Shown here one piece after another: positions 1 through 64,000 of a stretch of DNA of 64,000 nt; the stretch's first letter is position 1, and each line of letters begins with the position of its first letter. This stretch comes from a virus. The position numbers and the translations under genes are program-made. Location of the stretch: positions 64,001 to 128,000 of IMG/VR virus record IMGVR_UViG_3300020057_000029; one strand, 5' to 3'. The notes beneath the pieces are model-generated. The model saw only the letters and a list, made by a program, of their open reading frames with translations. It was not told the DNA's origin and made no database searches.

Positions 1-273
1 GCATTCGTCTGTATGGTAGCCAACCTGCTCGCTTGCCGAATCCATATATTGTGGGCAATTTTCACAAAGCTTGGATTGGGCGTCTTTTAGCGCCTCTACA
101 AGGACTGCCTCTCTTGCTGCTGCTTCCACACTACAAAGTTCGATAGCTGCGTTGGCACCTGCTAGAAAATCGGCCCTTGCCGCCCTGTGATCTTCAAATG
201 GATAATCTCGCTTACTCTGCTTAACATATGTATTCGCCATCTTTCCCAGCTTCATTTGCATATCGTCGTTCAT
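1..273 (-). CDS. Small hypothetical protein, runs off the window edge
   Basis: ATG at 273 after a GGGGGGAAG RBS motif; open to position 1 (MNDDMQMKLGK...EAAAREAVLVEAL...). Confidence 0.6.
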   Translation of the reverse strand, partial: MNDDMQMKLGKMANTYVKQSKRDYPFEDHRAARADFLAGANAAIELCSVEAAAREAVLVEALKDAQSKLCENCPQYMDSASEQVGYHTDEC

Positions 274-295
274 AGCTTCCCCCCGCGCTTGTTGC

Positions 296-505
296 TCATG
301 GCTTCATTTTTTTAAGATGATCTTTTACAAAAGAATGAAACCCAATGTGCGTAAGACCTTCAGAATCAGTTTGATGGTATTCATGCCACTGATAATCATC
401 GGGCCAATTTTGACTGATTCTTTTTAATTCTTTGGTAGAATCAGCGACATAAGCCTCAAGCCCATCGTCCTCACCCCTACCATCGTATAAAATATAAAGC
501 CTCAT
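296..505 (-). CDS. Hypothetical protein (69 aa)
   Basis: ORF with GAGGGGAAGAG RBS in a tightly packed small-gene array. Confidence 0.6.
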   Translation of the reverse strand: MRLYILYDGRGEDDGLEAYVADSTKELKRISQNWPDDYQWHEYHQTDSEGLTHIGFHSFVKDHLKKMKP

Positions 506-527
506 CTCTTCCCCTCACGCTTGTCGT

Positions 528-734
528 TCATTTGCGTCTCCAAATTTCATAAGTAAAAAACCTTTGAACCATTCGGCTCTCTGCTAAATGCATCAACGCC
601 AAGGCCGGGCCGAACGAAAAAAAGATGGGAAAAACCAACACCATCCAAACCGCCAGAAATTTATCCTTTATAACGAGCCGAACCCAGATAATCGTGCCGG
701 AAATTACCCAGGCTAGAATCAGCAAATAAGTCAT
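528..734 (-). CDS. Small membrane protein
   Basis: Two hydrophobic segments; RBS GGGGGAG. Confidence 0.6.
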   Translation of the reverse strand: MTYLLILAWVISGTIIWVRLVIKDKFLAVWMVLVFPIFFSFGPALALMHLAESRMVQRFFTYEIWRRK

Positions 735-1309
735 TTCTCCCCCTTGCGCTTGGCGTACTCGTTTTCGACTGTCATCGTCACCGAAGTTCCCCTGAATTTA
801 ATATACCGCTCCCAATCTTTCCAATCTTTCACTAACCGCCCCCAATCTCTCTCCTTTTCCAGCTCTACGCGTAGCCCCGCCTCTCGCGCTGCTGCTTCGG
901 CCAGGATGGCCTCGTGCTCCTCAAGAGAAATGTAGGGAATGATTTTTATATTGTAGGATTGTGAGTATTTTGGCGGCTCCAGAAAATCCCAAGCAGCGTT
1001 TCCGCCTGGATTGCTGTAAAAACATCGTTTAGGGAATATTTTCATCTCTCCCTCACTCGCAGCCAGCGCATTATACGGTTTCCACCAATCCGGCTTTGGA
1101 AATCTTTCGCTGAAAATAATTTCATCCTCTTCGGTAGCTTCGATATCCGTGGCCTCTGGCCAGAATTCCAGAATTTGCTTTTCTGAATCGGCATAAGCCA
1201 CAACAATGCTGTGATCTTCAGGATACCCCGAACACCAAAAGGGGTAAGGCGGCGGGAATTTCACTGGCCGGTAGTCTTCTGGATTTGCTTTGAATCTTGC
1301 TCTAATCAT
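731..1309 (-). CDS. Hypothetical protein, probably a fusion of two cassettes (internal RBS and ATG at 1045)
   Basis: ORF track; internal GAGGGAGAG-ATG resembles the neighbouring gene starts. Confidence 0.6.
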   Translation of the reverse strand: MIRARFKANPEDYRPVKFPPPYPFWCSGYPEDHSIVVAYADSEKQILEFWPEATDIEATEEDEIIFSERFPKPDWWKPYNALAASEGEMKIFPKRCFYSNPGGNAAWDFLEPPKYSQSYNIKIIPYISLEEHEAILAEAAAREAGLRVELEKERDWGRLVKDWKDWERYIKFRGTSVTMTVENEYAKRKGEK

Positions 1310-1463
1310 CTCTTCCCCTAGCGCTTGGCGTTTGTTATTTTAATGTGTCCTGTAGTTACAACTATACAGTAGTATTTGTGACAAAGATAGGCCTAATTGA
1401 GAAGCCATTCCAACTCCAGCGCCGCTTCAGGTTCTTTAATCTTTCTGTTCATTTGTCGTCCTT

Positions 1464-2036
1464 TCAGGACTTTCTGTACATTTCAAACAAAGACAGGCGC
1501 TTACGCTTTTGAGCCGTAATCCCAACAGGGGCAAGCAGTTTTTCGTATTTTTGAACTATTTCCCAGGCTTTATCCTCCGTCAAGCCAATCTCTTCGGAAG
1601 CTTCGATTTCCAAGAAACTCTGGATCTTGCCAGCTTCATCCAATACTGAATAGTATACAATATTGGCGTCATCAAAGAAATAGATATCAAACATCTTATA
1701 AACTGAGAAATTGCGCTTGTATCCAAGGCCTTCACAGAATGCAGCAACAGTGTCATCGCTATTAAGATCGATACGAAGGTTTACCTCAATACGAATCATG
1801 TTGTTTTTGTCGGTGCTTTTCTTCTTAAAGGTAAGCTCTGCACGCTTATCATCAGAATTCACCATGGGCTTACGATGTCTTAGAAAGTCGTCGCCCTCTT
1901 TGATGTAGTAGATATCAAACCCTTCGCCGTACAGAAATCTGGTCGGATTAAGGGTTCCGGCTAGAGCTTTGAATTTAAGCCGGTCAATATCGTCCGCATC
2001 ATACTTGGTTTCAATCTCAAGAAATTTTTGTTCCAT
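1464..2036 (-). CDS. CYTH-domain (triphosphate tunnel) protein, CyaB-like
   Basis: N-terminal EIETKY (ExExK), LRHR, LTFKK, RIEVN, FLEIEA motifs. Confidence 0.85.
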   Translation of the reverse strand: MEQKFLEIETKYDADDIDRLKFKALAGTLNPTRFLYGEGFDIYYIKEGDDFLRHRKPMVNSDDKRAELTFKKKSTDKNNMIRIEVNLRIDLNSDDTVAAFCEGLGYKRNFSVYKMFDIYFFDDANIVYYSVLDEAGKIQSFLEIEASEEIGLTEDKAWEIVQKYEKLLAPVGITAQKRKRLSLFEMYRKS

Positions 2037-2536
2037 TACATGTCCTTCTTCTTTGCTTCTTCCGATGATTCCTGAATCAGATACGCCTCAAAACGGGCGT
2101 CAAATGATCTTCCAGTCTCGTGTAGATCTATAAGCTTATTCAGATCCACTCCAGATTCGATCTCTTTTTCAAAATGACGCTTGATGTAGTGATCTTCAAT
2201 CTTAGTGAAATCAGACAAAAGCTGATTTTCAATGTTTTGTTTTTGTTCTAAAAACTCCAAATGGTCTATCATTTCTTGACTTGCCATTAGCTTTGAGCCA
2301 GCAATATAACCACAAACCCTGCACATATTTACCTGGCCTATGCTGGTTTGAAGCAAAAGAACCTTCATCCATTGGTGAGGTTGTTTGCAGAGATCTTTTT
2401 CTTTCACGGTATCCAGGCTAAGATTTGACCTATGCTTGCGAAAATCCTTAAATGTCAAATATGCATTGAACGCTACTATAGACAGGACAAGGCCAGCAAA
2501 TATACCAAACATTAGAATTTCAGTCAGCACGCTCAT
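2036..2536 (-). CDS. Membrane-anchored hypothetical protein with C..H / CxxC
   Basis: N-terminal TM helix; CKQPH and CRVC. Confidence 0.55.
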   Translation of the reverse strand: MSVLTEILMFGIFAGLVLSIVAFNAYLTFKDFRKHRSNLSLDTVKEKDLCKQPHQWMKVLLLQTSIGQVNMCRVCGYIAGSKLMASQEMIDHLEFLEQKQNIENQLLSDFTKIEDHYIKRHFEKEIESGVDLNKLIDLHETGRSFDARFEAYLIQESSEEAKKKDM

Positions 2537-3519
2537 TCTTCTCCTAACACCTTATCTGCCAAGCCATAAGACAGAATATCTTTTTGCCACAAAACCGTAT
2601 CTTTTAAACACATAGACTGCCAGAAACTTGTTGGTTTGCCTGTGGCCTTGGAATAAATTTCATACAGTAACTGCCTCGATTTCTTAGAGGTTTCACCCCA
2701 AGCTTCAAAAGATTTGGCCTCTCCTTCGAAACCTTCAGTACCATCGTGCAATACAAATACGCAGTTTTCGGTAATCTCTCTAAGCTTGCCAGCCTGAAAA
2801 ATTGCAGTAGCGGTACTGCCCACTAGACCTGTTCCGATCATTCTGGTAGGACACGGACTGCTAGCAATTCTGTCATATATAGCAAGGCCGTCAAACCAGT
2901 TACCGCCATTGCTCATAATTTTTATGGTGATTTCGGCGTGTTTACTAATCGCTTCTAATATATCAAACGCCTTTTGTACTTGAAGAGATAGTTTTTCATT
3001 GATTTCTCCAAAAATACACACAGTCCTGGAATCAACATGGTAATTTTCTTCATGAAACTGCCCTATGGCCGACATCCTGTGTTCTTTAATTGCATGTATT
3101 GCTGTTATGGTTTCTGCTACTGTTAACTTGTCACCTCTGATAGAACTGCACGTAGCACAACAGGGCACTACGTTTTCTTTTTTATAGCCAACTGATCTAT
3201 CGTTAGAGATTCTATCCAGTCCAGCTCCGCTTATGGGCAATGATCCACCACAATAAAAACATGGCTGCGATCTGAACACAGAATACTCTTCTTTGGTCAT
3301 ATTCCACACGATTTTGCGTTCTTTGGCTTCCCCTTTTGCCGCATTAAATTGATGTGTTATAGTGCTAAGGATTTTTTGTCTGTATTGTCTAGTTTTTTCT
3401 TTAGATACGGGGTTTTCTTTTATATAGCAAGACCTACATTTAGGGCCGCTATAGTTCACGCGCAAGCCGGAGCCACAAGAAATGCATAGTTTTTCTTTAT
3501 TGACAATAGCTTTCATCAT
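2533..3519 (-). CDS. HNH/Zn-finger endonuclease domain fused to a ClpP-like protease domain
   Basis: N-half CFYCG...GLDRISN...GY..ENVVPCC..C (HNH); C-half from ~3075 IFGEIN, MSNGG, GLVGSTA (Ser), VLHD (His), KD (Asp). Confidence 0.75.
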   Translation of the reverse strand: MMKAIVNKEKLCISCGSGLRVNYSGPKCRSCYIKENPVSKEKTRQYRQKILSTITHQFNAAKGEAKERKIVWNMTKEEYSVFRSQPCFYCGGSLPISGAGLDRISNDRSVGYKKENVVPCCATCSSIRGDKLTVAETITAIHAIKEHRMSAIGQFHEENYHVDSRTVCIFGEINEKLSLQVQKAFDILEAISKHAEITIKIMSNGGNWFDGLAIYDRIASSPCPTRMIGTGLVGSTATAIFQAGKLREITENCVFVLHDGTEGFEGEAKSFEAWGETSKKSRQLLYEIYSKATGKPTSFWQSMCLKDTVLWQKDILSYGLADKVLGEE

Positions 3520-4382
3520 TTGGTAACCCTGCTGTGTACGTGATTAAAGGCGCTGGAAATTGCAGTAAGCCATTCTTTCTCTTTAAAATCTGAGTCTTCT
3601 GAATAATAACCATTCAGTATTTCTATCGTACCATCTTCTGAATAGCCTGCCAAGGCAAATTCGTAAGCAATAGCATACCACTGCCCATTACGGCCTTTTT
3701 GGGGGTCCAACCCTTCGGTTAGACGTTTAATCACCCAAGGCGCTAAGCGGTTGAAATCAAAAGTGCCGGAAGCGACCTTCTTTATACGGGGTTTGGGCTT
3801 CTGTTCTGGGTGTAGCTCAAGCCATGTTCTAAGCTCAGAGAAGGTAACAGCACCCTTGTAACGGGCCAAAACCTGTCTGGACTTGTCACGTATCGGACCT
3901 GGTATACGAATGCTCCTAGAAGGATTCTTGGTCATTTGGTCTGCTGCTGTACACACTCCTAAGATCCATTCTGACAACAAACGCCAAGTCTTTTGGTCGG
4001 GTAAGTCACGGTCTAAGGAGATAAGGAAGTGTAGTGATTTGCCGCCAGAGAATATCGCAGCAGAATAGGGCATTCTCAACCGTTCGATATAGGCTAATTG
4101 TTGGGGAAGGGGGCCTACGTCCATCTCGATCAGGAAGTTTCTGAAAGCAGTACAGTTGTTATCCTGGCGAAATCCACGGATAGGATTTAGGGCCACCAGT
4201 TGCATCTCAATAGAAGGCTTTTGAGCAATTGGCCATTTAGCATCAGTGGGAACCAGGGTAACTGTATCGGACATGGCCATTTCCAAGGGAATAGAGTGAT
4301 ACCCAAATTGATTTGGAGAGACACAGACGGTTTCGCCTGGCCTGAACATCAGCTCAAATATCCTCTTTCCAGTGGGGTCCAT
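3516..4382 (-). CDS. AEP/RepB-like DNA primase
   Basis: FLIEMD, FSGGKSLH, KNPSRSIRIPG motifs; helical PriCT-like C-terminus (GRN..WYAIA). Confidence 0.75.
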   Translation of the reverse strand: MDPTGKRIFELMFRPGETVCVSPNQFGYHSIPLEMAMSDTVTLVPTDAKWPIAQKPSIEMQLVALNPIRGFRQDNNCTAFRNFLIEMDVGPLPQQLAYIERLRMPYSAAIFSGGKSLHFLISLDRDLPDQKTWRLLSEWILGVCTAADQMTKNPSRSIRIPGPIRDKSRQVLARYKGAVTFSELRTWLELHPEQKPKPRIKKVASGTFDFNRLAPWVIKRLTEGLDPQKGRNGQWYAIAYEFALAGYSEDGTIEILNGYYSEDSDFKEKEWLTAISSAFNHVHSRVTK

Positions 4383-4394
4383 TGTCAGCCTTTG

Positions 4395-4946
4395 TTACAG
4401 AGTAGAGCCACCAGCGACGTTTTGCACTTGTTCGGCAAGAAGATCGGCTTCCTTTTTATCCTGGGCTTCCTTGCGTTGCTTCATCATTAGGTCAACAAAA
4501 ATGTCGTATTTTTCCTCACGGTCCTTAAGCTCTTTAATCAAAGATTCTACGGTAAAGACTTTCTTGACCAGAATATGAGACGTTTCAGACCCAAAAGCCT
4601 TGACTGGCTCTTGATGTTTGATCATCTCTTCTTCTTTTACAACCTTGTTATCACCGTCTAGCTCTGCAGGAACATATTCTATAACTTCTTCAGTAAGAGA
4701 TTCGACCAAGCCTTTGCGAAGCAGAGTCTGCCAGCGACTAGTTGTCTTAAAAAGCTTTGTAGACAAGCGAACGAGCTCGTCACGCTGTTCTGCAGAAGGT
4801 TCAAGGCTTCCTTCTGAAACCTTAATTGCAGCATTGTGAGCCAAGGCCGCTTCTTTCTTGCTTTGTCTCTTGCTTTGTTTTGAGTTCAGGTCAGAATATT
4901 TAGTGTCCATGTTATCTCCGGTTTTAGTGAAATCTTTCAGATTCAT
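4395..4946 (-). CDS. Hypothetical protein
   Basis: Co-oriented ORF in the operon. Confidence 0.6.
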   Translation of the reverse strand: MNLKDFTKTGDNMDTKYSDLNSKQSKRQSKKEAALAHNAAIKVSEGSLEPSAEQRDELVRLSTKLFKTTSRWQTLLRKGLVESLTEEVIEYVPAELDGDNKVVKEEEMIKHQEPVKAFGSETSHILVKKVFTVESLIKELKDREEKYDIFVDLMMKQRKEAQDKKEADLLAEQVQNVAGGSTL

Positions 4947-5290
4947 AGCTCATCCTCGGGAGGATATTGACTCTCAATATGTTCAATAGCCTCTTCTTGT
5001 GTCAAGATTTGCTTTGCAAGCGATTTCTTCCCACAGCTACAATCTGCACAATACGATCCAGTATTACACGATTTCTTTTCCGACACAACTTCAAAATTCA
5101 TATCATGTCCATCAGGAAGGCTAAAAAGCAGTACTTTGACTGGATTGTTCTTGAAGGCCTCTTTGAAATGATCCTGTAAGCTCTGCATAGTCTCTGGAAA
5201 AAAGCTGTCGCCTTTGAGCTTGATAATCAAAGTGTCATCTGGCTTTAGATTAAGCTTTGCCACCTCTACTTCTACAAACTTGAGTTCCAT
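4943..5290 (-). CDS. Hypothetical protein with a Cys cluster
   Basis: AAGGA RBS; C....CxxCxC. Confidence 0.55.
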   Translation of the reverse strand: MELKFVEVEVAKLNLKPDDTLIIKLKGDSFFPETMQSLQDHFKEAFKNNPVKVLLFSLPDGHDMNFEVVSEKKSCNTGSYCADCSCGKKSLAKQILTQEEAIEHIESQYPPEDEL

Positions 5291-5446
5291 ATTATTCCTT
5301 TGATGAGCTTTTTAAGCCCAAGATTGCCAAGAAAAGGATTTCGACACGTTTCTCTAAACTTGCAACAGTTTGGCGAGCGTCAACTCTTCGTTCGAAAACC
5401 AACAGTTTGTTGAGTTGAGAAATGAGTTCTTGCAGTTCTTGTACGG

Positions 5447-5740
5447 TTACTTTTTCCATATTTTTCCTCTAAAAAATTCTTCGTTAATAGTATATCTAGT
5501 TTCTACACGAGCATTTGGATATTGAGAGTGCCCTTTAAGTATCGAACTGTTATGATAACAGATCGCCCTGTCTCCGTCAACTACCGTGGACATTCTTTTC
5601 ATGTTGTTCAATTTCCAGGCGATTCCCAATATGAATCGGGCCAAGATCATAGGGAGCTTTAGGTCTTCTGCTACAAGGTAGCCCTGAGATAAGTATTTGG
5701 CATCAACCATATTGAACCAGTTATTAAAGGGGCGTTTCAT
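5447..5740 (-). CDS. Hypothetical protein
   Basis: Overlapping co-oriented ORF. Confidence 0.5.
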   Translation of the reverse strand: MKRPFNNWFNMVDAKYLSQGYLVAEDLKLPMILARFILGIAWKLNNMKRMSTVVDGDRAICYHNSSILKGHSQYPNARVETRYTINEEFFRGKIWKK

Positions 5741-6890
5741 TTTCGTCCTTTTCGTCTTTTAAAGGGATCGATGGCCTGCCGGACTCCTGCTCCGCAAAGG
5801 AGCGAGCATATAGACGGTCAATCTTGTTCTTGTGAACCTCATCGATAAACGCCTGGTTATATTCTACAAAAGCCCCCTTTCTATAGCCAGTAAAAAATGA
5901 AGATCCTACGGCTTCGTTGAAGCGAGACTTATGGATTATCCATTCAGTTCGTAGATTTGCGCGGTCAGCGACCATTTCCATGATCATCGTAGAAGGATCT
6001 GTAATGATCTTGCGCCCTTTAATACGGTGTTCCACTGGAACCTTTTTATCCTTATCTGGCGGCAAGACTTGGGCAAAAATCACGATTGGGGCTGGATATT
6101 CATTCTTATAACGGTCCAAAGAATTAGCCAAACGAGCTTGAACTTCATATTCAGTCATGTGTGGATTGAGCTTGGAGTGCTTAATATTCTGATAGTAATC
6201 AATAATAACCACATCATAATACTCTTTGTTTTGAATCAGGCTATCGAAAATACCCTCTATCCCCTCGATTGTAGTTGTAACCCCATGGTTTCCACTGTAA
6301 TTATTATCGATCACATTCATGCGCCCATTTTCTGCTAAGAGCGGAATCCATTTATCAAAAGTGTGCTTCTGCTCATCGGTAAATTTGTCGTGATTTACGT
6401 AGGCCCATCCCTTGCTTAAACAGGTGATCCTGTTGTAAACGTCTTCTGCACGTTCCTCATTCGTAATAACCAAAACCCTACGACCCTTTTTGGTCTGAGG
6501 GTTGATCTGTCGTAAGGTTTCACGAACAATATTGGCAGCAGTAGTAGATTTTCCATCACCAGTCTTGGCAAGCATCAACAAAAGATTTTTGCGGAAATAC
6601 GGCACAATACCAGAAAAAGATGGGCCGATAAACTTCATACCATTACGGGCAGCATCGATATACTCTAGATTTTGTCTACGGAGCTCTGTAATAGCCCCCT
6701 CAGACATTTTGCCGTAATCAGTATTCTTGGATTTAGCAAGCTCTTCTTCAACGCGAGTTATACGGTCAATTTCGAGAGTGGCTTTTCGATCACGCAACAC
6801 AAGCTCTTTGGAATTGAGCTCCTTGCGTTTCTTCGCTTCTTCGGCTTCTTTTTCTATATTTGCTTGGAAGTCTTTGATTTCATCACTCAT
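5724..6890 (-). CDS. DnaB/gp41-like replicative helicase
   Basis: Walker A AKTGDGKST, ITNEE, Walker B VIIDYYQ, IFAQ, KSRF arginine finger. Confidence 0.8.
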   Translation of the reverse strand: MSDEIKDFQANIEKEAEEAKKRKELNSKELVLRDRKATLEIDRITRVEEELAKSKNTDYGKMSEGAITELRRQNLEYIDAARNGMKFIGPSFSGIVPYFRKNLLLMLAKTGDGKSTTAANIVRETLRQINPQTKKGRRVLVITNEERAEDVYNRITCLSKGWAYVNHDKFTDEQKHTFDKWIPLLAENGRMNVIDNNYSGNHGVTTTIEGIEGIFDSLIQNKEYYDVVIIDYYQNIKHSKLNPHMTEYEVQARLANSLDRYKNEYPAPIVIFAQVLPPDKDKKVPVEHRIKGRKIITDPSTMIMEMVADRANLRTEWIIHKSRFNEAVGSSFFTGYRKGAFVEYNQAFIDEVHKNKIDRLYARSFAEQESGRPSIPLKDEKDENETPL

Positions 6891-7365
6891 CGGAATCGAA
6901 TCCTAACATTTGTGAAAGCTCACTGTCAATCTCAGTCACTGGCAATGGATCTTTAAAAATAGAACGGTCAAGCTCCTTGCCAAAACGCGGCACTTCTTCC
7001 TCTTCCTCTTCTGTCTTATCAGGCTTTGGCGCTTGTGGCGTGATTTTTAATTTTTCGGGTTTTGTTTCCTCGTCAGTTAGCTTAGAAAACTCCTTATCGG
7101 CCCAAATCCGCGAAGTTGCCGTATTGAAAAGTCCTTCTAGGATATTTTTCCAGATTTTAAGCTTTCTCCTGTCATGTCTTGGGTTGGTGCAACGGATAAG
7201 CACCTTGGATCTAACCAAGGTCACGCTTTCTTTCTTGCCACCGCGATCTTTAAGTGTTTTCAACAGGATCATAAACGCTTCAATGCGTTCATCCTGGCCC
7301 TTGGGCAAGATGTTGTTGTCAAGTCTGTCCAGCCATGCTTCAATGGTCAGGTCCAAATCTTCCAC
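6883..7365 (-). CDS. Hypothetical protein adjacent to the helicase
   Basis: Co-oriented ORF with an acidic tail. Confidence 0.55.
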   Translation of the reverse strand: MEDLDLTIEAWLDRLDNNILPKGQDERIEAFMILLKTLKDRGGKKESVTLVRSKVLIRCTNPRHDRRKLKIWKNILEGLFNTATSRIWADKEFSKLTDEETKPEKLKITPQAPKPDKTEEEEEEVPRFGKELDRSIFKDPLPVTEIDSELSQMLGFDSDE

Positions 7366-8283
7366 TCAAATCTCCAATTTCGTTAGCCATTTCCGAGCAG
7401 TCTTGATTTCATCGGAATAATATGGCCTATCTTCATATTTTGCTATAAACGAGCGCAGCTGTCTAGCTTTTTCTGACATAGACTGATTGTTAAATCTGCG
7501 CTTCTTAACTCTCCAGTACTTTTCTTCTTCCTGGGTAGAGAAGTAGATTTGCTCTGGCGTATGATTGTGAGCGTTGTCATAGGGGTCTAAATCAGCCCCA
7601 GTCAGGTCAATAGGGTCCAAGCTACGTTGCTCTATTGGAACAGATATGTACCACATATCGCCAAACATGAACGAGCGTTCGTTCTTCGATACTTGAGCCT
7701 TCTTGCGTATAGACTTGAATACGGCCAGGTCTATCTTGCGATACCCATAATTCTCATAGCCCTTAATTAGATTCCTAAGGATTTTTGGAGGTGCGGCCTT
7801 GCCATGATAAAGATGGAATTCTTCAGCAGGAAAACCTTTGATGTTACGAGCTTTTTGACGGCAAACACGAACAAGATCTTCCATTCGCTGTCTTAAGAAA
7901 ATTGTGAAATTAGCCTTGTTCTTATTTAAAAATTCCCACGCCTCTGGAATATGGTTCTTTGTACGCTCGATTATTTTGATAAACTCGTCATACTTGGCAG
8001 GCATTTTTTCCATTGAAAACAGACCAAGATAAGAAACGAGATGGCACTGACCTACGCTGTCAATATCCTCTACAGAAAACCCTACAGCATGGAACAGGCC
8101 ATGATAGGTGTAAAAAGTCTTTTTAGAGACCCTTTTGATAATGTGCATATAAGGCCCCATTTCTATTTTAGTTGGATTGGCCCTGGACTTGCGAAAATAT
8201 TGATGTCTTAAATAGCAGAGTTCAAATTCGTTTTTTGAATGAATCTTCTTTTTATTTGCCTTTGGTCTCATTATTTCATTCAT
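7366..8283 (-). CDS. Putative divergent sigma-factor-like protein
   Basis: YMHIIKRVSKK...FSVEDIDSVG..HL and FTIFLRQRMEDLVR resemble sigma70 region 2. Confidence 0.4.
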   Translation of the reverse strand: MNEIMRPKANKKKIHSKNEFELCYLRHQYFRKSRANPTKIEMGPYMHIIKRVSKKTFYTYHGLFHAVGFSVEDIDSVGQCHLVSYLGLFSMEKMPAKYDEFIKIIERTKNHIPEAWEFLNKNKANFTIFLRQRMEDLVRVCRQKARNIKGFPAEEFHLYHGKAAPPKILRNLIKGYENYGYRKIDLAVFKSIRKKAQVSKNERSFMFGDMWYISVPIEQRSLDPIDLTGADLDPYDNAHNHTPEQIYFSTQEEEKYWRVKKRRFNNQSMSEKARQLRSFIAKYEDRPYYSDEIKTARKWLTKLEI

Positions 8284-8297
8284 ATATCTCCAAAAAA

Positions 8298-8458
8298 TGG
8301 GTCAGGCAAGACGCTACCTTGCTAGCCCTGGTCATGGGAAGTATCCTTCCCAGCAGCGGCTTCGACGTTGCAATCGCCAACGTGTCTCCAGTGGCGTGAA
8401 CCGCTTTGTTCAAGCGTTATTAAGTTCACACGTCCACAGCTTTCCACGTAGCTAACCC
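8298..8458 (-). ncRNA. Candidate structured ncRNA with tRNA-like ends
   Basis: GGGTTAG/CTGACCC closing stem and multiple internal hairpins in a 190-nt intergenic gap. Confidence 0.4.
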
Positions 8459-8472
8459 AAAATGTTAAATCG

Positions 8473-9543
8473 TTAAACAGAGTCCTTGGCAATTACCGCA
8501 GTGATCACCTGAGCATATAGCTCAGCATCGTCCCGTAGAGCAAAAGCACATTCTTTTTTACCATTAAACTTGCGGTCACCAATTTTGTAGGTTTTCGTAC
8601 CTTCCCTGGTAATTGCACCGACATTGTAACCTAGAAAAAAGAGTTCTTCATGCTGATTAGACATGCCTTTTTTGTAATCCAAAAAGAACACTCCAGCACG
8701 GCCTGACTGACCGATTGAGCTTTGTTCCATTTTGACATAGATCTTATGTCCGGTAACAAGCTCTTGCCCACGGGCGTCTTTAGTCTCTTCCTCAGTAAAG
8801 GTCTTTCCTTCGATATCGGTCTTATCTTCAGAGGCACCAGCCTTCTTGAAAGAGATGAAATACTCGAATCCGTGCTTCGTAGCCCAGCTTTCGGCCATTT
8901 TTTCTTTTGGCGCGTACTTATTCACTGCGTCCACGTTACCGCGCATCTGAGAAGTAGCGATTAAAGGAATCTTATTGCGCTTACAGAAAGGCACGAGTTT
9001 CATTAGACCAATAGATACCGTTAGAGCGTGATCGCCAACCAAGTGATTGGATACGGAGTCAGTAGCATCACGCTTAACACCCATAACGTTCGTTAGGGAG
9101 TCGATTGCAATCAATCCGAGAGGCATACCGTCTTGAACCATTGGCTTGATGTCTTTTTCGATACGGTCAAACACTTCTTCAGCGCTGTTGGTATCATAAA
9201 TGGTCATATAGTCTTTGTCGATCTCAGGAAAAGCATCGTGTTGAAGCTGTCCACGCATCTCGGTATTGAAGATCAAACAGTGACGCTTTTCATCCTCAGT
9301 CTTGTCTTTGTCTTCACGCTGGATCTGTAGAACCATTGCGTAAACAGCAAGAGATTTACCTGCTTTGGGCTCAGAGAATAGAAGGATGGAAGCATTCTTA
9401 GGGCATCCATGGGACTTATTTGCGAAAATCCAGTTAAAATAGGGACTTGGAGTACTGATTACATTCTCTTTTGCGTAAGAATCGTATTCGTAATTTACAG
9501 TGTCTTCATAAGCACGAAGTTGCTTTAGGTATTTGTTTGCCAT
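8473..9543 (-). CDS. uvsX: RecA/UvsX-like recombinase
   Basis: SEPKAGKS Walker A, NTE, IAIDSL Walker B, TSQMR. Confidence 0.85.
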   Translation of the reverse strand: MANKYLKQLRAYEDTVNYEYDSYAKENVISTPSPYFNWIFANKSHGCPKNASILLFSEPKAGKSLAVYAMVLQIQREDKDKTEDEKRHCLIFNTEMRGQLQHDAFPEIDKDYMTIYDTNSAEEVFDRIEKDIKPMVQDGMPLGLIAIDSLTNVMGVKRDATDSVSNHLVGDHALTVSIGLMKLVPFCKRNKIPLIATSQMRGNVDAVNKYAPKEKMAESWATKHGFEYFISFKKAGASEDKTDIEGKTFTEEETKDARGQELVTGHKIYVKMEQSSIGQSGRAGVFFLDYKKGMSNQHEELFFLGYNVGAITREGTKTYKIGDRKFNGKKECAFALRDDAELYAQVITAVIAKDSV

Positions 9544-9556
9544 TTTATTTCCTTTT

Positions 9557-10075
9557 TTATTTCTTGCCAGAGGTAACGTACATTTGGTCTGCAGTTAGAC
9601 CTGATCTGATAATCAAGTCCATGCGTTTTCGCATATATCTGCAGACGTTCTCTAAAACCTTGATTCGACCATCCACAAAACTTTCTATCGCTTTGAGCAT
9701 AGCAATCCTGTCCAGGGCCTCAACGTAGTCAGCGTCTTGGATAAGATAGGCCTTACGCATATCAGCGTTGTCTTGCGACTTAGGCCTATCCTTCATGAAA
9801 TCAGGGTATTTATCGATAAGCACTGTAGCTTTTGCTTGCTCCAGTGCTTTATCTGCCATTGCTAATTGATAAGTAACAGTAGCGTGGTGACGCTTGAGTT
9901 CTCGATAGGATTCATTGTAAGAGTGTTCCAAATCGGTATAAGTGATTGGGTTGACATCTTTAGCTTCGATGAAACGGAGTTCCGCTTCCTTCGTTGCGTT
10001 GAGATCCAGCTCAATCTTTGGCGTACCCTTAAAAGGGGGTATCACCATTTTCTTATTATCGATTTGGTCAGACAT
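9557..10075 (-). CDS. UvsY-like recombination mediator
   Basis: Helical protein between SSB and RecA; AYLIQDADY...FVDGRIKVLEN pattern. Confidence 0.5.
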   Translation of the reverse strand: MSDQIDNKKMVIPPFKGTPKIELDLNATKEAELRFIEAKDVNPITYTDLEHSYNESYRELKRHHATVTYQLAMADKALEQAKATVLIDKYPDFMKDRPKSQDNADMRKAYLIQDADYVEALDRIAMLKAIESFVDGRIKVLENVCRYMRKRMDLIIRSGLTADQMYVTSGKK

Positions 10076-10078
10076 TTA

Positions 10079-11092
10079 CTATAACCCCACTGACTTTAAA
10101 AATTCAGCATCTTCCTGTTCAGCTATCTTTTGAGCGGTAGTTAGAGCTGGCGCAGCTACTGGCGCAGCTACTGGCGCAGCTACTGGCGCAGCTACTGGCG
10201 CAGCTACTGGCGCAGCTACTGGCGCAGCTACTGGCGCAGCTACTGGCGCAGCTACTGGCGCAGCTACATCTTCGTCTTCATATCCAGTATCATCGGCAAC
10301 AAACTTGGAACCACCATTTGCCGCTCTGCCATATTTACCATCAAGAATCTCGTCTACAGCAGTAGCGCCTTCATTTACGATACGCTGAACTTCTTCCGAA
10401 GTAGGCTTAGTGATCATCTTATCGAGCTCACGGGTTTCAAACTCAAGTCGATCTTGGATTTCTGGAGTAAGAACATGAACCATATCACGTTCTACCTTGC
10501 CAACACCTTGAACATCAAGAACCTGTTTATACACTGACACTTGAACCAAAGTATCAAGGCCCATTCCAGAGCGGTCAAAGTTGAAGAAACGCCCATCATT
10601 TGCAGAAAGAGGGTCTTTGCCTTCAGTGCGTAATTGTTTGATAACTGAGTCTAAAGCTAGTTTTGCCCTATGACGAATTTTCAGCACACCAATGTTACCT
10701 TGAAGGTCCATTGCATTCACGTAATGGTGACTGTCCATGTTATACAAAGGCTTTTGACCACCAAAAAACTTGAACAGGGCGGCTTCTTGTTCTTTGTTGC
10801 CGCTAGCCTTAGCGGCTTCAAGCATAGCTTTTCCTGTAGCTATGCGATTCTTAGCAGCATCTGGGCTATCGATCATTTTGGTTTTATGATTCCTGATCTC
10901 AGAGCTCTGGAAAGTACGCATTTTACCTTCAGAATTCTTATATCCATAATGGATGGACATGAACACAGACCAACGACCATCGTCGGCCAGATCACCGAGA
11001 GGGGGAAGGATACGAAACGTAGAACGTCCGTCCTTGAGTTTAAAATAGTTTTTCTTAGATTCGCCGCCGTAACGTGCATTGCCGATTTTCAT
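10079..11092 (-). CDS. gp32-like single-stranded DNA-binding protein
   Basis: YFKLKDG.STFRILPP, HY, DP...GR.F, acidic C-terminal tail. Confidence 0.75.
   Translation of the reverse strand: MKIGNARYGGESKKNYFKLKDGRSTFRILPPLGDLADDGRWSVFMSIHYGYKNSEGKMRTFQSSEIRNHKTKMIDSPDAAKNRIATGKAMLEAAKASGNKEQEAALFKFFGGQKPLYNMDSHHYVNAMDLQGNIGVLKIRHRAKLALDSVIKQLRTEGKDPLSANDGRFFNFDRSGMGLDTLVQVSVYKQVLDVQGVGKVERDMVHVLTPEIQDRLEFETRELDKMITKPTSEEVQRIVNEGATAVDEILDGKYGRAANGGSKFVADDTGYEDEDVAAPVAAPVAAPVAAPVAAPVAAPVAAPVAAPVAAPVAAPALTTAQKIAEQEDAEFLKSVGL
10148..10267. repeat. Perfect 12-bp tandem repeat x10 (TGGCGCAGCTAC) encoding (VAAP)10
   Basis: Read directly from the sequence. Confidence 0.95.
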
Positions 11093-11106
11093 TGATTACT
11101 CCTTGG

Positions 11107-11412
11107 TTATTTGATTCGTTTTCCGTTGATTGTAGCGTAAGCGCCTTTGATACGTGTTTTGATTACGATGGTTTTAGAGTTGATCTCAAAAGTACCATCT
11201 TTCCGTTCCAAGAATGAGCCCATGCGAGTGTTTTTCTTGGAACGTATCACTCTAGCAATTGTCTCGCCCTTTTCAGTTTGAGTTTCGCCCAAAAGCATGA
11301 GTTCAGTAATCCCAGTCTTAGTGTCGAATGAAAGAACGCCAAGAATATTGGCACCGTGCATATCGAAGACTTTTACTTTCTTTTTGTGTGTATTTTTTAT
11401 CGTAAGTTTCAT
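11107..11412 (-). CDS. Hypothetical basic protein
   Basis: AAGGAGAG RBS. Confidence 0.6.
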   Translation of the reverse strand: MKLTIKNTHKKKVKVFDMHGANILGVLSFDTKTGITELMLLGETQTEKGETIARVIRSKKNTRMGSFLERKDGTFEINSKTIVIKTRIKGAYATINGKRIK

Positions 11413-11447
11413 AGCTCTCCTTTGATTAGTAGTCAGATCAATCCCAG

Positions 11448-12026
11448 TTATTCGGTCAAAATAGTATCAGTCAGGTCAGCCTTGGCCAGGATAGCCTCAG
11501 TCAGGTTTGCCCCAGACAGGTTTGCCACGAAAAGGTTTGCCCCAGACAGGTCAGCCCCGAATAGGTTTGCCCCAGTCAGGAAAGCCCCAGACAGGTTTGC
11601 CCCGAACAGGTTTGCCCTAGTCAGGTCAGCCTTAGTCAGGTTTGCCCCGAACAGGTTTGCCCTAGTCAGGTCAGCCTCAGTCAGGTTTGCCCCAGACAGG
11701 TTTGCCCCAGTCAGGTCAGCCCTAGTCAGGTTTGCCCCAGACAGGTTTGCCCCAGTCAGGTTTGCCCCAGTCAGGTTTGCCCAAGCCAGGTTTGCCTCAG
11801 ACAGGTTTGCCCCAGTCAGGTTTGCCCCAGACAGGTTTGCTAAAGCCAGGTCAGCCCCAGTCAGGTTTGCCCTGGTCAGGTCAGCCCCAGACAGGTTTGC
11901 TAAAGCCAGGTTTGCTAAAGTCAGGTCAACCCCAGTCAGGTTTGCCTTTTCCCCACCTTCTTCACCTTTTAAAAACATAGCATGTAGCTTAAGGATGTTA
12001 TCTAAAATTTGCTTTTCCATATTCAT
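11448..12026 (-). CDS. Pentapeptide repeat protein 1 (probable start 12020)
   Basis: A(N/D)L(S/T/F)x repeats; shared N-cap [17 protein letters not shown]. Confidence 0.9.
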
Positions 12027-12039
12027 CTCTTAAATTTTT

Positions 12040-12417
12040 TTATCGGCCAAAAATAGTATCAGTCAGGTTTGCCCCAGTCAGGTCAGCCTTGGCCAGGATA
12101 GCCCCGTAAAGGTCAACCCCAGTCAGGTCAGCCCCAGACAGGTCAGCCTTGAACAGGAAAGCCCCAGACAGGTCAGCCTTGAACAGGTTTGCCCCGGTCA
12201 GGTTTGCCTGAGACAGGTCAGCCCCAGTCAGGTCAGTCCAAGACATATTTACCCCAGACAGGTTTGCCCCAGTCAGGTTTGCTAAAGTCAGGTCAACCCC
12301 AGTCAGGTCAGCCCCGCGTAGGTCAACCCCAGACAGGTTTGCCCTTTCCCCACCTTTTTCACCTTTTAAAAACATAGCATGTAGCTTAAGGATGTTATCT
12401 AAAATTTGTTTTTTCAT
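12040..12417 (-). CDS. Pentapeptide repeat protein 2
   Basis: Same N-cap and repeats; tail shifted by a 1-nt insertion relative to paralogues. Confidence 0.9.
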   Translation of the reverse strand: MKKQILDNILKLHAMFLKGEKGGERANLSGVDLRGADLTGVDLTLANLTGANLSGVNMSWTDLTGADLSQANLTGANLFKADLSGAFLFKADLSGADLTGVDLYGAILAKADLTGANLTDTIFGR

Positions 12418-12419
12418 AT

Positions 12420-13193
12420 TTACCTCGTGATAATCTTGTTTTTAATTAAATTGAGCGTGTACTCCACGTTCTCAGCATTAGTGTTTTTCAAAGTATTGAT
12501 ACTGCGCTCTTTGAAACCTTTAGGTGCCTTACCAACAGTAACCATTGCTACGTTTGGTGTCAAGCGTTTAAGTGTGTCTAGCAAAGAAATTGCCAAATTA
12601 GGATCTTGCATACTAAGTACAATTGGAGTTACTTTCTCAGCATGGCCTTTTGCGATTGCAGTATCAGTAACAGCTTGTACTGCATTGATACCAACAATTT
12701 CCGAACCCATCTGATCATTGATAGCTTCTTTTACCAATTCACGAAAGTCAGATTCATTATTAAGCATACGGCGATAGCTTGCCTTGAAAATTAGCTGAGG
12801 ATAGCCGATAATACCAAGCTTTAGAGCAATATCTTCTAAATGGCTGGAAAGAGTCCCAAGCATACTGGAGGTAGACTCACGGCCTTTGTAAAGCTGTGGA
12901 TTTACACGAGCAGCCAAATCGGTATAGAAAGTTTCTGGGTCAGCTTTTAATACACCGTAGTCTTTTTCTAGAGCATCGGCGAGCTGATCGCTTTCCGAAC
13001 CAACAGCGAGGATGAACACTACAGAGCGCATGAGCTCTTGAGCATATTCTGTACGGAGAAGCTTTAGCTGTTCAACAGCCTGGCGTTGACGACCGCGACG
13101 AGCGTTTAGAGTGGTTACTTCACCAGTTTCCACGTCTTCTTCGGCAAGTGCCTTGTTTGTCTTAATTTTTTCTACTAGTTGTTGCAATGACAT
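12420..13193 (-). CDS. Hypothetical protein, possibly a degenerate NMP-kinase-like fold
   Basis: VVFILAVG..SDQLADALEKDYGV resembles a kinase N-terminus but lacks GKS/T. Confidence 0.5.
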   Translation of the reverse strand: MSLQQLVEKIKTNKALAEEDVETGEVTTLNARRGRQRQAVEQLKLLRTEYAQELMRSVVFILAVGSESDQLADALEKDYGVLKADPETFYTDLAARVNPQLYKGRESTSSMLGTLSSHLEDIALKLGIIGYPQLIFKASYRRMLNNESDFRELVKEAINDQMGSEIVGINAVQAVTDTAIAKGHAEKVTPIVLSMQDPNLAISLLDTLKRLTPNVAMVTVGKAPKGFKERSINTLKNTNAENVEYTLNLIKNKIITR

Positions 13194-13195
13194 AT

Positions 13196-13552
13196 TTACT
13201 CCTTATTTGTTTTCTTATCGGCCAAAATAGTACCAGTCAAAACAGTACCAGAAAGGTTTGCCCCAGCAAGGTTTGCCTTAGACAGGTCAGCCCCAGACAG
13301 GATTGCCCCAGTCAGGTCAGCCCCAGTCAGGTCAGCCCCGGTCAGGTTTGCCTTAGACAGGTTTGCTTTAGTCAGGAAAGCCCTAGAAAGGTTTGCCCCA
13401 GACAGGTCAACCACAGACAGGTCAGCCTTAGACAGGTTTGCCTTAGACAGGAAAGCCCCAGACAGGTTTGCCCTTTCGCCACTTTCTCCATCTTTTAAAA
13501 ACATAGCATGTAGTTTAAGGATGTTATCTAAAATTTGCTTTTCCATATTCAC
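13196..13552 (-). CDS. Pentapeptide repeat protein 3 (probable start 13546)
   Basis: Same N-cap and repeats. Confidence 0.9.
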   Translation of the reverse strand: MNMEKQILDNILKLHAMFLKDGESGERANLSGAFLSKANLSKADLSVVDLSGANLSRAFLTKANLSKANLTGADLTGADLTGAILSGADLSKANLAGANLSGTVLTGTILADKKTNKE

Positions 13553-13555
13553 CTC

Positions 13556-14182
13556 TTAAATTTTCTTATCGGCTAAAATAGTATCAGTCAGGTTTGCCTT
13601 AGACAGGTTTGCCCCGAACAGGAAAGCCCCAGCCAGGAAAGCCCCAGACAGGTTTGCCCCAGACAGGTTTGCCTCGAACAGGTCAGTATCTGCCAGGAAA
13701 GCCCCAGACAGGTTTGCCCCGCGTAGGTTTGCCTTAGTCAGGTCAGCCCCAGTCAGGTCAGCCCCAGTCAGGTTTGCCCCAGACAGGTTTGCCCAAGCCA
13801 GGTTTGCCTTAGACAGGTTTGCCCCGCGAAGGTCAACCCCAGACAGGTCAACCCCAGACAGGTTTGCCTCAGTCAGGTTTGCCTTAGACAGGTTTGCCCC
13901 AGACAGGTCAACCCAAGTCAGGTCAGCCCTAGTCAGGTCAGACCCAGTCAGGATTGCCTCAGTCAGGTCAACCCCAGACAAGTCAGCCCCGTAAAGGTTT
14001 GCCCCAGACAGGTTTGCCTTAGACAGGTTTGTCTCAGACAGGTCAACCCCGCGAAGGTCAGCCCCAGACAGGTCAACCCCGAACAGGTCAGCCCCAGACA
14101 GGCTTGCCCTTTCGCCACTTTCTTCACCTTTTAAAAATATAGCATGTAGTTTAAGAATATTATCTAAAATTTGCTTTTCCAT
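13556..14182 (-). CDS. Pentapeptide repeat protein 4
   Basis: Same N-cap and repeats. Confidence 0.9.
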   Translation of the reverse strand: MEKQILDNILKLHAIFLKGEESGERASLSGADLFGVDLSGADLRGVDLSETNLSKANLSGANLYGADLSGVDLTEAILTGSDLTRADLTWVDLSGANLSKANLTEANLSGVDLSGVDLRGANLSKANLAWANLSGANLTGADLTGADLTKANLRGANLSGAFLADTDLFEANLSGANLSGAFLAGAFLFGANLSKANLTDTILADKKI

Positions 14183-14184
14183 AT

Positions 14185-14790
14185 TTACTCCTTATTTGTT
14201 TTCTTATCGGCTAAAATAGTATCAGTCAAAACAGTACCAGTCAGGTCAGCCCCAGACAGGTCAGCCCCAGACAGGTTTGCCCCAGTCAGGTTTGCCTCAG
14301 ACAGGTCAGTATCAGCCAGGAAAGCCCTAGTCAGGTTTGCCCCAGTCAGGTCAGCCTCAGACAGGTTTGCCCCAGACAGGTTTGCCCCAGTCAGGTTTGC
14401 CCTAATCAGGTTTGCCCCGCGAAGGTTTGCCCTAATCAGGCCAGCCTGAGACAGGTTTGCCCCAGACAGGTCAGCCTTGGCCAGGATAGCCCCGAACAGG
14501 TTTGCCCCAGTCAGGTTTGCCCCAGACAGGTCAGCCCCAGACAGGATTGCCACGAAAAGGTCAGCCTCAGACAGGTTTGCCCCAGACAGGTTTGCCCCAG
14601 CAAGGTAGGCCCAAGCCAGGTCAGCCATAATCAGGTTTGCCCCAGCCAGGAAAGCCCCAGAAAGGTTTGCCTCAGACAGGTCAGCCACAAACAGGTTTGC
14701 CCCAGACAGGTTTGCCCTTTCCCCGCCTTTTTCATTGTTCAAAAACATAGCATGTAGTTTAAGGATATTGTCTAAAATTTGCTTTTCCAT
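14185..14790 (-). CDS. Pentapeptide repeat protein 5
   Basis: Same N-cap and repeats. Confidence 0.9.
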   Translation of the reverse strand: MEKQILDNILKLHAMFLNNEKGGERANLSGANLFVADLSEANLSGAFLAGANLIMADLAWAYLAGANLSGANLSEADLFVAILSGADLSGANLTGANLFGAILAKADLSGANLSQAGLIRANLRGANLIRANLTGANLSGANLSEADLTGANLTRAFLADTDLSEANLTGANLSGADLSGADLTGTVLTDTILADKKTNKE

Positions 14791-14802
14791 ATTCGCTCTT
14801 TT

Positions 14803-15075
14803 CTATTTAAATTTTAGATACGTTTTTAAGTCTGTTAGGGATTTGAACTTGACCTTGAAGATGTCTGCCTGTATCTGTCCGGCAAAACTATCTGGATAGC
14901 TTCGCTGTACTACAAGCTTACCATCCGAAGAAGAGAATTCAACAAAAATTCTTTCAGATGCTTTGTTTATCGTTACCTTAAGCAAAAGGCCGCCCTCAAG
15001 ATCTTCCTGCTTCAAAATCTTGTCATCTAGCAGTGTTCCTGGTTTTCTAATTTTTTGATTGTCCAAAACGTTCAT
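14803..15075 (-). CDS. Hypothetical protein
   Basis: Co-oriented ORF. Confidence 0.55.
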   Translation of the reverse strand: MNVLDNQKIRKPGTLLDDKILKQEDLEGGLLLKVTINKASERIFVEFSSSDGKLVVQRSYPDSFAGQIQADIFKVKFKSLTDLKTYLKFK

Positions 15076-15769
15076 TTAGTACCTTTCCTGTAGCCACAGC
15101 TGTAGCCTGACTAGTGCCTGTTAATCTGATATTACACCCTTTTACGTTTTCCCCTATCTCCCATCGAGTTACTGGTGTGCCGTAGTTAGAAGTAAACATC
15201 TTTTTGCCGTTGAGCCCAAGAGCGCCGACCACAATAATCCTTTTGTCGTAGCTCGCTGGAAAAACGTCACTCAGAGTCAAATCGACACCTGAATTCCCAG
15301 CCGCAGATACTATTGTAACACCATTGCCTAAAAGCCGTGCAATTATTTTTTGTTCTTTGTAGTTTGTTTGAGCGCCTTCGCTAGAATAATTGATCATATC
15401 TAATTTCAAGTTCAAGGCGTGCCGTAGCGCAGCATTAGAGGAATCGATTGATTCATTGTTTTTAAGATTCTTGCTATAATATTTAATGATCACCAGGCAG
15501 TAGTCGCCCTTGCCAGCAAATTTGGTTATAATGCCAGCAATATTAGTCCCATGACCATTGCTGTCTGATGGGACCGGGACTACTGTGCCAAATCTCATAG
15601 AGTATTCGTTATCACCAGAAAAGTCTTTGTGTCCGTAATTGCAGAGCTTTGCGCCCTTTGTCACACCGTGCCAACCAAAGCCAGTGTCGATGACCCCAAC
15701 TCTAACAGTCTTTCCGTAAGCTGGGAAAGCGGTTAAAAGTAGGGATAAAAGAAGAAATACGTGCTTCAT
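15047..15769 (-). CDS. Secreted subtilisin-like S8 serine protease
   Basis: Signal peptide MKHVFLLL...AYG; VIDTG (Asp), HGT (His), AAGN, GTSQAT (Ser). Confidence 0.9.
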   Translation of the reverse strand: MKHVFLLLSLLLTAFPAYGKTVRVGVIDTGFGWHGVTKGAKLCNYGHKDFSGDNEYSMRFGTVVPVPSDSNGHGTNIAGIITKFAGKGDYCLVIIKYYSKNLKNNESIDSSNAALRHALNLKLDMINYSSEGAQTNYKEQKIIARLLGNGVTIVSAAGNSGVDLTLSDVFPASYDKRIIVVGALGLNGKKMFTSNYGTPVTRWEIGENVKGCNIRLTGTSQATAVATGKVLNERFGQSKN

Positions 15770-15775
15770 ATTGAA

Positions 15776-15804
15776 AGTATAACCAAGACGGAATGTTAAA
15801 TCAA
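15776..15804 (-). promoter_or_regulatory. Sigma70-type promoter giving a leaderless mRNA
   Basis: TTGATT-17nt-TATACT, 6 nt before ATG 15769, no SD. Confidence 0.6.
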
Positions 15805-15813
15805 TGATAAAAA

Positions 15814-18800
15814 TCACCCTTCAACCGTAACACTCATAATTGACATGTCTTTTTTAGCTACTCGCTTTTTGAAGAAAAAAGTTGCTATTGCGCCTTTTTT
15901 GAGCTCTGGTGGATAAATAAGAATACCGCTGTCGTATTGCGGCCAAAGAACTTTCTCCGAGATGTAGCCATCGCAGTCCAAGATCAATTTAAGGGCTGAC
16001 TTTGTATTTTTAGAAAAGTCAAACTTTTTTGCATCAATTACATAGCAGGTAGCGGCTACGTAAATATCTTTGGTTACCTTGCAGGGGTCAATAAGATCCA
16101 GGCGTTCTAGCTCCGCGCCGCTTACAAGAGAGGTTTCATGTCCATTTGCGCTCATAACAACAATTTCTCTGCCATGTGAAACCAAGACTTTAGAAAATCT
16201 CGCTCCTAAAGACGTAGTGTCAATAGGCATACTTGGAAGTACGCTCTTGCGCATAGCAGCATCTTGCAGGGGATGAAGATTCATGTATTTCTCAGGCAAT
16301 GTGGCACCTGTTGGGGCCAATCCTCTGAATTTACGACCTTCAGACTCTGCCTTTGCGACCTTGTCACGATAAATTTTATTTTGGACCGCATTTTCATATG
16401 CCAATAGCTTTTCTGCCAAATTAGCAGTAGGTGGAAACAGACTGTCTAAAACGTTTACATGGATAAGCTTGTGAGTAAGCGAAGGTCCAGCAACTTCTTT
16501 GTTGACATAATCTGCAATATCCTTATAGGGCCTGCCAGAAACAATAGGGTCGATAGTAGCATCACCTAGCCCACGGATAATGCCGAGCTTAGAGCGAATT
16601 TTACCAAGACTATGATCCACCACCATTGTGTCCGTTGACAGATTGATATCAGGCGGCATCATCAGGTCTTTTACGTAAGACCAAAACTCACCAGTAATTT
16701 CTTTTTCATCAGCATTCGTTAGAACTGCTGCCCACCACTCTAGTGGGTAGTAATGCTTCAAGAACACTCCGGCGTAGGAAATCATAGCATAGGCAACTGA
16801 GTGGGACTTGTTAAAAGAGTAGCGAGAGCTCGTCTCCATCATATCCCAAATCTTATCAGCCTTCTCTTGGCCAATCTTAGGTACAGCAGTGCTCATAAAC
16901 ACGGGTTTCATGTTCAAAGCTTCCACTTTTAATTTCTTAGAGAACAGACGGCGTAATTTCTCAGCATCTGACGGGGTCATACCGCCAAGCTCTTTCGAGA
17001 TCTTAAGAGACTGCTCTTGGAACACGATGATGCCGTAGCTTTCTGGAATTAGGGCGGCTAGCTCTGGCAGGTCAGGGGTAGATCTGCCTTGACGACGCCA
17101 GTAGTATTCTTCGGCCATTGAGCGACCAGTTTTAGGGTCGATGTAATCCAATGGACCTGGGCGTACCAGGGCCAGAATGGTAGAAATGTCTTCAACTGAC
17201 TCAGGCTTGATCTCTTTGACGAAAGGAATCATTGCCTTGGTGCTGATCTGGAAGATAGTCTCAGTAGAACCAGTCCAGATGGATCGGTGAGCTTCCAGGT
17301 CTTCTGGCAAATCCCAAACGTAAGTTTCAGTGCCCTTGTGAGTAAAATATCCAGTCTTAGGCTTCTTGCCGTGTTTTTTGTTGATCAGATTTAGGCAAAC
17401 TTCAATATCTTTTAAGTTCTTAACTACGAGAAAGTCGTACTTGATAAGACCAGCTTGTTCACAGGCCTTTGCTTCATACTGCGTAATATTACCCTCTTTG
17501 GTAGGGACTATATCTCGAATCGGAATGTCAGATAGAACGAATGCAGAGGCGTGCTTAGAAAACGCCCTGGTAATACCCATCGCCCTGGATACGATAGCCC
17601 ACTCTTCAGGGCGCTCAGTAACGTACTTTTTAAGTTCATCGGAAATCTCAATAAGACCAGGGACGTGAGCGCCATCGTTCTCATAACCAAATACGAATTG
17701 GGAGTCTGTAACGCCCTGTGGAGGATCTGGAAGGCCGTCAGTAAGGCTTTCGATTGCTGGCTCTACCTTGCCTTTAAAGTACCTGTTTGTGTCCTTAATG
17801 GTCGATTTTAGGCGCAGAGTGTGGCGCGTAGAGATCTGAGCGGCTCGATTGCCGTATTTACCATAAAGATAGCCTGATTTAGCATCTTTTCCTACCAACA
17901 GTTCTCTATCCGCAAAATCAGAATCCACGTCAGGATAATCCCCATTGGCCAAACGATCATTGGACAGAAACCTAGGGAAAGAAAGTCCGTATTTTATCGG
18001 ATTTACCTGTGTAATTCCCAATAGATAGCAGAAAAGCGAACCTCCTGCAGAATTATGAACAGCGTAGTTGGAGGTTGTATAGCTATGGTCATCTTCTACT
18101 GTTATGTCAAAAACTCTATTTTCAGAAGTCTCTGAAACAGAAGTGATCTTGGCCATATACCCATCTTCATTTTCGAGCAATGTTTTGGATTTTGGGGTTT
18201 TTAATCCTTCAAATGTTATCTTATAAGACTCTCGGCAAATTTTGCCGCAGTTCACGTATCTGTAAGATTTTCTAGTATTCACAGAGCTTGGTATCTTTAA
18301 ATATAGAAGCGCTAGTTTTAACTCTCCAATCATCGTATCACTAGTAGAACGCATATGTTCTCTAGCAATGCCTCTTTTGAAATTTCTTGACATGTGACTG
18401 TCAGCGTCGAAAAGTCCGATCAAAAGGTTTTTCAATAAGCTGTCATTTAAATCTAGAAATTGACCCAAATACTTTGCATGTGATTTATATTTGTACTCAG
18501 GAAACAGATGTTTGAACAGGCCCGACAGTGTTTCTCCATACACAAGGGCTTGAACCAGTTTTTTAGTTTTGTGTTTTACAAAAGAAACGCTTAATCCGAG
18601 ACTTTTTGCCCATTCAGACAGCTCGTTAATTCCGTCTAGATCGTCGGAGTGATAAGCAATACCCCAACAAGCATGGTTTTTTTCCTGCTTGATCCAGCCA
18701 TTGCCTATCCATCTTCCTATGATTTTTGCGGTGATTTCGTCAAATTCAAACCATCTTTTGCATTCAAATATGTTTAAACTGTCCTTTGACATACTGTAAA

Positions 18801-20574
18801 AGAAACTGTTTTCTTCTAATTTTACTATTTTGCTTTTGCAAAATTTGGACAAATCAATCCTGTCCAGCGTTTTGATAACTCTTTTGGGCCAGGGAACAAA
18901 AAGCATGTCATTTTTTTTAAAATTATCAGCAATGCCCCAAGCTCTTGAGTCGATATCCGCTGATTCAAGTCTTCTGATTTTACTCTTATGTGAAGAGCTA
19001 TTTTTATAGAGCTCAGTCTCATGTCTTTTTATTCCTAAAAGTTTGTGATCTTTTGTTAATTTTATAGTTCCCCAACTGAACTCTGATTTGATTTCTAGAA
19101 GTTTTTCCTGTACGTCATAAGCCATTGTGTTTGTCACATGCTTTAAATTTCCAGAATGTCCAATTACCATGTCATTGACTGTAATATCTTCAAGATTTTT
19201 AAGACCCTTGTTCGTAAAAACTTTAGTATCACCGGCAAGGCATCCACGGGCGGGTCCAGTAAGCTGACCGTTGTCAGAGTAGTGCGTCATAATGTCGCAA
19301 ATAGGCAAGAAATAACCAGTCAAATCTTTGTTTGGGTTCTTTACAATAACCTGTATTTCTTCTTTTAAGCGATCAACCCAAACTGGATCATCCCATTTCA
19401 TTCGACCATTCTCTCGGATGATCTCCATAGCCCTTTTGATCTGATTTGGAGTGGAATCCACCAAGCGCCAATCGTACTTAAGAGTTAGGCCATTGAATTG
19501 TTCTGCCCAGCGACCATTCATGGCCAAAAGACCGTCCACGGATGCTGGGTTAAAACCCATTACGTTTGTGAGATAATTGCTAACCTCTTGAGCTGTTTTC
19601 ATATAGAAGCTAGAGTGAATATTATCATTGCCTTCTAAGCGCATGGTTTGTACGATTTTGTCGCCAGCGCTAGCATAATATGCATAGTCGGACACCATCA
19701 AATTGGCACCGTGCTTCCAAGAAAGGGCTTTTAAGAATTTATTCACCGTCAAGATAGCATCGCCGCCTGGAAGAGGCAGAAATCCCTTGTGAATCTTTAC
19801 GGAAGAGATCTTCTTGTTGACCTCGTTAAGCATTTTGTTGGAATAGCTGTTGATCAAAACAAAATGTCCAGATCTTTCTAGATCCTTAGCTTTCATCATC
19901 CTGGCCTTATTGGTCGTAACCATATCAGCCGCAAGCATAGACGTAGATGTTCCGTCATCAAACTTAACTTCAACTACGTTCTGCCACTTCTTTGACATTG
20001 GCTCTACAACAAGGGCACTCCAGACGCGATTGCCAAATATTTCCTTAATCTTTAAAAATACCTGCTCACCCTGAGCAGGCTTTCCCGCTAGAAGAACCTT
20101 CCCAACGATGCAATGCGGGCCACCAAGGACGACAGAAGTATTGAATTGAGCCATGTGCGCAAGATCCGCCCAGGCCCAGAGTTGTTGTTTTTCTTCGCGG
20201 ATTTGCGTGGTCGGGAAATGTTCTTTTGATACATGTTTAGATAACTCCTGATATGCAGTTTGGTCATGGCAATATAGCGAGATTGTGAAATACTTACACC
20301 GATCAGCATCTGAGCCGGTTACGATAGGACATTTAGAATCTTTGAAATAGACTTCGATACCAGGAATAAACTGGATATTGCGTTTTTGAGATTCCGTTGC
20401 TGATTTTGACTTGTCAGGCTTACAAAAACCCATTGCTTTCAGGGAAGATGACAAGTGACCATGGTCAGTATAGGCAAAGTAATCTCTGCCAAGTTCTTTG
20501 GCCTTATCGACAAGTGCTTTTACTGTAGATCCGGTAAGGGGGGATTCTGCATGGCAATGTGGGGAGGCTCGCAT
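15814..20574 (-). CDS. dnaE: DNA polymerase III alpha subunit with a cis intein
   Basis: PHP H.H/TDHG; ARG|intein|SAGGSL; YPDVDSDF; KHASA; LIKYDFL; RPGP; YSFNKSHSVAY. Confidence 0.95.
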   Translation of the reverse strand: MRASPHCHAESPLTGSTVKALVDKAKELGRDYFAYTDHGHLSSSLKAMGFCKPDKSKSATESQKRNIQFIPGIEVYFKDSKCPIVTGSDADRCKYFTISLYCHDQTAYQELSKHVSKEHFPTTQIREEKQQLWAWADLAHMAQFNTSVVLGGPHCIVGKVLLAGKPAQGEQVFLKIKEIFGNRVWSALVVEPMSKKWQNVVEVKFDDGTSTSMLAADMVTTNKARMMKAKDLERSGHFVLINSYSNKMLNEVNKKISSVKIHKGFLPLPGGDAILTVNKFLKALSWKHGANLMVSDYAYYASAGDKIVQTMRLEGNDNIHSSFYMKTAQEVSNYLTNVMGFNPASVDGLLAMNGRWAEQFNGLTLKYDWRLVDSTPNQIKRAMEIIRENGRMKWDDPVWVDRLKEEIQVIVKNPNKDLTGYFLPICDIMTHYSDNGQLTGPARGCLAGDTKVFTNKGLKNLEDITVNDMVIGHSGNLKHVTNTMAYDVQEKLLEIKSEFSWGTIKLTKDHKLLGIKRHETELYKNSSSHKSKIRRLESADIDSRAWGIADNFKKNDMLFVPWPKRVIKTLDRIDLSKFCKSKIVKLEENSFFYSMSKDSLNIFECKRWFEFDEITAKIIGRWIGNGWIKQEKNHACWGIAYHSDDLDGINELSEWAKSLGLSVSFVKHKTKKLVQALVYGETLSGLFKHLFPEYKYKSHAKYLGQFLDLNDSLLKNLLIGLFDADSHMSRNFKRGIAREHMRSTSDTMIGELKLALLYLKIPSSVNTRKSYRYVNCGKICRESYKITFEGLKTPKSKTLLENEDGYMAKITSVSETSENRVFDITVEDDHSYTTSNYAVHNSAGGSLFCYLLGITQVNPIKYGLSFPRFLSNDRLANGDYPDVDSDFADRELLVGKDAKSGYLYGKYGNRAAQISTRHTLRLKSTIKDTNRYFKGKVEPAIESLTDGLPDPPQGVTDSQFVFGYENDGAHVPGLIEISDELKKYVTERPEEWAIVSRAMGITRAFSKHASAFVLSDIPIRDIVPTKEGNITQYEAKACEQAGLIKYDFLVVKNLKDIEVCLNLINKKHGKKPKTGYFTHKGTETYVWDLPEDLEAHRSIWTGSTETIFQISTKAMIPFVKEIKPESVEDISTILALVRPGPLDYIDPKTGRSMAEEYYWRRQGRSTPDLPELAALIPESYGIIVFQEQSLKISKELGGMTPSDAEKLRRLFSKKLKVEALNMKPVFMSTAVPKIGQEKADKIWDMMETSSRYSFNKSHSVAYAMISYAGVFLKHYYPLEWWAAVLTNADEKEITGEFWSYVKDLMMPPDINLSTDTMVVDHSLGKIRSKLGIIRGLGDATIDPIVSGRPYKDIADYVNKEVAGPSLTHKLIHVNVLDSLFPPTANLAEKLLAYENAVQNKIYRDKVAKAESEGRKFRGLAPTGATLPEKYMNLHPLQDAAMRKSVLPSMPIDTTSLGARFSKVLVSHGREIVVMSANGHETSLVSGAELERLDLIDPCKVTKDIYVAATCYVIDAKKFDFSKNTKSALKLILDCDGYISEKVLWPQYDSGILIYPPELKKGAIATFFFKKRVAKKDMSIMSVTVEG
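18052..19242 (-). mobile_element. Intein (397 aa) with a LAGLIDADG homing endonuclease
   Basis: Starts CLAGDT, block B LTKDH, IGRWIGNG and LIGLFDADS, ends VFDITV..HSY....AVHN followed by Ser. Confidence 0.92.
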
Positions 20575-20674
20575 TAAAAATACCTCTCAACATACTCAAC
20601 AAGATTGTGAACCAGTTCTTTAGTGATATCTGTTTTTAAGAACCCCAAGGTTCTATTACGTCTAGGACGGCTTT

Positions 20675-20932
20675 TCATTTCTTCAATTCTCCAGCGTAGT
20701 CTATGAAGGCTTTTATCACAGCTTCACGCGCTTTTCCTTCATATTCTGGCTCAGAATAGTGCCAACCAAAGGTTAGAACACTGCTTCTGTCGCCACTTAA
20801 ATCTAAAATCAATTCGTGACACCCATAGCTGTGGCTGTAGAAGTAATGGTTATCAGGACATTTCTCACTACCATCCTCGCTTAAGTCGCCAGATTTAATC
20901 AGCTCTTTCTTGCAGAAAGGACATGTGTTCAT
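20675..20932 (-). CDS. Zn-ribbon hypothetical protein (shorter than the ORF track call)
   Basis: MNTCPFC...CPDNH; AGGA RBS. Confidence 0.5.
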   Translation of the reverse strand: MNTCPFCKKELIKSGDLSEDGSEKCPDNHYFYSHSYGCHELILDLSGDRSSVLTFGWHYSEPEYEGKAREAVIKAFIDYAGELKK

Positions 20933-21059
20933 AACATCCTGCTGGAAATGAACAGTAAAGCGCAGATTGCCGATACCGCTATACAGTGGTGACCTGTATA
21001 GTGCTGTACCCCAGCATATACTCCAGCCAACAATAGAATGTCCACGAGCATCGCGGTGT

Positions 21060-21257
21060 TCATTTTTTATCCATACAGTCTTTGCGGGCATATCTTTGAC
21101 ACACATCTTGCCCAGTATCGCTGTCCTCATAGCATACCATGATAGCTTGACGCCTACAACGCTCTTCCTTGTTTATCTCTGGGGTCAAAGGAACTGGCTT
21201 GACAATCTCAACAGGTGAGCATGATGTAAAAAGCAGGATTGTGAGCAAGTATTTCAT
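21060..21257 (-). CDS. Putative lipoprotein
   Basis: MKYLLTILLFTSC lipobox-like N-terminus. Confidence 0.55.
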   Translation of the reverse strand: MKYLLTILLFTSCSPVEIVKPVPLTPEINKEERCRRQAIMVCYEDSDTGQDVCQRYARKDCMDKK

Positions 21258-21439
21258 TTTATTTTCCAGATTTCATAATGCTTTTTCCAACGCATTTTCA
21301 TAATATTAGAAAATTTTCGTTTAGAAGACCTACCTTTATACTTATGGATAGCATGAGCCACAGTGTCATTAAACGTAACAACCTTCATCGTAACACCTAA
21401 ATCTTCTACAGTCAATAGACTGCCGCTTTCCAAGCTCAT
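21254..21439 (-). CDS. Hypothetical protein
   Basis: Overlapping start and stop with neighbours. Confidence 0.5.
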   Translation of the reverse strand: MSLESGSLLTVEDLGVTMKVVTFNDTVAHAIHKYKGRSSKRKFSNIMKMRWKKHYEIWKIK

Positions 21440-22068
21440 TCAGCCTCTAAAAGAGCAATAATATCTTGCCCACTAGAGTTTTGTTTCTTAGATTTCATTA
21501 GGTCAAGCACGGCCTTATATACGTCCAAACACATTAGGGTATCTTCTTTAGCATTGTGAGCTTCGCGCTTAGGCAGTCCAAGATAGTCCACGATAGGGCC
21601 AAGGGAAGCTGCCGTTGAAGGCCACCATCCTGAAGAGATGAAGAGCTCTGCCCAGTGCATTGTGTCTTTGCCTTTATGATGTACCAGGGCGGACCACTCG
21701 TCTTTTGGTATCAAATATTCCCAAATAAAATTAAGGTCAAATTGATAGTTTTGACCCAAAACCTTGAGATTGGACCAGCGACCGTTCTTCTTGAGGTATT
21801 TTTTGAGCAAATGTAAGATCAACACCTTAGCCTCTGCATACGTAACAAGGTCTGGACGTGCAAGATGGTCCTGTAAGTTAATACCATTCACCCTCAGGGC
21901 ACCCGCTTCAGCAACAGGGATGCGCCCGTCATTTGGCTTGAGAGCCAAGTTAAGCTCATCTACGATCTTCATGTCCTCATCTACAACGCACATATAGAAT
22001 GTGAGCATGTCGGCCTTCTTTTCGTCTAAGCCGCCTGTTTCTGAGTCTAGTGGTATCAAATAATTCAT
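21436..22068 (-). CDS. DEDDh 3'-5' exonuclease (DnaQ-like)
   Basis: LDSETGG, GQN.QFD, HNAKED motifs. Confidence 0.85.
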   Translation of the reverse strand: MNYLIPLDSETGGLDEKKADMLTFYMCVVDEDMKIVDELNLALKPNDGRIPVAEAGALRVNGINLQDHLARPDLVTYAEAKVLILHLLKKYLKKNGRWSNLKVLGQNYQFDLNFIWEYLIPKDEWSALVHHKGKDTMHWAELFISSGWWPSTAASLGPIVDYLGLPKREAHNAKEDTLMCLDVYKAVLDLMKSKKQNSSGQDIIALLEAE

Positions 22069-22099
22069 TTTATCCTCTTTTCCGTCACCCGATATAAAA

Positions 22100-22582
22100 C
22101 TATCCCTTGGGATTTGCTGGCGTTTTCAACCAGGTCTTACACCCAAGACATGTTACTTCAAAATCGTGTTCAGTTACAGGAGCATTGTAGTCACTGTTTC
22201 CACAGGGAGACGGTGCGTCAAGCCCTGGTAATACCAGGTGAACCAAAGGTCGTTGGTTTAAAATGTCCCTTAGTTGTTGATTTTCGCCCTTTGATTCCTC
22301 AAGAATTTTTGTAAAAGCAGGGTCTTTAAACAATAAGGAAATATCATCAGGCACCAAAGAAGAGGGCTCATTGGTGTCGGTTCTGCACTTGAAAACAGCT
22401 TGCTTAAGCTTGTCTTGGATTTCACTTACATCTACAATGGTCTTATCATTGGTATAGCCAGCTTTCATAAGCTGGTTTAGAATATAATTGCCAGTATTTG
22501 GACGCACCTTAAGATCTGGATAGAAAACTTCTATAGCATTGTTTATAATACTCTCAGCGTCTTTTTTGTGTTTTTGACTCAT
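22100..22582 (-). CDS. Hypothetical protein with a C-terminal Zn-binding motif
   Basis: VH...PCG...VTCLGC. Confidence 0.55.
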   Translation of the reverse strand: MSQKHKKDAESIINNAIEVFYPDLKVRPNTGNYILNQLMKAGYTNDKTIVDVSEIQDKLKQAVFKCRTDTNEPSSLVPDDISLLFKDPAFTKILEESKGENQQLRDILNQRPLVHLVLPGLDAPSPCGNSDYNAPVTEHDFEVTCLGCKTWLKTPANPKG

Positions 22583-23232
22583 CGGTGTTTATCCTCTTTG
22601 ATCTCCAAGACTGCTCCGCGAGCGCCATGAGAATCTCTATTATGGTCTTCCACCACGTTTTTGTCAAGATCTATAATTTTCAGCACACCTTTGTACCAAA
22701 CACAAAGTATACCTGTTTTCTTGGTTCCTACCAGGGTGTCACCGCGCTCTATAGCATCTGCACGGTCCAGCTTCTCCTGTTGCTGCAAACGGCCTAAATT
22801 TGCTAACTTATCGCAGCGCTCATTGTGTTCATTGCCATTGTGACCACGCACCCATTCGGTTTTACAATTAGTAAAATCTACAAGTGCCCGCAGTTCTTTG
22901 TATTTTTCGATTTTTTCTTGTTGTTTGAAGGAAAATTTGCCAGAAGTCCAGCCAAGCACAAGTTGTGAGTCTGATTTAACAGTTACTACAGGGGGTACTA
23001 TTCCTGCAACTTCAAGCAGGCCCAAGACTGGGCCGACTCTGAGGATAATCCTGTCAATAGCGGCCTTAAGCCCTTGAATAACAGCTTCCATCTCCGCATC
23101 ATTGTTGGTGGCGTTTGGCATATAGCCATTACCTTCGGAGTGTTTTACACCATCTACGATCAGCACAAACCCATATCCGCCAGGTTTGTCTGCCGTAGTA
23201 GCAGACCCGTCAGTAAATACTTCTATATGCAT
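22579..23232 (-). CDS. rnhA: Ribonuclease HI
   Basis: VFTDGS, TNNDAE, SDSQLV, WVRGHNGNEHNERCDKLA. Confidence 0.93.
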   Translation of the reverse strand: MHIEVFTDGSATTADKPGGYGFVLIVDGVKHSEGNGYMPNATNNDAEMEAVIQGLKAAIDRIILRVGPVLGLLEVAGIVPPVVTVKSDSQLVLGWTSGKFSFKQQEKIEKYKELRALVDFTNCKTEWVRGHNGNEHNERCDKLANLGRLQQQEKLDRADAIERGDTLVGTKKTGILCVWYKGVLKIIDLDKNVVEDHNRDSHGARGAVLEIKEDKHR

Positions 23233-23249
23233 CTATAGAGTGTATATCA

Positions 23250-23462
23250 CTATTCAGACATTTTCAAGCGTAATTGTGCGATTGATTCTTGGTATATTGC
23301 TTCGATTTCTTCTTCAGTCATGAGCAACACTCTGGCGATAACGGTGTTCTCTACACCATCTGGATTTTTAGACATAAATTTAGAAAGGGAATTGCTCATC
23401 TTAGGGCAACGGATATAGTCCTCTTCTTCGACAATCTTTTTTACAATTTCAATTTTATCCAT
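23250..23462 (-). CDS. Stand-alone sigma70 region-4-like HTH protein (70 aa)
   Basis: IARVLLMTEEEIEAIYQESIAQLR resembles sigma 4.2; probable ATG at 23462. Confidence 0.5.
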   Translation of the reverse strand: MDKIEIVKKIVEEEDYIRCPKMSNSLSKFMSKNPDGVENTVIARVLLMTEEEIEAIYQESIAQLRLKMSE

Positions 23463-23844
23463 TTTCTTGCTTTCCAAAATTAATGTACAAAATGTTGTTG
23501 TCCAATCTGTGCATGAGTTCTTTGTGGTTGTCCTGGGCCTTTTTGAGCAGATCTGTCGCCTTCTTGAATTCATGGCCAATCTTAACGCGTTCGTTGCTAA
23601 CCTGCAAGCGTTTTACTGAAACCTTTGCGAGATCTTGCTTAGTTTTTACGTATTCTTTAACCAGGGTAATAATTTTGTCCTGCTTTAAAGTGTCTATGTT
23701 GTCTTGAAGAACGTATTCGTTGAATTCTAAAGCAGCGAGCTCTTTATCCAAAGCCTCTAGCTGAATCAGATAAGTGCGCTCGCGAATCTCAAGATCCTTT
23801 ATCACTCGTTCCGATTTTTCCACTTCTTCTGTGCGACCAGCCAT
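23455..23844 (-). CDS. Coiled-coil hypothetical protein
   Basis: Heptad-rich sequence. Confidence 0.6.
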   Translation of the reverse strand: MAGRTEEVEKSERVIKDLEIRERTYLIQLEALDKELAALEFNEYVLQDNIDTLKQDKIITLVKEYVKTKQDLAKVSVKRLQVSNERVKIGHEFKKATDLLKKAQDNHKELMHRLDNNILYINFGKQENG

Positions 23845-23845
23845 A

Positions 23846-25063
23846 TCAGTCTAACTGAATCAGAAATCGCTTGTAAAAGGAGGTCTTACGCTTAATAGAA
23901 TCAGACTTGGTACGTTCAATGTAAAAGTTAAGGGTCTGAGATGGCTCACAGTCAAATCCAAGAACTGTGCTAAACCCGTCATTTCCTGGTACATTGCCGT
24001 TGATTACAATCTTGCCAATCCCAGTTTCCATCGGCTCATGGAAATGACCGCCACGGATAAAGGTAACAGGCTTCTTGAGCTGGTTGATACGCTTGGACAT
24101 CAAAGATTCGATACCCTGAGCCTTATTGGAACCTTTTACGTTATCGTAATGCTCATAAACCACGCCTTCACCGTAGATCTCTAGATACTGATAAGGTTCA
24201 ACTGGAATGTGCCATTTAACGTTATTAAGTTTTGCTAGTTTTCCAAACTCTTCTAGGGTCTTATAGATGATCCAGGTTACGTTTTCTTCGCCTACATTGA
24301 CAAAGGTACGGTGTTCTTGGGTTCTATCGTGATTACCGGCAACTCCTACTGCGTCTACAGTAGCACCTAATTGTTTCGCTGCCAAAACAATTGGAGCGTA
24401 TAAAAGGTGGAACATTTGAGTGATAGCTTCCTGAATTTGTTTGGAATTTCCGAATTCACAACCTTGAGCACTTTCTACACCGTGCATTGTAGCGGATTCG
24501 ATCAAGTCTCCGATAAAAGCCAAAATTACCCTATCGATCTTGTAGTGTTCTGCTGCCCTTTGCATCTCTTTGATGGTTGTGTCGGCAACCTGCTTCAGGC
24601 GGCGTTTCAGGACTTCATGATTAAACGTCTTGGTGAGCTTGCCAACGTGAACGTCGGATATAAGGAGCTCAAGAGTCATGCTCTTCCTGTTCCTGCCAGG
24701 GTGAGGCAATTTGAGAGGCTTAGCGGTGATCTTAGCTACTTCTTTGGAAGCGGCCTTCACGGCGTCCAGGATGCCTTCGCGGTTTTCCCACTCTACCAGA
24801 ATCTTCTGGAGATCCTTGGAGTTTAAAGAGTTAGACTTGCGTGTTCTGGCTACATCACGGAAAATCTTAACATATTCGCCATCGTTTTCCACACGATCTC
24901 GACTACGCTGATAGCCAGATTTAACGGCCTCTAAGCTCTTGTCTTTTCTGAACTTTTTGTTAAACTTTTCTGTAATATCCGCCCAGGTCAGGCTTGGGTT
25001 TTCTTTTTGCGTAACGAGATATACAATCTCAGCGTCTGTAAACTTTTCTACTATAACCATCAT
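23846..25063 (-). CDS. Calcineurin-like metallophosphoesterase with an N-terminal HTH
   Basis: SDVHVG, GDLIE, GNHDR, GGHFH; N-terminal TWADITEKFN. Confidence 0.8.
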   Translation of the reverse strand: MMVIVEKFTDAEIVYLVTQKENPSLTWADITEKFNKKFRKDKSLEAVKSGYQRSRDRVENDGEYVKIFRDVARTRKSNSLNSKDLQKILVEWENREGILDAVKAASKEVAKITAKPLKLPHPGRNRKSMTLELLISDVHVGKLTKTFNHEVLKRRLKQVADTTIKEMQRAAEHYKIDRVILAFIGDLIESATMHGVESAQGCEFGNSKQIQEAITQMFHLLYAPIVLAAKQLGATVDAVGVAGNHDRTQEHRTFVNVGEENVTWIIYKTLEEFGKLAKLNNVKWHIPVEPYQYLEIYGEGVVYEHYDNVKGSNKAQGIESLMSKRINQLKKPVTFIRGGHFHEPMETGIGKIVINGNVPGNDGFSTVLGFDCEPSQTLNFYIERTKSDSIKRKTSFYKRFLIQLD

Positions 25064-25102
25064 GCCTCCAACGCGTTGTCATTAAAGATTCGGACAGGAC
25101 TG

Positions 25103-25139
25103 TAGATTCCGCTAAACACAGTATATTCAGCGGAATCTA
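25103..25139. terminator. Hairpin, possible terminator
   Basis: TAGATTCCGCT/AGCGGAATCTA inverted repeat just downstream of ORF 25150-25719. Confidence 0.45.
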
Positions 25140-25149
25140 ACGTGTTTAT

Positions 25150-25719
25150 TTACGCGTTGCTCTGAGCAGCTTCTTCAGCTTTAGGTTCAGACGGCGCTTC
25201 TGCTTCTTGGGCTGCTGGTTCTGGAGCGTTGATTTTGTAAGTTTCTAGAATTTCAAAACGAAGCTTTCCTTCTTCTACGATAACAATATCACCTGGCTTA
25301 GATGATTTGATTTTCTCTTGTGTAGTCAAAGGCATTGCCTTGAGCGTAAACTGTAGGCGGGGATTTACCACCGTACCGTCTTGGTCAATTTCTCGACCAA
25401 CAACGAAAGAGTTTTCTTGAACAACTTCTTCAGCAGTCAAAACACCGTTTTTAACTAGATTGTCAATTTTGTCTTTGAGATCTTCAATGTTGTTTTCGAT
25501 CATTACCTTTGCAATATCATCATCTTTCATGCCACCCAATTTAGCCACAGCATCAAGTTTGTTACCAAGTAGCTTAACAGCTTCTTTGATAGTCAAAACA
25601 TCGCGTGCAATGTTATCGGCAGTATGATAGAGGCTCATGAAAGCGTTTTCAAGAGATTCGATACGTTGAGCTGCAGTTTTCTTGCTTACAGCGGGGTCTT
25701 GTTGTTTGTTCGGGGTCAT
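25150..25719 (-). CDS. Hypothetical protein
   Basis: AAGGAG RBS. Confidence 0.65.
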   Translation of the reverse strand: MTPNKQQDPAVSKKTAAQRIESLENAFMSLYHTADNIARDVLTIKEAVKLLGNKLDAVAKLGGMKDDDIAKVMIENNIEDLKDKIDNLVKNGVLTAEEVVQENSFVVGREIDQDGTVVNPRLQFTLKAMPLTTQEKIKSSKPGDIVIVEEGKLRFEILETYKINAPEPAAQEAEAPSEPKAEEAAQSNA

Positions 25720-25747
25720 TTTGTTCTCCTTAGAATTGTTATATCAC

Positions 25748-26704
25748 TTAACTTAGTTTTTGAGCGTTCATTAACGCCATGATTGCTGATACTGTACCTG
25801 TTTTGTCTGCTTCTGTTGCTCGTATGTTGGCCAACATTTCTTCTTGATGCGAGGTGGGCATTGGAATAGCGTTAGCAGGAGGCCTGGCCTTCAACGCGCT
25901 CTGACGTTCGTGCATACGTTGCATTCGAGCGGCTTTCTCTTCTTCTGTCATTTTTTCAACAGGCTTGCCGATAGGTTTTTCTGACTCTGGGGGTAACCCA
26001 AGAAGCTCTTCTGGACTTCGTTTAGCTGCTACTTTTCTTTTAAGTGGAGCGCTAGGGCCTTTTGCCAATGGCTGAGATTTTTGCGTTGGTCTGCTAGAAG
26101 TCATCGGTTTGATACCAGTGCGTTTAGCAGGAGCTTGAACTGGGGCCACATATTGCTCAGGCTGTTCTTCTTCTGTTTTTCCGCCCGACATCTTAGACGC
26201 TAGTTGTCTCAAAAGCATAACTTCAAGCTGATTAAACTGAGCGGCCATAGCAGAATTATGATCGGCATAGGCTTGCATAGCCTTCTCTTGTCGCATACCA
26301 AGCATGATCTCCATTCGCTCTTTGGCAAATTTCTTGATCTCGCGTTGCACGCTTTTTACGGCACGTTCATCTGCGTCGGTTTCGCCAAAGAGATCGCTGT
26401 TCATAACAAGCTCGTATAGACGACCCTGTTCTAGACGAAGTCTGGCATCTGACAACACTTCTGAGTAATCTTCTTCTTCGTCTTCTCCGTATTCTTCGTA
26501 TTCTTCAGCCACTTCTTCTACTGCTTCTTCTACTTGCCGACCCTGCTGTGCCTGTACAATGAGCTGTTCGCGAGTCATGCTTGTTTTAGGCATATACATG
26601 GGTGCAGCGCCCTGGCCCTGTACCGGATGATCTAGGCTTACTTCGTCTGGAATGTCTCGGAACTCTTCGTTCTCTTCGTCGTTCCAATTAAATTTGTTTG
26701 ACAT
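25748..26704 (-). CDS. Low-complexity acidic/basic hypothetical protein
   Basis: AGGAG RBS; 318 aa ORF. Confidence 0.65.
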   Translation of the reverse strand: MSNKFNWNDEENEEFRDIPDEVSLDHPVQGQGAAPMYMPKTSMTREQLIVQAQQGRQVEEAVEEVAEEYEEYGEDEEEDYSEVLSDARLRLEQGRLYELVMNSDLFGETDADERAVKSVQREIKKFAKERMEIMLGMRQEKAMQAYADHNSAMAAQFNQLEVMLLRQLASKMSGGKTEEEQPEQYVAPVQAPAKRTGIKPMTSSRPTQKSQPLAKGPSAPLKRKVAAKRSPEELLGLPPESEKPIGKPVEKMTEEEKAARMQRMHERQSALKARPPANAIPMPTSHQEEMLANIRATEADKTGTVSAIMALMNAQKLS

Positions 26705-27344
26705 CTAATGCTCCTGTTTTGCGAAGATGGTAGCTGTATGCTATCAATAGCGCATCTGCCGTATCTTCGTCTTTTTTTCTTAAGGGGGTTGAGAGAAAAC
26801 TACCAAAGACTTCGTTAGCTCTTCGTATATTGATATGCTTTCTGCTTAACCTGCCTATGCGCTTGCCATTTTCATCATAGGCAATGTTAGTGCCCTTTTT
26901 CTCTTTGTATTTCTTAACATCATCGTTGTGCTTCCTTTCGCTCCTGGTCATCTTACACCCAGTCTCTCTACGCCACACCTCGGTCATGGTGTACACATTC
27001 TTAATACTAGTGTCCTTTACATATCTTGCCACAAGGAAGTGTATAAACTCAAGGATTTTTTGTGAATGTGCGCTTTTTGATCCACCAGCTGTTTCTTCAA
27101 TAATCAAAACATCTGGGTGTAGCTCTTCTATAAGAGCTTCAATTTTACCAAAACATATATAGGCCCAGTCTACAAATGAAGCAGGATAGGGTCCATCGGG
27201 TCTTTCAATCTTAGGAACTTGACCATAGCGCTCAAGATCGTATGTATCATCTTGACTGACAATGAGAGCCCAGCCGGTCTTGGTACTGATATCCAAAGAC
27301 AGGACTCGTTCTTGTCGATGGGATTGAGTTCCAGAGAGGGTCAC
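26688..27344 (-). CDS. RuvC-like Holliday junction resolvase
   Basis: VLSLDISTKTGWA, PDVLIIEE, DEDTADALLIA. Confidence 0.8.
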   Translation of the reverse strand: MTLSGTQSHRQERVLSLDISTKTGWALIVSQDDTYDLERYGQVPKIERPDGPYPASFVDWAYICFGKIEALIEELHPDVLIIEETAGGSKSAHSQKILEFIHFLVARYVKDTSIKNVYTMTEVWRRETGCKMTRSERKHNDDVKKYKEKKGTNIAYDENGKRIGRLSRKHINIRRANEVFGSFLSTPLRKKDEDTADALLIAYSYHLRKTGALDVKQI

Positions 27345-27616
27345 GCGCCGCCTTTTTCCTTAACCATCTCGATCAAATACTTGATTTTAAGTTCGTTTTC
27401 CTTGATACCATCAAGATAAGGGCCTTTAAGCTCTTTCAAAAGCTCTTTAGCTTCATCGATCTTTTGGTTGTCGTCCATTGCAGTCTGGATCTCGTCGTTA
27501 TTTTTAACGAGCTTGGTCAAACGAGCGTTCATGTCCGTTACGCTCATGCCATTCGCTTCTTCAACGAAAGTTGGGTACTTCTTCTCTACTTCACGCTTTG
27601 CTTTAAAACTATCCAT
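27341..27616 (-). CDS. Small helical hypothetical protein
   Basis: GAGGAG RBS. Confidence 0.6.
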   Translation of the reverse strand: MDSFKAKREVEKKYPTFVEEANGMSVTDMNARLTKLVKNNDEIQTAMDDNQKIDEAKELLKELKGPYLDGIKENELKIKYLIEMVKEKGGA

Positions 27617-27812
27617 ACAGTAACTCCTCTATTGTTATATTCTTACCATAAATTTTTTGTAACCTGTCCTTGACAATACAATCCGAACAGAATTTATGCT
27701 CAACAGCATTTTCAAGGACAATCTCCGTTTGCCATCCACTATCTTTATCACGGCGATGGACTATTGTTAGGGTTTTATTTCTAACCGGAACTTTCATATA
27801 TTCAATTTTCAT
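27609..27812 (-). CDS. Hypothetical protein
   Basis: Overlapping operon ORF. Confidence 0.5.
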   Translation of the reverse strand: MKIEYMKVPVRNKTLTIVHRRDKDSGWQTEIVLENAVEHKFCSDCIVKDRLQKIYGKNITIEELLYG

Positions 27813-28132
27813 ACACCGAAAATCTCTGGATCGGAATACTTACCATCAGTGCTTCTGAATAGCTCTGCGGTATTTGCTGAAGACACCGCAATGATATCTT
27901 GACCAACTACTACAAATTTTAAAACAGTGTTTTCAAATCCTAGCATTCCCTTAGAAGCTCTAGACGCGATCTTGTTGGTGTCAGTGCCTTTAACTTTTCC
28001 CTTGCGGAAATGGCGCGCTAATACTCTGTAATATTCTCTGCCAATCACCACATAGCTTGGATCTGCATTGTGATTTTCTACCATGGCGGTAGCCTGGCTT
28101 TCTATTTCAAGCAAGATCTCTATGGCTTTCAT
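27809..28132 (-). CDS. Hypothetical protein
   Basis: Overlapping operon ORF. Confidence 0.55.
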   Translation of the reverse strand: MKAIEILLEIESQATAMVENHNADPSYVVIGREYYRVLARHFRKGKVKGTDTNKIASRASKGMLGFENTVLKFVVVGQDIIAVSSANTAELFRSTDGKYSDPEIFGV

Positions 28133-28467
28133 TTTTTCGTATACTCCACCTTTGTCAGCTTCCGAAGAAGCTTGTTGCCTGTTAAATAGTTTAACACAGA
28201 TTCTAGCATTGCAACAGAAGATACATCCATTGATGAAATTTCTTTACCAGAAACGTTCAAGGGAAGAGACTGTCTTACCCACTGACCTTTGGCAAAACTC
28301 ATTATAGTTTGAATGTCGTAGTAATTAATCGAGTGTTCCAGTTCACTAATAGCAAAATGCTTATCAAATATTGCTTTCAAATATCTGAACTTGTCTTCCC
28401 CACGAAGATTTGACTCCTTCGTTAGGTATTCTCGCAAATCACTTTCTATATTTTTTAGATCTGACAT
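28129..28467 (-). CDS. Hypothetical protein
   Basis: Overlapping operon ORF. Confidence 0.55.
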   Translation of the reverse strand: MSDLKNIESDLREYLTKESNLRGEDKFRYLKAIFDKHFAISELEHSINYYDIQTIMSFAKGQWVRQSLPLNVSGKEISSMDVSSVAMLESVLNYLTGNKLLRKLTKVEYTKK

Positions 28468-28477
28468 TTTACCCCCA

Positions 28478-30532
28478 TCAGGCTATGGTGCTAAAAGCCC
28501 CATCGCGAATAACTACGATTCTGTTGCTGACCATTTCCTTAACTTCTTGATTATGGTCAACGATTATAAGTTTCTTACTGGAATTGGAATTCTTCAAAAC
28601 CTCTAGCGCCATTTCGATCTCCACCGGACCCAGTCCAGTGAATGGTTCGTCTAGGATAAAAAAGTTAATTCCTTTCCCAGATACTGATTCTATCAGGTCA
28701 ATGACGGCTAGGTCAATAGCCAAATCCAGAGCAGAGCGCTCGCCGCCTGAAAAAGTTTCGATTGGGATATCTTCTTCGCCATCAGAATGGATTACTGCAG
28801 TAACCTCTTCTTTAATAGCGCCTTTGCCTGTTTCACGAGTTCCTTCCAGCTGAATTGTCGCATTGGCCATGTTTGGTATATTGCGAATAATCCTGGTAGC
28901 TTCTTTGCTGATTGTCTCTAGGGCATCGTCGAAAGAACAGGAAACAAAGATCTTAAGAGCTCGCCTACCCTCTTCTACCATCAGAATCTTTTGAGCCAAA
29001 TCACTGGTCTGAGCCGTAAGACTGAATACTTTATCAGCATATCTGGACTCTTGCGCCTCTAGGTCTTTTACTGACTGTTCATACCGCTGTTTAGCAGTAT
29101 TGAAGCCGGTCATCTTAAAATTAGCCTGGGTCCAAACAGACTTGTCTAGATCTGATTGTCCGCGTACTAGCTGTTGTTCTTTAGACTGGTTTTCTTGTAA
29201 TTCGCGTAGCTTAAGGGAAAACTGGTCAGATACAGTTTTAATCCGACTATTTTCGGCAAAATTGTGCCGCGTCTCTTTCTCTTTCTCAGATGCAATGTGA
29301 GCCAAAAGAACTTCTTCTTGATCTTTTTCTGCCTTAACATTTACGGTTCGCGCCACAGTGTCTGGCAGAATAGCGTTGATCTTAGGCTCTACTTCATTGT
29401 TAAGTTCGGTCTCGGCGACTTGCCCATTTTCGATTTGAGGACGAATTTGTTTAAGTTGCTCAAGCAGGTTAAGCTCTGAAGTCTTGGCGTTTTCTGTAAA
29501 CCAGCTCTGTTCGCAAGTAGGGCATATGGCGTCTCTGATTTTTTTAATCTGTGCAGCTATATTGACAGCATCTTTTTTTAGAGAGAGTCCGATAACGCAT
29601 TGGTGCTGTAGACTAGATTTCTTAAGATTTAGAGCCGCTAGCTCCTGCTTAGCCCTGTTCATGCGCTCAATTTCTACCATTCCGGCTTTTTGAATCACAT
29701 CGCGGATTTCTTGCAATTGTACATTATACTGCTCATAATCGGCCTTGCTGTACATTGTAATGCTCAAATCCGGCCTTATCTTGTTGAGCTCTTCTGTCTG
29801 AAGTCTTTGAGCGCTCATAAGAGTGGTCAGCGCCATCTCAGACAGGTTTGAAGCGGTCTTAAGCCTCTCCACAACGTCTGGGTGTACCTCTTGGGCTGGT
29901 GGTGTTCCTACCCCTTTTACGGCGCTCTGAGTAGCGGTTAGACCTTCTGTATTAGAAATCAAGGCCTTGTCCGCAGTTTCTTTTTCTAAAAGCAAGGTTT
30001 TAAGTTTCTTATCTATGATTTCAGCTTTAGATTTAAGATGGCTTAGATTAAGACAATCCATAAGAAATTCATTGGTTTCCTTAGGCGTGAAACTAAGAAA
30101 GAATCCGCCTTCTTTCTGGCGCTTATGACAAATTTTGCGGAATAGTTCACGCGGCATTGCCAAAATGATGTCCAGGTTTTCTTCAGCCAGTTTGCTGTTC
30201 CCAGACATGTCTAGACCGGCACCTTCTATAGAAAGACCCTTAGCCTTGCTTCTGGAGATTTTAATAGGCTTTCCGTCTAAAGAACCTTCCGCCCAAACAG
30301 AAATGCCATTCTTTGTCAAACGGGACTGTAGTTTGCCTGCAGGAATTTTATTGAAGCCAAGGAGGTAGTCCCAGGCGTGAAAAATAGTAGATTTAGCCGC
30401 TCCAGATCCGCCTCCGGTATTCTTGTTGATACCGTCAATTTGAACCAAATTACCAAGGGAGCTAAGCTCAATCGTTTGAGGTTCAACAAAGCGCCCTATG
30501 TTTTCCCAGCCAAGTCGATCTATAATAAACAT
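28478..30532 (-). CDS. SbcC/Rad50/gp46-like SMC ATPase
   Basis: GGSGAAKST, CPTCEQ zinc hook, FSGGE signature, LDEPF, IVDH. Confidence 0.9.
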   Translation of the reverse strand: MFIIDRLGWENIGRFVEPQTIELSSLGNLVQIDGINKNTGGGSGAAKSTIFHAWDYLLGFNKIPAGKLQSRLTKNGISVWAEGSLDGKPIKISRSKAKGLSIEGAGLDMSGNSKLAEENLDIILAMPRELFRKICHKRQKEGGFFLSFTPKETNEFLMDCLNLSHLKSKAEIIDKKLKTLLLEKETADKALISNTEGLTATQSAVKGVGTPPAQEVHPDVVERLKTASNLSEMALTTLMSAQRLQTEELNKIRPDLSITMYSKADYEQYNVQLQEIRDVIQKAGMVEIERMNRAKQELAALNLKKSSLQHQCVIGLSLKKDAVNIAAQIKKIRDAICPTCEQSWFTENAKTSELNLLEQLKQIRPQIENGQVAETELNNEVEPKINAILPDTVARTVNVKAEKDQEEVLLAHIASEKEKETRHNFAENSRIKTVSDQFSLKLRELQENQSKEQQLVRGQSDLDKSVWTQANFKMTGFNTAKQRYEQSVKDLEAQESRYADKVFSLTAQTSDLAQKILMVEEGRRALKIFVSCSFDDALETISKEATRIIRNIPNMANATIQLEGTRETGKGAIKEEVTAVIHSDGEEDIPIETFSGGERSALDLAIDLAVIDLIESVSGKGINFFILDEPFTGLGPVEIEMALEVLKNSNSSKKLIIVDHNQEVKEMVSNRIVVIRDGAFSTIA

Positions 30533-30781
30533 CTAGTCCTCTCGATAGTCCTTGTTTGATTTCTCATGATTCAGCTCTATGATGTTAGGAACAATTTCTA
30601 CCGCCCTAGCCTGAACGCCGTTGTCTACTGTTATCTTAGACCCAGATGAAGGTGCTGACAAGATCTTTTTTGCTTCCTTTTTACAGGTCTTACAAACAAT
30701 ACAGGCAGGTGCTTGTGACACCTGCCTATGAAATTTCTTGTCAACGTGTCCTTCTGAGCATTGGTATGCAAAGATAGGCAT
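30533..30781 (-). CDS. FmdB-like zinc-ribbon protein
   Basis: MPIFAYQC..GH...CKTC. Confidence 0.7.
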   Translation of the reverse strand: MPIFAYQCSEGHVDKKFHRQVSQAPACIVCKTCKKEAKKILSAPSSGSKITVDNGVQARAVEIVPNIIELNHEKSNKDYRED

Positions 30782-30786
30782 GTTGA

Positions 30787-31773
30787 TTAGTATCCCTTGA
30801 TAATCTTGCGTTCGGTCTTATTGCTGATGCTTTCTTTAACCTTCTGATTGATCTCGAACAATTGTTCAGAAGTCAATCTAGGCTTAACTGGTTCAGAGTT
30901 GTAATTACCAAACCAACCTTCTTTTTCAGATTTCTTCTCTTCTTTGGTATTGATATCTTTAAAGAGAGCTTCGCCATCAACCAGAACCTTGTATCTCAAA
31001 GCGTTGGTGTTAACTGGACAATTATCTTGCTCGGCAACGATTTGAACAGCCCTTCCCATATAGAAGAATTCAGCCAAAAGCTCATTGCGTGTACCTTCAA
31101 GGGATCTGTCACAAGAAGCAGTAACAACCCTATCAGCAAGACCTTGATCTACACAGTCTTGACCATCACACCAGTATTCATTCTCGATCAAATCGCGGTA
31201 CGATTTTAGGGTTAGTTTTCCACCAGAACGGCTTACAGCAACTTCGTCCATGCGAGTAACGCGTTTTAGGTAGTAATTATATCGACTGTCCAATTGACCA
31301 GGGAATTCACCAGAAAATCCACCACGGGCCTTATGACTCATGAGGGTACCGTTTTTTAGAACAAGACGATCACCAAGACCTTGAGCGGTTTGAAAGCCCA
31401 TGGAAGCGGAGAACACGTTGATACTGTGTACGGGACGGTTCATGCTCGAAAGGTTCTCGATAAGCTCAAGACCAGCATCAATTGAGCCACCTGGGCTGTT
31501 GATTACGAGGTACAGAGGGTCACCAGAAGGCAATCGGGCATCCATAGCTTTAGCGGCTAGGGTTAGCTGGGCTACAACTTCAGAGTCAAATACGTTGTTG
31601 ATAGTAATACTATTGTCCTTGGTAAGAATAATAGCGCCTGGGGATGCAGAAACAGAAGCGGAGCTTTTGGCCTCGCTTGAGCTCTGAGCAGATGTCTTGC
31701 CAGAAGATTCCGCTGCAAACGAAACATTTCCTAGCAATGCAAAAACCAATACGAGTCCAATTAGATTCTTCAT
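30787..31773 (-). CDS. ClpP/S14-like protease with a signal peptide
   Basis: LYLVINSPGGS, SASMG, LMSH; N-terminal MKNLIGLVLVFALL...SFA. Confidence 0.8.
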   Translation of the reverse strand: MKNLIGLVLVFALLGNVSFAAESSGKTSAQSSSEAKSSASVSASPGAIILTKDNSITINNVFDSEVVAQLTLAAKAMDARLPSGDPLYLVINSPGGSIDAGLELIENLSSMNRPVHSINVFSASMGFQTAQGLGDRLVLKNGTLMSHKARGGFSGEFPGQLDSRYNYYLKRVTRMDEVAVSRSGGKLTLKSYRDLIENEYWCDGQDCVDQGLADRVVTASCDRSLEGTRNELLAEFFYMGRAVQIVAEQDNCPVNTNALRYKVLVDGEALFKDINTKEEKKSEKEGWFGNYNSEPVKPRLTSEQLFEINQKVKESISNKTERKIIKGY

Positions 31774-31923
31774 TTTCTTCCTTTTCTTCCTTATTTTAAA
31801 ACCAGTTTTCCTGATTTCTGTTTGTCTTGTTCGCGTCTTAGATTTACAAGATCTTTTGACACGTTTCCGATTGTTTTAGATTTTGACGCAGCATCAGTTA
31901 GCTTGCTGCGATTTTTGAAATTT

Positions 31924-32292
31924 TTATTTTTCATTTTTTTTACTTTCAAACACTATCTTATCATTAAAGTAGATTTTTACAAGAACATCTTTCCAAAAAA
32001 GATTTCTTACCCATTTCTCTATTGCTTCAAGGCGCAAACCTAGAGCTTCTTGATTTCTGGATTCGTCTAGCACTAGACGGTAAGACACAAGAGGATTGTG
32101 AGTAACTGGCTCATCTTTATCGGTTTTTTCGTAAGACAGATCGTATTCGAGTTTCGCCTCCTTAATACCGTCAAATGCTATAAAAGGATAGTTCTTGAGA
32201 TTTAAAAGCTGAACATCACTGATTTTATTGCTTAAAACAGCGAGCCTAGACATCTCTTTTACTTTATCAATGCTGTCCTTTTGATCGTTCAT
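31924..32292 (-). CDS. Hypothetical protein
   Basis: Co-oriented ORF. Confidence 0.55.
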   Translation of the reverse strand: MNDQKDSIDKVKEMSRLAVLSNKISDVQLLNLKNYPFIAFDGIKEAKLEYDLSYEKTDKDEPVTHNPLVSYRLVLDESRNQEALGLRLEAIEKWVRNLFWKDVLVKIYFNDKIVFESKKNEK

Positions 32293-33284
32293 ATAATCGC
32301 CAGTTCTTTCAAAAAGTTGACCATCGCCTGTTTATCCACCCCTGCAATGGGCTCAAATTGGTCCATCAGGAACTGTTCCAGACTTTTACCGGTCTTACGA
32401 CTGGCAGGCCTAGATTTATCAGTTATCTTAGATTTTACACTAGCTTTACCCTTAAGGGAAGCTTTTTGTTTATTGACCCATTCGGATGAACCAATAAGCT
32501 CTATGGAAGCCCTGGAACCTTCTGGAATTACCGGAGAGTTGTCCCCTTCTTTCCATTGATATTCTAGGATCGGAGAACACACTTTAGAAGTGTCAACATA
32601 TTCTTCTGCCAAAATTAAACCTGTAGTGTCATCGTGGTCTACGATCCATAGGCCTTTTTCCTCGTTTGCATCTGAAGCAGTATCCCATTTGGCTGTGCCT
32701 GGATAGATCACTTGCTGACTCTTGTTGGTCACGTAACGCTGACGATTATGAATGTGACCGCTGATAAGCAGAGGATAATTCAAAAGCTCTGGATCAACCC
32801 CGCCTGGTGCGTACATGCCGCTCTCAAATCTAGACCCAGAATAAGTGGTGTGAGATACGAGGATTTTGGCTCCACAAGTCTGAAGATGATTGGCAGCCTC
32901 TACGAATTTATCATTGTCATGGATACAGGGTACGTATCCTATAAAATCGATAGCACTTGCGCTATCGATGATTCTTAAGTTCTTTTTACGAATGCGTTTA
33001 AATACGTCCAGGGAGTGGTAAGACGCCTCGTTGTTTCCAGGCATGTCGTGATTGCCAACCAGGACTACTACTTCGCAAATGTCTGCTAGATGGTCCAGCC
33101 AATGATCCCAAAAATCAAGCACCTCTAAGCGTACCACCGCATGGGTGTGAAAAAGATCGCCTAGGATTTCTATGCGGTTCACGCTATATTTCATAGCAGT
33201 ATCGACCACGAATTGCAAGAGCTTTTCGGCTTCGTCTCGATTTGAAGTTTTAATATGCGGATCGCCTAGGCGCAAAATTTTCAT
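32289..33284 (-). CDS. SbcD/Mre11/gp47-like nuclease
   Basis: GDPH, GDLFH, GNHD, SH, SGHIH, YPGT. Confidence 0.88.
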   Translation of the reverse strand: MKILRLGDPHIKTSNRDEAEKLLQFVVDTAMKYSVNRIEILGDLFHTHAVVRLEVLDFWDHWLDHLADICEVVVLVGNHDMPGNNEASYHSLDVFKRIRKKNLRIIDSASAIDFIGYVPCIHDNDKFVEAANHLQTCGAKILVSHTTYSGSRFESGMYAPGGVDPELLNYPLLISGHIHNRQRYVTNKSQQVIYPGTAKWDTASDANEEKGLWIVDHDDTTGLILAEEYVDTSKVCSPILEYQWKEGDNSPVIPEGSRASIELIGSSEWVNKQKASLKGKASVKSKITDKSRPASRKTGKSLEQFLMDQFEPIAGVDKQAMVNFLKELAII

Positions 33285-33439
33285 TTGATTTCCCTACACT
33301 GATCTGATAGCCAAGTAATAAAAAACGGTCCTATTGTCAACATCTTACATCCACAAGGGCAATCGTTTTCAAAACTAAAATTTTTAAACGTTACAGGTCT
33401 AATCAGCCCTGCTTGAAATCTTTTGACAGTGAAATACAT

Positions 33440-33745
33440 TTATTTTTGATCTTCCACGAATTCTATGTGAGAGGCGTCTACGATAATGAAGTCACCTTCT
33501 ACAGCAGAACTCTTTAAGGTGTTCTTAGCCCAAGGACTATTGTGCAACACTTCTTCGCGAATGTAAACAGTAGAACCCTTTTTTAGAATAACAGATACAC
33601 TGTTTATTGAAGCATCGGCATCGACTAAAAGTTTTAATCCAATTACCCGATTCTTTTGGCCAACCATTGCGATACCGTGCCTAATCTCTGACTTGAGAGC
33701 TTCTGCTTTGTAGGGTTCTAGGATCAACTTGTTGAACGATTTCAT
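33440..33745 (-). CDS. GroES/gp31-like co-chaperonin
   Basis: 101 aa; NKLILEP...GIAMVG...LKKGSTVYI...DFIIVDASHIEFVE parallels GroES DRVIVKR...GIVLTG...VKVGDIVIF...VLIMSESDILAIVE. Confidence 0.6.
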   Translation of the reverse strand: MKSFNKLILEPYKAEALKSEIRHGIAMVGQKNRVIGLKLLVDADASINSVSVILKKGSTVYIREEVLHNSPWAKNTLKSSAVEGDFIIVDASHIEFVEDQK

Positions 33746-34788
33746 AGCTTAACGCCTTTCAATTTAAGAACTTTCCTGTGCATCATAGAAAGATTTTTTG
33801 CAGCCGCCAACATACGAGATGTTTCTTCCTGCTGAATGTATTGGCTTTCTATATCCTGAGTCTCATCTGCGGTATACTGATATACCCCCTGACCTTCTTC
33901 GTTCACTGTGGCGTCTGCGCTGACAGTAGAGGCGGCGCTCATAAGAGAGGATAGCTCAGAAACCGTCACGTTTTCTTTAGGGATAGTTTTGCCATCTAGC
34001 TTGTCCTGCTGAAATGCTCTGTTTACGGCGCTAGCCAGTTCGACTGGATCATTGATGCCTTGGCGACCACGAATGGTGTGAGCCTTATAGAGAACTCTCT
34101 TATCCGAAGGATAAAAATGGAGCATTGTCTCTGAATAACTATCGATCATGTTTCCTACCATCCTGCCAATGCACACCGAGCGGAACACTGGAGAGTATTT
34201 ACCAACATATTTATCGACGCCTGCTGCCAGTCCCATCGCACAGATATTGACAAAATCTATGAGAGTTAAATGGCCCCTTGGAGTCTTCCTGTAAAACAAT
34301 TTTGCCCTGTTGATTGCCAAAGGCATATTGTTCTCGATCAACCTGTTTCGAGCTACGTGTACTCTATTGTACAGCTGTTCGGCACGTTTTGGGAAGGGGC
34401 CAAGCCAACTTTTACGAATAAACTTTATAAGTTGATAATTGATATCAAACTCTTTTAGTTCTTCTATCTTACTCTCGTCTTTGCTACAGGCTTTGATTAT
34501 TGGGGTGATTTCTTTGCTGAACATGACGGCGCTTTCCCTGAAATAGGGTCTGGCAGATAGGATGTTTTTGTTGGTTACGCAAACTTTTTGTAGAAATTTT
34601 TTGTAAACCTGAGTAGACTGTCGATATTTGAGAATTGTTTCTTTAAACTTTATCTCAGCATCCATAAGCTCTTCTACCTGTTCTTGCTGAACAGTGCCAT
34701 CCTTGTTCTTTTCCAAGGCCTTGGTGATTTCTGCAGCCAGTCTAGACAGTGCTGGATCAAATTCGTGTTGTTTTTTAGGGCTTGCCAT
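33742..34788 (-). CDS. Phage sigma70-family factor, truncated before region 4.2
   Basis: ARNRLIENNMPLAINRAK, DFVNICAMGL..GVDKY; ends at LSMMHRKVLKLKG. Confidence 0.8.
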   Translation of the reverse strand: MASPKKQHEFDPALSRLAAEITKALEKNKDGTVQQEQVEELMDAEIKFKETILKYRQSTQVYKKFLQKVCVTNKNILSARPYFRESAVMFSKEITPIIKACSKDESKIEELKEFDINYQLIKFIRKSWLGPFPKRAEQLYNRVHVARNRLIENNMPLAINRAKLFYRKTPRGHLTLIDFVNICAMGLAAGVDKYVGKYSPVFRSVCIGRMVGNMIDSYSETMLHFYPSDKRVLYKAHTIRGRQGINDPVELASAVNRAFQQDKLDGKTIPKENVTVSELSSLMSAASTVSADATVNEEGQGVYQYTADETQDIESQYIQQEETSRMLAAAKNLSMMHRKVLKLKGVKL

Positions 34789-34818
34789 ACCCTGTATATA
34801 TCACAAGCAGGTGAACAT

Positions 34819-36324
34819 CTACTTGATTTTGATTCTTTTTATTACAGATCGCGAATTACAATATACTTCCAGTTGCTTATCTAGATGGGCCATCATTATA
34901 GGGACATCCATTACGGCATAGCCCCAAATAGTCGAGAGTGGCTTTGGAGCACACTTATCGGCCCAAGGATTTGAGTGACCATGTCTTACGGAGCGTCCTA
35001 CGGTTCCCTGAGCAGTTTTGATCTCGGATGCGCCGCCTACCCAGTTGTGGCAGTGATGTACTGGATAAATATTAGTTCCTGTTGCGATACAGGACGTTCC
35101 GATAAGAACCTTGACCTCGTTTTTATTGAACTTTTCTACACTTTCGGATGGATCAACTTTTTCTAATCCTAACTCCAGAAGACGTTCTTTTTTGGACTCT
35201 GAGTGAGCAATTGCGTAGGGAACTTTTAAAAGCTTTGATAACATGCTTATCTGTTTTAATTCTTCAACTAGAACAAGGGTTTGCTGTCCATACGCCAACG
35301 CAACGGCATTTGACATTTTGGCCACAAAAGCACAGATGTTTCGATTGCCTAAAAAATGCTCTCTTTTCATTTCTAGGGCATCATTGGAATGGAAGTTTGG
35401 ATTAGAAGATTCGAGTTCTACTATGTTAAAAACGTGCTCTGCTACGATTTTGCGTTCTTTTGCTAACCAGGTGGGCAGGTCATAGACAATGCGACCAATA
35501 ATTGACTGAAGAAGTTTTTCAGCCCCATCGTTACGCGTCTGAGTGCCGGAAAAGAAGTGACGACAAGGTACATCTCCTAGGACACCATGGCAGATATCGT
35601 TTAAAGAATCAGCGCCCCATGTGTGACTCTCATCCACACACATCTGCTGGCGAGTGCTGAAAAACTCCCACTCAACGGTTCCCTGTTTTATATTTGCTAA
35701 AGAATCGCCAATTGCGATGGTAAACTTTTTACCTATGACCTTTTTGCCATCTCCAAAGCCACCCACTTGGGCCTTGCCAAGGTATTTCTCAAACGAATCA
35801 AGGAGTTCGTGAAAAATGCTTTTGCTGGGCACCACAATTACAGTAGAGAAACCTGTGTTGCGGCAAACATGTAATAGAATCGCAGACTTACCTGCTGACG
35901 TACAGAGTTCACAGCTTGAGTGTGGATCTGCTATCATCTCGTTTTCGGTCACAAGTTGGTGTTCCATACGATCATATGGAAATTTTACCTTCCAGCCAAC
36001 CGCCTTAGGTGTTGGATATACGATGGTATTTTCAACTGTGATATTAAAATCAGCCCTTAAGTAAGGGATAGATCCTGGTCGAATGTATTTTTTACCATCT
36101 TCTTCCCAAATAAGAGTGTGGTGAACGGCTTTTTTAAGCTCTTCAAGCTTAAACGCCCATGCAGCACGATTCTTTTCTTTTAACCATTTCATGTTGTAGT
36201 GACGCTTCACCATGTGTTGAGCAGCAGTGTTTGTATAGCTGAGAACTTCGGTCAGCTTTTCTAGTTCTGCGTCGGTAATAGATTCAATGAATGCCTTTGA
36301 AGGCATGGTAATTTTAAGATGCAT
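34819..36324 (-). CDS. SF2 DExH helicase (UvsW-like)
   Basis: TSAGKS, VVPS, VDESH, SGT, ATGTN, QGTVGRSVR. Confidence 0.85.
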   Translation of the reverse strand: MHLKITMPSKAFIESITDAELEKLTEVLSYTNTAAQHMVKRHYNMKWLKEKNRAAWAFKLEELKKAVHHTLIWEEDGKKYIRPGSIPYLRADFNITVENTIVYPTPKAVGWKVKFPYDRMEHQLVTENEMIADPHSSCELCTSAGKSAILLHVCRNTGFSTVIVVPSKSIFHELLDSFEKYLGKAQVGGFGDGKKVIGKKFTIAIGDSLANIKQGTVEWEFFSTRQQMCVDESHTWGADSLNDICHGVLGDVPCRHFFSGTQTRNDGAEKLLQSIIGRIVYDLPTWLAKERKIVAEHVFNIVELESSNPNFHSNDALEMKREHFLGNRNICAFVAKMSNAVALAYGQQTLVLVEELKQISMLSKLLKVPYAIAHSESKKERLLELGLEKVDPSESVEKFNKNEVKVLIGTSCIATGTNIYPVHHCHNWVGGASEIKTAQGTVGRSVRHGHSNPWADKCAPKPLSTIWGYAVMDVPIMMAHLDKQLEVYCNSRSVIKRIKIK

Positions 36325-36396
36325 GTCCTATTATATCAAATTAGCAAAAAATAACAACACGTATGATATAGAATATTATCAACCAGGAGATTAACC

Positions 36397-38169
36397 ATGT
36401 CATTTCGCAAGGCAAAAAGCGCACCTAAAATTTTTGAAGTAAACCCTAGTAGGCTCAGGAATAAGGTTTTAAGCACTATGCACCGTGTTTCCGAAGCGGT
36501 TGGCTCAACTATGGGTCCAGGCGGTAGAAACGTATTGATTGAATCAGACTTTCCAGGTATTCCTAACAAAAACACCAAAGACGGAGTGACTGTTTTTAAG
36601 AGCCTTGGTGCTATTGACCCATACGAACATCTTATCATAGAACAAGCCCGTGATGTGGCTCAACGTACTGCTACTGAAGCTGGCGATGGTACTACCACGG
36701 CAACCGTGCTCGCGTACAATATCATCTCTAATTTATTCGAATTCTGTGAAAAAAACAAGAAGTACAGTCCTCAAAAAGCTGCTCGTCGCATCGCTAAAAT
36801 AACACGCGAACGCCTTGTCCCTTATATCAAAGAGCGCAGTATCCCTGTTGGAGTAGACAATCAAGAATTACTCAAAATGGTAGCCAAGGTATCCGCCAAT
36901 GGCGATGAAGACATGGCGGCTGCTGTAATTAAGGCCTTTGAAGAAATTGGATACGGAGACGCCTCTCACGTAACAATCCGAGAACTATCAGGCCCTCAAG
37001 GCTATAAAGTCGAACGTATCGACGGATTCCCCATTCCTGCTGGCTATGAAGAGTCTATTGGCAAATTTCACACTGCCTTTATTAATGACCAAGCAAATCA
37101 ACGTTGTTTTCTTGAGAACCCCCTGTTTATCCTGTTTGACGGTCAGGTAAACGATCTCATGGCGTTCCACGATCTTCTAGACGTTCTTGGTAAAAAATAC
37201 GTAGAAGACGGCGACAGTGATTATAAAAACGTTGTAATCGTAGCTCATGGTTTTTCTGAAAACGTGCTCACAAATCTTGCTTTCAACTTCTCAAACCCCT
37301 CTACCCTGAACGTTGTGCCCCTGGTTACCCCAATGGCTCAATTCATCAATAGCCAGCTTCAGTTTCTGCAGGATTTAGCCGCTTTTACCGGCTCTCGCGT
37401 ATTCGGCATGAAAGATCAGATCAATACTGCTACTATTGCCGATTTAGGCGGCAGCATGGAATCTTTTGAGTGCTATCGTTTTCGCTCCACTGTGATTGGT
37501 GATCCAGACCCAACCAATATTGAGGTTCGTGCTGAAGAGCTTAGAATCATGAAAGATCGTTCTGAAAGTCAAGCTGAGAAGATCTTCTTAGAAGAGCGTA
37601 TTGGTAAGATCACTAACGGTATTGCTAAATTAACCATTTACGGCGGATCTAACGGCGAGCTCAAAGAAGCGCACGATCGCTGCGAAGACGCGGTATGTGC
37701 GGTTCGTTCTGCAATTTCTCACGGTGCTCTACCAGGTGGATGTCGTATTGCCCTAGACATGACAATGCTGCTTATGACCGAACTAGAAGCAGGTGACCCA
37801 GCCCGTGACGTTTTAGTGCCTTCTTTGTTAAGCCTACATCACAAACTGCTCGACAATGCTGGATATACTCCAGCCGAATCTAAAGAAGTTTTGGAAATCC
37901 TTTTGAACGATCCTTCTATCGTATATGACATTGAGAATCAGGTTTACGGTGACGCAAAAGAATTAGGCCTGTTCGATGCTACAAAGGCTGTACAAGAGTC
38001 CTTGTCAAACGCAGTATCTCTTGCGAATGTGCTTGGAACAATGGGCGGCTTAGTATGTCATCCTCGTGATGATGTTTTTGAACGGACAGAGGCTAGAGCA
38101 GATGCTGACTTTGGCCGTGTAACCTCCAACCCAAATGCGTACGTTAATGAAGCTAATAATCGCCCATAA
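36397..38169 (+). CDS. groEL: Phage-encoded GroEL-like chaperonin
   Basis: TMGPGGRNV, TKDGVTV, AGDGTTTATVLA, EDAVCA, LPGG. Confidence 0.92.
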   Translation: MSFRKAKSAPKIFEVNPSRLRNKVLSTMHRVSEAVGSTMGPGGRNVLIESDFPGIPNKNTKDGVTVFKSLGAIDPYEHLIIEQARDVAQRTATEAGDGTTTATVLAYNIISNLFEFCEKNKKYSPQKAARRIAKITRERLVPYIKERSIPVGVDNQELLKMVAKVSANGDEDMAAAVIKAFEEIGYGDASHVTIRELSGPQGYKVERIDGFPIPAGYEESIGKFHTAFINDQANQRCFLENPLFILFDGQVNDLMAFHDLLDVLGKKYVEDGDSDYKNVVIVAHGFSENVLTNLAFNFSNPSTLNVVPLVTPMAQFINSQLQFLQDLAAFTGSRVFGMKDQINTATIADLGGSMESFECYRFRSTVIGDPDPTNIEVRAEELRIMKDRSESQAEKIFLEERIGKITNGIAKLTIYGGSNGELKEAHDRCEDAVCAVRSAISHGALPGGCRIALDMTMLLMTELEAGDPARDVLVPSLLSLHHKLLDNAGYTPAESKEVLEILLNDPSIVYDIENQVYGDAKELGLFDATKAVQESLSNAVSLANVLGTMGGLVCHPRDDVFERTEARADADFGRVTSNPNAYVNEANNRP

Positions 38170-38184
38170 TGATACAATTGATAA

Positions 38185-39618
38185 ATGAGCAAAAGGACAG
38201 ACATACAGATAATTAGACAGTATGTAGAGAAAAGAGGGTTTTCTCTATTGTCCAATTCTTACAAAAACAGAAAATCTGATCTTGATCTGCACTGCCCTGT
38301 TCATGGTAATTTTACCTCTACTTATAGCAACATCATACGGACCAGTATATGTCCCAAATGCGGCTATAGTTTTGGTGGTAACAAACAATCTCTGTCTCTG
38401 GAACACGTCAGGTTAGAAATAGTCAAAATGGGCTATGTCCCATTGTTTGACTCCTACAAAAGGGCCAAAGACAAACTGGAGATATCGTGTTCTTCCCATG
38501 GCAAATTCTTTGCAAGCTACGACGGCTTAAAACAAGGCAAAAGATGTCCAAAATGCAGTCTTATTTCTAAGACAAAAAACAACAGACTTGACATAGAAGA
38601 AGTAAAAAATAGAATAACAAAAGCTGGCTATTTGCCAAAATTTGAGTCTTACAGCGATTCTCAGTCGCTATTAAGCGTTGTGTGCCCTGTTCATGGCCCT
38701 TTCAAGGCGTCTTTAGAGAGATTTATGTATGGATACGGATGTCAAAAATGCTCTAAGGGAAGATCCAAATCTCAAGACGAGATGTTTGATTTTATACACA
38801 GTCTGAATGCAGACACTAAAGAAAATGTCAGAGACGTTATCGGCCCACTAGAGCTAGATGTCTATACGCCGTGCCTGAATTTGGCCATAGAATACTGTGG
38901 ACTTTATTGGCATTCCGATCTGTATAAAAATAGAAATTATCATTTCGACAAAATGACAATGACCAATACTGTAAATATTCGTCTCATAACAATTTTTGAA
39001 GATGAGTGGTTAGAACGCAAAGATCAGGTAAAAGGATTTCTTCGATCTGTATTGAAAAAGAATAATAGAAAAATCTTTGCTAGAAAAACAAACCTTAAGC
39101 AAGTAGGAAAAGCAGAAGCTTGTAAGTTTCTTGAAGAAAATCATATTCAAGGGTCTTGCGGTCTAGAAGTCGCTTTTGGCTTGTACTGTAGGGATGAGCT
39201 TGTAGGCGTAGTCACTGGCAACAGGCATCACAGGAATATTAAAGCAAATCAGCTAGTGCTCAACAGACTAGCCTTTAAATCAGGCATTAGCGTGACCGGT
39301 GGTTCTTCCAAGCTTTTGAGAGCCCTAATGGAATACTCTAAAAACAATGATTATTCCAAAATAGTTTCTTGGTCTGATAACAGATGGTCCGAAGGCAATG
39401 TTTATAAAAAGCTAGGTTTTGAGTTAGAAGAAGAGTTAGCGCCAGACTATAGCTACGTGAAAAAATCAAAAAGAGTGTCTAAGCAGTCTATGACCAAGAA
39501 CAAGTTGATTGAGCGGGGTGCCATTGGTAATACTGAAAGAGAAATGGCTATCAATCTAGGCTATGGCAGAATTTGGGATTGTGGAAAGAAAAGGTGGGCT
39601 TTAAAGTTAAAAAGATGA
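38185..39618 (+). mobile_element. Free-standing homing endonuclease (CxxHG Zn-ribbon repeats, Vsr-like/PD-(D/E)xK core, GNAT-like C-domain)
   Basis: 3 x C..HG...C.KC; ELDVY...AIEYCGLYWH; IFEDEW; RIWDCGKKRW. Confidence 0.75.
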
Positions 39619-39779
39619 ACCACGTATGATATAACCTAGATAACATCCCTGCTTTCTTTGATCTGATTGGTAAGCTTCAATGATTCATGACGAAAAACCT
39701 CTTTTAGAATATCGCAACAAATGGAGAACGCAATTCCTCCCCATGCCTAATGAGCGGGGTTTCCTTGCGTGAAAATTAA

Positions 39780-40589
39780 ATGATCAATTTTAAAGACTTA
39801 CCTCCTGAAGAGAAAAAAGCCTTAGCGGAAGAAATGTTCAAACCTCTTGAGTCAGCTGACAAACTAAGAGAATGGATCGTATTCTTCTTTGGTCTTGACA
39901 TGCCAATTGGACATATTGATCCAGATTCGAATTCCAGTCCAATTGAGGCAATGTGGGAGATCTACTCCTGTATTAAAGAAAATAAAGGTGAAGATAATCC
40001 TGGTTACATCATGCTTTCGGCGCGGGAAGGTTATAAAACGCTTTCTGCCTCCATTCTAGAAACCCTTCTTTTGGTACATTTCAGACTAACCATCGCTCAC
40101 CTGGCAGCGATTCAGGCCCAGTCTGCTAAGGCTATTCAGTATATCAATTTCTTTTTCAACAAAATCCAACCTCTTTTGGAAGTATCGGGTTGGTCTAAAA
40201 CCAGTGAAAACAAGAGTAAGGTAAGCTTTCGTACAAAAGAAGGCGATGACGCTTACATTCGCGTAATTGTGGCCACGATGGCTGGCGCTAACTGTATAGA
40301 TCCTGCTATGGTGCTTGATACAGACAGGGGCAATATTTCCGCTCAAGAAGTATATGATTTGGTCAGAAACAATGAATGCGTAATGGTCCTGTCTTTTAAC
40401 CATAAAACAAATGAGTTGGAATATAAAGAAGTCACCCACACATTCGACTCTATCAAAACTTTAGTCACGATAGAATTAGAAAATGGGTCAATTATCAAAT
40501 GTTCTCCTGAACACAGGTTTTACATAGAAGGCAAGGGCTATATGGAGGCCAAGGATTTGACTGAAGAGGATTATTTAAGTGTCAAATAG
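39780..40589 (+). CDS. terL: Terminase large subunit N-fragment plus split intein N-half (IntN 40293-40586, 98 aa)
   Basis: Walker A-like SAREGYKT; GAN|CIDPAM...IELENGSIIKCSPEHRFY...EAKDL then TAG. Confidence 0.88.
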   Translation: MINFKDLPPEEKKALAEEMFKPLESADKLREWIVFFFGLDMPIGHIDPDSNSSPIEAMWEIYSCIKENKGEDNPGYIMLSAREGYKTLSASILETLLLVHFRLTIAHLAAIQAQSAKAIQYINFFFNKIQPLLEVSGWSKTSENKSKVSFRTKEGDDAYIRVIVATMAGANCIDPAMVLDTDRGNISAQEVYDLVRNNECVMVLSFNHKTNELEYKEVTHTFDSIKTLVTIELENGSIIKCSPEHRFYIEGKGYMEAKDLTEEDYLSVK

Positions 40590-40765
40590 ACCGACAAGAC
40601 ATGACCTAGAGTTTGCGAGGGCGTCGGTGCGCAAAACAGTCTTGTAAGAAAAAGAGCTTGCTGATCAAAGGCGCTACAGGAAACACAGGGACAGAGATGG
40701 CCTTATCTTTAGGGTATGACCGCATCTGGGACTGTGGAAAAATAAGATGGGAGATTTTCTTGTGA
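40579..40765 (+). pseudogene. Internally deleted homing endonuclease relic
   Basis: 40631-40765 encodes AKQSCKKKSLLIKGATGNTGTEMALSLGYDRIWDCGKIRWEIFL*, closely matching the C-termini of ORFs 38185 and 55746; 5' stub MSNRPTRHDLEFAR in another frame. Confidence 0.85.
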
Positions 40766-42228
40766 AAAAAGTAAAGATAAAAAGTATTAAAAGGTCAAAC
40801 GTAGAGGTTCCAATGTTGGACTTTACCGTTGCTGATAACCACAACTACTTTGTGGAGCAGGCGCTTACTCACAATTCTGAGCATACAAACATGATGTTCG
40901 TAGACGAAATCGACGTGGTGGCAAATCCTCAAGCCTATGAAGAGGCTAAGCTCATTCCTGGTTATGCTAAGGGATTACATCCGGTTACCGTGAAGCTATC
41001 TACTCGTAAATTTGCATTTGGACTCATGCAGAAGGAACTTGACCTGGCTCCAATATCAGGTGATAAGATTCTTAGGTGGAATCTTTTAGATGTTACGGAG
41101 CGTTGCCCTGATAGTCGCCATAGGCCAAATGAGCCAAAAGAAGACCGGTATGTAGCAAAAGCCTTGCCTCTAAAACAGATGAGTGTAGAAGACTACTCAG
41201 ATCTACAAGATGTGGAAAAGGACAAGTTCGACCTCATTCCGCAAGCCCATGCTGGATGCTCCAGTTGCAAACTCTTGCCGGTATGCAAGACCAGGCTAGC
41301 AGCTCGTCCAGCCAATGATGTTGGCGGCTTGTTTAAGCCCGTAGGCGCTGTGATTAACACTTTTAAGAAGACCGGCCCTGATCGCGCAGAGGCACAGCTT
41401 CTTTGCTGGAAGCCATCCACTAAAGGAATGGTGTACCCTCGCTTTGAGTCCACACTCGATACCGGCAACGTGATCAGTCTTGAAAAAGCCTGGGAAACCC
41501 TTGTTGGTGATCCTCCTCATAAAAAGAAGATTTCAGAAGCCGATCTTCTTTGGAAGATGCAGCAGCTTGGAATTGCATTCTACGCTGGAGTGGACTGGGG
41601 TTATACTCACGATTTCGTAATCGTTGTTTTTGCCATAATCCCTAATGGTGAAATATGGATTGTAGACTGTTATTCAATGGCCGGTCTAGAATTTTCTGAC
41701 ATCTTGGAAATCGCTAAAGACTATCGCGATAAGTACCGTATGGATAAATGGTGGTGTGACCAGGCTATGCCTGCGAATATCAAATCTTTTAACAAGAACC
41801 ATATGAAATCTCCTTCTTTCACCAAAGATGTTATGGGTGGAATTGAATCTTTGCGTTCTAAGATCTTAGATGGTAACAGCAGGCGTTTGCTTAAGGTTTT
41901 TAATACGGAAAACTGTGAAAAAGTAATTACAGCCTTTCAAAAACACCATTTCAAGCTAGACAGTGCGGGTAACCCTTCTCTTATCCCAGATGATACCCCT
42001 GGGGTCGCAGATAGCGCCGATGCTATGCGTTACGTTGGCCAAAACATGTTTCCTATCCGTGGACCCCAGAAACCCAGTATGGCCGCTGACGCTACTGGGA
42101 ATACTGCTGTAATGGTTCAGAATGTCGAAAATTCCGAGCTGATGAAGCAGGAGCTATTAAACAGGTTAGAGGGAACAGCTTTTAAGGGCGGGACGGGCAA
42201 AAAAGGTGGGTTTCATTTTAACTTCTGA
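40762..42228 (+). CDS. terL: Split intein C-half (38 aa) plus terminase large subunit C-fragment
   Basis: GTG start after GGGAG (alternative ATG 40747); KKVKIKSIK...LDFTVADNHNYFVEQALTHN|S; Walker B MFVDEID; nuclease GVDWG and DSADAMRY. Confidence 0.88.
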   Translation: MKKVKIKSIKRSNVEVPMLDFTVADNHNYFVEQALTHNSEHTNMMFVDEIDVVANPQAYEEAKLIPGYAKGLHPVTVKLSTRKFAFGLMQKELDLAPISGDKILRWNLLDVTERCPDSRHRPNEPKEDRYVAKALPLKQMSVEDYSDLQDVEKDKFDLIPQAHAGCSSCKLLPVCKTRLAARPANDVGGLFKPVGAVINTFKKTGPDRAEAQLLCWKPSTKGMVYPRFESTLDTGNVISLEKAWETLVGDPPHKKKISEADLLWKMQQLGIAFYAGVDWGYTHDFVIVVFAIIPNGEIWIVDCYSMAGLEFSDILEIAKDYRDKYRMDKWWCDQAMPANIKSFNKNHMKSPSFTKDVMGGIESLRSKILDGNSRRLLKVFNTENCEKVITAFQKHHFKLDSAGNPSLIPDDTPGVADSADAMRYVGQNMFPIRGPQKPSMAADATGNTAVMVQNVENSELMKQELLNRLEGTAFKGGTGKKGGFHFNF

Positions 42229-42266
42229 CGCAATCTTAACTGTAATAGCTTATAGGAGGCTTTCGA

Positions 42267-43211
42267 GTGTCTAAATTTAATTTATTATTCTTTCTCAATG
42301 CTTACAAAGACGCTGCCTCTACAAACCAGCCAAATTTCCAGAACTTCAAATGGAGTAGGGAAATCAATGGCCTATCAGCATCAAAGCCTTTAAGTCAAGA
42401 ATTAAGCCTAGCTCCAGGTGAGTCTAAGACCGTCTTTGATGGCACCAGAGCTTTGTCCCAGGACGGCAGCACTGTCTACTCTTTGGCCTTAAAAGTCGGC
42501 GCATCCTCTATTTATGTTCTTAAGCACATTTCTGGCACTGCACCTGCTTTTCGTACAGCTCGCAGCTCAGCAGCTGACGCTACAACTCAAATAACAGTGA
42601 CTCAAAACGGTCCACTATTGATTTTTACATCGACTGGTGGCACAGCCCTTAGCCTGATCGCTGGCGGCGCTGTGGTTGGCGACTACGTTCGTCTAGGCAG
42701 CCTTTTTGATGTCAACAACCAAGGCGAATGGAAAATATTAGCCTTAACAGCCACCAGTCTTACTGTAAAAAATGATATTGGTGTTGCTCAGGGGCCAATC
42801 ACTCTTGCTGCTGGTTTTGATGATCAGCTTCGTGTTTACGGGGCCTTGGGCGTACAGGTAGATGACACCCTCAATATCACTGGTGGATTTTCAATTATAA
42901 GCCGCGATGCTTATAAGATCACTGCCGTTTCTGACAATCTTGTAGAATTTTCCAGTCTTGAGGTCTTGCCAACAGAAGCAAGTGTGACCACCAATGCTCT
43001 AGCTATTTACTCCGCTGCTAAGCAATTTGTATATTTAGAAACATCTGAAAAGGTTTCTCTAATTATCAACGGGATAGCAACAGGAGATGTTGAACCTTTC
43101 TTGGTAGGTAATAAGCCTGGTATTTTTGTTAAAACCGCAACAATGTGGTCTTTGGCTATCACAAATCAAAGCACTGATCCAGCATCTGTTTACGTTGCTG
43201 CAATTGAATAG
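42267..43211 (+). CDS. Probable virion structural protein
   Basis: AGGAGG RBS; beta-rich G/A/T/S composition; lies between terL and portal. Confidence 0.55.
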   Translation: MSKFNLLFFLNAYKDAASTNQPNFQNFKWSREINGLSASKPLSQELSLAPGESKTVFDGTRALSQDGSTVYSLALKVGASSIYVLKHISGTAPAFRTARSSAADATTQITVTQNGPLLIFTSTGGTALSLIAGGAVVGDYVRLGSLFDVNNQGEWKILALTATSLTVKNDIGVAQGPITLAAGFDDQLRVYGALGVQVDDTLNITGGFSIISRDAYKITAVSDNLVEFSSLEVLPTEASVTTNALAIYSAAKQFVYLETSEKVSLIINGIATGDVEPFLVGNKPGIFVKTATMWSLAITNQSTDPASVYVAAIE

Positions 43212-43250
43212 TTTGGTCAAAAGCGACATGATTACGATATAAGGTAGAAT

Positions 43251-45122
43251 ATGGACAATGACAACAAAACTCCAGACCAAATAGAAGCTGCAATTGTTGC
43301 TTTGCAATCTGCTGTAGCCTCAGTCGATTCTAAAAAGAAGATGTTGTTTACCGTTTCTGATACAGAAGAGGCTACCCTTGCCAAGGGTGGCTATGAAAGC
43401 TCTAGCCCCATATCGCCCTTGCTTGCTGCTATTAAAAGTGCTTCTGGTTCTGCAAGCAGGAAAGCCCCTCGTTTAGCTTTTACTGAAAACCCAGCACCTT
43501 CTGACAATTATCTTGGTCTGTTCAAATCCAAGCGCAGGCTGGTGCCTGATGAGATTTTAAAACAAATTCGCGTAACCGATCACTTGATCGCTGCTATCCT
43601 ACGTGCTCGCGGCAACATGATGAGCCTATTTGGCCATCCTCGTAAAAACAGATTTGATATAGGAATGGAAATCGCTATTAAACAGGAGTTTGAAAAAGTC
43701 TTTACTCCAGAGCAATTGGCCAAAGTACGAATGCGTATCAAGAATCTTGAGGCAGTACTCGTCAACTGTGGACACACAGAAGGTCTTGAACAACAAGATA
43801 GGACCACATTAGCTGATTTTATAGATATTCAAGCTCGCAATGGATTGACATTTGGTCGTTTTGCTACTGAGATTATTTATGATCGCGGAGAAGAACCAGG
43901 CTCTGATGGTCGTTTTCCATTTTTCCGGTTTCGCGCTCTAGACGTTGCTACTATTTATCGCGCTGTTCGCAAGGGTGAAATGCTAGGAAACACACTGCGC
44001 CTAACCGCAATCAAAGCTCTTCAGTCCTTGACTGGTGAGAACTTTAAGATTGACTTTGACAGGCTTCAAGAAGACGAATATGCTTGGCTACAGGTAATTG
44101 AGGGAACCCCTCGTCAAGCCTTTACGCATGATGAGATGATTGTTTACAATCTTTACGATTCTACCGATATCGAACACAATGGCTATCCAGTATCGCCAAT
44201 GGATACTGCGATCAGTTCTATTACTACCCATATTTCTATCGATGCCTATAAAAAGCTCTATTTTCAAAACGGTCGTGCCTCTAAGGGTATGCTTGTGATC
44301 AAATCTGATGAAGTAGATCAGGCTACACTTGACAACATGAAGCTTCAGTTCAACGCTTCTATTAATAGCGTAAGTAATTCTTTCCGTACTCCTATTTTTG
44401 GTATTGGAAAAGAAGACCAAGTTGACTGGTTGGCGATGAATGAGGGCGCTCGTGACGACGACTTCCAGTTCATGTACGATCAGATTGCTCGTAACATTCT
44501 TTCTGCTTTCAATATGTCTCCTGACGAGCTTCCTGGCTACTCACACCTTTCTCGTGGTACTAACTCGCAGACCCTATCTGAATCAAATAACGAATTCAAG
44601 CTTACCGCTGCTCGTGATACTGGTCTACGTCCTTTAATCTTGAAGTTCCAGACCTTCTTTAACGAAAAGCTTCTTCCTTTGATTGACCCTTTGCTTGCAA
44701 AAATTGCAGAGGTTAGGTTCGCTGGCATTGATGCTCAGTCCAAAGAGCAAGAGTCTACTCGATTACAGCAAGACATGGCTGTACACATGAATTACGACCA
44801 GACCTTAAAAGAAGTAGATAAAGAGCCTATCGGACACACTCTTGGTGGCGAATTCCCTTTTAATGAGCGTTGGCAGATTATTATAGACAAGTACATGAAC
44901 GTTTCTGAGCTTAGGGCTCAGTTCTTCAAAGATCCTACTGCTTACGTAGATCCCTTGCTACAATATAAAAGAGATCCCTTTTTTCTACAGAATCTACAAT
45001 TGTTAGCCCAAGTAAACCCACTTGCCCTAAAAGCTTTTTATGCGACTAAGCCTTTTGCCCTAGAATTCTTAAAAATGAACATCGAAGACGCCTTAGAAGA
45101 AGACGAAAACGTAGGAACCTAA
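43251..45122 (+). CDS. Portal protein
   Basis: GYPVSPM, YFQNG...GML, DDFQF...IARNILSAFNMSPDEL, GLRPL; follows terL. Confidence 0.85.
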   Translation: MDNDNKTPDQIEAAIVALQSAVASVDSKKKMLFTVSDTEEATLAKGGYESSSPISPLLAAIKSASGSASRKAPRLAFTENPAPSDNYLGLFKSKRRLVPDEILKQIRVTDHLIAAILRARGNMMSLFGHPRKNRFDIGMEIAIKQEFEKVFTPEQLAKVRMRIKNLEAVLVNCGHTEGLEQQDRTTLADFIDIQARNGLTFGRFATEIIYDRGEEPGSDGRFPFFRFRALDVATIYRAVRKGEMLGNTLRLTAIKALQSLTGENFKIDFDRLQEDEYAWLQVIEGTPRQAFTHDEMIVYNLYDSTDIEHNGYPVSPMDTAISSITTHISIDAYKKLYFQNGRASKGMLVIKSDEVDQATLDNMKLQFNASINSVSNSFRTPIFGIGKEDQVDWLAMNEGARDDDFQFMYDQIARNILSAFNMSPDELPGYSHLSRGTNSQTLSESNNEFKLTAARDTGLRPLILKFQTFFNEKLLPLIDPLLAKIAEVRFAGIDAQSKEQESTRLQQDMAVHMNYDQTLKEVDKEPIGHTLGGEFPFNERWQIIIDKYMNVSELRAQFFKDPTAYVDPLLQYKRDPFFLQNLQLLAQVNPLALKAFYATKPFALEFLKMNIEDALEEDENVGT

Positions 45123-45123
45123 T

Positions 45124-45903
45124 ATGAGTGAAATCAATTACAAAGTAAAATACGAACAGATTAAGCTTAAGTTCATGAGCTCCGTAGATATGGCCTTCCG
45201 TCTTGGTTATGAAAATGGCCAAAAAGATTCTCAGACGGAAATGGCTGCTGGACAACAGCAAGCCGCTGAACAACAGGCTCAACAACAATCTAACGCTGAG
45301 GCAAATGGTTTTGGTGGCGGCGAGGGCGATGATTCCGATTCCGATGGAGATGGAATGGGCGATGCTCTTCCTGGTCAATCTGGGATGCCTGGTGAAGGCG
45401 ACAGTGAAGACCCTAACCAAGACCCCAATATGGGCGGTGCTGGACAGCCTGGACAGCCTGGACTAGATGGTTCTGAAGCTGATCCTGAAGCTGCTCCAGT
45501 TGATGGTTCTGAGCTGGATTCTCACATTTCTCAACTCGAACAGATGACTATGGGAAAATCTGAAGTATCCGTAGAACAGCTCAAGAAATCTTTGATTGGA
45601 ATCAAACGTTTCAAAGAGGCTCGCGACCTTCACAAGTCTATGAATGCCATCAAACAGATCGGCAATACCATGAAAAAATCTACAAAAAAACATGCTAAGA
45701 AAATGAGCGGTTTAAAACCCACATTTAACGTAAACGCTAACAAACAAGCGGCTGCAAATCTTACCGACAAAGATAAAGCGGCAATCAATGGTCAAGAAAA
45801 AATCGTAGCAGATATCATGAAATCTTGGGATGAACAAGACAAGAAATCTACCAAGAAGATCACTGACATCCTCAATATCGAAGGTTTGACAAAAAAAGAA
45901 TAA
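45124..45903 (+). CDS. Head-associated low-complexity protein with several xxKS sites
   Basis: G/D/Q-rich linker; MGKS, LKKS, LHKS, MKKS, IMKS. Confidence 0.6.
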   Translation: MSEINYKVKYEQIKLKFMSSVDMAFRLGYENGQKDSQTEMAAGQQQAAEQQAQQQSNAEANGFGGGEGDDSDSDGDGMGDALPGQSGMPGEGDSEDPNQDPNMGGAGQPGQPGLDGSEADPEAAPVDGSELDSHISQLEQMTMGKSEVSVEQLKKSLIGIKRFKEARDLHKSMNAIKQIGNTMKKSTKKHAKKMSGLKPTFNVNANKQAAANLTDKDKAAINGQEKIVADIMKSWDEQDKKSTKKITDILNIEGLTKKE

Positions 45904-45952
45904 AACCTGCAAATATCTGGATCAAAGAAAACAGGTCTAAAGGCAATAGGAT

Positions 45953-46711
45953 ATGTTAGGAATAAGCAGTTCTGGTAGAGAACAGATCAATTCAGTTGTA
46001 GAGGATCATTTTGATACAATAGCTCTACATTTAATTGGTGACATTCCTCATCTCAAATACAAAAAACTACTTCTCATTAGCTCGACTAAAAATTACGGGC
46101 TTCCTAATCTATTTGTCCAGGCAATGGCCAACAGAACTCCTAATCCTATTGAACAGGATGTTCTTAAGAATCTTCTTGTCACTGTGCATGGTTATATCGA
46201 AGCGCTCAAAGAAAAGACCAAGAATAAAGTGGCTGAGCGTGTGGATGAAATTGTCAAGCGCTCTAAGATCAACAGAGAAAAGGCTCGCAAAGAAGACATT
46301 GAAGATGCTGTCCAAGAGGAGCTTAACAGTGCAAAAGCCCAGCTCAAAGCGATTGTGGAGTCCGAATCTACCAAGCTTCGCAATCTAGGCTCCCTAATGG
46401 ACATCTCTCACGTAGCAGCATCTCGTGGTGAGAGTGACCCTTTAGTATTCTTTGTAATAGTAAGAGACGGTAAAACCTGCAAGGAATGTTTACGGCTTCA
46501 TTTGAACCCAGATGGTAACCCTAGAGTTTGGAAGCTTTCTGAGCTCAAGCAGGGTTATCACAAACGTGGTGAAGACAACCCATCTGCTTTTGGAGCACAT
46601 CCACATTGTCGTTGCACCCTGACCTATATAACCCAAGGCTTTGGGTTCAAAGAGGGTAAAATTGCTTGGATCGGCGAAAAACATGATGAATTCAATAAGC
46701 AAAGAAAATAG
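45953..46711 (+). CDS. Mu gpF/SPP1 gp7-like minor head protein
   Basis: IVESES, D.KTCKEC..LH, HPHCRC. Confidence 0.75.
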   Translation: MLGISSSGREQINSVVEDHFDTIALHLIGDIPHLKYKKLLLISSTKNYGLPNLFVQAMANRTPNPIEQDVLKNLLVTVHGYIEALKEKTKNKVAERVDEIVKRSKINREKARKEDIEDAVQEELNSAKAQLKAIVESESTKLRNLGSLMDISHVAASRGESDPLVFFVIVRDGKTCKECLRLHLNPDGNPRVWKLSELKQGYHKRGEDNPSAFGAHPHCRCTLTYITQGFGFKEGKIAWIGEKHDEFNKQRK

Positions 46712-46999
46712 TTGGCCAATTATCGTAGGACCGCACGTAACGGGATCATGATTGTGTTTGCGTTGAAAGCTGTACATACTTTCGCAAAAAGCTTACTTAT
46801 CCGTTCTTTTACCGTGGGCAGCAATCCCGCGATGCTCAATTCGTTAAATATCTCTCTTTTAAATCTGAATTAAAAAATCCCTAAAAATTTTTTGCGAACC
46901 ATACAGTGTTTCGCAACATAGTCTAGCGGTTTTTAGCTCTCCACCAATAAATAGCCATTTCAGGGCAACTTGTAGGTTAAGTCTATAGTTATTGCCTTT

Positions 47000-47842
47000 T
47001 CATTTCTTTAGCCCAATTTCTTTCAGTCTTTGTTCTAGATATTCGCCTGCAGTATAGCGTTCTGACAAGCGTACTTCAGGCCTGGCGTGCATAAATAGTG
47101 GTGAAGAATACCTAGACTTGTTCGCTTCTTTGCCAGAAGGGTTTACCACTCTGTGTGTTGTAGATCTTAATTTACCAGCAGTAATTTCCTGTAACTGATC
47201 ACCAACATTCACCACCACAGTGCCTGGGTCTATGTCCAACAGATGCCATTTGCCATCCAAGTCTTTGACTGCAAGGCCTGGAGCAGATGCTGCAGGTAGA
47301 ATGGTGATCAGATTAATATCCTCATGAGGAGCCGCTCTTACTGCACCTTTTTCTGCGTCAGAAGGCAGAGGTGGGTAATGTAGCACGCGAAAAAGGGTGT
47401 TTGGAGACTCCGTAATCATGCTGGGCAGCATCAGGTTCTTGCCGGTACGCATTAGGTGTTCTACGTTGATTTGGGAAAGAAGGGTGGAGCCTAGGAGCTC
47501 AAGATCTTCAGCCAAATACATTGTGGACTTGTCGATTCCATTTGGTACGTTCTTGTCGAAGCCTGGACCAAAAAGGTGATAGAATTCTTTCAAATCCTTC
47601 ACGCTGTAGCCTTTAGCGTTCTCGCTCTTCATTGGGAAATAGCCAGAAGCCCCGCCATGCTCTGCTTTGAGATCGTGCTTCGTTTCACTGCCGAAAAATT
47701 TCTCCCACTGACCATACACTTCGCTTAAGCGTGAGCCTGAGATTCCATGATTGGTCAGAACGGCAAAGCCAGTCTGTTCGAGGGAGTTATAAAGCTCTTT
47801 ACGGAAGGTAGGGCTTGCTTTGCTGATTTTAGCGACTTTCAT
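47000..47842 (-). CDS. 2OG-Fe(II) dioxygenase, IPNS/DIOX family
   Basis: TGFAVLTNHG, HEDINLITIL (HxD), NVGD.L, THRVVNP, RYS. Confidence 0.9.
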   Translation of the reverse strand: MKVAKISKASPTFRKELYNSLEQTGFAVLTNHGISGSRLSEVYGQWEKFFGSETKHDLKAEHGGASGYFPMKSENAKGYSVKDLKEFYHLFGPGFDKNVPNGIDKSTMYLAEDLELLGSTLLSQINVEHLMRTGKNLMLPSMITESPNTLFRVLHYPPLPSDAEKGAVRAAPHEDINLITILPAASAPGLAVKDLDGKWHLLDIDPGTVVVNVGDQLQEITAGKLRSTTHRVVNPSGKEANKSRYSSPLFMHARPEVRLSERYTAGEYLEQRLKEIGLKK

Positions 47843-47850
47843 ATTGCTCC

Positions 47851-49053
47851 TTATTCGTAATCACGGATTGCTTTAGCTACAGGAAATCTTGGGCGGCGAT
47901 TGATTCCGAAGCCCTGGTACACTACAGTCATCTGCTTACCTTGCCACAGTGAATGGTTTTCAAAACATTGTTTCAAAAAGCCAGTATCACCTTCTAGCTT
48001 AGCTTTAAAGTCCACACCTTCTTTGGTTAGGCAATTAAAAGCACCTACATGCCCATTGAGCTTGCCGCTGCCTTCTTCGATGCCAATGATCTTGAATTCG
48101 TCTTCATTGAATTCTTTGAGTTTTTGAAGATCCATGGAACGCTTTGGTACGTACAAAGCGTTCATGTTACGAATCATAGCTCCTTCGTAGCCTTGTTTAC
48201 GCATAGTATAGAAGAATTCCAGATCAGCTTCAACGCCGTCTGCCACTGTAAAAGTTTGTACAGGTACCAATGGAACCTGGAATGGGACTGTCGAGGCTAA
48301 AGTCGCAATGCGCTGGTTTGCTGGCTGATCGTTGATGATATCGTACACATGATAGTGAACCAACTTCGACTCTTCGCTAGGTTCATCTTTGCGAACAGCG
48401 CTTACGATTTTCTCGAAATCATTCTTGTACATGTGATTGTAAAGCTCGCCATCTAAAACAATGTCGCTTTTCACGTTAGCTTCGATTGTAGCAACGATAT
48501 GAGGAACAGACTTGATAGGTTTACGAGTACGCGACCACAGGGTACATTTGCCGTCCTTAACGATAGCAATGCAGCGAATACCGTCAAACTTTGGCTGCAT
48601 GAGAGCAGGAAACTTGATCTTTTTCGACTCTTTAGTGCGAGTGATAATTGGAGGATCGTTTTCATGACCTGGGCGCATGTCATATAAAACATCCAGATAG
48701 CTTTGGGCCAACATAGGAAGAGCGCCACCTTCAATAAGCTCATCTAGTTCGCCAGCCTGAGCTGCTTCCAAGGATTCAACGTAGCCTTTTTTGCGTTGTT
48801 TTTCATGTTTTGCTTGAGCTTCAGCTTCAGCTTGCTGTACAGCAGTGGTTTCATTCTTTTTACCTATATTTTTACCCTCTTTTACATAATCTACAGTTTT
48901 CTGTGGACTGTCAGTATTCAGTTGGCCATATTCAGTTAAAATTTCACCTACAGAGTCTTTATTTCTATCGTGCCATTCCTCTGTCACCTTGATCTTCCAG
49001 TACTGAATCGCACCAGTGTTTGTTTTCTTATAAAGAGTGGTAAAAGTTTTCAT
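47851..49053 (-). CDS. ATP-dependent DNA ligase with a WGR-like N-domain
   Basis: PMLA, QPKFDGIRC, LDGELY, EGAMIR, KLK, PRFPV. Confidence 0.92.
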   Translation of the reverse strand: MKTFTTLYKKTNTGAIQYWKIKVTEEWHDRNKDSVGEILTEYGQLNTDSPQKTVDYVKEGKNIGKKNETTAVQQAEAEAQAKHEKQRKKGYVESLEAAQAGELDELIEGGALPMLAQSYLDVLYDMRPGHENDPPIITRTKESKKIKFPALMQPKFDGIRCIAIVKDGKCTLWSRTRKPIKSVPHIVATIEANVKSDIVLDGELYNHMYKNDFEKIVSAVRKDEPSEESKLVHYHVYDIINDQPANQRIATLASTVPFQVPLVPVQTFTVADGVEADLEFFYTMRKQGYEGAMIRNMNALYVPKRSMDLQKLKEFNEDEFKIIGIEEGSGKLNGHVGAFNCLTKEGVDFKAKLEGDTGFLKQCFENHSLWQGKQMTVVYQGFGINRRPRFPVAKAIRDYE

Positions 49054-49685
49054 TTCTTGCTTCTATCCCTTTGTGTTTTCTTATAATGATCTTCTTTCCA
49101 TAATGGCTGAATATTTGTAAAATTGCAAGCTATTTTCAAATCTTCTTCTTTTGTCAAATCAAAATTCAATAATGCTATTCTATGGTCTAGCTCCCATTCT
49201 TTTCCGTAGTTATCCCAGGTCATCTCTGGTTGAAACTGATTGTAAATATAATTCTTGAATTCTTCTATTGAGCACCCTAGATATTTAATACCAACACCGG
49301 TCTTGTAATTACCCCTCATAGCCATTTTAAACCTAGACCTAACTCGTGTTTTAAGCAAAAAACCAATATCAGTCCTGATTCTTATAGCGTCTCTGGCTAC
49401 TTGATTTTTTATAATTTCTCTCTTATTTTTTTCATAATAATCTTTTCTTATCAATAGGATAGACTCTTTATTAGTCTGATAATACTTTTTAGCATTTTCC
49501 AGTATTTCTTTTTTCTTATTTTTGTAGCGTAAGCGAGCATTACTTCTCTTTTTCTCAGGGTTTTGAGAAGCCAATATCAAGTTTTTGTTTTTGACATACC
49601 TATCTGATGCATAGCACTTGGTACATTTAGGACCGGAGTACCATTTTGGGGCTTCTGTGACTTTGCAAATTATACATTGTTTCAT
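49050..49685 (-). mobile_element. HNH homing endonuclease (probable start 49685)
   Basis: YLGCS, MTWDNYG.WELDH, NFTNIQPLW; promoter TTGAGG-17-TAATCT 7 nt before the ATG. Confidence 0.75.
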
Positions 49686-49737
49686 ACAGTATAGATTACC
49701 ATTCTTCTGCTTTTCCCTCAATATAAAAAGCAAAAAG

Positions 49738-50061
49738 TCAATCTCTAGGTTTGTACATTCTACAGAAAAACATGTGAAGATCAGGTGCGCTTGTATGTTT
49801 AGCTCCACATTGGCATCCGTAGAAGCTGTTGTTATTCAGTAGAACGTCCAAGTCAACCGGGCTTTCCCATGGAAAAGCTGATCCTTTACCCTGTTCTACG
49901 AAGTGAACCTCGTAATTAATCATGTATTCGTCACTTTTTTCATAGGCCATCTGTTTGTAAACGCGGTTAAGCATACGAATTAACTTGGGAAATTCCCGAA
50001 TGGTTTTTGGCCATTCAACTAGGCTTTCCCCTGCATGTTGGAAAATAAGGCGAATTCTCAT
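49738..50061 (-). CDS. Hypothetical protein with a C-terminal CxC..H..H..C motif
   Basis: CQCGAKH....HMFFC. Confidence 0.5.
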   Translation of the reverse strand: MRIRLIFQHAGESLVEWPKTIREFPKLIRMLNRVYKQMAYEKSDEYMINYEVHFVEQGKGSAFPWESPVDLDVLLNNNSFYGCQCGAKHTSAPDLHMFFCRMYKPRD

Positions 50062-50111
50062 AGCGTAATCTTAATTGTATACGATATAGATAGTATATAC
50101 AAGAGGGCCTT

Positions 50112-50741
50112 ATGAAAATAGACCAGAAAATGATTGAAAAAGCTATTGAAGCGGTATTGAAGTTTTTCAACAAAGAGATTGCTAAGCCAGTACAGCCAAT
50201 CGTAGCGACCCCAGTTCCAAAGGTTGAAGTGGTAAGCGTGACACTTGATGATCTGGGTCCACTTTTGCACCAAGTTGACTGGGCTAATCCGCAATCTAAG
50301 ATTTCTAAGTATTTTACCGTAAACGAGGCTATCCAGTTACGTGAATGGAAGCGTTTGGCCAATGAATCAGATGGTTTAGACGACAAGGTTAAAGAGAATC
50401 TATACAGTATTTTTCAAAAGATGGATACAATCCGCGAATTCCTAGGAAAACCTGTGTACATTCGTTCCGCTTATCGCCCAGGTGAATACAACGTAGCAAT
50501 TGGTGGGGCTAAACGCTCTGCTCATATTGCTGATGCTGAATATGCTGCGGTTGACTTCTGGTGCGATATGGATAGTGATGGCGACAAGGATGGTGAGGAT
50601 TGTGATCTCATCAAGGTAGCCCTAATGAACAAGCTTGAGGGATGGGGTCTTCGTATGGAGGATAACGGCAAAGGTGCTAGATGGGTTCATCTAGACAACA
50701 AACCTGTGCCTCCAGGTGGCAACAGATTTTTTAAACCTTAA
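50112..50741 (+). CDS. Peptidase M15 (Zn D-Ala-D-Ala/L-Ala-D-Glu type), probable endolysin
   Basis: SAYRP..YN..IGGA..SAH, AVDF, WVHLD. Confidence 0.85.
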   Translation: MKIDQKMIEKAIEAVLKFFNKEIAKPVQPIVATPVPKVEVVSVTLDDLGPLLHQVDWANPQSKISKYFTVNEAIQLREWKRLANESDGLDDKVKENLYSIFQKMDTIREFLGKPVYIRSAYRPGEYNVAIGGAKRSAHIADAEYAAVDFWCDMDSDGDKDGEDCDLIKVALMNKLEGWGLRMEDNGKGARWVHLDNKPVPPGGNRFFKP

Positions 50742-50765
50742 GCGATTGTAAAGAATAAGACCCAA

Positions 50766-52784
50766 TTATTTTTTTTCAGACTTTTCCATGGTTTTAGGCC
50801 TATCGAACTCTTTTAGTTCGTGAACGTGTCTTGGGTGTAATACGGCATCATCGTGTTCATTAATACCAAACTTAACATGTTTTCCAGAAAGGATTTTTCC
50901 ATGTTGTTTGTTTGGCAAATGATGCATTTCGCCGGTTGGTTTTTTGGCAAAATATTCACCACCACGAGAGATCACCTTGCCCGTATGAGGGTGCTCGGAA
51001 TCGATTTTTTCAGACTTTTCCATGGTTTTAGGCTTTTTGTAACATTCCTTATCTTCGCCAGTCATCATTGCATCAGAAAATTTCTTGAGCTCTTTTTCGG
51101 CTTCAACGCTTTTTTTCAAAATCATAGTTTTGCCAAAAGAGTCTATTTCGCTTTTGGTCATGTTGGGCATTCGCTTCTTCATAAATTCTTGAAACTGTTC
51201 ACGCTTGTCCCATTTAGAATATTCTTCTTCTGCGCGAATTAACCACTCGGACTTTGTTAGGTTGGGCTTCATTTGTCTGATGCGCTTCAAATTCTTATGA
51301 GCAATTTCTTTGGCTGTATAAACGGTCTCGGAAGCAGCGCCATGACGAACCTTCTGGCCCATGTGGGACATTCCCATGCCAGCTTTTAGGCCAGGGCTCA
51401 TTTTATTACCAGCTACCTTGTCGGATAGAGGTTTGTTAACATTATCCGTTTTCTTCATACTGCCCTTGCCGAACGGCGAACCGATTGCAGCATTAATTGT
51501 CGAAGTGCCGTTCGAGGTAGCGGTATTGCCTAGGCTCTGAGGAGGAGGAGGAGGCGGTGGTGGTGGCGCATCTACTTTGTGCATTTTTTTGTCGAGATGC
51601 TCTTTGGCGAGCGCAGCGCCGTCTGTTAACGCACCAGGCGAGCTCATTCCAGAACCTGCGGTCATCGCTTTTTCCATCTTTTGTTCGCCAGAATCATTTT
51701 TTGGCTGTTTTTGCACATTAGCAGATGGGTTCATTGCTTTACCCAATAGCTTTTTGCGCTTATCAGCCATTCCGGCCTCAAAACGATCATCTTTACGAGC
51801 AGATGTATGAGCGGCTTGTAAGTGAAGCTTCATGCGGTCAAGATGATGAGCTCCAGCTTTATGATCTTTGGTACCCTGAGAATGCTCAAAATGCATTTTA
51901 GCAGCTTCTTCATGATCTTTGGTAGAAAAACCACGATATTCGTGGATGCGCTGATGACTCATCACGTCTTTGCCTGAGCTAGTGCGACCCATGGTGTGAC
52001 CAGGATCTCTAAAAGGTGTTTTGCCAAAGGTCTTTGCGCTGGCCTTTGGGGTGCCAATTGAAGCATTGGGTTTCTCGATACCTGCAGCAGATTTGTCAAC
52101 TGAAGCTGGAGCTTGTGATGTCATTTCTTTTTTCATGGGGGTGATTCCTAGCTTATTAGCATGATGATTCGGGTCTTCTGCCTTTTTTACATCGGCGAAA
52201 ACATCGGACTTAAGAAGTTCAATTTCTGCGTAAGGTACTGTTTTAAAAGACTGTTCTGATTTAAAAAAATCGGCGATATTATCGACTTTTTTAGTTTTTT
52301 CGGGCATTTCGGGCATTTTTTCAGCTATAGCCATTTTGTTACAATGGGACTCTGTTATGGTACATTTACGAGCAATAGATCTTGTAATTGTCATACCTTT
52401 TTTATCAAGCTTTGCGCCTTCAATAGAGAAACCAACTACATTGTGTTCGTTAATACCTCTTTTCTCAGCATCGTATTGAAAAAGACCGGCTACGTGCAGA
52501 CCAGACTCTGTATGGGTAAAGAGCTCACCCATAACGTAAACGTAGGGAACCTTGCATTTGTTCCAAAAATAGCGGTGTCTTTCGTTATCACAGTCTTCTA
52601 ACTTAAAGATTTTCTTAGCTTTTAAGATCTTTCCAATAATTTGCATTGGGTAGTCTTTTTTATGCTCCCAATTGAAATTTCCGGTTTTGTCTAACGAGGA
52701 GATATCCATTCCTGCTACGGAAATGATTTCGCCAGAAGAGTCTATGTTTTCAGAAGCTGCTATTCCGTCAATTAGGGTGGACAT
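50766..52784 (-). CDS. HK97/S78-like prohead protease with a ~500 aa C-terminal extension
   Basis: IDGIAASENIDSSGE, NWEH (His), IIGK, GFSIEG (Ser). Confidence 0.8.
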   Translation of the reverse strand: MSTLIDGIAASENIDSSGEIISVAGMDISSLDKTGNFNWEHKKDYPMQIIGKILKAKKIFKLEDCDNERHRYFWNKCKVPYVYVMGELFTHTESGLHVAGLFQYDAEKRGINEHNVVGFSIEGAKLDKKGMTITRSIARKCTITESHCNKMAIAEKMPEMPEKTKKVDNIADFFKSEQSFKTVPYAEIELLKSDVFADVKKAEDPNHHANKLGITPMKKEMTSQAPASVDKSAAGIEKPNASIGTPKASAKTFGKTPFRDPGHTMGRTSSGKDVMSHQRIHEYRGFSTKDHEEAAKMHFEHSQGTKDHKAGAHHLDRMKLHLQAAHTSARKDDRFEAGMADKRKKLLGKAMNPSANVQKQPKNDSGEQKMEKAMTAGSGMSSPGALTDGAALAKEHLDKKMHKVDAPPPPPPPPPQSLGNTATSNGTSTINAAIGSPFGKGSMKKTDNVNKPLSDKVAGNKMSPGLKAGMGMSHMGQKVRHGAASETVYTAKEIAHKNLKRIRQMKPNLTKSEWLIRAEEEYSKWDKREQFQEFMKKRMPNMTKSEIDSFGKTMILKKSVEAEKELKKFSDAMMTGEDKECYKKPKTMEKSEKIDSEHPHTGKVISRGGEYFAKKPTGEMHHLPNKQHGKILSGKHVKFGINEHDDAVLHPRHVHELKEFDRPKTMEKSEKK
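50771..51033. repeat. 29-bp direct repeat (50771-50799 and 51005-51033) encoding PKTMEKSEK
   Basis: TTTTTTCAGACTTTTCCATGGTTTTAGGC present twice. Confidence 0.9.
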
Positions 52785-52958
52785 ATGATTAAGATTACCT
52801 TAGACATGTCTTATCATGGATATCATTAGTTTATTTCAATTGATTTGGCAAGATTTTTCAATTCAACTGCTCGATTTTATACAGTAAAAGTGTTCCGTCT
52901 TAATCCTTTTTGTATACAATGAGTTATCTCATTCCACAAACCCTTAAAGGAGAATAAT

Positions 52959-53417
52959 ATGAAATCGACCAGTAAAGCAGAAGCTCTATTGCGCGACGTA
53001 GCTGATCATCTCAGAAAACGTTACGCTGGTAGTGCAAGCATTGACACTGTTCGTGAAGCCCGTGATTCCAATGGCTGGCCCATGCTGTTTCTTTCCGATG
53101 CCGGAAATGAAGCTGCTGGACAACCTGTGATCGCCCTTCGCATTAAAGCAGTTGACGCAGTTTCTAAAGATGTGTTCGGCAACGACCTGATCGCATTTGC
53201 CCCTCACAGTCTAGAGATCGCCTATGAATTGGATGGTACTGAACCAGAAGCAAGTCAAGCGGATCTTCTAAAAGCCCAATTTGAAGCCATTAAAACCGGT
53301 GTAAAAATTCAACAAAAGGCAATCGCAGATGGTACCGCAGTAACCGCAGCTAATATGGACGCTGCTGCAGTAGCAGTTGAGATCGAAGATCTTTATTGGC
53401 CAACCAAAGGCGTTTAA
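52959..53417 (+). CDS. Probable capsid-associated protein
   Basis: AAGGAG RBS; first gene of the capsid operon. Confidence 0.6.
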   Translation: MKSTSKAEALLRDVADHLRKRYAGSASIDTVREARDSNGWPMLFLSDAGNEAAGQPVIALRIKAVDAVSKDVFGNDLIAFAPHSLEIAYELDGTEPEASQADLLKAQFEAIKTGVKIQQKAIADGTAVTAANMDAAAVAVEIEDLYWPTKGV

Positions 53418-53440
53418 TCGCTTAATACGGAGGCTAATAT

Positions 53441-54169
53441 ATGTATACAGAACAAGATCTTTCAAAAATGTTAGCGGAAGTGGAAAAAGAATTTGCTGGT
53501 GCTCTTGCTAAAGCTGAAGAAGAAAAATCTTCTCTAGCTAAGTCAGAAACTGCAAATGCCGATGCCGCTACCGAAGAGACTGCCAAAGTTGAAGAGAAAT
53601 CTGCAACGGCGGAAATCGCTCTCGCTAAAAACGAAGACGAAGACGAAGATAAAGACGATTGCGATTACGACGACGAGGATCATGAAGAAATAGAGAAAAT
53701 CTATAAGTCCATGTCCAAATCTGAACGTAAAGCACACTTGAATGCGCTCGGGAAATGTGGAGAAATGTCAATGAAAAAGTCCGAAAAAGACACTTTAGTT
53801 GAAATTGAAACCCCTATTGCTGACGCTGGTAAAGAAATCGAACTTCTTAAGTCCGAATTTTCGACTAAACTTGCCGCTTCTGAAGCAAAAAGCGAAGAGT
53901 TAAAAAAGAATCTAGATGCCGTGTCAGAATTTTTGACCAGATTGGTTAAGAAAACTGCACCCCAAGGTAAGGGTATCACTAATCTCGACAGTATCGCCAA
54001 AAGCGATGTTGGCGCTGATGAAGAGAAGCCTTTGTCGAAGAGTGAAATTAGCACTCGTCTAGCTAAAAAAGCCGCTGAACCTACTTTGGCCAAGTCGGAT
54101 AGAGAGGCTATCAATGCTTTCTACCTACAAGGCGCAAATATTAACACTGTAAACCACTTACTCAAGTAA
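53441..54169 (+). CDS. Scaffolding protein
   Basis: Acidic coiled coil directly upstream of the MCP, with about 10 xxK[SAN] sites. Confidence 0.7.
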   Translation: MYTEQDLSKMLAEVEKEFAGALAKAEEEKSSLAKSETANADAATEETAKVEEKSATAEIALAKNEDEDEDKDDCDYDDEDHEEIEKIYKSMSKSERKAHLNALGKCGEMSMKKSEKDTLVEIETPIADAGKEIELLKSEFSTKLAASEAKSEELKKNLDAVSEFLTRLVKKTAPQGKGITNLDSIAKSDVGADEEKPLSKSEISTRLAKKAAEPTLAKSDREAINAFYLQGANINTVNHLLK

Positions 54170-54200
54170 TTGGTAAAAAGACTTAAATAAGGAGAATAAA

Positions 54201-55586
54201 ATGATCGAACAACTTCAGTCACTTATGAAAGCTCTTGAGGCCGGTAGTTACAACGCCGCCCCAGGTCAGCTTGCGCAAGGTGCTGCTTTAATGGTGGAAG
54301 ACCTTTCCCCAGTAATGCAAAACGTAACGTTTGACGACAGCCATATCAAACTTCAAAAAATGCTAACTAGCAAAGATGTAAAAGCTACAATGCATCAATT
54401 CAACCGTCAACTTGACTATGGAATCTTCGGTGGTTCTGCTCAATTTGAAGGCGGCATTGGTGAAGAAGATACCTCGAACTACGTTCGTGCTATCGTTCCC
54501 ATGGCCTATTACAGCACGACTCGTCGTGTTTCTGTTGCTGCTAACCTCATCGGTGCTTTCGACGGCGTAAAAGCTGAAGACCGTGCTGCTGCTGACGCTG
54601 CAATGAAACTTGCTGGCGATATCGAATTCGACTGCTTCCGTGGTCAATCCGATTTCTCAAACGCTGGTGTGTTTGACGGTAACCCTCTCGCTGTAGCGAA
54701 AGTGCCCAATATGATTGGACTTGACCAACAAGTTCGTCAGTCGGACGCTCAACAAAATACGCAAGATCTTATGTTTGCTGAGTACGGCTCAGACCAAACT
54801 GTAGTACTCTCTGCTGGTGGCGCTCTAACCCAGTCCATCATCGAAGATTCCGCAGTTCGTAGCTCTATGAACATGGGTAATGCTGATAAGCTCGTTCTCG
54901 ATCCTATCAGTCTCTCTGCATATAACAAGATCGCCCACGCTAAAGAACGTATCATGCTCGCTGGCTCTGCTCAAGAAGCTTCCGGCGCTCACTTACGTAC
55001 TCAGTGGACCTCTTCGGCTATCGTATCACTTGAAGCTTCGCGCTTCTTGAGTGGTAAGACTCGTCCTGCTCGCGCTCGCGCATCAGCTCTCGCTGGTCCC
55101 GCTATCGCTGCTGCTGACGCTGGTGCCGCTGGTTCGCTCTTGGCCGCTGCTGCATACGTATACTATGCTACTGCTGTTAATGAACGTGGCGAAAGTACTC
55201 CTGGTGCATCTAGTTCTGTAACCCCTGCTCTTGCTGGTAACAAGGTCAATGTGACCATTACTGCAGTAGCTGGAGCTAAGTACTACAACTTGTATCGATC
55301 TGCCGCTGGTGGAAATGCAGCTTCTGCAAAATTCATTGGCAAGATTGCACAAGGTTCTGGCAACCCTGTATTCGCGGATCTTGGTAACCGTTCCCCTGGT
55401 TCTGTTACTGGTTTCTTGATTCAAGGTAACACCATGGGTCTTGCTCAGTTGGCTCCATATAGCAAATTGAAATTGGCTGTTAGTGACCTCTCACTTCCTG
55501 AGGCACACTTCAGATTCCTTTCTCTTGCTGTATACCAACCTCGCAAAAACGTTCTGATCGAGAACATTGATGGTCAACTTAGCTAA
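54201..55586 (+). CDS. Major capsid protein with an Ig/FN3-like insertion
   Basis: LMKALEAG, AALMVEDL, IEF..F.G, GL..Q; insertion YVYYATAVNERGES...YNLYRS resembles SPO1/Twort-type MCPs; strong terminator follows. Confidence 0.85.
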   Translation: MIEQLQSLMKALEAGSYNAAPGQLAQGAALMVEDLSPVMQNVTFDDSHIKLQKMLTSKDVKATMHQFNRQLDYGIFGGSAQFEGGIGEEDTSNYVRAIVPMAYYSTTRRVSVAANLIGAFDGVKAEDRAAADAAMKLAGDIEFDCFRGQSDFSNAGVFDGNPLAVAKVPNMIGLDQQVRQSDAQQNTQDLMFAEYGSDQTVVLSAGGALTQSIIEDSAVRSSMNMGNADKLVLDPISLSAYNKIAHAKERIMLAGSAQEASGAHLRTQWTSSAIVSLEASRFLSGKTRPARARASALAGPAIAAADAGAAGSLLAAAAYVYYATAVNERGESTPGASSSVTPALAGNKVNVTITAVAGAKYYNLYRSAAGGNAASAKFIGKIAQGSGNPVFADLGNRSPGSVTGFLIQGNTMGLAQLAPYSKLKLAVSDLSLPEAHFRFLSLAVYQPRKNVLIENIDGQLS

Positions 55587-55612
55587 TCAATAGCAATATT
55601 AGTTAGTTACGC

Positions 55613-55660
55613 AAAAAAAGAAAAGCCACTTGTTTAATTACAGGTGGCTTTTTCTTTTTT
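55613..55660. terminator. Rho-independent bidirectional terminator after the MCP
   Basis: AAAAGCCACTTG-loop-CAGGTGGCTTTT flanked by A and T runs. Confidence 0.85.
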
Positions 55661-55710
55661 TATTTATGCTAATCTATCTTCTTGCGATTATCTGTTTTTG
55701 CTTTTTCATA

Positions 55711-55739
55711 TTGCTTTCTGTATCTATTCATAGTACAAT
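55711..55739 (+). promoter_or_regulatory. Sigma70-type promoter giving a leaderless mRNA
   Basis: TTGCTT-17nt-TACAAT, 6 nt before ATG 55746. Confidence 0.6.
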
Positions 55740-55745
55740 ACGTAT

Positions 55746-57449
55746 ATGAAGGATAAAATATCAGAACTGTATAAAAAAGGTGTGAAAACATCAGATATAG
55801 CCATGGTTCTAAGGAAAACGCCTCAAAGAATTAATCAAGTGCTGATAGAGCTTGGCTTAAAGCAAAAAACGTTTGACTATTCGCCAAAAATAACTGCTAT
55901 CATTGCTGAAAGCATTCTTGCTTTTAATAGAGATGGTCTGACCGTAACTGAAATATCAAAAAGGGTTGATCTAACAACCACTGGAATCAGAAATTTTCTT
56001 AAAAAACGTAGTATTTCAACAAACGCATCCAAAGAAGACAGGTCTAGGCCTTGTGTTGTTTGTAAATTAGTGTTCACTCCGAAACACTCAGATGGGGTGA
56101 AAAAAAACAAATACAAGACTTGCTCTGTCGAATGTCGCTCTAAGCACGCTAGTGAATACAGAACGAAATATACAAAAGATGATATCGATAAGGTTTTAGA
56201 GCTAAAAAAGGCCAATACTGCCAATGATGAGATTTGCCTGGCAACAGGGGTAAATATAAATAAGATCAAAGAGGTGATCAAAGAAAATGCCTTGTTTTTG
56301 GACCCAAAAGTGGCTCAAAAGAATGCTTATGAAGCTAAGCTAAAAAAGAATACTCGTTCTATGGAAGAGATGCGAGCTTATTACGGAAAAATAGCCGTAT
56401 CAGAAGAAAGTCTTGAAAAAACAAAAACAATTCTTTTGGAAAGGGGTTTTGAATATATAGATGGTTTTGAGGGCAAAAGCAATCCTTTTAAAATCAAATG
56501 TCTAGTCTGCAATAATATCAGAACTACACATAGGATAAACAATGTGGTCAAAAACGCCTGTATGTTCTGTTCTGGATGTAAAAAAACTTCCAAAGCCGAA
56601 ATAGAAATTGGGGCATGGGTAAACTCTTTAAAGATAAAGGCTGAAAAATTCAAGTTTGAATACCGAAAAGATGGTGGCGAAATAGATGTTTTTGTTCCCC
56701 TTGTAAAGGTGGGAATAGAATACTGTGGTCTTTATTGGCATAACGAAAATAGCCCAACCTCAAGAGGGGTGGATTATCATTTCAACAAAATGAAAAAGGC
56801 TAACAAAGAAGGTATTCGCCTAATAACCATTTTCGAAGACGAATGGCTCAATAAAAAAGATCAAATTAAAGGATTTTTACGATCTGTTCTTAATAAAAAT
56901 GAAATAAGGCTTTTTGCCAGAAAAACAGATTTGAGAGAGGTGCCTAAAAAAGAGGCCTCTCTTTTCTTAGAGGAAAATCATATCCAGGGTTCTTCTCAAA
57001 TCGAATCGGCTTTTGGCCTTTATTACAACGAAGAGCTTGTTGGTATTGTAACTGGCAACAAACATCACAGACAGGGAATGAAAAATCAATTCATACTGAA
57101 TCGATTGGCCTTTAAAACAAACGTAAGTGTGGCTGGTGGTTCGTCTCGGCTTCTTAAGGCGCTAATTGGTTATGCTAAAAAGAATGGCTATTTAAAACTA
57201 GTCTCGTGGTCAGACAATAGGTGGTCCGAAGGTAATGTTTACGAAAAACTAGGGTTTGTATTGGAAGAAACCCTTGGCCCAGACTATTCTTACGTAGTTG
57301 GCCAAAAAAGAATCTCCAAGCAATCTTGTACCAAGGAAAACTTGCTCAAAAAAGGAGCCATTGGTAACACAGAAAAAGAAATGGCCCTCAGTTTAGGATA
57401 TAGCAGAATATGGGATTGTGGCAAAAAACGCTGGACCTTCGCCTTGTAG
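55746..57449 (+). mobile_element. Free-standing homing endonuclease, paralogue of 38185-39618 with an HTH-rich N-terminus
   Basis: EIDVF...GIEYCGLYWH, IFEDEW, RIWDCGKKRW; C-half closely similar to ORF 38185. Confidence 0.75.
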
Positions 57450-57467
57450 CCATGATATAATCCTGTT

Positions 57468-58148
57468 ATGAGAATAGACGCAATTTCAGACACACACCGC
57501 AAGCATGAACATTTTTCACTAAAAGGTGGAGATGTTTTGGTTTGTAGCGGTGACATATGTTCTCGCGGATCGCTAGATGAAGCTATAGATTTTCTTACTT
57601 GGTTCGAAGTTCAGCCATATAGGTACAAAATACTTGTTCCTGGCAATCATGACTGGGTGTTCGAGAGGAATCCTTCTTTAATGGATGCTGAGTGTGATAT
57701 TCGCAATATAATTTTACTAAATGACTCAGGAATTGTCTTAGAAGGCGTAAGATTTTGGGGTTCCCCAGTCCAACCTAGATTTTGTGATTGGGCCTTTAAC
57801 CGAGATCGTGGAGCGGATATTAAAAAACACTGGGATCTCATACCTGTAGATACCGATGTTTTGATCACTCATGGGCCTCCTGCTGGTATTTTGGACTATG
57901 TTGCTCACGGCGGGTCTGTAGGCTGTCACGATCTTTTGAATAAGATCATGAGAACTGATGTAAAACTTCATATTTTCGGCCACATACATATGGGTCGTGG
58001 TACCATGAAAGTTGGAAACAAGTTGTTTGTAAACGCAGCAAGTTTAAATGAACAATATCAGCCAGTTGAAGGCGTTCCTCACAAGATAAAGCTGCTAAAA
58101 AGTGGCGAATTTAAGGTTCTATCCCAAAGAGCAAAGCAATCTTTATAG
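57468..58148 (+). CDS. Metallophosphoesterase (MPPED/239FB-like)
   Basis: ISDTH, SGD, PGNHD, LITHGPP, HIFGHIH. Confidence 0.85.
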   Translation: MRIDAISDTHRKHEHFSLKGGDVLVCSGDICSRGSLDEAIDFLTWFEVQPYRYKILVPGNHDWVFERNPSLMDAECDIRNIILLNDSGIVLEGVRFWGSPVQPRFCDWAFNRDRGADIKKHWDLIPVDTDVLITHGPPAGILDYVAHGGSVGCHDLLNKIMRTDVKLHIFGHIHMGRGTMKVGNKLFVNAASLNEQYQPVEGVPHKIKLLKSGEFKVLSQRAKQSL

Positions 58149-58200
58149 AGTACATGTCACTGGCATTTTGCTAGTGTCTATTCTTTTAAGGAGAATTGTC

Positions 58201-58479
58201 ATGGCCCTAAGTAAACGAACCAAAGATATTATGATCGTAGCAATGGCTGATAAAAAAGCCGCTAACGAACTTGCCGATGCAGTAGCTGCTGGCAGTAACC
58301 CCCAGGCTACTTCTGTCGCTGCTCTCGGAGCTCTTGCTGACGTAGGCTTTGTAGACGTAGCAGATGTCGGTCCAGCGGACTTAGCATTAGCTGCTGATGT
58401 TGACGCTAGGATTAGCAGTGTTCAGGGTAAAATCGATGCCGTTATCGCTGCTCTAAAAGCAGCTGGATTGATGGCTTAA
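58201..58479 (+). CDS. Head decoration/fibre-like small protein
   Basis: AAGGAG RBS before ATG 58201; C-terminal IDAVIAALKAAGLMA. Confidence 0.55.
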   Translation: MALSKRTKDIMIVAMADKKAANELADAVAAGSNPQATSVAALGALADVGFVDVADVGPADLALAADVDARISSVQGKIDAVIAALKAAGLMA

Positions 58480-58604
58480 TTTAACTCATCTATCTAAAGA
58501 TTGGGAACCACTACCTCTTTTACGAGAGGCGCGAGAATTCTTGATTTTCAAAACGTATTATCGCTAGAGCCAGGGCAAGAAGCTTAAACAGCTGACTTCC
58601 CTGG

Positions 58605-59231
58605 CTAGTTTTTTGTCAATTTTTCCGCCAGATCACGAAGCTGTTCTTGAACACCTTCAACGCTACGTTCAGCGTCGATGAGCTCGACTTTCACTCCAGT
58701 TTGCTCAATATATTTCATAAAACTTTGATATACGAGCTCTTGAAAACCAGGGCCTTTTGCTTCAATGGCATCAACAAACCCATTGCGTTTGCCACGACGT
58801 GCAAGAGCAGTTTCGGGAGCCAATGACAAGAAAACCACCGCGTCAGGAAGCTTAGTGTGTTTAACAACAACATTCATGTAGAATTCTTGAGTAAACTCAG
58901 GATTTACGTTATGGTCAGTGTATGCCAAATGAGATAGCCATCCACGATCACTTACGATAAAATCATACTTATCTGCCACAGTGGCATAGAAACGCTGGTT
59001 TTCATTGCGCATTGCAGCAAATACATACTCCATCGATCTGCCGTCCATGCCAGCAGCTGGGTCCAAAATAAGCTTGCGTAGAGCTACGCATACTGGAATA
59101 TGAGGACTGCCCACTTCTCTAGTGTCCAGAACTCTATAGCCACGTTCTTTTAGCTGATCGATAAAATAGGCCCAAGCAGTAGTTTTGCCAGAACCGTCAA
59201 TTCCTTCAAATTCAATAACTCTTGCGTTCAT
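58605..59231 (-). CDS. tmk: Thymidylate kinase
   Basis: FEGIDGSGKTT, TRE, SDR...S.LAY, PD. Confidence 0.9.
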   Translation of the reverse strand: MNARVIEFEGIDGSGKTTAWAYFIDQLKERGYRVLDTREVGSPHIPVCVALRKLILDPAAGMDGRSMEYVFAAMRNENQRFYATVADKYDFIVSDRGWLSHLAYTDHNVNPEFTQEFYMNVVVKHTKLPDAVVFLSLAPETALARRGKRNGFVDAIEAKGPGFQELVYQSFMKYIEQTGVKVELIDAERSVEGVQEQLRDLAEKLTKN

Positions 59232-59329
59232 TTTTTTGTTCTCCTAAGTACTTGAAAATATGATATAATTATATTAATAAACTGGTTGTTCCAATCTTAA
59301 GAATATAGCTTACCCTATCTGGAGTCAAA

Positions 59330-59719
59330 ATGTCTAGACTTTCTGTTAAAATCATCAAAAATTATTACAACAACAATATGTTTGCATATGCGAATGAATG
59401 GATCATTCGTGCTAATGAGCCAAATCTCCTTTATTTTCAGCTAGTTGACTTAGACAATGATAGCCTGCGCTATATGCCCTCTGTCCCAACTCTGGTATAT
59501 ATGAAGCTTCTTTCGATTGATAGCGCCGATGTCATCATGGCACCTGCAAGCCTGGCTGACCCGCTAGACACCTCTATTTGGAAAATTAGCTTAGGTGCCA
59601 GCCAGATTCCCAAAAGCGGCAACGTGGCCTTCCAGATCTCTGAAAATGGCGTTATTCGCACGTTCAGCATCCTAAACGGGATCAGCGTAGAGTATCCTGG
59701 AAATGATGGGTCGTGCTAA
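59330..59719 (+). CDS. Probable structural protein
   Basis: GGAG RBS; candidate late promoter upstream. Confidence 0.55.
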   Translation: MSRLSVKIIKNYYNNNMFAYANEWIIRANEPNLLYFQLVDLDNDSLRYMPSVPTLVYMKLLSIDSADVIMAPASLADPLDTSIWKISLGASQIPKSGNVAFQISENGVIRTFSILNGISVEYPGNDGSC

Positions 59720-60547
59720 ATGTTTTTCCCTCAAAGTAAATCTCCACAAACCGCAATATACCCAGTTCACTGCAAAGAGGCTTCTGGATTATTGCGCCGT
59801 TGCGAACCCTTTTTGACTCCAACCCAATTGAAGAATCGGTTTTTGCTGGGCATTCCCTTAAAATTCGCCAACGACGATGTCTTAACGGACGAGATCCTAA
59901 AAGACCGTATTCATTTGGCAATGAACGAAGTAGAGCTTCTTTTGAATATTACCATTACCAGAGAAGCCTTTCAAGACAAGCTTCCTTTTGACTATCAGCT
60001 CTACAAAGCGTATATTAATCTAGTGTCAGAAAAAGGACCAATTATTAGTATTGAAAGTCTTGCTATCACAAGCGCTGACTTCAATAATATTTTCACAATT
60101 CCACCTGATTGGATCGAAACTTCAAATTTTTCAAAACGTCTTGTTAACGTGATCCCTCTATTGGCTGCCTATGGCGTAAACACCGTTCAGGGTGCAGTCG
60201 GAAATGCCGGTATAGCTTTTTTGGCCGTGATGGGTGGTTTGAGCTGGGTTCCTGCTTATTGGCAAATCAATTATACCGCAGGTCTTTCTAACAAAGAAGG
60301 TCAGGTGCCAGTACCAGTAAACGAGCTTATTGGGGTAGTAGCTGCTCTAAACACCCTTAGTCTTATCGCGCCTTCAAATATCTATAATAGCCAATCGCTA
60401 TCTCAAGATGGCATCTCACAGTCTTCGTCTGGTCTTGGACCTCGTTTGTACGAACTGAGAATTTCTGAACTTGAGAGAAAAAAAGAAGAGCTAACCAGAA
60501 AGCTCAAGGCTATCTTTTTCAGCAGGATAATATTCGGGAACATATAA
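59720..60547 (+). CDS. Head-tail connector/neck protein
   Basis: AMNEVELLLNITI, P.YWQINYTAG, SQSLSQDGISQS; position after the capsid genes. Confidence 0.65.
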   Translation: MFFPQSKSPQTAIYPVHCKEASGLLRRCEPFLTPTQLKNRFLLGIPLKFANDDVLTDEILKDRIHLAMNEVELLLNITITREAFQDKLPFDYQLYKAYINLVSEKGPIISIESLAITSADFNNIFTIPPDWIETSNFSKRLVNVIPLLAAYGVNTVQGAVGNAGIAFLAVMGGLSWVPAYWQINYTAGLSNKEGQVPVPVNELIGVVAALNTLSLIAPSNIYNSQSLSQDGISQSSSGLGPRLYELRISELERKKEELTRKLKAIFFSRIIFGNI

Positions 60548-61593
60548 TGGGTTTAAGTAAATTTTTGCTACAATCTATGTCAGAGCACAAGGATAAGGTC
60601 AAAGGGCCTCATTTCCTGTTTTCTGCAGAGAACCCTCGTTTTCCGCAAAAAACTACGCTAAGCCACGAAGACGTTGTAAAACATCTAAAAGGTGCGGGTT
60701 TTGATGCGCACGAAGTGAATGGTCATTATGGATCTCCCGAGCGCAGCATTGCTGTTTATGGCGTGAGTAAGGTTCAGGGAGAAGAGCTTCACGACATGGC
60801 TTCCCGTTTAGGTCAAGATAGCTCTATTTATTCCAATGGTAAACAGCACGAAATGCGCTTTCATCATGGAGAAAATGCTGGCAAAGCCCATTATGGAGAA
60901 GGCACTAAGTGGCATTTGCAAAAGCCAGCAGACTATTTTACCACCCTTCCTGGCGGACATCACCATTTTACCCATGATTTCAAATTTGACACCTTACACC
61001 CAGCGGGCCAGTTACACAATGTTCACGAGATGCTTGGTAAGCAAGTTTCTGCAGAGCACAAAACCGCTCAAGAAGCTGTTGCTTCGCCTTTAAACCAAAA
61101 ACTTGAGAGTGATCATGACACCAATATGAAAGGTATCAAGGATGGTCTTAAGGACGACATAAAGAAAAACGAACAAGAGCGTATAAAACTTGTTCATTTT
61201 TCCTCTCAAGGCGATCTAAAACATATTGACCCTAATTTCAAACAAACTGGGGTAGACGCTGGAAAAAAGGGCAGAGATACTTTTCATCCTCACTCATTCT
61301 ATTACGTAGAGGGCACTGAACCTGAACAGATCGTTGTGAGTCAAAGCCGTCACAAATATAAGACCAGCATAAACCCTGCTGAAAAACCTGTATACGATCT
61401 CGGTCATGATCCAAAAGGTGTGGTCGATGAAGCAATTAAGGAAAACCAGGGCGTTTTAAACATGGACATGGTTCATGAAAAATTAAAAGATGCTGGGTTT
61501 CACGGATTTAGAAACTCAAAACACCCTAGTCTATCTAATGTGGTCGGAATGTATCATCCTTTGGCAGTGGAGCATCATGAACAAATCAGATAA
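60547..61593 (+). CDS. Two-domain protein: SAM-lyase-like N-domain plus ART-like C-domain
   Basis: LFSAEN...GHYGSPERSI...LGQDSSI...YFT; then IKK|N and LVHFS...LKDAGFHG. Confidence 0.55.
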   Translation: MGLSKFLLQSMSEHKDKVKGPHFLFSAENPRFPQKTTLSHEDVVKHLKGAGFDAHEVNGHYGSPERSIAVYGVSKVQGEELHDMASRLGQDSSIYSNGKQHEMRFHHGENAGKAHYGEGTKWHLQKPADYFTTLPGGHHHFTHDFKFDTLHPAGQLHNVHEMLGKQVSAEHKTAQEAVASPLNQKLESDHDTNMKGIKDGLKDDIKKNEQERIKLVHFSSQGDLKHIDPNFKQTGVDAGKKGRDTFHPHSFYYVEGTEPEQIVVSQSRHKYKTSINPAEKPVYDLGHDPKGVVDEAIKENQGVLNMDMVHEKLKDAGFHGFRNSKHPSLSNVVGMYHPLAVEHHEQIR

Positions 61594-62665
61594 AACAGAA
61601 AATTTGGGTCAGGGCGTACACGAAGGGTATCAGCAACGCGCTAAACAGGGCGGCGATGTTCTGTTCCATGTAAAGCTTAAGGGTAGAACTTATCTTACGA
61701 ACGACATACCTCTTCACATGTCCTTGAAGGTGTTTTCCAACAAGGATGAAATGGACCTAGCTGAAATTAAAGCCAAGGTTAAAGAGTTTGACATCAAGGC
61801 TCCAGATCCTAAAAATCTTAAATTTAAAACAACTATTTTTACCTCAGAAAATGATGGTAAAGAATATTTCATGCTTTTGTGTGAAGGTTGTCCTGATAAT
61901 TATGAAAAATTCTACCATTCTTTTGGCAACAAAGGAACTCGTTATAAAAATTTCATGTCCCATGTGACCATTGACAAGCTATTGTACGATGCGATCAATG
62001 AAGACGGCGTAAAAGCTGAAGAGATCGAATTTAGCCCTCTCACTGTTGAGCATGGTGCTGACAATACTGTGCATATTTTTGAAGACAGTCTAGAAAAGTC
62101 TGAAGAGCTTCTTGAAAAAGGCAGTATGAAGCATTTAGCTTCTGCTTTGATTATGAGCACGGCCCTTGCTGGCGGATCTCACACTGCTCATGCTCCTAAA
62201 ACACCATCTGCAATCCATCAAGAACCTGAATACACACCAGCAAGAATGCTTGCTAGTATTTCTGATGTAGAAAGCTCTGGCGGAAAAGATACTAAACACG
62301 AAGCTCTTCCTGAGGGCGGGATACATCGTGGTGAAAAAGCTTATGGAAAATACGGACTAACACCTGTTGTTATACGCGAAACAATACATATGCACAAAGA
62401 CCTTGCGACAAAACATAAAAAAGCCTTAAACCTGCGTGGACAAGACATGTCTAACTATATGCAAGACAACCCTGAATTAGAAGACACGATTGCTCAGAAG
62501 CATTTACAAAGACTTGAACATCATTTTGGTCCAAAACCAGACGTTCTGGGCTATGCGTGGTTACAGGGAATTACTGGGACAAACAAGGCTCTGAAAACAA
62601 AAGAAGATATTAAAAGTCATTGGCATGTCAAAAAAATTAGAGATGCCTATCTAAGGGGTAAGTAA
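61577..62665 (+). CDS. 2H phosphoesterase (Acb1-like) plus lytic-transglycosylase-like polyprotein
   Basis: GGAG RBS before ATG 61577; LHMSL and SHVTI 82 aa apart; ISDVESSGG, AYGKYGLTP, YAWLQG. Confidence 0.6.
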   Translation: MNKSDKTENLGQGVHEGYQQRAKQGGDVLFHVKLKGRTYLTNDIPLHMSLKVFSNKDEMDLAEIKAKVKEFDIKAPDPKNLKFKTTIFTSENDGKEYFMLLCEGCPDNYEKFYHSFGNKGTRYKNFMSHVTIDKLLYDAINEDGVKAEEIEFSPLTVEHGADNTVHIFEDSLEKSEELLEKGSMKHLASALIMSTALAGGSHTAHAPKTPSAIHQEPEYTPARMLASISDVESSGGKDTKHEALPEGGIHRGEKAYGKYGLTPVVIRETIHMHKDLATKHKKALNLRGQDMSNYMQDNPELEDTIAQKHLQRLEHHFGPKPDVLGYAWLQGITGTNKALKTKEDIKSHWHVKKIRDAYLRGK

Positions 62666-63171
62666 TGGATATTAAAGCTGATGAAATATTGAGCGTAGAA
62701 GAAGCTGGAATGCTGGACAAACATCCTGTAAAAATGCTTCGCACAAAAGGTGGGTTTTGGATTGCCGTAGGTAGGCCAAAAGGAAAGCACAAGGATGAGG
62801 CGATTGGGGCAGGCAGTCACCCTGCTATCGTAAGGTACAACCTCGAAAAACAGTATCCAGCCTTTGAACCTGCCCTTATGAAGAGCGAAATGTTCAATGA
62901 CTCTGCTATCGTAGATAAACATTCCCATTTTCTTTCTGATGAATTGCGTAAATCTGGTTACGATGTTTACTCCGTTCAAGACGGCAAAGAAATAGAATTT
63001 CACGTAACCAAGCTCAATGCCTATGTTGCTACCGTAAAAGGCCAGCTACAGTCAGATGCGTTGGTTTTTAAAGTATTAGAAATGCCTAAAGAATTTACCA
63101 GAGCTATTGCTGGAGCGGCAACCGAAAAAGCCCTATCTTGTAATACGCCCAAAATCCGCATCGAGAAATAA
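62665..63171 (+). CDS. Hypothetical head-region protein with an internal LMK|SE site
   Basis: Coupled to the upstream gene. Confidence 0.6.
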   Translation: MDIKADEILSVEEAGMLDKHPVKMLRTKGGFWIAVGRPKGKHKDEAIGAGSHPAIVRYNLEKQYPAFEPALMKSEMFNDSAIVDKHSHFLSDELRKSGYDVYSVQDGKEIEFHVTKLNAYVATVKGQLQSDALVFKVLEMPKEFTRAIAGAATEKALSCNTPKIRIEK

Positions 63172-63172
63172 T

Positions 63173-63547
63173 ATGAGCGTAAAGATCTTTTATTCTAAAA
63201 AAATCGCTACTTACGATCCAGATAAGCCCTTGCAGCATCAGTTGAAAGGTTGCAAAAAGGTCGTAATAGAATACGAACCTAAAGATTCTTCCATCGATAG
63301 GTTTATTGATGAAATTGAACAACTTTGTGATAAAAACAATAGCACTGTCTTAAACATAAATTTGGTTCATAACGACTTTATAGCTGGTGCTAAGTTAAAA
63401 AAACGCGTAAAAAAATTAGAAACAAATACCTCTGTAAACACGCTTATAAAAATGATGGCGTCTGGGTATTCAGAAACAGATAAGAAACTGGAGCAAATTG
63501 CTTCTATCTGTACAGAGGGTGACTGCAATGGCAAAGAGAAAGCCTAA
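63173..63547 (+). CDS. Hypothetical protein
   Basis: ATG directly after the upstream stop. Confidence 0.55.
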   Translation: MSVKIFYSKKIATYDPDKPLQHQLKGCKKVVIEYEPKDSSIDRFIDEIEQLCDKNNSTVLNINLVHNDFIAGAKLKKRVKKLETNTSVNTLIKMMASGYSETDKKLEQIASICTEGDCNGKEKA

Positions 63548-64000
63548 CGGAATTCAGGCAGATACTATCAATCGATATAGCCCGTTTACTCAACTCTCTT
63601 TTGATTTGAAGAGACAGGATGTTTTCGTTACCAGTTTTGCTATTGATTTCTTGCATTACAAGGCTATGCCTAGCCCTATAGGCAAAAAAGATAGAGGCGA
63701 CTATCGCCGCCAAGATGGCGTAGATACGATCACGTCTAATGGTATGATTTATAAATGCTCTGGTGTTTTCTCAGCCACAATGGTGGATAATGAGCGTAAA
63801 CAGAGAAAAGGCGACATCGGCACTTTAGACCCTTCGACTGGTAGAATCATCATGCCTCGTTTTTACAACAAAGACGGTACCAAAGGCAACTTGGCAGATG
63901 GCAAACGTATCTATTTGGCACCAGGAGATCGGCTTTACATAGCAGATCCAGTTGCTGACGTGAAAGTAGAAAATTACCAGGAAATGGACTATGAGCCTGG
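63528..64000 (+). CDS. Probable neck/head-completion protein, runs off the window edge
   Basis: Open frame MAKRKPNGIQ...KAMPSP...LAPGDRL; GAGGG RBS. Confidence 0.55.
   Translation, partial: MAKRKPNGIQADTINRYSPFTQLSFDLKRQDVFVTSFAIDFLHYKAMPSPIGKKDRGDYRRQDGVDTITSNGMIYKCSGVFSATMVDNERKQRKGDIGTLDPSTGRIIMPRFYNKDGTKGNLADGKRIYLAPGDRLYIADPVADVKVENYQEMDYEP

Follow-up and report, generated by a model that had tools for sequence, protein, structure and literature searches.

A probable fractured terminase gene in a large Mx1-like phage: two open reading frames predicted to be rejoined by a canonically split intein after loss of a homing endonuclease

How does a phage obtain an intact terminase large subunit (TerL) when the Walker A motif is encoded by one open reading frame and the Walker B motif by the next, in a different frame? 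This question is raised by a window of 64,000 nucleotides (positions 64,001 to 128,000 of IMG/VR record IMGVR_UViG_3300020057_000029) from the genome of an Mx1-like phage of ~155 kb, in which the two terL reading frames are separated by a 157-nt gap with stops in all three frames. An earlier note on this DNA proposed that the halves of the protein are joined by a naturally split intein. In this study, the locus was compared with intein profiles, solved structures and related phage contigs, and it is very probable that terL is a 'fractured gene', i.e. two genes rejoined by a canonically split intein from which the endonuclease has been lost. The features discussed below are as follows, with positions numbered from the first letter of the window.

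38185..39618, + strand: free-standing, intact gene between groEL and terL, a paralog from the family of the deleted homing endonuclease
39780-40589, + strand: ORF1, 269 aa, consisting of 171 aa of TerL followed by the 98-aa IntN
39780..40292, + strand: TerL N-extein, residues 1-171, ending ...AGAN; compared with residues 1-171 of P0157
40017-40040, + strand: Walker A, S80-T87, within the N-extein, read from the sequence
40293..40589, + strand: intein N-half (IntN), 98 aa and a TAG stop; matched by TIGR01445, Pfam Intein_splicing and the NrdJ-1 intein 8ubs
40579..40647, + strand: 5' stub of the deleted homing endonuclease gene (HEG), 22 codons, with a GTG start overlapping the IntN end
40592..40765, + strand: 3' fossil of the Vsr-like homing endonuclease, last ~50-55 codons, in the third frame, with TGA at 40763-40765
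40747-42228, + strand: ORF2, 493 aa, in a frame other than that of ORF1, consisting of IntC followed by the TerL C-extein
40747..40875, + strand: intein C-half (IntC), 38-43 aa; matched by Pfam Intein_splicing positions 121-155, the L018 IntC and the L020 cis mini-intein
40876..42228, + strand: TerL C-extein, 450 aa and a stop, with Ser+1 at 40876 and an RNase H-like nuclease domain
40891-40908, + strand: Walker B M-M-F-V-D-E, in the C-extein, read from the sequence

The interrupted gene is that of a phage terminase large subunit, with an ASCE ATPase containing Walker A-like and Walker B-like motifs, a C-terminal RNase H-like nuclease and a portal gene nearby. The PHROG terminase large subunit family matches at 8.7e-14, the portal gene lies two genes downstream (PHROG) and Pfam Terminase_6C matches the C-extein at 2e-4, slightly under its cutoff. 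A DNA search of the named phage collection found nothing; the only full-length protein relative among named phages is the TerL of Mx1, which aligns at 35% identity (E = 2e-109; 34.5% for the C-extein against the annotated protein). The TerL sequence profile found no match in the PDB, and the identity was therefore backed by a fold search, in which an AF2 model of an intact TerL relative (of modest confidence, with a pLDDT of 63) matched the structures of D6E, T4 gp17 and HK97 TerL, with a best E of 1.4e-9.

The boundaries of the insertion can be read from relatives in which the gene is uninterrupted. The earlier note expected splicing to restore a TerL of ~621 aa, and the predicted spliced product has 621 aa and agrees with P0157, the uninterrupted 621-aa TerL of the nearest relative, from residues 1-621 to 1-621 without gaps and with 86.3% identity (86% for the C-extein); among the 40 aa flanking the splice junction only one residue differs. 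A comparison of the DNA with L027 shows 40293-40875 as a clean insertion of 583 nt. Furthermore, the N-extein match directly abuts the C-extein match in 15 of the 16 intein-less IMG/VR relatives compared, the remaining one (L016) being truncated and containing the C-extein only, and the matches abut exactly in Mx1 TerL as well. The identity of the N-extein is 81% to L019, 64-68% to the closest intein-less TerLs (L002-L007), 42-58% to L008-L017 and 33% to Mx1 TerL. The insertion site is the invariant motif AGAN/SEH (the slash marks the insertion point), six residues ahead of the Walker B strand. These comparisons indicate an in-frame intein in a conserved host motif, removal of which would restore TerL.

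The anatomy of ORF1 is as the earlier note described it: a 98-aa IntN begins with Cys1 (codon TGT at 40293), carries block B as CSPEH and ends in an acidic tail. A search of both halves with intein HMMs, which that note had suggested, gave a score of 28.9 bits for IntN against the N-terminal-region model TIGR01445 (cutoff 24.5) and matches to Pfam Intein_splicing of 6e-8 for IntN and 0.012 for IntC, both under the gathering score; IntC alone is matched weakly by the intein models (E = 0.012 and 0.24). IntN also matches the solved NrdJ-1 intein 8ubs (E = 7e-9). IntC alone has no significant match in the PDB, and its cis orthologue in L020 was therefore used as the query instead; this mini-intein, located at the same TerL site, matches gp41-1 (6qaz) at 2.9e-7 and NrdJ-1 at 7.5e-7. 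The terL intein thus appears from its sequence to be a member of the gp41-1/NrdJ-1 group of phage split inteins. A profile search with E <= 1e-10 gave 321 cluster representatives of its family, and when the genome was searched in six frames by HMM, this IntN was the only intein match.

The residues of class 1 splicing are present on both sides, namely Cys1 at 40293 and S-P-E-H of block B in IntN, and D-F-x-V...N-H-N-Y-F of block F and T-H-N of block G followed by Ser+1 on the C side. Cys1, the block B His, the block F Asp, the terminal His-Asn and Ser+1 are kept in four allelic inteins with an overall identity of just 36-50%, and the block B His is kept in all six allelic inteins examined. Block B here has Ser in place of the Thr found in most inteins; this Ser is common to L018 and L019 (the two further split forms in which IntN has an ORF of its own), P0009 and the cis form in L020. 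IntN shares 45-47% identity with its counterparts in L018 and L019 and ends at the same position, while IntC is 67% identical to the L018 IntC over the last 24 aa and aligns with the C-terminal part of the cis mini-intein in L020. The break between blocks B (N4) and F (C2) falls at the split point of gp41-1 and in the linker of the cis form. The boundaries relative to empty alleles, the conserved splicing residues and the kinship to gp41-1 and NrdJ-1 all argue for the canonically split, Ser+1 intein of the earlier note.

The charges of the halves were a further part of that proposal. The C-half indeed begins an ORF in a different frame and ends in THN followed by Ser+1; however, it is basic over its first strand alone, since residues 6-20 carry +5 and the remainder -3, and the whole IntC amounts to just +1 to +2. 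IntN has a net charge of -9, with -3 in its last 20 aa. The strands expected to interact are complementary in charge.

The gap between the two ORFs retains both ends of an endonuclease gene. The 5' stub starts in an MSN-like manner, at an overlap position equal to that of the intact HEG of L018; past the first few codons its homology is weak. The 3' fossil is 60% identical by tblastn to the C-terminus of the L018 HEG and 55% identical to the upstream paralog. The deletion breakpoint lies at about 40607-40632, where the stub and fossil frames are both weakly similar. The 3' coding end of the endonuclease overlaps the IntC gene and provides its start: the overlap between the fossil and the IntC ORF is 19 nt, equal in L018 and in the P0158 contig, the IntC ATG is embedded in the R-W codons of the endonuclease and a 21-nt block with this ATG is identical in the window and L018. 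IntC may start at ATG 40747 (43 aa), which is conserved in L018 and has a poor Shine-Dalgarno sequence, or at the in-frame GTG 40762 (38 aa), which has GGGAG 8 nt upstream; some gene callers start ORF2 at ATG 40813, with which IntC would be shortened. The intact paralog upstream of terL combines a Vsr-like core with zinc-ribbon repeats and a C-domain resembling Mom/GNAT (Pfam CapR, DUF723 and Mom; PHROG homing/HNH endonuclease, 1e-101), is 33% identical to the L018 HEG and is missing from the syntenic L020 and L027. A further intact paralog is located at 55746-57449. No terminator-like site was found in the gap between ORF1 and ORF2. Joining of the halves at the RNA level was rejected because a search of 38000-42500 with Rfam gave neither a group I or II intron nor any other RNA.

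The relatives display the site in several states. In L018, an intact 532-aa HEG lies between the intein halves, and in L019 an endonuclease gene begins between them; empty sites, a contiguous mini-intein and an IntN-endonuclease fusion also occur. The contiguous mini-intein (P0017; L020:5777-6187) is found at GAN/SEH in a syntenic relative and shares the insertion point and splicing blocks of the window intein at 45% identity, and the break of the latter lies in its short linker. However, it is a single 137-aa polypeptide, its strand matching the head of IntC is neutral to acidic whereas that of the window intein is basic, and the L020 TerL additionally carries a LAGLIDADG intein in Walker A. 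The basic IntC head is limited to forms with separate IntN and IntC ORFs and no endonuclease fused to IntN. P0132 was considered as a full-length allele and rejected, being a different intein 7 residues downstream at FM/CVDE.

From these relatives, the following history may be proposed. A mini-intein of the gp41-1/NrdJ-1 group would have occupied AGAN/SEH, after which a free-standing Vsr-like homing endonuclease gene would have entered it at the canonical endonuclease-insertion loop and divided it into two halves. A later internal deletion of about 1.4 kb in the endonuclease gene would have left the short 5' stub and the last ~50 codons, which hold the start codon of the downstream intein half. 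We infer that both halves are expressed and spliced in trans: ORF1 and ORF2 would be co-transcribed, and the acidic IntN would pair with the basic first strand of IntC to form one HINT domain. Class 1 splicing would then proceed by an N-S acyl shift at Cys1, attack by Ser+1, cyclization of the terminal Asn aided by the penultimate His and an O-N shift, joining N171 to S172 and placing Walker A, Walker B and the nuclease on one 621-aa chain.

Other explanations of the two reading frames have to be weighed against this history. The halves might dock through their intein fragments without splicing, such that the terminase is a non-covalent two-chain enzyme; Aeh1 nrdA, which is split by a homing endonuclease and assembled without splicing, provides a precedent (Dassa 2009; PMC3045599). 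However, a docking module would need none of Cys1, the block B His, the block F Asp, His-Asn and Ser+1, all of which are kept despite identities of 36-50%, and a HINT domain of ~140 aa would stay embedded in the ATPase core, at a distance of six residues from Walker B, which makes docking alone improbable. An assembly or sequencing artefact, behind which the true gene would contain a contiguous cis-splicing intein like that at the same site in L020, was a concern already in the earlier note. However, the 157-nt gap with stops in three frames is homologous to the ends of an endonuclease gene and not to an intein linker, the last IntN residue is the same in L018 and L019, and five other contigs from separate accessions are identical: L022 and L023 show 100% identity throughout 37280-43089, as do the shorter L024-L026 in the parts of it that they cover. 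These five contigs were drawn from six sequencing or metagenome accessions and apparently belong to one sample series, so that they are independent as assemblies and perhaps represent a single population. An error of assembly is thus excluded as far as the data allow, and its probability is negligible.

The 100% identity across these five contigs and six accessions also points to an abundant replicating population, which bears on whether the gene is a decaying, non-functional terL of a defective phage or dead-end variant, with the deletion in the endonuclease having crippled expression of the C-half as well. The endonuclease gene is clearly degraded, the Shine-Dalgarno sequence ahead of ATG 40747 is weak and the gene callers differ on the start, as would be expected from decay. 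Nevertheless, neither ORF is interrupted, and the exteins match an intact TerL at 86% identity and are free of frameshifts and stops. In addition, it is precisely the conserved 21-nt block, in which IntC starts, that escaped the deletion, and the 155-kb genome yielded no second intein of the terL type and no second copy of the gene. Decay is accordingly rated slightly below docking, as quite unlikely, and a fractured gene rejoined by trans-splicing is the preferred reading.

If so, a large phage with a complete genome sequence probably relies on protein trans-splicing for an essential enzyme of virion assembly. In addition, every stage in the published model for the evolution of split inteins can be compared at this TerL site among close relatives, i.e. 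the empty site, the cis mini-intein, the split intein with an endonuclease, the endonuclease fusion and the split intein with the endonuclease lost. As a tentative extension, loss of the endonuclease may have locked an essential gene into obligatory trans-splicing, with the last ~50 codons kept for the translation start of the C-half, possibly coupled by termination-reinitiation at GTGA, and the basic IntC head present in the separate-ORF forms alone; the allelic series might then serve as a test-bed for the affinity of split inteins after fracture, and a fast Ser+1 intein that is orthogonal to gp41-1 and NrdJ-1 might be obtained from it. The intein is one more candidate ligation tool of the gp41-1/NrdJ-1 type with a Ser+1 junction. 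Its novelty as an orthogonal tool is modest, since three phage inteins with a canonical split (gp41-1, NrdJ-1 and IMPDH-1) are already known. Metagenomes contain many inteins of this kind, so that the practical gain is incremental.

The layout of terL is real and adds one more case to an arrangement known since 2009 from phage metagenomes. The closest solved structures to the window intein are those of gp41-1 and NrdJ-1, although its sequence identity to them is low (E = 1e-7 to 1e-9). Both of these inteins have Ser+1, as read in the window intein.

A total of 26 'fractured gene' loci were reported from phage metagenomes, in which the split inteins gp41-1, gp41-8, NrdJ-1 and IMPDH-1 have their halves separated by a free-standing endonuclease gene of the GIY-YIG or Vsr-like type, the end of the endonuclease gene overlaps the start of IntC by 6-69 bp, IntN has 88-105 aa and IntC 33-54 aa; loss of the endonuclease gene is step III of the proposed model, a state found at the gp41-7 locus (Dassa, London, Stoddard and Pietrokovski 2009; PMC2677866). 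The terL locus resembles these in having both halves in order at one place, a split at the endonuclease-insertion loop with lengths within these ranges (IntN 98 aa, IntC 38-43 aa), an acidic IntN and a basic IntC head, and a Vsr-like endonuclease gene that overlaps IntC at its 3' end and contributes the start of IntC. The core arrangement itself is absent, with just the 5' stub and ~50 C-terminal codons of the endonuclease left, and the locus matches the derived step III state, as in gp41-7. In contrast to the loci of 2009, the host protein is TerL, with the site AGAN/SEH, the endonuclease persists as two terminal fragments only, a visible footprint of its loss, and the locus is part of a complete genome of 155 kb instead of an assembly of reads.

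Natural split inteins are also known in other terminases, namely the atypically split GOS-TerL, AceL-TerL and Cat-TerL (Dassa 2009, PMC2677866; PMC11766414). Like the window intein, these occur naturally split in the large terminase genes of phages, and trans-splicing is expected to yield TerL in each case. However, the three known inteins are broken after 25-37 aa, with an IntC of 104-122 aa and Cys+1 (and Ser1 in GOS-TerL), whereas the window intein has a canonical split (98 + 38-43 aa), Cys1 and Ser+1. It represents a lineage other than that of GOS-TerL, AceL-TerL and Cat-TerL.

The large terminase gene (terL) of the window is divided between two open reading frames, each of which also encodes one half of an intein (IntN, the N-half, and IntC, the C-half).

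39780-40589, + strand: ORF1, 269 aa; TerL N-extein followed by IntN
40747-42228, + strand: ORF2, 493 aa, in a frame different from that of ORF1; IntC followed by TerL C-extein

The two ORFs are separated by a gap of 157 nt, with stop codons in all three frames. The host part of ORF1 comprises 171 residues ending in AGAN and is followed by an IntN of 98 aa (net charge -9), which begins with Cys (codon 40293), contains the block B motif S-P-E-H and ends in an acidic strand. IntC comprises 43 residues, or 38 from an in-frame GTG at 40762, and its first strand is lysine-rich (+5 across residues 6-20); block F (D-F-x-V...N-H-N-Y-F) and the terminal T-H-N precede Ser (40876) and 450 further host residues. 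An earlier note had described terL as two genes joined by a naturally split intein, and every coordinate in it was correct on re-reading of the sequence. ATG 40747, the first possible start of IntC, is conserved in L018, a related locus, and in P0158, a related protein; GTG 40762 has GGGAG 8 nt upstream, and its equivalent in P0158 is an internal Met. Some automatic gene calls start ORF2 at ATG 40813; such a start would reduce IntC to 21 aa and is probably non-functional.

TerL is uninterrupted in 15 IMG/VR relatives (42-68% identity), in each of which the N-extein and C-extein matches abut to the base; at a 16th locus, L016, truncation leaves the C-extein only. P0157, the nearest relative (on a contig of 169 kb), is an undivided TerL with a length of exactly 621 aa. 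The predicted spliced product aligns with it gap-free from 1-621 to 1-621 at 86.3% identity, and a single position differs among the 40 residues around the splice junction. At the DNA level, 39773-40293 and 40873-45895 are collinear with L027, a syntenic relative with an empty terL site, and therefore 40293-40875 is a clean 583-nt insertion consisting of IntN, stop, gap and IntC. An intein occupies this TerL site in only about three of the best 120 TerL clusters.

The interrupted host protein is a large terminase. Its C-terminal part matches the PHROG terminase large subunit family (8.7e-14) and, slightly below the cutoff, Pfam Terminase_6C (2e-4). Over 617 aligned columns, the conceptual splice product is 35% identical to the TerL annotated in Myxococcus phage Mx1 (E = 2e-109), and AGANSEH, which spans the junction, is identical and ungapped in this alignment. 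Searched against the PDB, a profile of intact TerL relatives found no match by sequence. The AlphaFold model for one such relative is of modest quality (pLDDT 63), yet it matches the D6E, T4 and HK97 large terminases with E down to 1.4e-9. As read from motifs rather than from a structural alignment, Walker A (S80-T87) lies on ORF1, and Walker B (M-M-F-V-D-E, six residues past the junction) and the nuclease domain lie on ORF2; the complete ATPase site is on neither fragment alone. The gene order (helicase, GroEL, terL, a 314-aa protein and portal) is common to L027 and L020, the locus of the related protein P0017. The phage-encoded GroEL-type chaperonin (36397-38169, 590 aa, PHROG 3.7e-82) lies directly upstream of the terL region and is kept in the syntenic relatives L020, L021 and L027.

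Alignments with P0157, the 15 IMG/VR relatives and Mx1, exact at the junction, fit the proposal in the earlier note that splicing would restore an intact TerL, and both proposed halves match intein HMMs. IntN scores above the cutoff of the NCBIfam intein N-terminal model (28.9 bits versus 24.5) and matches Pfam Intein_splicing at 6e-8, and the match of IntC to the last 35 positions of the latter is weaker (0.012). The solved NrdJ-1 intein matches IntN at E = 7e-9. P0017 (L020) carries, at the same TerL site, an uninterrupted mini-intein of 137 aa, which is 45% identical to the window halves and matches gp41-1 (6qaz) at 2.9e-7 and NrdJ-1 (8ubs) at 7.5e-7. Furthermore, the break point of the window intein coincides with the natural split point of gp41-1. 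Allelic inteins with an overall identity of 36-50% retain Cys1, the block B His, the block F Asp, the terminal His-Asn and Ser+1. Judged by sequence, the window intein is assigned to the gp41-1/NrdJ-1 group. A profile from three IntN sequences recovered 2979 cluster representatives at E <= 1e-3, 321 of them at E <= 1e-10, and by inspection about one third of the best 150 matches end at the C-terminus of their own protein; the family is therefore large and rich in split forms. The window IntN (40293-40586) is only 46% identical to that of L019 (692-988), although the N-exteins are 81% identical, and identity to L018 is 47% for IntN and N-extein alike; either the intein evolves at a much higher rate than the host protein or it has been swapped between lineages.

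The gap between the two ORFs is the remnant of a homing endonuclease gene. In L018, with exteins 47% identical, an intact endonuclease gene (532 aa) comes after the same IntN ORF, and its two ends overlap that ORF and the ORF of IntC and C-extein, respectively; in L019 (N-extein 81% identical), the start of such a gene lies 4 nt past IntN. The endonuclease contains CapR/DUF723 zinc-ribbon repeats, a Vsr-like core and a Mom/GNAT-like C-domain. In the window, 40592-40765 encodes in the third frame its last ~50-55 residues (60% identical to L018 and 55% to the window's own upstream paralog), and a 5' stub begins at GTG 40579, overlapping the end of IntN as the endonuclease start does in L018. ATG 40747 sits within endonuclease R-W codons, inside a 21-nt block identical to L018, and the 19-nt endonuclease/IntC overlap is identical in size in L018 and the contig of P0158, another split C half. 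These terminal remnants, set against the intact L018 gene, therefore imply that ~1.4 kb of the endonuclease gene was deleted, whereas the piece from which the downstream half takes its start was left in place.

Two paralogs of this endonuclease family are intact in the window. One (38185-39618, 477 aa; zinc-ribbon repeats, Vsr-like core and Mom/GNAT-like domain) is free-standing between groEL and terL, at a position held by an unrelated 188-aa ORF in the nearest relative, L027, and by only a 177-nt spacer in L020; through intronless homing, it may confer mobility on the terL region. The other (55746-57449, 567 aa) lies directly 3' of the major head protein gene (54201-55586) and is 55% identical to the upstream copy across the C-terminal 330 aa.

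Among related loci, the TerL site is empty in L027 and others, holds a cis mini-intein in L020 and a more distant one in P0222, a split intein with endonuclease in L018 and L019, an IntN fused in frame to endonuclease in L021/P0054 and P0045, and, in the window, a split intein from which the endonuclease has been lost. The IntN of L021 2455-4281 (P0054) and that of P0045 have no stop codon and read in frame into the Vsr-like endonuclease, the end of the fusion being overlapped by the IntC ORF; the IntC head of L021 is acidic, not basic. A basic K-K-V-K-I-K head (window 40762-40800) is common to the window, L018 and P0158, which have separate IntN and IntC ORFs and no endonuclease fused to IntN, and its equivalent in the contiguous mini-intein (L020:5777-6187) is neutral to acidic. 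In this small sample, the basic head could mean charge tuning after fracture. In addition, a second cis intein, containing LAGLIDADG, lies inside Walker A (between GYK and T) in the TerL relatives P0017 (L020 4001-7531), P0009, P0045 and P0132, and P0132 carries a further intein in Walker B (between FM and CVDE). With the site between GAN and SEH, there are therefore at least three intein insertion sites in the ATPase motifs of this TerL clade.

Given the chemistry conserved among class 1 inteins, and by analogy with gp41-1 and NrdJ-1, relatives whose behaviour has been characterised, the two precursors would associate via the acidic IntN and the basic head of IntC, IntN and IntC would fold into one HINT domain, and splicing would join N171 to S172 to yield the 621-aa TerL. 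No terminator-like site was found in the 157-nt gap, and co-transcription of ORF1 and ORF2 is therefore plausible; Rfam gave no intron at the terL locus, and no second IntN was found in the 155-kb genome.

Two halves that complement each other non-covalently without splicing are an improbable alternative to trans-splicing, and a decaying, defective terL gene is slightly less probable still. An artefact of the sequence is scarcely credible: L022 and L023 are 100% identical to window 37280-43089, as are the shorter contigs L024-L026 across their portions, and these five, compared as DNA, and one further contig derive from six accessions, four of them Logan runs and two JGI metagenomes. Against all three alternatives stand the conserved catalytic residues, the open and conserved exteins and this repeated recovery.

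The arrangement itself is of a known kind, to which the window locus adds another case. Dassa et al. (2009; PMC2677866) described 26 fractured loci, mainly from phage, along with the Vsr-like family of endonucleases, overlaps of 6-69 bp through which the 3' end of the endonuclease gene supplies the initiator Met, and endonuclease loss as step III of the model, seen at the gp41-7 locus; a terminase, GOS-TerL, was already among the fractured genes. A literature search of incomplete coverage found no TerL intein of this lineage reported with a canonical split. Atypical splits, with an IntN of 25-37 aa and Cys+1, characterise GOS-TerL, its relative AceL-TerL and the consensus Cat-TerL (PMC2677866, PMC11766414), whereas the window intein has a canonical split, Cys1 and Ser+1 and is nearer to gp41-1 and NrdJ-1. 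What sets the window locus apart is the clear footprint left by the endonuclease, together with the allelic series seen at one site.

Follow-up and report, generated by a model that had tools for sequence, protein, structure and literature searches.

The window analysed here, a stretch of 64,000 nt (positions 64,001 to 128,000 of the IMG/VR virus record IMGVR_UViG_3300020057_000029), stems from an uncultured Mx1-like myophage, i.e. a relative of Myxococcus phage Mx1. Three consecutive genes, named ORF1, ORF2 and ORF3 in the following, are situated directly downstream of a conserved neck/tail-joining gene (Table 1). Each of these four genes overlaps its neighbour by 1 or 17 nt at the stop and start codons, and ORF1 to ORF3 are coupled in translation with each other and with the neck gene. 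An earlier note on this DNA had described the genes as embedded among neck and head genes; the neck part of this description holds, whereas on the other side the tail module adjoins and the head genes lie approximately 5 kb upstream. The start listed for ORF2 at position 61490 is unlikely; the ATG at 61577 was preferred because GGAG is located 5 nt before it and because the 98%-identical protein P0001 begins with MNKSD. A candidate endolysin is encoded separately, by a Peptidase_M15 gene at 50112-50741.

Table 1. Position of genes, modules and motifs in the window (a slash marks the bond following the lysine)
Feature	Nucleotides	Residues	Strand	Remark
Prohead serine protease	50766..52784		-	N-terminal ~172 aa and 500-aa C-terminal extension; 6-7 motif copies in extension
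Scaffold protein	53441..54169	242 aa	+	8 motif copies
Major capsid protein	54201..55586		+	PHROG 752 at 4e-40; 54% identity to Mx1 major capsid protein
Neck/tail-joining gene	59720..60547		+	Conserved; PHROG 772 match
ORF1	60547..61593	348 aa	+	SAM-lyase-fold module, linker, ART-fold module
SAM-lyase-fold module	60604-60990	ORF1 ~20-148	+
Disordered linker		ORF1 ~150-209	+	Ends in IKK/NE
IKKNE	61159-61173	ORF1 205-209	+	Relaxed motif form
ART-fold module	61174-61590	ORF1 210-348	+
ORF2	61577..62665	362 aa	+	2H phosphoesterase, linker, SLT
MNKSD	61577-61591	ORF2 1-5	+	Includes ORF2 initiator Met
2H phosphoesterase		ORF2 ~25-165	+
LEKSE	62090-62104	ORF2 172-176	+
LEKGS	62111-62125	ORF2 179-183	+	Relaxed motif form
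Weakly hydrophobic segment	62126-62194	ORF2 184-206	+	Ala/Gly-rich
Pro/Ala-rich spacer		ORF2	+	Between hydrophobic segment and SLT
SLT lytic transglycosylase domain		ORF2 ~218-362	+
ORF3	62665..63171	168 aa	+	Two small domains
ORF3 N-domain		ORF3 1-69
LMKSE	62875-62889	ORF3 71-75	+	LMK/SE linker between the ORF3 domains
ORF3 C-domain		ORF3 82-168

Domain composition of ORF1 to ORF3

None of the three proteins itself matches a Pfam family. The genes had been proposed to consist of unrelated enzyme-like domains (SAM-lyase-like, ART-like, 2H phosphoesterase and lysozyme-like), and different enzyme folds strung together in modules were indeed found, the two of ORF1 being assigned at the level of the fold. 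In the structure model of ORF1 (m1735865e602a, pLDDT 80) the confidence falls below 50 at residues 193-209, the stretch that contains IKKNE. The first module was aligned with the structure aligner VIA-align to 7ock_L with a Z score of 9.1 (rmsd 4.0, 126 residues aligned) and to 6zm9_A with a Z score of 5.9, and Foldseek returned the T3 SAM lyase 8bb1_E (probability 1.0, E 2.7e-3). ORF1 gave no match to the S-AdoMet lyase profile PF23780 at E<=0.1, and hhalign against the T3 SAMase alone found nothing; the profile was matched by 5 of 23 orthologues, and homologues 60% identical to the module scored 30.1 and 30.8 at a cut-off of 28. Many polar residues of this module are invariant, and E65, S67 and Q90 are catalytic candidates only. 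Over residues 210-348 most structural matches are ART-superfamily chains at middling Z scores: more than 20 such chains were aligned by VIA-align at Z 5-7, among them MbcT (7.0), ParT (6.2), 9k3a_B (6.2) and diphtheria toxin (5.8) as well as PARPs, Tpt1 and Arr. H217, Y253 and E260 are invariant across homologues, where the alignment alone does not equate them with the catalytic triad (H-Y-E or R-S-E), and hhalign to an ART-PolyVal insert was not significant.

The 2H phosphoesterase of ORF2 is recognised by the motifs H47-M-S and H129-V-T, whose histidines are both invariant and which align to both motifs of PH0099 (1vdx; E 0.045) and YjcG (2d4g; E 0.6). Some homologues are annotated as 2'-5' RNA ligase by JGI. 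Specific similarity to Acb1 was not seen, no Acb1 chain being returned by the PDB profile search at E<=10, and the closest solved relatives are of the LigT type. The domain formerly called lysozyme-like is an SLT domain, with an invariant E232 and a nearly invariant S233 within VESSGG; PF01464 was matched by 8 of 35 orthologues (best E 6.3e-7), with ORF2 itself below the threshold. The segment preceding the SLT domain is Ala/Gly/Ser-rich and weakly hydrophobic (maximum Kyte-Doolittle hydropathy over 19 residues 0.83). The model of ORF3 reached a pLDDT of 92.6, and its only weak block, residues 71-80, is the site of LMKSE. For the folds of ORF3 no enzyme match was obtained, the C-domain showing a partial GNAT-like arrangement only (Z 6-7.9).

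A recurrent lysine motif and a variable gene slot

The motif hydrophobic-x-Lys-Ser/Ala-Glu/Asp is common to the scaffold protein, the C-terminal tail of the prohead protease, ORF2 and ORF3. Its first two copies in the protease, FFK/SE at 173 and LLK/SD at 190, directly follow the protease domain. The protease was without match in the Pfam and PDB sequence searches; it matches PHROG 1028 (head maturation protease) weakly and shares 36% identity over approximately 180 aa with the 'putative prohead protease' of Mx1. In the Atlas search, residues 1-175 gave TM scores of 0.66-0.75 to Peptidase_S77/S78 clusters (13 feature hits S77), and H41 and S120 are invariant in the alignment of homologues. The protease fold, the conserved His and Ser and the adjoining scaffold and capsid genes are those of the S77/S78 clan. 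The scaffold proteins of all relatives, Mx1 included, contain 4-9 copies of the motif each, and the capsid protein starts with MIEQLQSLMK/ALEAG, a motif-like site of which L-x-K-A is kept in 11 relatives. In its strict form, [LMIFV]xKS[DE], the motif occurs 24 times in the whole 155-kb proteome, 13 of these in protease and scaffold. With [SA] at P1', 8 copies were observed in the scaffold versus 0.24 expected, 7 versus 0.41 in the protease and 3 versus 0.21 in ORF2 and ORF3 together. The saturation of scaffold and protease reported in the earlier note was confirmed.

Five motifs had been put forward as domain boundaries in ORF1 to ORF3. All five are present at the expected positions, whereas MNK/SD is no internal boundary, as it forms the start of ORF2; its five residues stand in the same alignment columns as FKKSE, LLKAE and LHKSE, the junction or propeptide motifs of homologues. 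IKKNE of ORF1 aligns with LEKSE, IDKSE and LNKSD in homologues, and at the junction right after the SAM-lyase-fold module the motif is lost (MLGKQV; FxKSE or LGKSE in relatives). An N-terminal targeting-type motif is absent from ORF1 and ORF3, and ORF2 has only MNK/SD at residues 1-5; many homologues carry L-x-K-A-E at residues 7-35. The sites of ORF1 and ORF3 are not buried in folded domains, which the earlier note had named as a refuting outcome, but sit in low-confidence, predicted flexible linkers of the structure models, and the LEKSE/LEKGS site of ORF2 falls into an indel-rich stretch of the alignment.

In ORF1 to ORF3 alone the motif signal is modest, with one or two sites per protein versus 0.2-0.3 expected, and the evidential weight rests on conservation among homologues. 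Across approximately 276 homologues, which are related and hence not independent samples, the motif is 23-fold denser outside the module cores than inside (9.8 versus 0.42 per 1000 aa), non-core segments contain 356 copies versus 33.5 +/- 5.6 in shuffles (approximately 10-fold), and the motif is present at 198 of the 274 junctions that follow a recognised module on its C-terminal side. Lys, Ser and Glu are frequent in linkers anyway. In the ORF3 family (39 sequences, 41% mean identity) only 7 columns are invariant, K73 and S74 among them, the x position of the motif and its flanking residues being variable, and K181 of LEK/G is invariant in the ORF2 family. Judged from these alignments, purifying selection appears to act on the motif itself. 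A co-variation test added no support, relatives with LAASE at the 2H-SLT junction keeping K-S-E scaffolds.

In every relative the neck gene directly precedes a variable slot and forms its upstream edge, and ORF3, found in all relatives including Mx1, forms the conserved downstream edge. Between these edges 0 to 2098 aa are encoded, the slot being empty in two relatives (L002 and L003). The slot of Mx1 contains GNAT, ART-PolyVal, NUDIX and kinase modules, and a slot protein matches ART-PolyVal at 2.8e-16; in the giant slot protein of Mx1 no motif is present between ART-PolyVal and NUDIX, and not all of its junctions carry one. When the modules are lettered A (SAM-lyase), B (ART-fold), C (2H), D (SLT), E and F (the two ORF3 domains) and x (unassigned), the architectures A-B, B-A, A-C-D, A-x-B, C-E-F and A-D were seen, and one relative has 2H-x-VTC-NUDIX-SLT with a motif at each joint. 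The motif joins different, unrelated module pairs. The question raised earlier, whether relatives swap domains at the motif, can be answered in the affirmative: modules, among them GNAT, NUDIX, VTC, ART-PolyVal and kinase, are swapped, reordered, fused and split there.

Proposed processing and alternative explanations

ORF1 to ORF3 probably encode small polyvalent cargo proteins that are processed by the prohead protease at the motif linkers, carried in the head and injected with the DNA. They would be synthesised late along with the neck genes, enter the prohead and be cleaved there by the S77/S78-type protease at hydrophobic-x-Lys-Ser/Ala-Glu/Asp; at the same peptide the scaffold would be diced, the protease freed from its long tail and the N-terminus of the capsid protein trimmed. 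A scissile bond between Lys and Ser is favoured over one after Glu because the capsid site L-M-K-A-L is without an acid. ORF1 would give rise to a SAM lyase-like and an ART-fold enzyme, ORF2 to a 2H phosphoesterase and an SLT cell-wall hydrolase whose N-terminus, exposed by the cut, would be weakly hydrophobic, and ORF3 to two small fragments. These products would remain in the head and leave it with the DNA, and therefore could act before any phage gene expression. From sequence and predicted structure we infer that ORF1 to ORF3 are cleaved and packaged, and that the products are injected, act as enzymes and counter host defence such as R-M, BREX or CBASS; as for timing, an anti-restriction-type SAM lyase in a late operon would make little sense unless carried into the next cell, which argues for packaging. 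Points that count against this reading are the missing N-terminal targeting-type motif of ORF1 and ORF3, the loss of the motif after the first module of ORF1, the Mx1 junctions devoid of a motif, the middling ART-fold Z scores and the position next to tail instead of head genes. If every module ended in the same cut signal, modules could be fused, split, reordered and exchanged between phages without loss of function, and such exchange would explain the variable slot.

The products may be packaged and cut as proposed, but with a role in entry and assembly instead of counter-defence. In that case the cell wall would be opened by SLT and the membrane entered by the hydrophobic peptide, the ORF3 and other fragments would have a structural or DNA-organising function inside the head, and the enzyme-like modules would be partly inactive. 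This is unlikely, even if SLT domains are established in ejection proteins of the T7 gp16 type, ORF3 is, unlike the variable modules, a core gene in every relative whose folds include no assigned enzyme, and the ART-fold module is without a verified catalytic Glu. Both 2H histidines and the SLT Glu are invariant, as are many polar residues in the SAM-lyase-like module, and the slot can be empty, so that its variable content is dispensable for assembly; moreover, the slot repertoire of the relatives (ART-PolyVal, NUDIX, GNAT, kinase, VTC) is one of conflict effectors (PMC5512222). It is similarly improbable that the proteins are unpackaged late enzymes of the cytoplasm or envelope, in which the peptide serves as linker or interaction signal without any proteolysis and the C-terminal half of ORF2 is a membrane-tethered, SAR-like lysis enzyme. 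Cleavage is deduced from the motif, tail genes adjoin ORF1 to ORF3, and the weakly hydrophobic segment directly before SLT resembles the arrangement in signal-anchor-release endolysins; the segment is internal, however, and homologues do not conserve the Met that follows LEKGS, which argues against an internal start in ORF2, while the Peptidase_M15 gene already provides a candidate endolysin. Furthermore, a peptide found at the end of the protease domain, many times in the scaffold and at the N-terminus of the capsid protein follows the classic pattern of prohead protease substrates, and 2H-ORF3 and SAM-lyase-2H-SLT fusions place all modules in one compartment.

That the motif recurs through composition and shared ancestry alone, i.e. 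in functionless linkers inherited from a few ancestors, is highly improbable. Disordered linkers are K-, S- and E-rich and the homologues are related, but the excess over shuffled linker segments, the invariance of K and S next to variable flanks and a variable x, and the presence of the motif between differing, unrelated module pairs stand against it.

Going beyond processed and injected cargo, the motif might, as a tentative and rather doubtful extension, act as a universal joint: an enzyme module of any kind, once flanked by Lys sites in or between late genes, would be automatically loaded, freed and injected. Mx1-like phages would then possess an exchangeable counter-defence kit acting before gene expression, consisting in this phage of a packaged SAM lyase, an ART-fold enzyme that uses NAD and a 2H phosphodiesterase, with the always-present ORF3 and its invariant motif as the fixed slot element, perhaps an adaptor or plug.

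If confirmed, processing at the motif would provide a sequence-readable rule for phage proteins injected ahead of the DNA, namely the phage's own scaffold or protease motif between folded modules, and the 2017 prediction of packaged, processed polyvalent proteins would become directly testable. Mx1 is culturable and has slot proteins with the same motif, which makes them accessible to virion mass spectrometry. Classic early-gene counter-defences such as SAM lyase would be deliverable as virion cargo instead, and host range and defence-evasion repertoires would be read differently from genomes.

Comparison with known systems

The idea is not wholly new, as polyvalent proteins and the processing of T4 Alt/IP proteins cover most of it. 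In T4, the ADP-ribosyltransferase Alt and the proteins Ip1-3, which block type IV restriction (PMC5512222, PMC12373910, PMC9026906), enter the host as packaged, injected cargo (PMC5512222, PMC12373910). As is proposed here for ORF1 to ORF3, Alt and IPI-III are made late, packaged in the head, trimmed by the prohead protease (gp21 in T4) and injected. They differ in that a single short targeting peptide, with L/I-x-E at its end, is removed from the N-terminus, whereas the sites described here are internal, between modules and Lys-based; ORF1 to ORF3 are without an N-terminal site, except for the vestigial MNK/SD, and have no sequence homology to the T4 proteins. In phiKZ, 201phi2-1 and SPN3US, too, many internal head proteins are substrates of a prohead protease that recognises a short motif; it cleaves long propeptides at several positions and shortens its own C-terminus (PMC10052503, PMC5694885). 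In SPN3US the motif is A-x-E, and both head and ejection proteins are processed (PMC10052503). In the parts of these papers considered, the cleaved-off propeptides for the most part do not stay in the head, and neither the release of several enzymes from one chain nor module swapping at the sites is described.

The Dar proteins of P1 are similar in that they counter restriction, become part of the head during morphogenesis and are delivered together with the DNA, DdrB being proteolytically processed (PMC5512222, PMC12810830); they differ by hierarchical loading via Hdf/DarA, the lack of a common junction motif and the lack of homology. Ejectosome proteins, such as T7 gp16 with its SLT domain and the cyanophage A4 pre-ejectosome (9k3a, PMC12002296), to chain B of which the ART-fold module aligned as given above, are also internal to the capsid and carry a lytic transglycosylase or ART-like domain. 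Unlike the small, separable modules of the myovirus studied here, they are podovirus core proteins that form a trans-envelope channel.

A close likeness in composition is with the polyvalent proteins known from phages and from conjugative elements (Iyer 2017, PMC5512222), in which unrelated enzymatic domains (ART-PolyVal, 2H, GNAT, NUDIX-type, peptidoglycan hydrolases) are combined in one chain, which are encoded among virion genes and for which packaging and injection along with the DNA were predicted. ORF1 to ORF3 are likewise phage-encoded within virion-morphogenesis genes, and at least two disparate activities per polypeptide are represented in ORF1 (SAM-lyase and ART folds) and ORF2 (2H and SLT). 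The hallmark repertoire of polyvalent proteins is found in the syntenic slot of the relatives, ORF1 to ORF3 themselves matching it at the fold or motif level only. For polyvalent proteins, processing was proposed mainly via embedded zincin-like peptidases or a fused C-terminal assemblin-like peptidase, and the text passages of PMC5512222 retrieved by search mention neither a linear cut motif at junctions nor a SAM lyase module. In contrast, the proteins described here are small, with two modules each, and the motif at their joints is that of a prohead protease encoded by a gene of its own, with an N-terminal protease and a C-terminal tail.

Late gene order and gene calls

The source contig is a single sequence of 155,223 bp, of which bases 64001-128000 make up the window. 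By megablast of the region no close relative was found among deposited phages. Identity of the major capsid protein is 54% with its counterpart in Myxococcus phage Mx1, a culturable phage of 170 kb, and 80-90% with those encoded on several metagenomic contigs 150-170 kb long. The tail module follows ORF3, and the sheath gene lies ~7 kb further downstream.

Window coordinates of the late genes and neighbouring features
Feature	Position	Strand	Length	Remark
Chaperonin-like ORF	36397-38169	+	590 aa	just upstream of terminase region; GroEL/HSP60-type by eye
Homing-endonuclease-like gene	38185-39618	+		C-terminal half common to both paralogues
Portal	43251-45122
Acidic low-complexity protein	45124-45903	+	259 aa	after portal
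Low-complexity head protein and MuF-like protein				between portal and protease gene
Peptidase_M15 gene	50112-50741	+		PF08291, 8e-12; adjoins protease gene
Protease gene	50766-52784	minus	672 aa
Protein of 152 aa			152 aa	after protease gene, before scaffold
Scaffold	53441-54169
Major capsid protein	54201-55586
Homing-endonuclease-like gene	55746-57449	+		inserted between capsid gene and metallophosphoesterase gene
Metallophosphoesterase and kinase-like gene				after capsid gene, before neck genes
Two neck genes	59330-60547
ORF1	60547-61593		348 aa	ORF1-ORF3 directly after neck genes, before tail module
ORF2	61577 (start)		362 aa
ORF3	62665-63171		168 aa
Tail-module-side protein	64970-66103 (equivalent)			L044 2471-3604; conserved
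Second motif-rich slot	69825-70331		168 aa	outside the window, just upstream of tail sheath; genome C1 133825-134331; L044 7326-7832

The listed ORF2 start at 61490 was rejected, since a GGAG stands 5 nt before the ATG at 61577 and a 98%-identical homologue starts with MNKSD; the latter ATG is almost certainly the true start. The stop codon of the neck gene overlaps the ORF1 start by one base, as does that of ORF2 with the ORF3 start, and ORF1 and ORF2 overlap by 17 nt; translation of the neck gene and ORF1-ORF3 as a single late unit is therefore probable.

The motif in protease, scaffold and capsid protein

The strict pattern [LMIFV]-x-K-S-[DE] occurs 24 times in the whole proteome, with 13 copies in the protease and the scaffold. 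With Ser or Ala allowed at P1', the scaffold holds 8 copies (0.24 expected from shuffling), the protease 7 (0.41 expected), and ORF2 and ORF3 together 3 (0.21 expected). Copies 1 and 2 of the protease directly follow its domain of ~172 aa, which is encoded at about 52269-52784 on the minus strand. The capsid protein begins with MIEQLQSLMK-ALEAG, a site kept in 11 relatives and replaced by L-R-K-A-M in Mx1. The protease domain had no match in Pfam or in PDB sequence and profile searches; it matches the Mx1 'prohead protease', PHROG 1028 weakly, and, by features and structure, the S77/S78 prohead-protease clusters of the Atlas, with H41 and S120 invariant. By sequence, the motif is common to three canonical protease substrates. 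We infer from a putative autocleavage site, a scaffold that would be diced and a capsid N-terminus that would be trimmed that it is the recognition motif of the prohead protease, a reading modelled on practice with T4, HK97, phiKZ and SPN3US (PMC10052503).

The capsid site L-M-K-A-L has no acidic residue, which favours a scissile bond after Lys, although cutting after Glu, as happens in T4 and phiKZ, would also agree with the near-constant Ser-Glu.

A stretch within the C-terminal extension of the protease (residues ~368-404, MEKAMTAGSG...GALTDGAAL) resembles the N-terminal arm of the capsid protein (LMKALEAGSY...GQLAQGAAL) and is present in the Mx1 protease too; this stretch may mimic the capsid arm or serve in docking. 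Moreover, the acidic low-complexity protein behind the portal carries one strict motif (TMGK/SEV, the slash marking the proposed cut point) and is probably another head-internal substrate.

Modules and joints of ORF1-ORF3

Searches of ORF1-ORF3 against Pfam and PHROG gave no usable match, the PDB profile search with ORF1 gave none, and tblastn of ORF2 against phages found nothing; for ORF1 the sole match among phages lay in a different gene of Mx1, in a SAM-lyase-like module. The assignments by eye in the earlier note, namely SAM-lyase-like, ART-like, 2H phosphoesterase and lysozyme-like, were upheld at the level of fold or motif. Residues ~20-148 of ORF1 align with a 7ock chain (VIA-align Z 9.1, 126 residues), with the phage SAM lyase 6zm9 (Z 5.9) and with the T3 SAM lyase 8bb1 (Foldseek probability 1.0). 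ORF1 itself stays below the Pfam S-AdoMet_lyase cut-off, which homologues ~60% identical to this module exceed (5 of 23 orthologues match). Residues 210-348 align with MbcT (Z 7.0), ParT, NatT, diphtheria toxin, PARPs, Tpt1, Arr and the ART-like domain of the cyanophage A4 pre-ejectosome, the Z values of 5-7 against ART chains being middling but consistent; H217, Y253 and E260 are invariant and are candidate catalytic residues. By hhalign neither the ORF1 family against T3 SAMase nor the ART-fold module against the ART-PolyVal insert of the protein P0131 was significant, so that the predicted SAM-lyase and ART folds rest on fold comparison and on the Pfam matches of orthologues.

The N-terminal half of ORF2 contains both H-x-S/T motifs of a 2H phosphoesterase, with H47 and H129 invariant, and aligns with LigT-type PH0099 and YjcG at weak E-values; a particular relation to Acb1 was not apparent. 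The C-terminal half is an SLT domain with an invariant Glu-Ser, and PF01464 is matched by 8 of 35 orthologues. Foldseek with ORF3 returned low-TM noise and assigned no function to either domain; the C-domain, just half as large as a GNAT, has at most a tentative, partial resemblance to that fold (VIA-align Z 6-7.9 over ~70-88 residues). Weak sequence similarity between ORF3 and Ig-like repeats in giant surface proteins was not taken as homology.

The five motif sites of the earlier note all lie where it had placed them. In ORF3, Lys and Ser of LMK/SE are two of the seven invariant columns in a family of 39 sequences with 41% mean identity, while the residue at x is variable and indels abound just downstream; the shorter Mx1 homologue retains LSKSE. 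The ORF3 model (pLDDT 92.6) has its sole weak block at 71-80, between the N-domain (1-69) and the C-domain (82-168). LEK/SE and LEK/GS of ORF2 lie in an indel-rich stretch between the 2H and SLT halves, where F/L/M-x-K-S-E occurs in most of 60 homologues and K181 of LEK/G is invariant. IKK/NE of ORF1 is a relaxed form, not significant by itself (1 against 0.28 expected). Its aligned counterparts in orthologues read LEKSE, IDKSE and LNKSD, and in the ORF1 model the site falls where pLDDT is below 50, directly before the second domain. The joint right after the first ORF1 domain has lost the motif in the source phage. MNK/SD, by contrast, cannot be the domain boundary it was taken for, as it contains the initiator codon of ORF2; it aligns exactly with FKKSE in homologues with a SAM-lyase module fused before 2H-SLT, and with the L-x-K-A/S-E closing an N-terminal peptide of 7-30 residues in others, and looks like the remnant of a module joint.

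Six modules were mapped on ~276 homologues: A (SAM-lyase), B (ART-fold), C (2H), D (SLT) and the two ORF3 domains E and F, with x for stretches lacking an assignment. The architectures include A-B, B-A, A-C-D, A-x-B, A-x-C-D, x-C-D, C-E-F and A-D, among others; in this set relatives do exchange modules at the motif, a point that the earlier note had suggested checking. Motif density per 1000 aa is 0.42 within module cores and 9.8 outside, of 274 junctions on the C-terminal side of a recognised module 198 carry the motif, and non-core segments hold 356 copies against 33.5 +/- 5.6 after shuffling. The homologues are related and these counts are not independent samples; nevertheless, the enrichment is large and spans joints between unrelated module pairs. 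For example, the homologous protein P0139 reads A, LGKSE153, GNAT, FGKSE263, x, VGKSE415, B, and a 974-aa protein of L036 reads 2H, MKKSE, x, MKKSE, VTC, MGKAE and LEKGE, NUDIX, MFKNE, SLT. The motif is a peptide under strong selection in flexible joints and marks points of module exchange.

Near-N-terminal sites (residues 7-35; L004, L009, L030, L032, L036 and all scaffolds) are mostly L-x-K-A-E, unlike internal joints, where x-K-S-E prevails; a targeting or propeptide signal might include the Ala form.

Proposed cargo slot, alternative readings and known systems

Every relative has kept the neck gene and an ORF3 homologue, and the slot between them varies: it is empty in L002 and L003, holds 2H-SLT alone in L004, L005, L008 and L020, a 245-aa 2H form in L006 and L007, multi-module proteins of 440-974 aa in L012, L017, L035-L037 and L041, ORF1 and ORF2 in the source phage, and in Mx1 a 1479-aa protein (GNAT, ART-PolyVal at 2.8e-16, NUDIX) and a 619-aa kinase-like protein. 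The variable content can thus be done without and turns over fast, as conflict genes should. In L007, L023, L030, L032 and L037 the slot is interrupted by related homing-endonuclease-like copies and a GIY-YIG gene.

The 168-aa protein of the second slot carries LKKAD15, LKKSE22, LKKSE75 and MSKGE96, its counterparts in relatives are proteins of 200-380 aa with 2-5 motifs each, and the 559-aa Mx1 protein before the sheath includes a SAM-lyase-like module. The ~310-aa homologues of the tail-module-side protein have motifs near residue 25 and at 240-345 in many relatives (LSKSE25 and MVKSE242 in L030). Further genes from neck to sheath may also encode protease substrates.

Processing by the prohead protease is the simplest explanation of the motif at the joints. 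To our knowledge, prohead proteases of known systems are active only inside the prohead, and packaging would follow from this; injection is suggested by the precedents of T4 Alt/Ip and SPN3US (PMC5512222, PMC12373910, PMC10052503). ORF1-ORF3 would accordingly be cut inside the prohead, packaged and then injected. The sequence features described in the earlier note are borne out, and its reading as capsid-packaged polyproteins finds support in part: the modules, the linker motif and their swapping in relatives were recovered, whereas cutting, packaging and injection are what we infer. That ORF1-ORF3 are capsid cargo cut at the motif sites is considered moderately probable.

The remaining probability is shared by three other readings. 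One is a role mainly in entry or structure. Alternatively, these may be unpackaged late enzymes, with ORF2 as a SAR-like lysis enzyme; the conserved Ala/Gly-rich segment after LEK/GS is only weakly hydrophobic and, with a maximum Kyte-Doolittle value of 0.83 over 19 residues, is not a confident membrane helix, and the Peptidase_M15 gene, a candidate endolysin, also bears on this reading. Finally, recurrence of the motif could be an artefact, against which its excess over shuffled sequences is to be set. Cargo is disfavoured by the position of the genes next to tail genes, by the lack of a visible N-terminal targeting signal in ORF1-ORF3 of the window, by the decayed joint in ORF1, by the absence of the motif from some Mx1 joints and by a negative co-variation test: relatives with LAASE at the 2H/SLT joint have no altered scaffold motif, so the test adds no support, and the Lys has simply been lost there.

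A linear prohead-protease motif at each joint, its use as a module-exchange point and a SAM lyase among the modules were not found in the work on polyvalent proteins (PMC5512222), the jumbo-phage survey (PMC7824862) or the SPN3US work. These three features are apparently new within this partial coverage of the literature, which is not proof of their absence elsewhere. The concept of ORF1-ORF3 as cargo overlaps strongly with both the polyvalent proteins (PMC5512222) and T4 Alt/IP.
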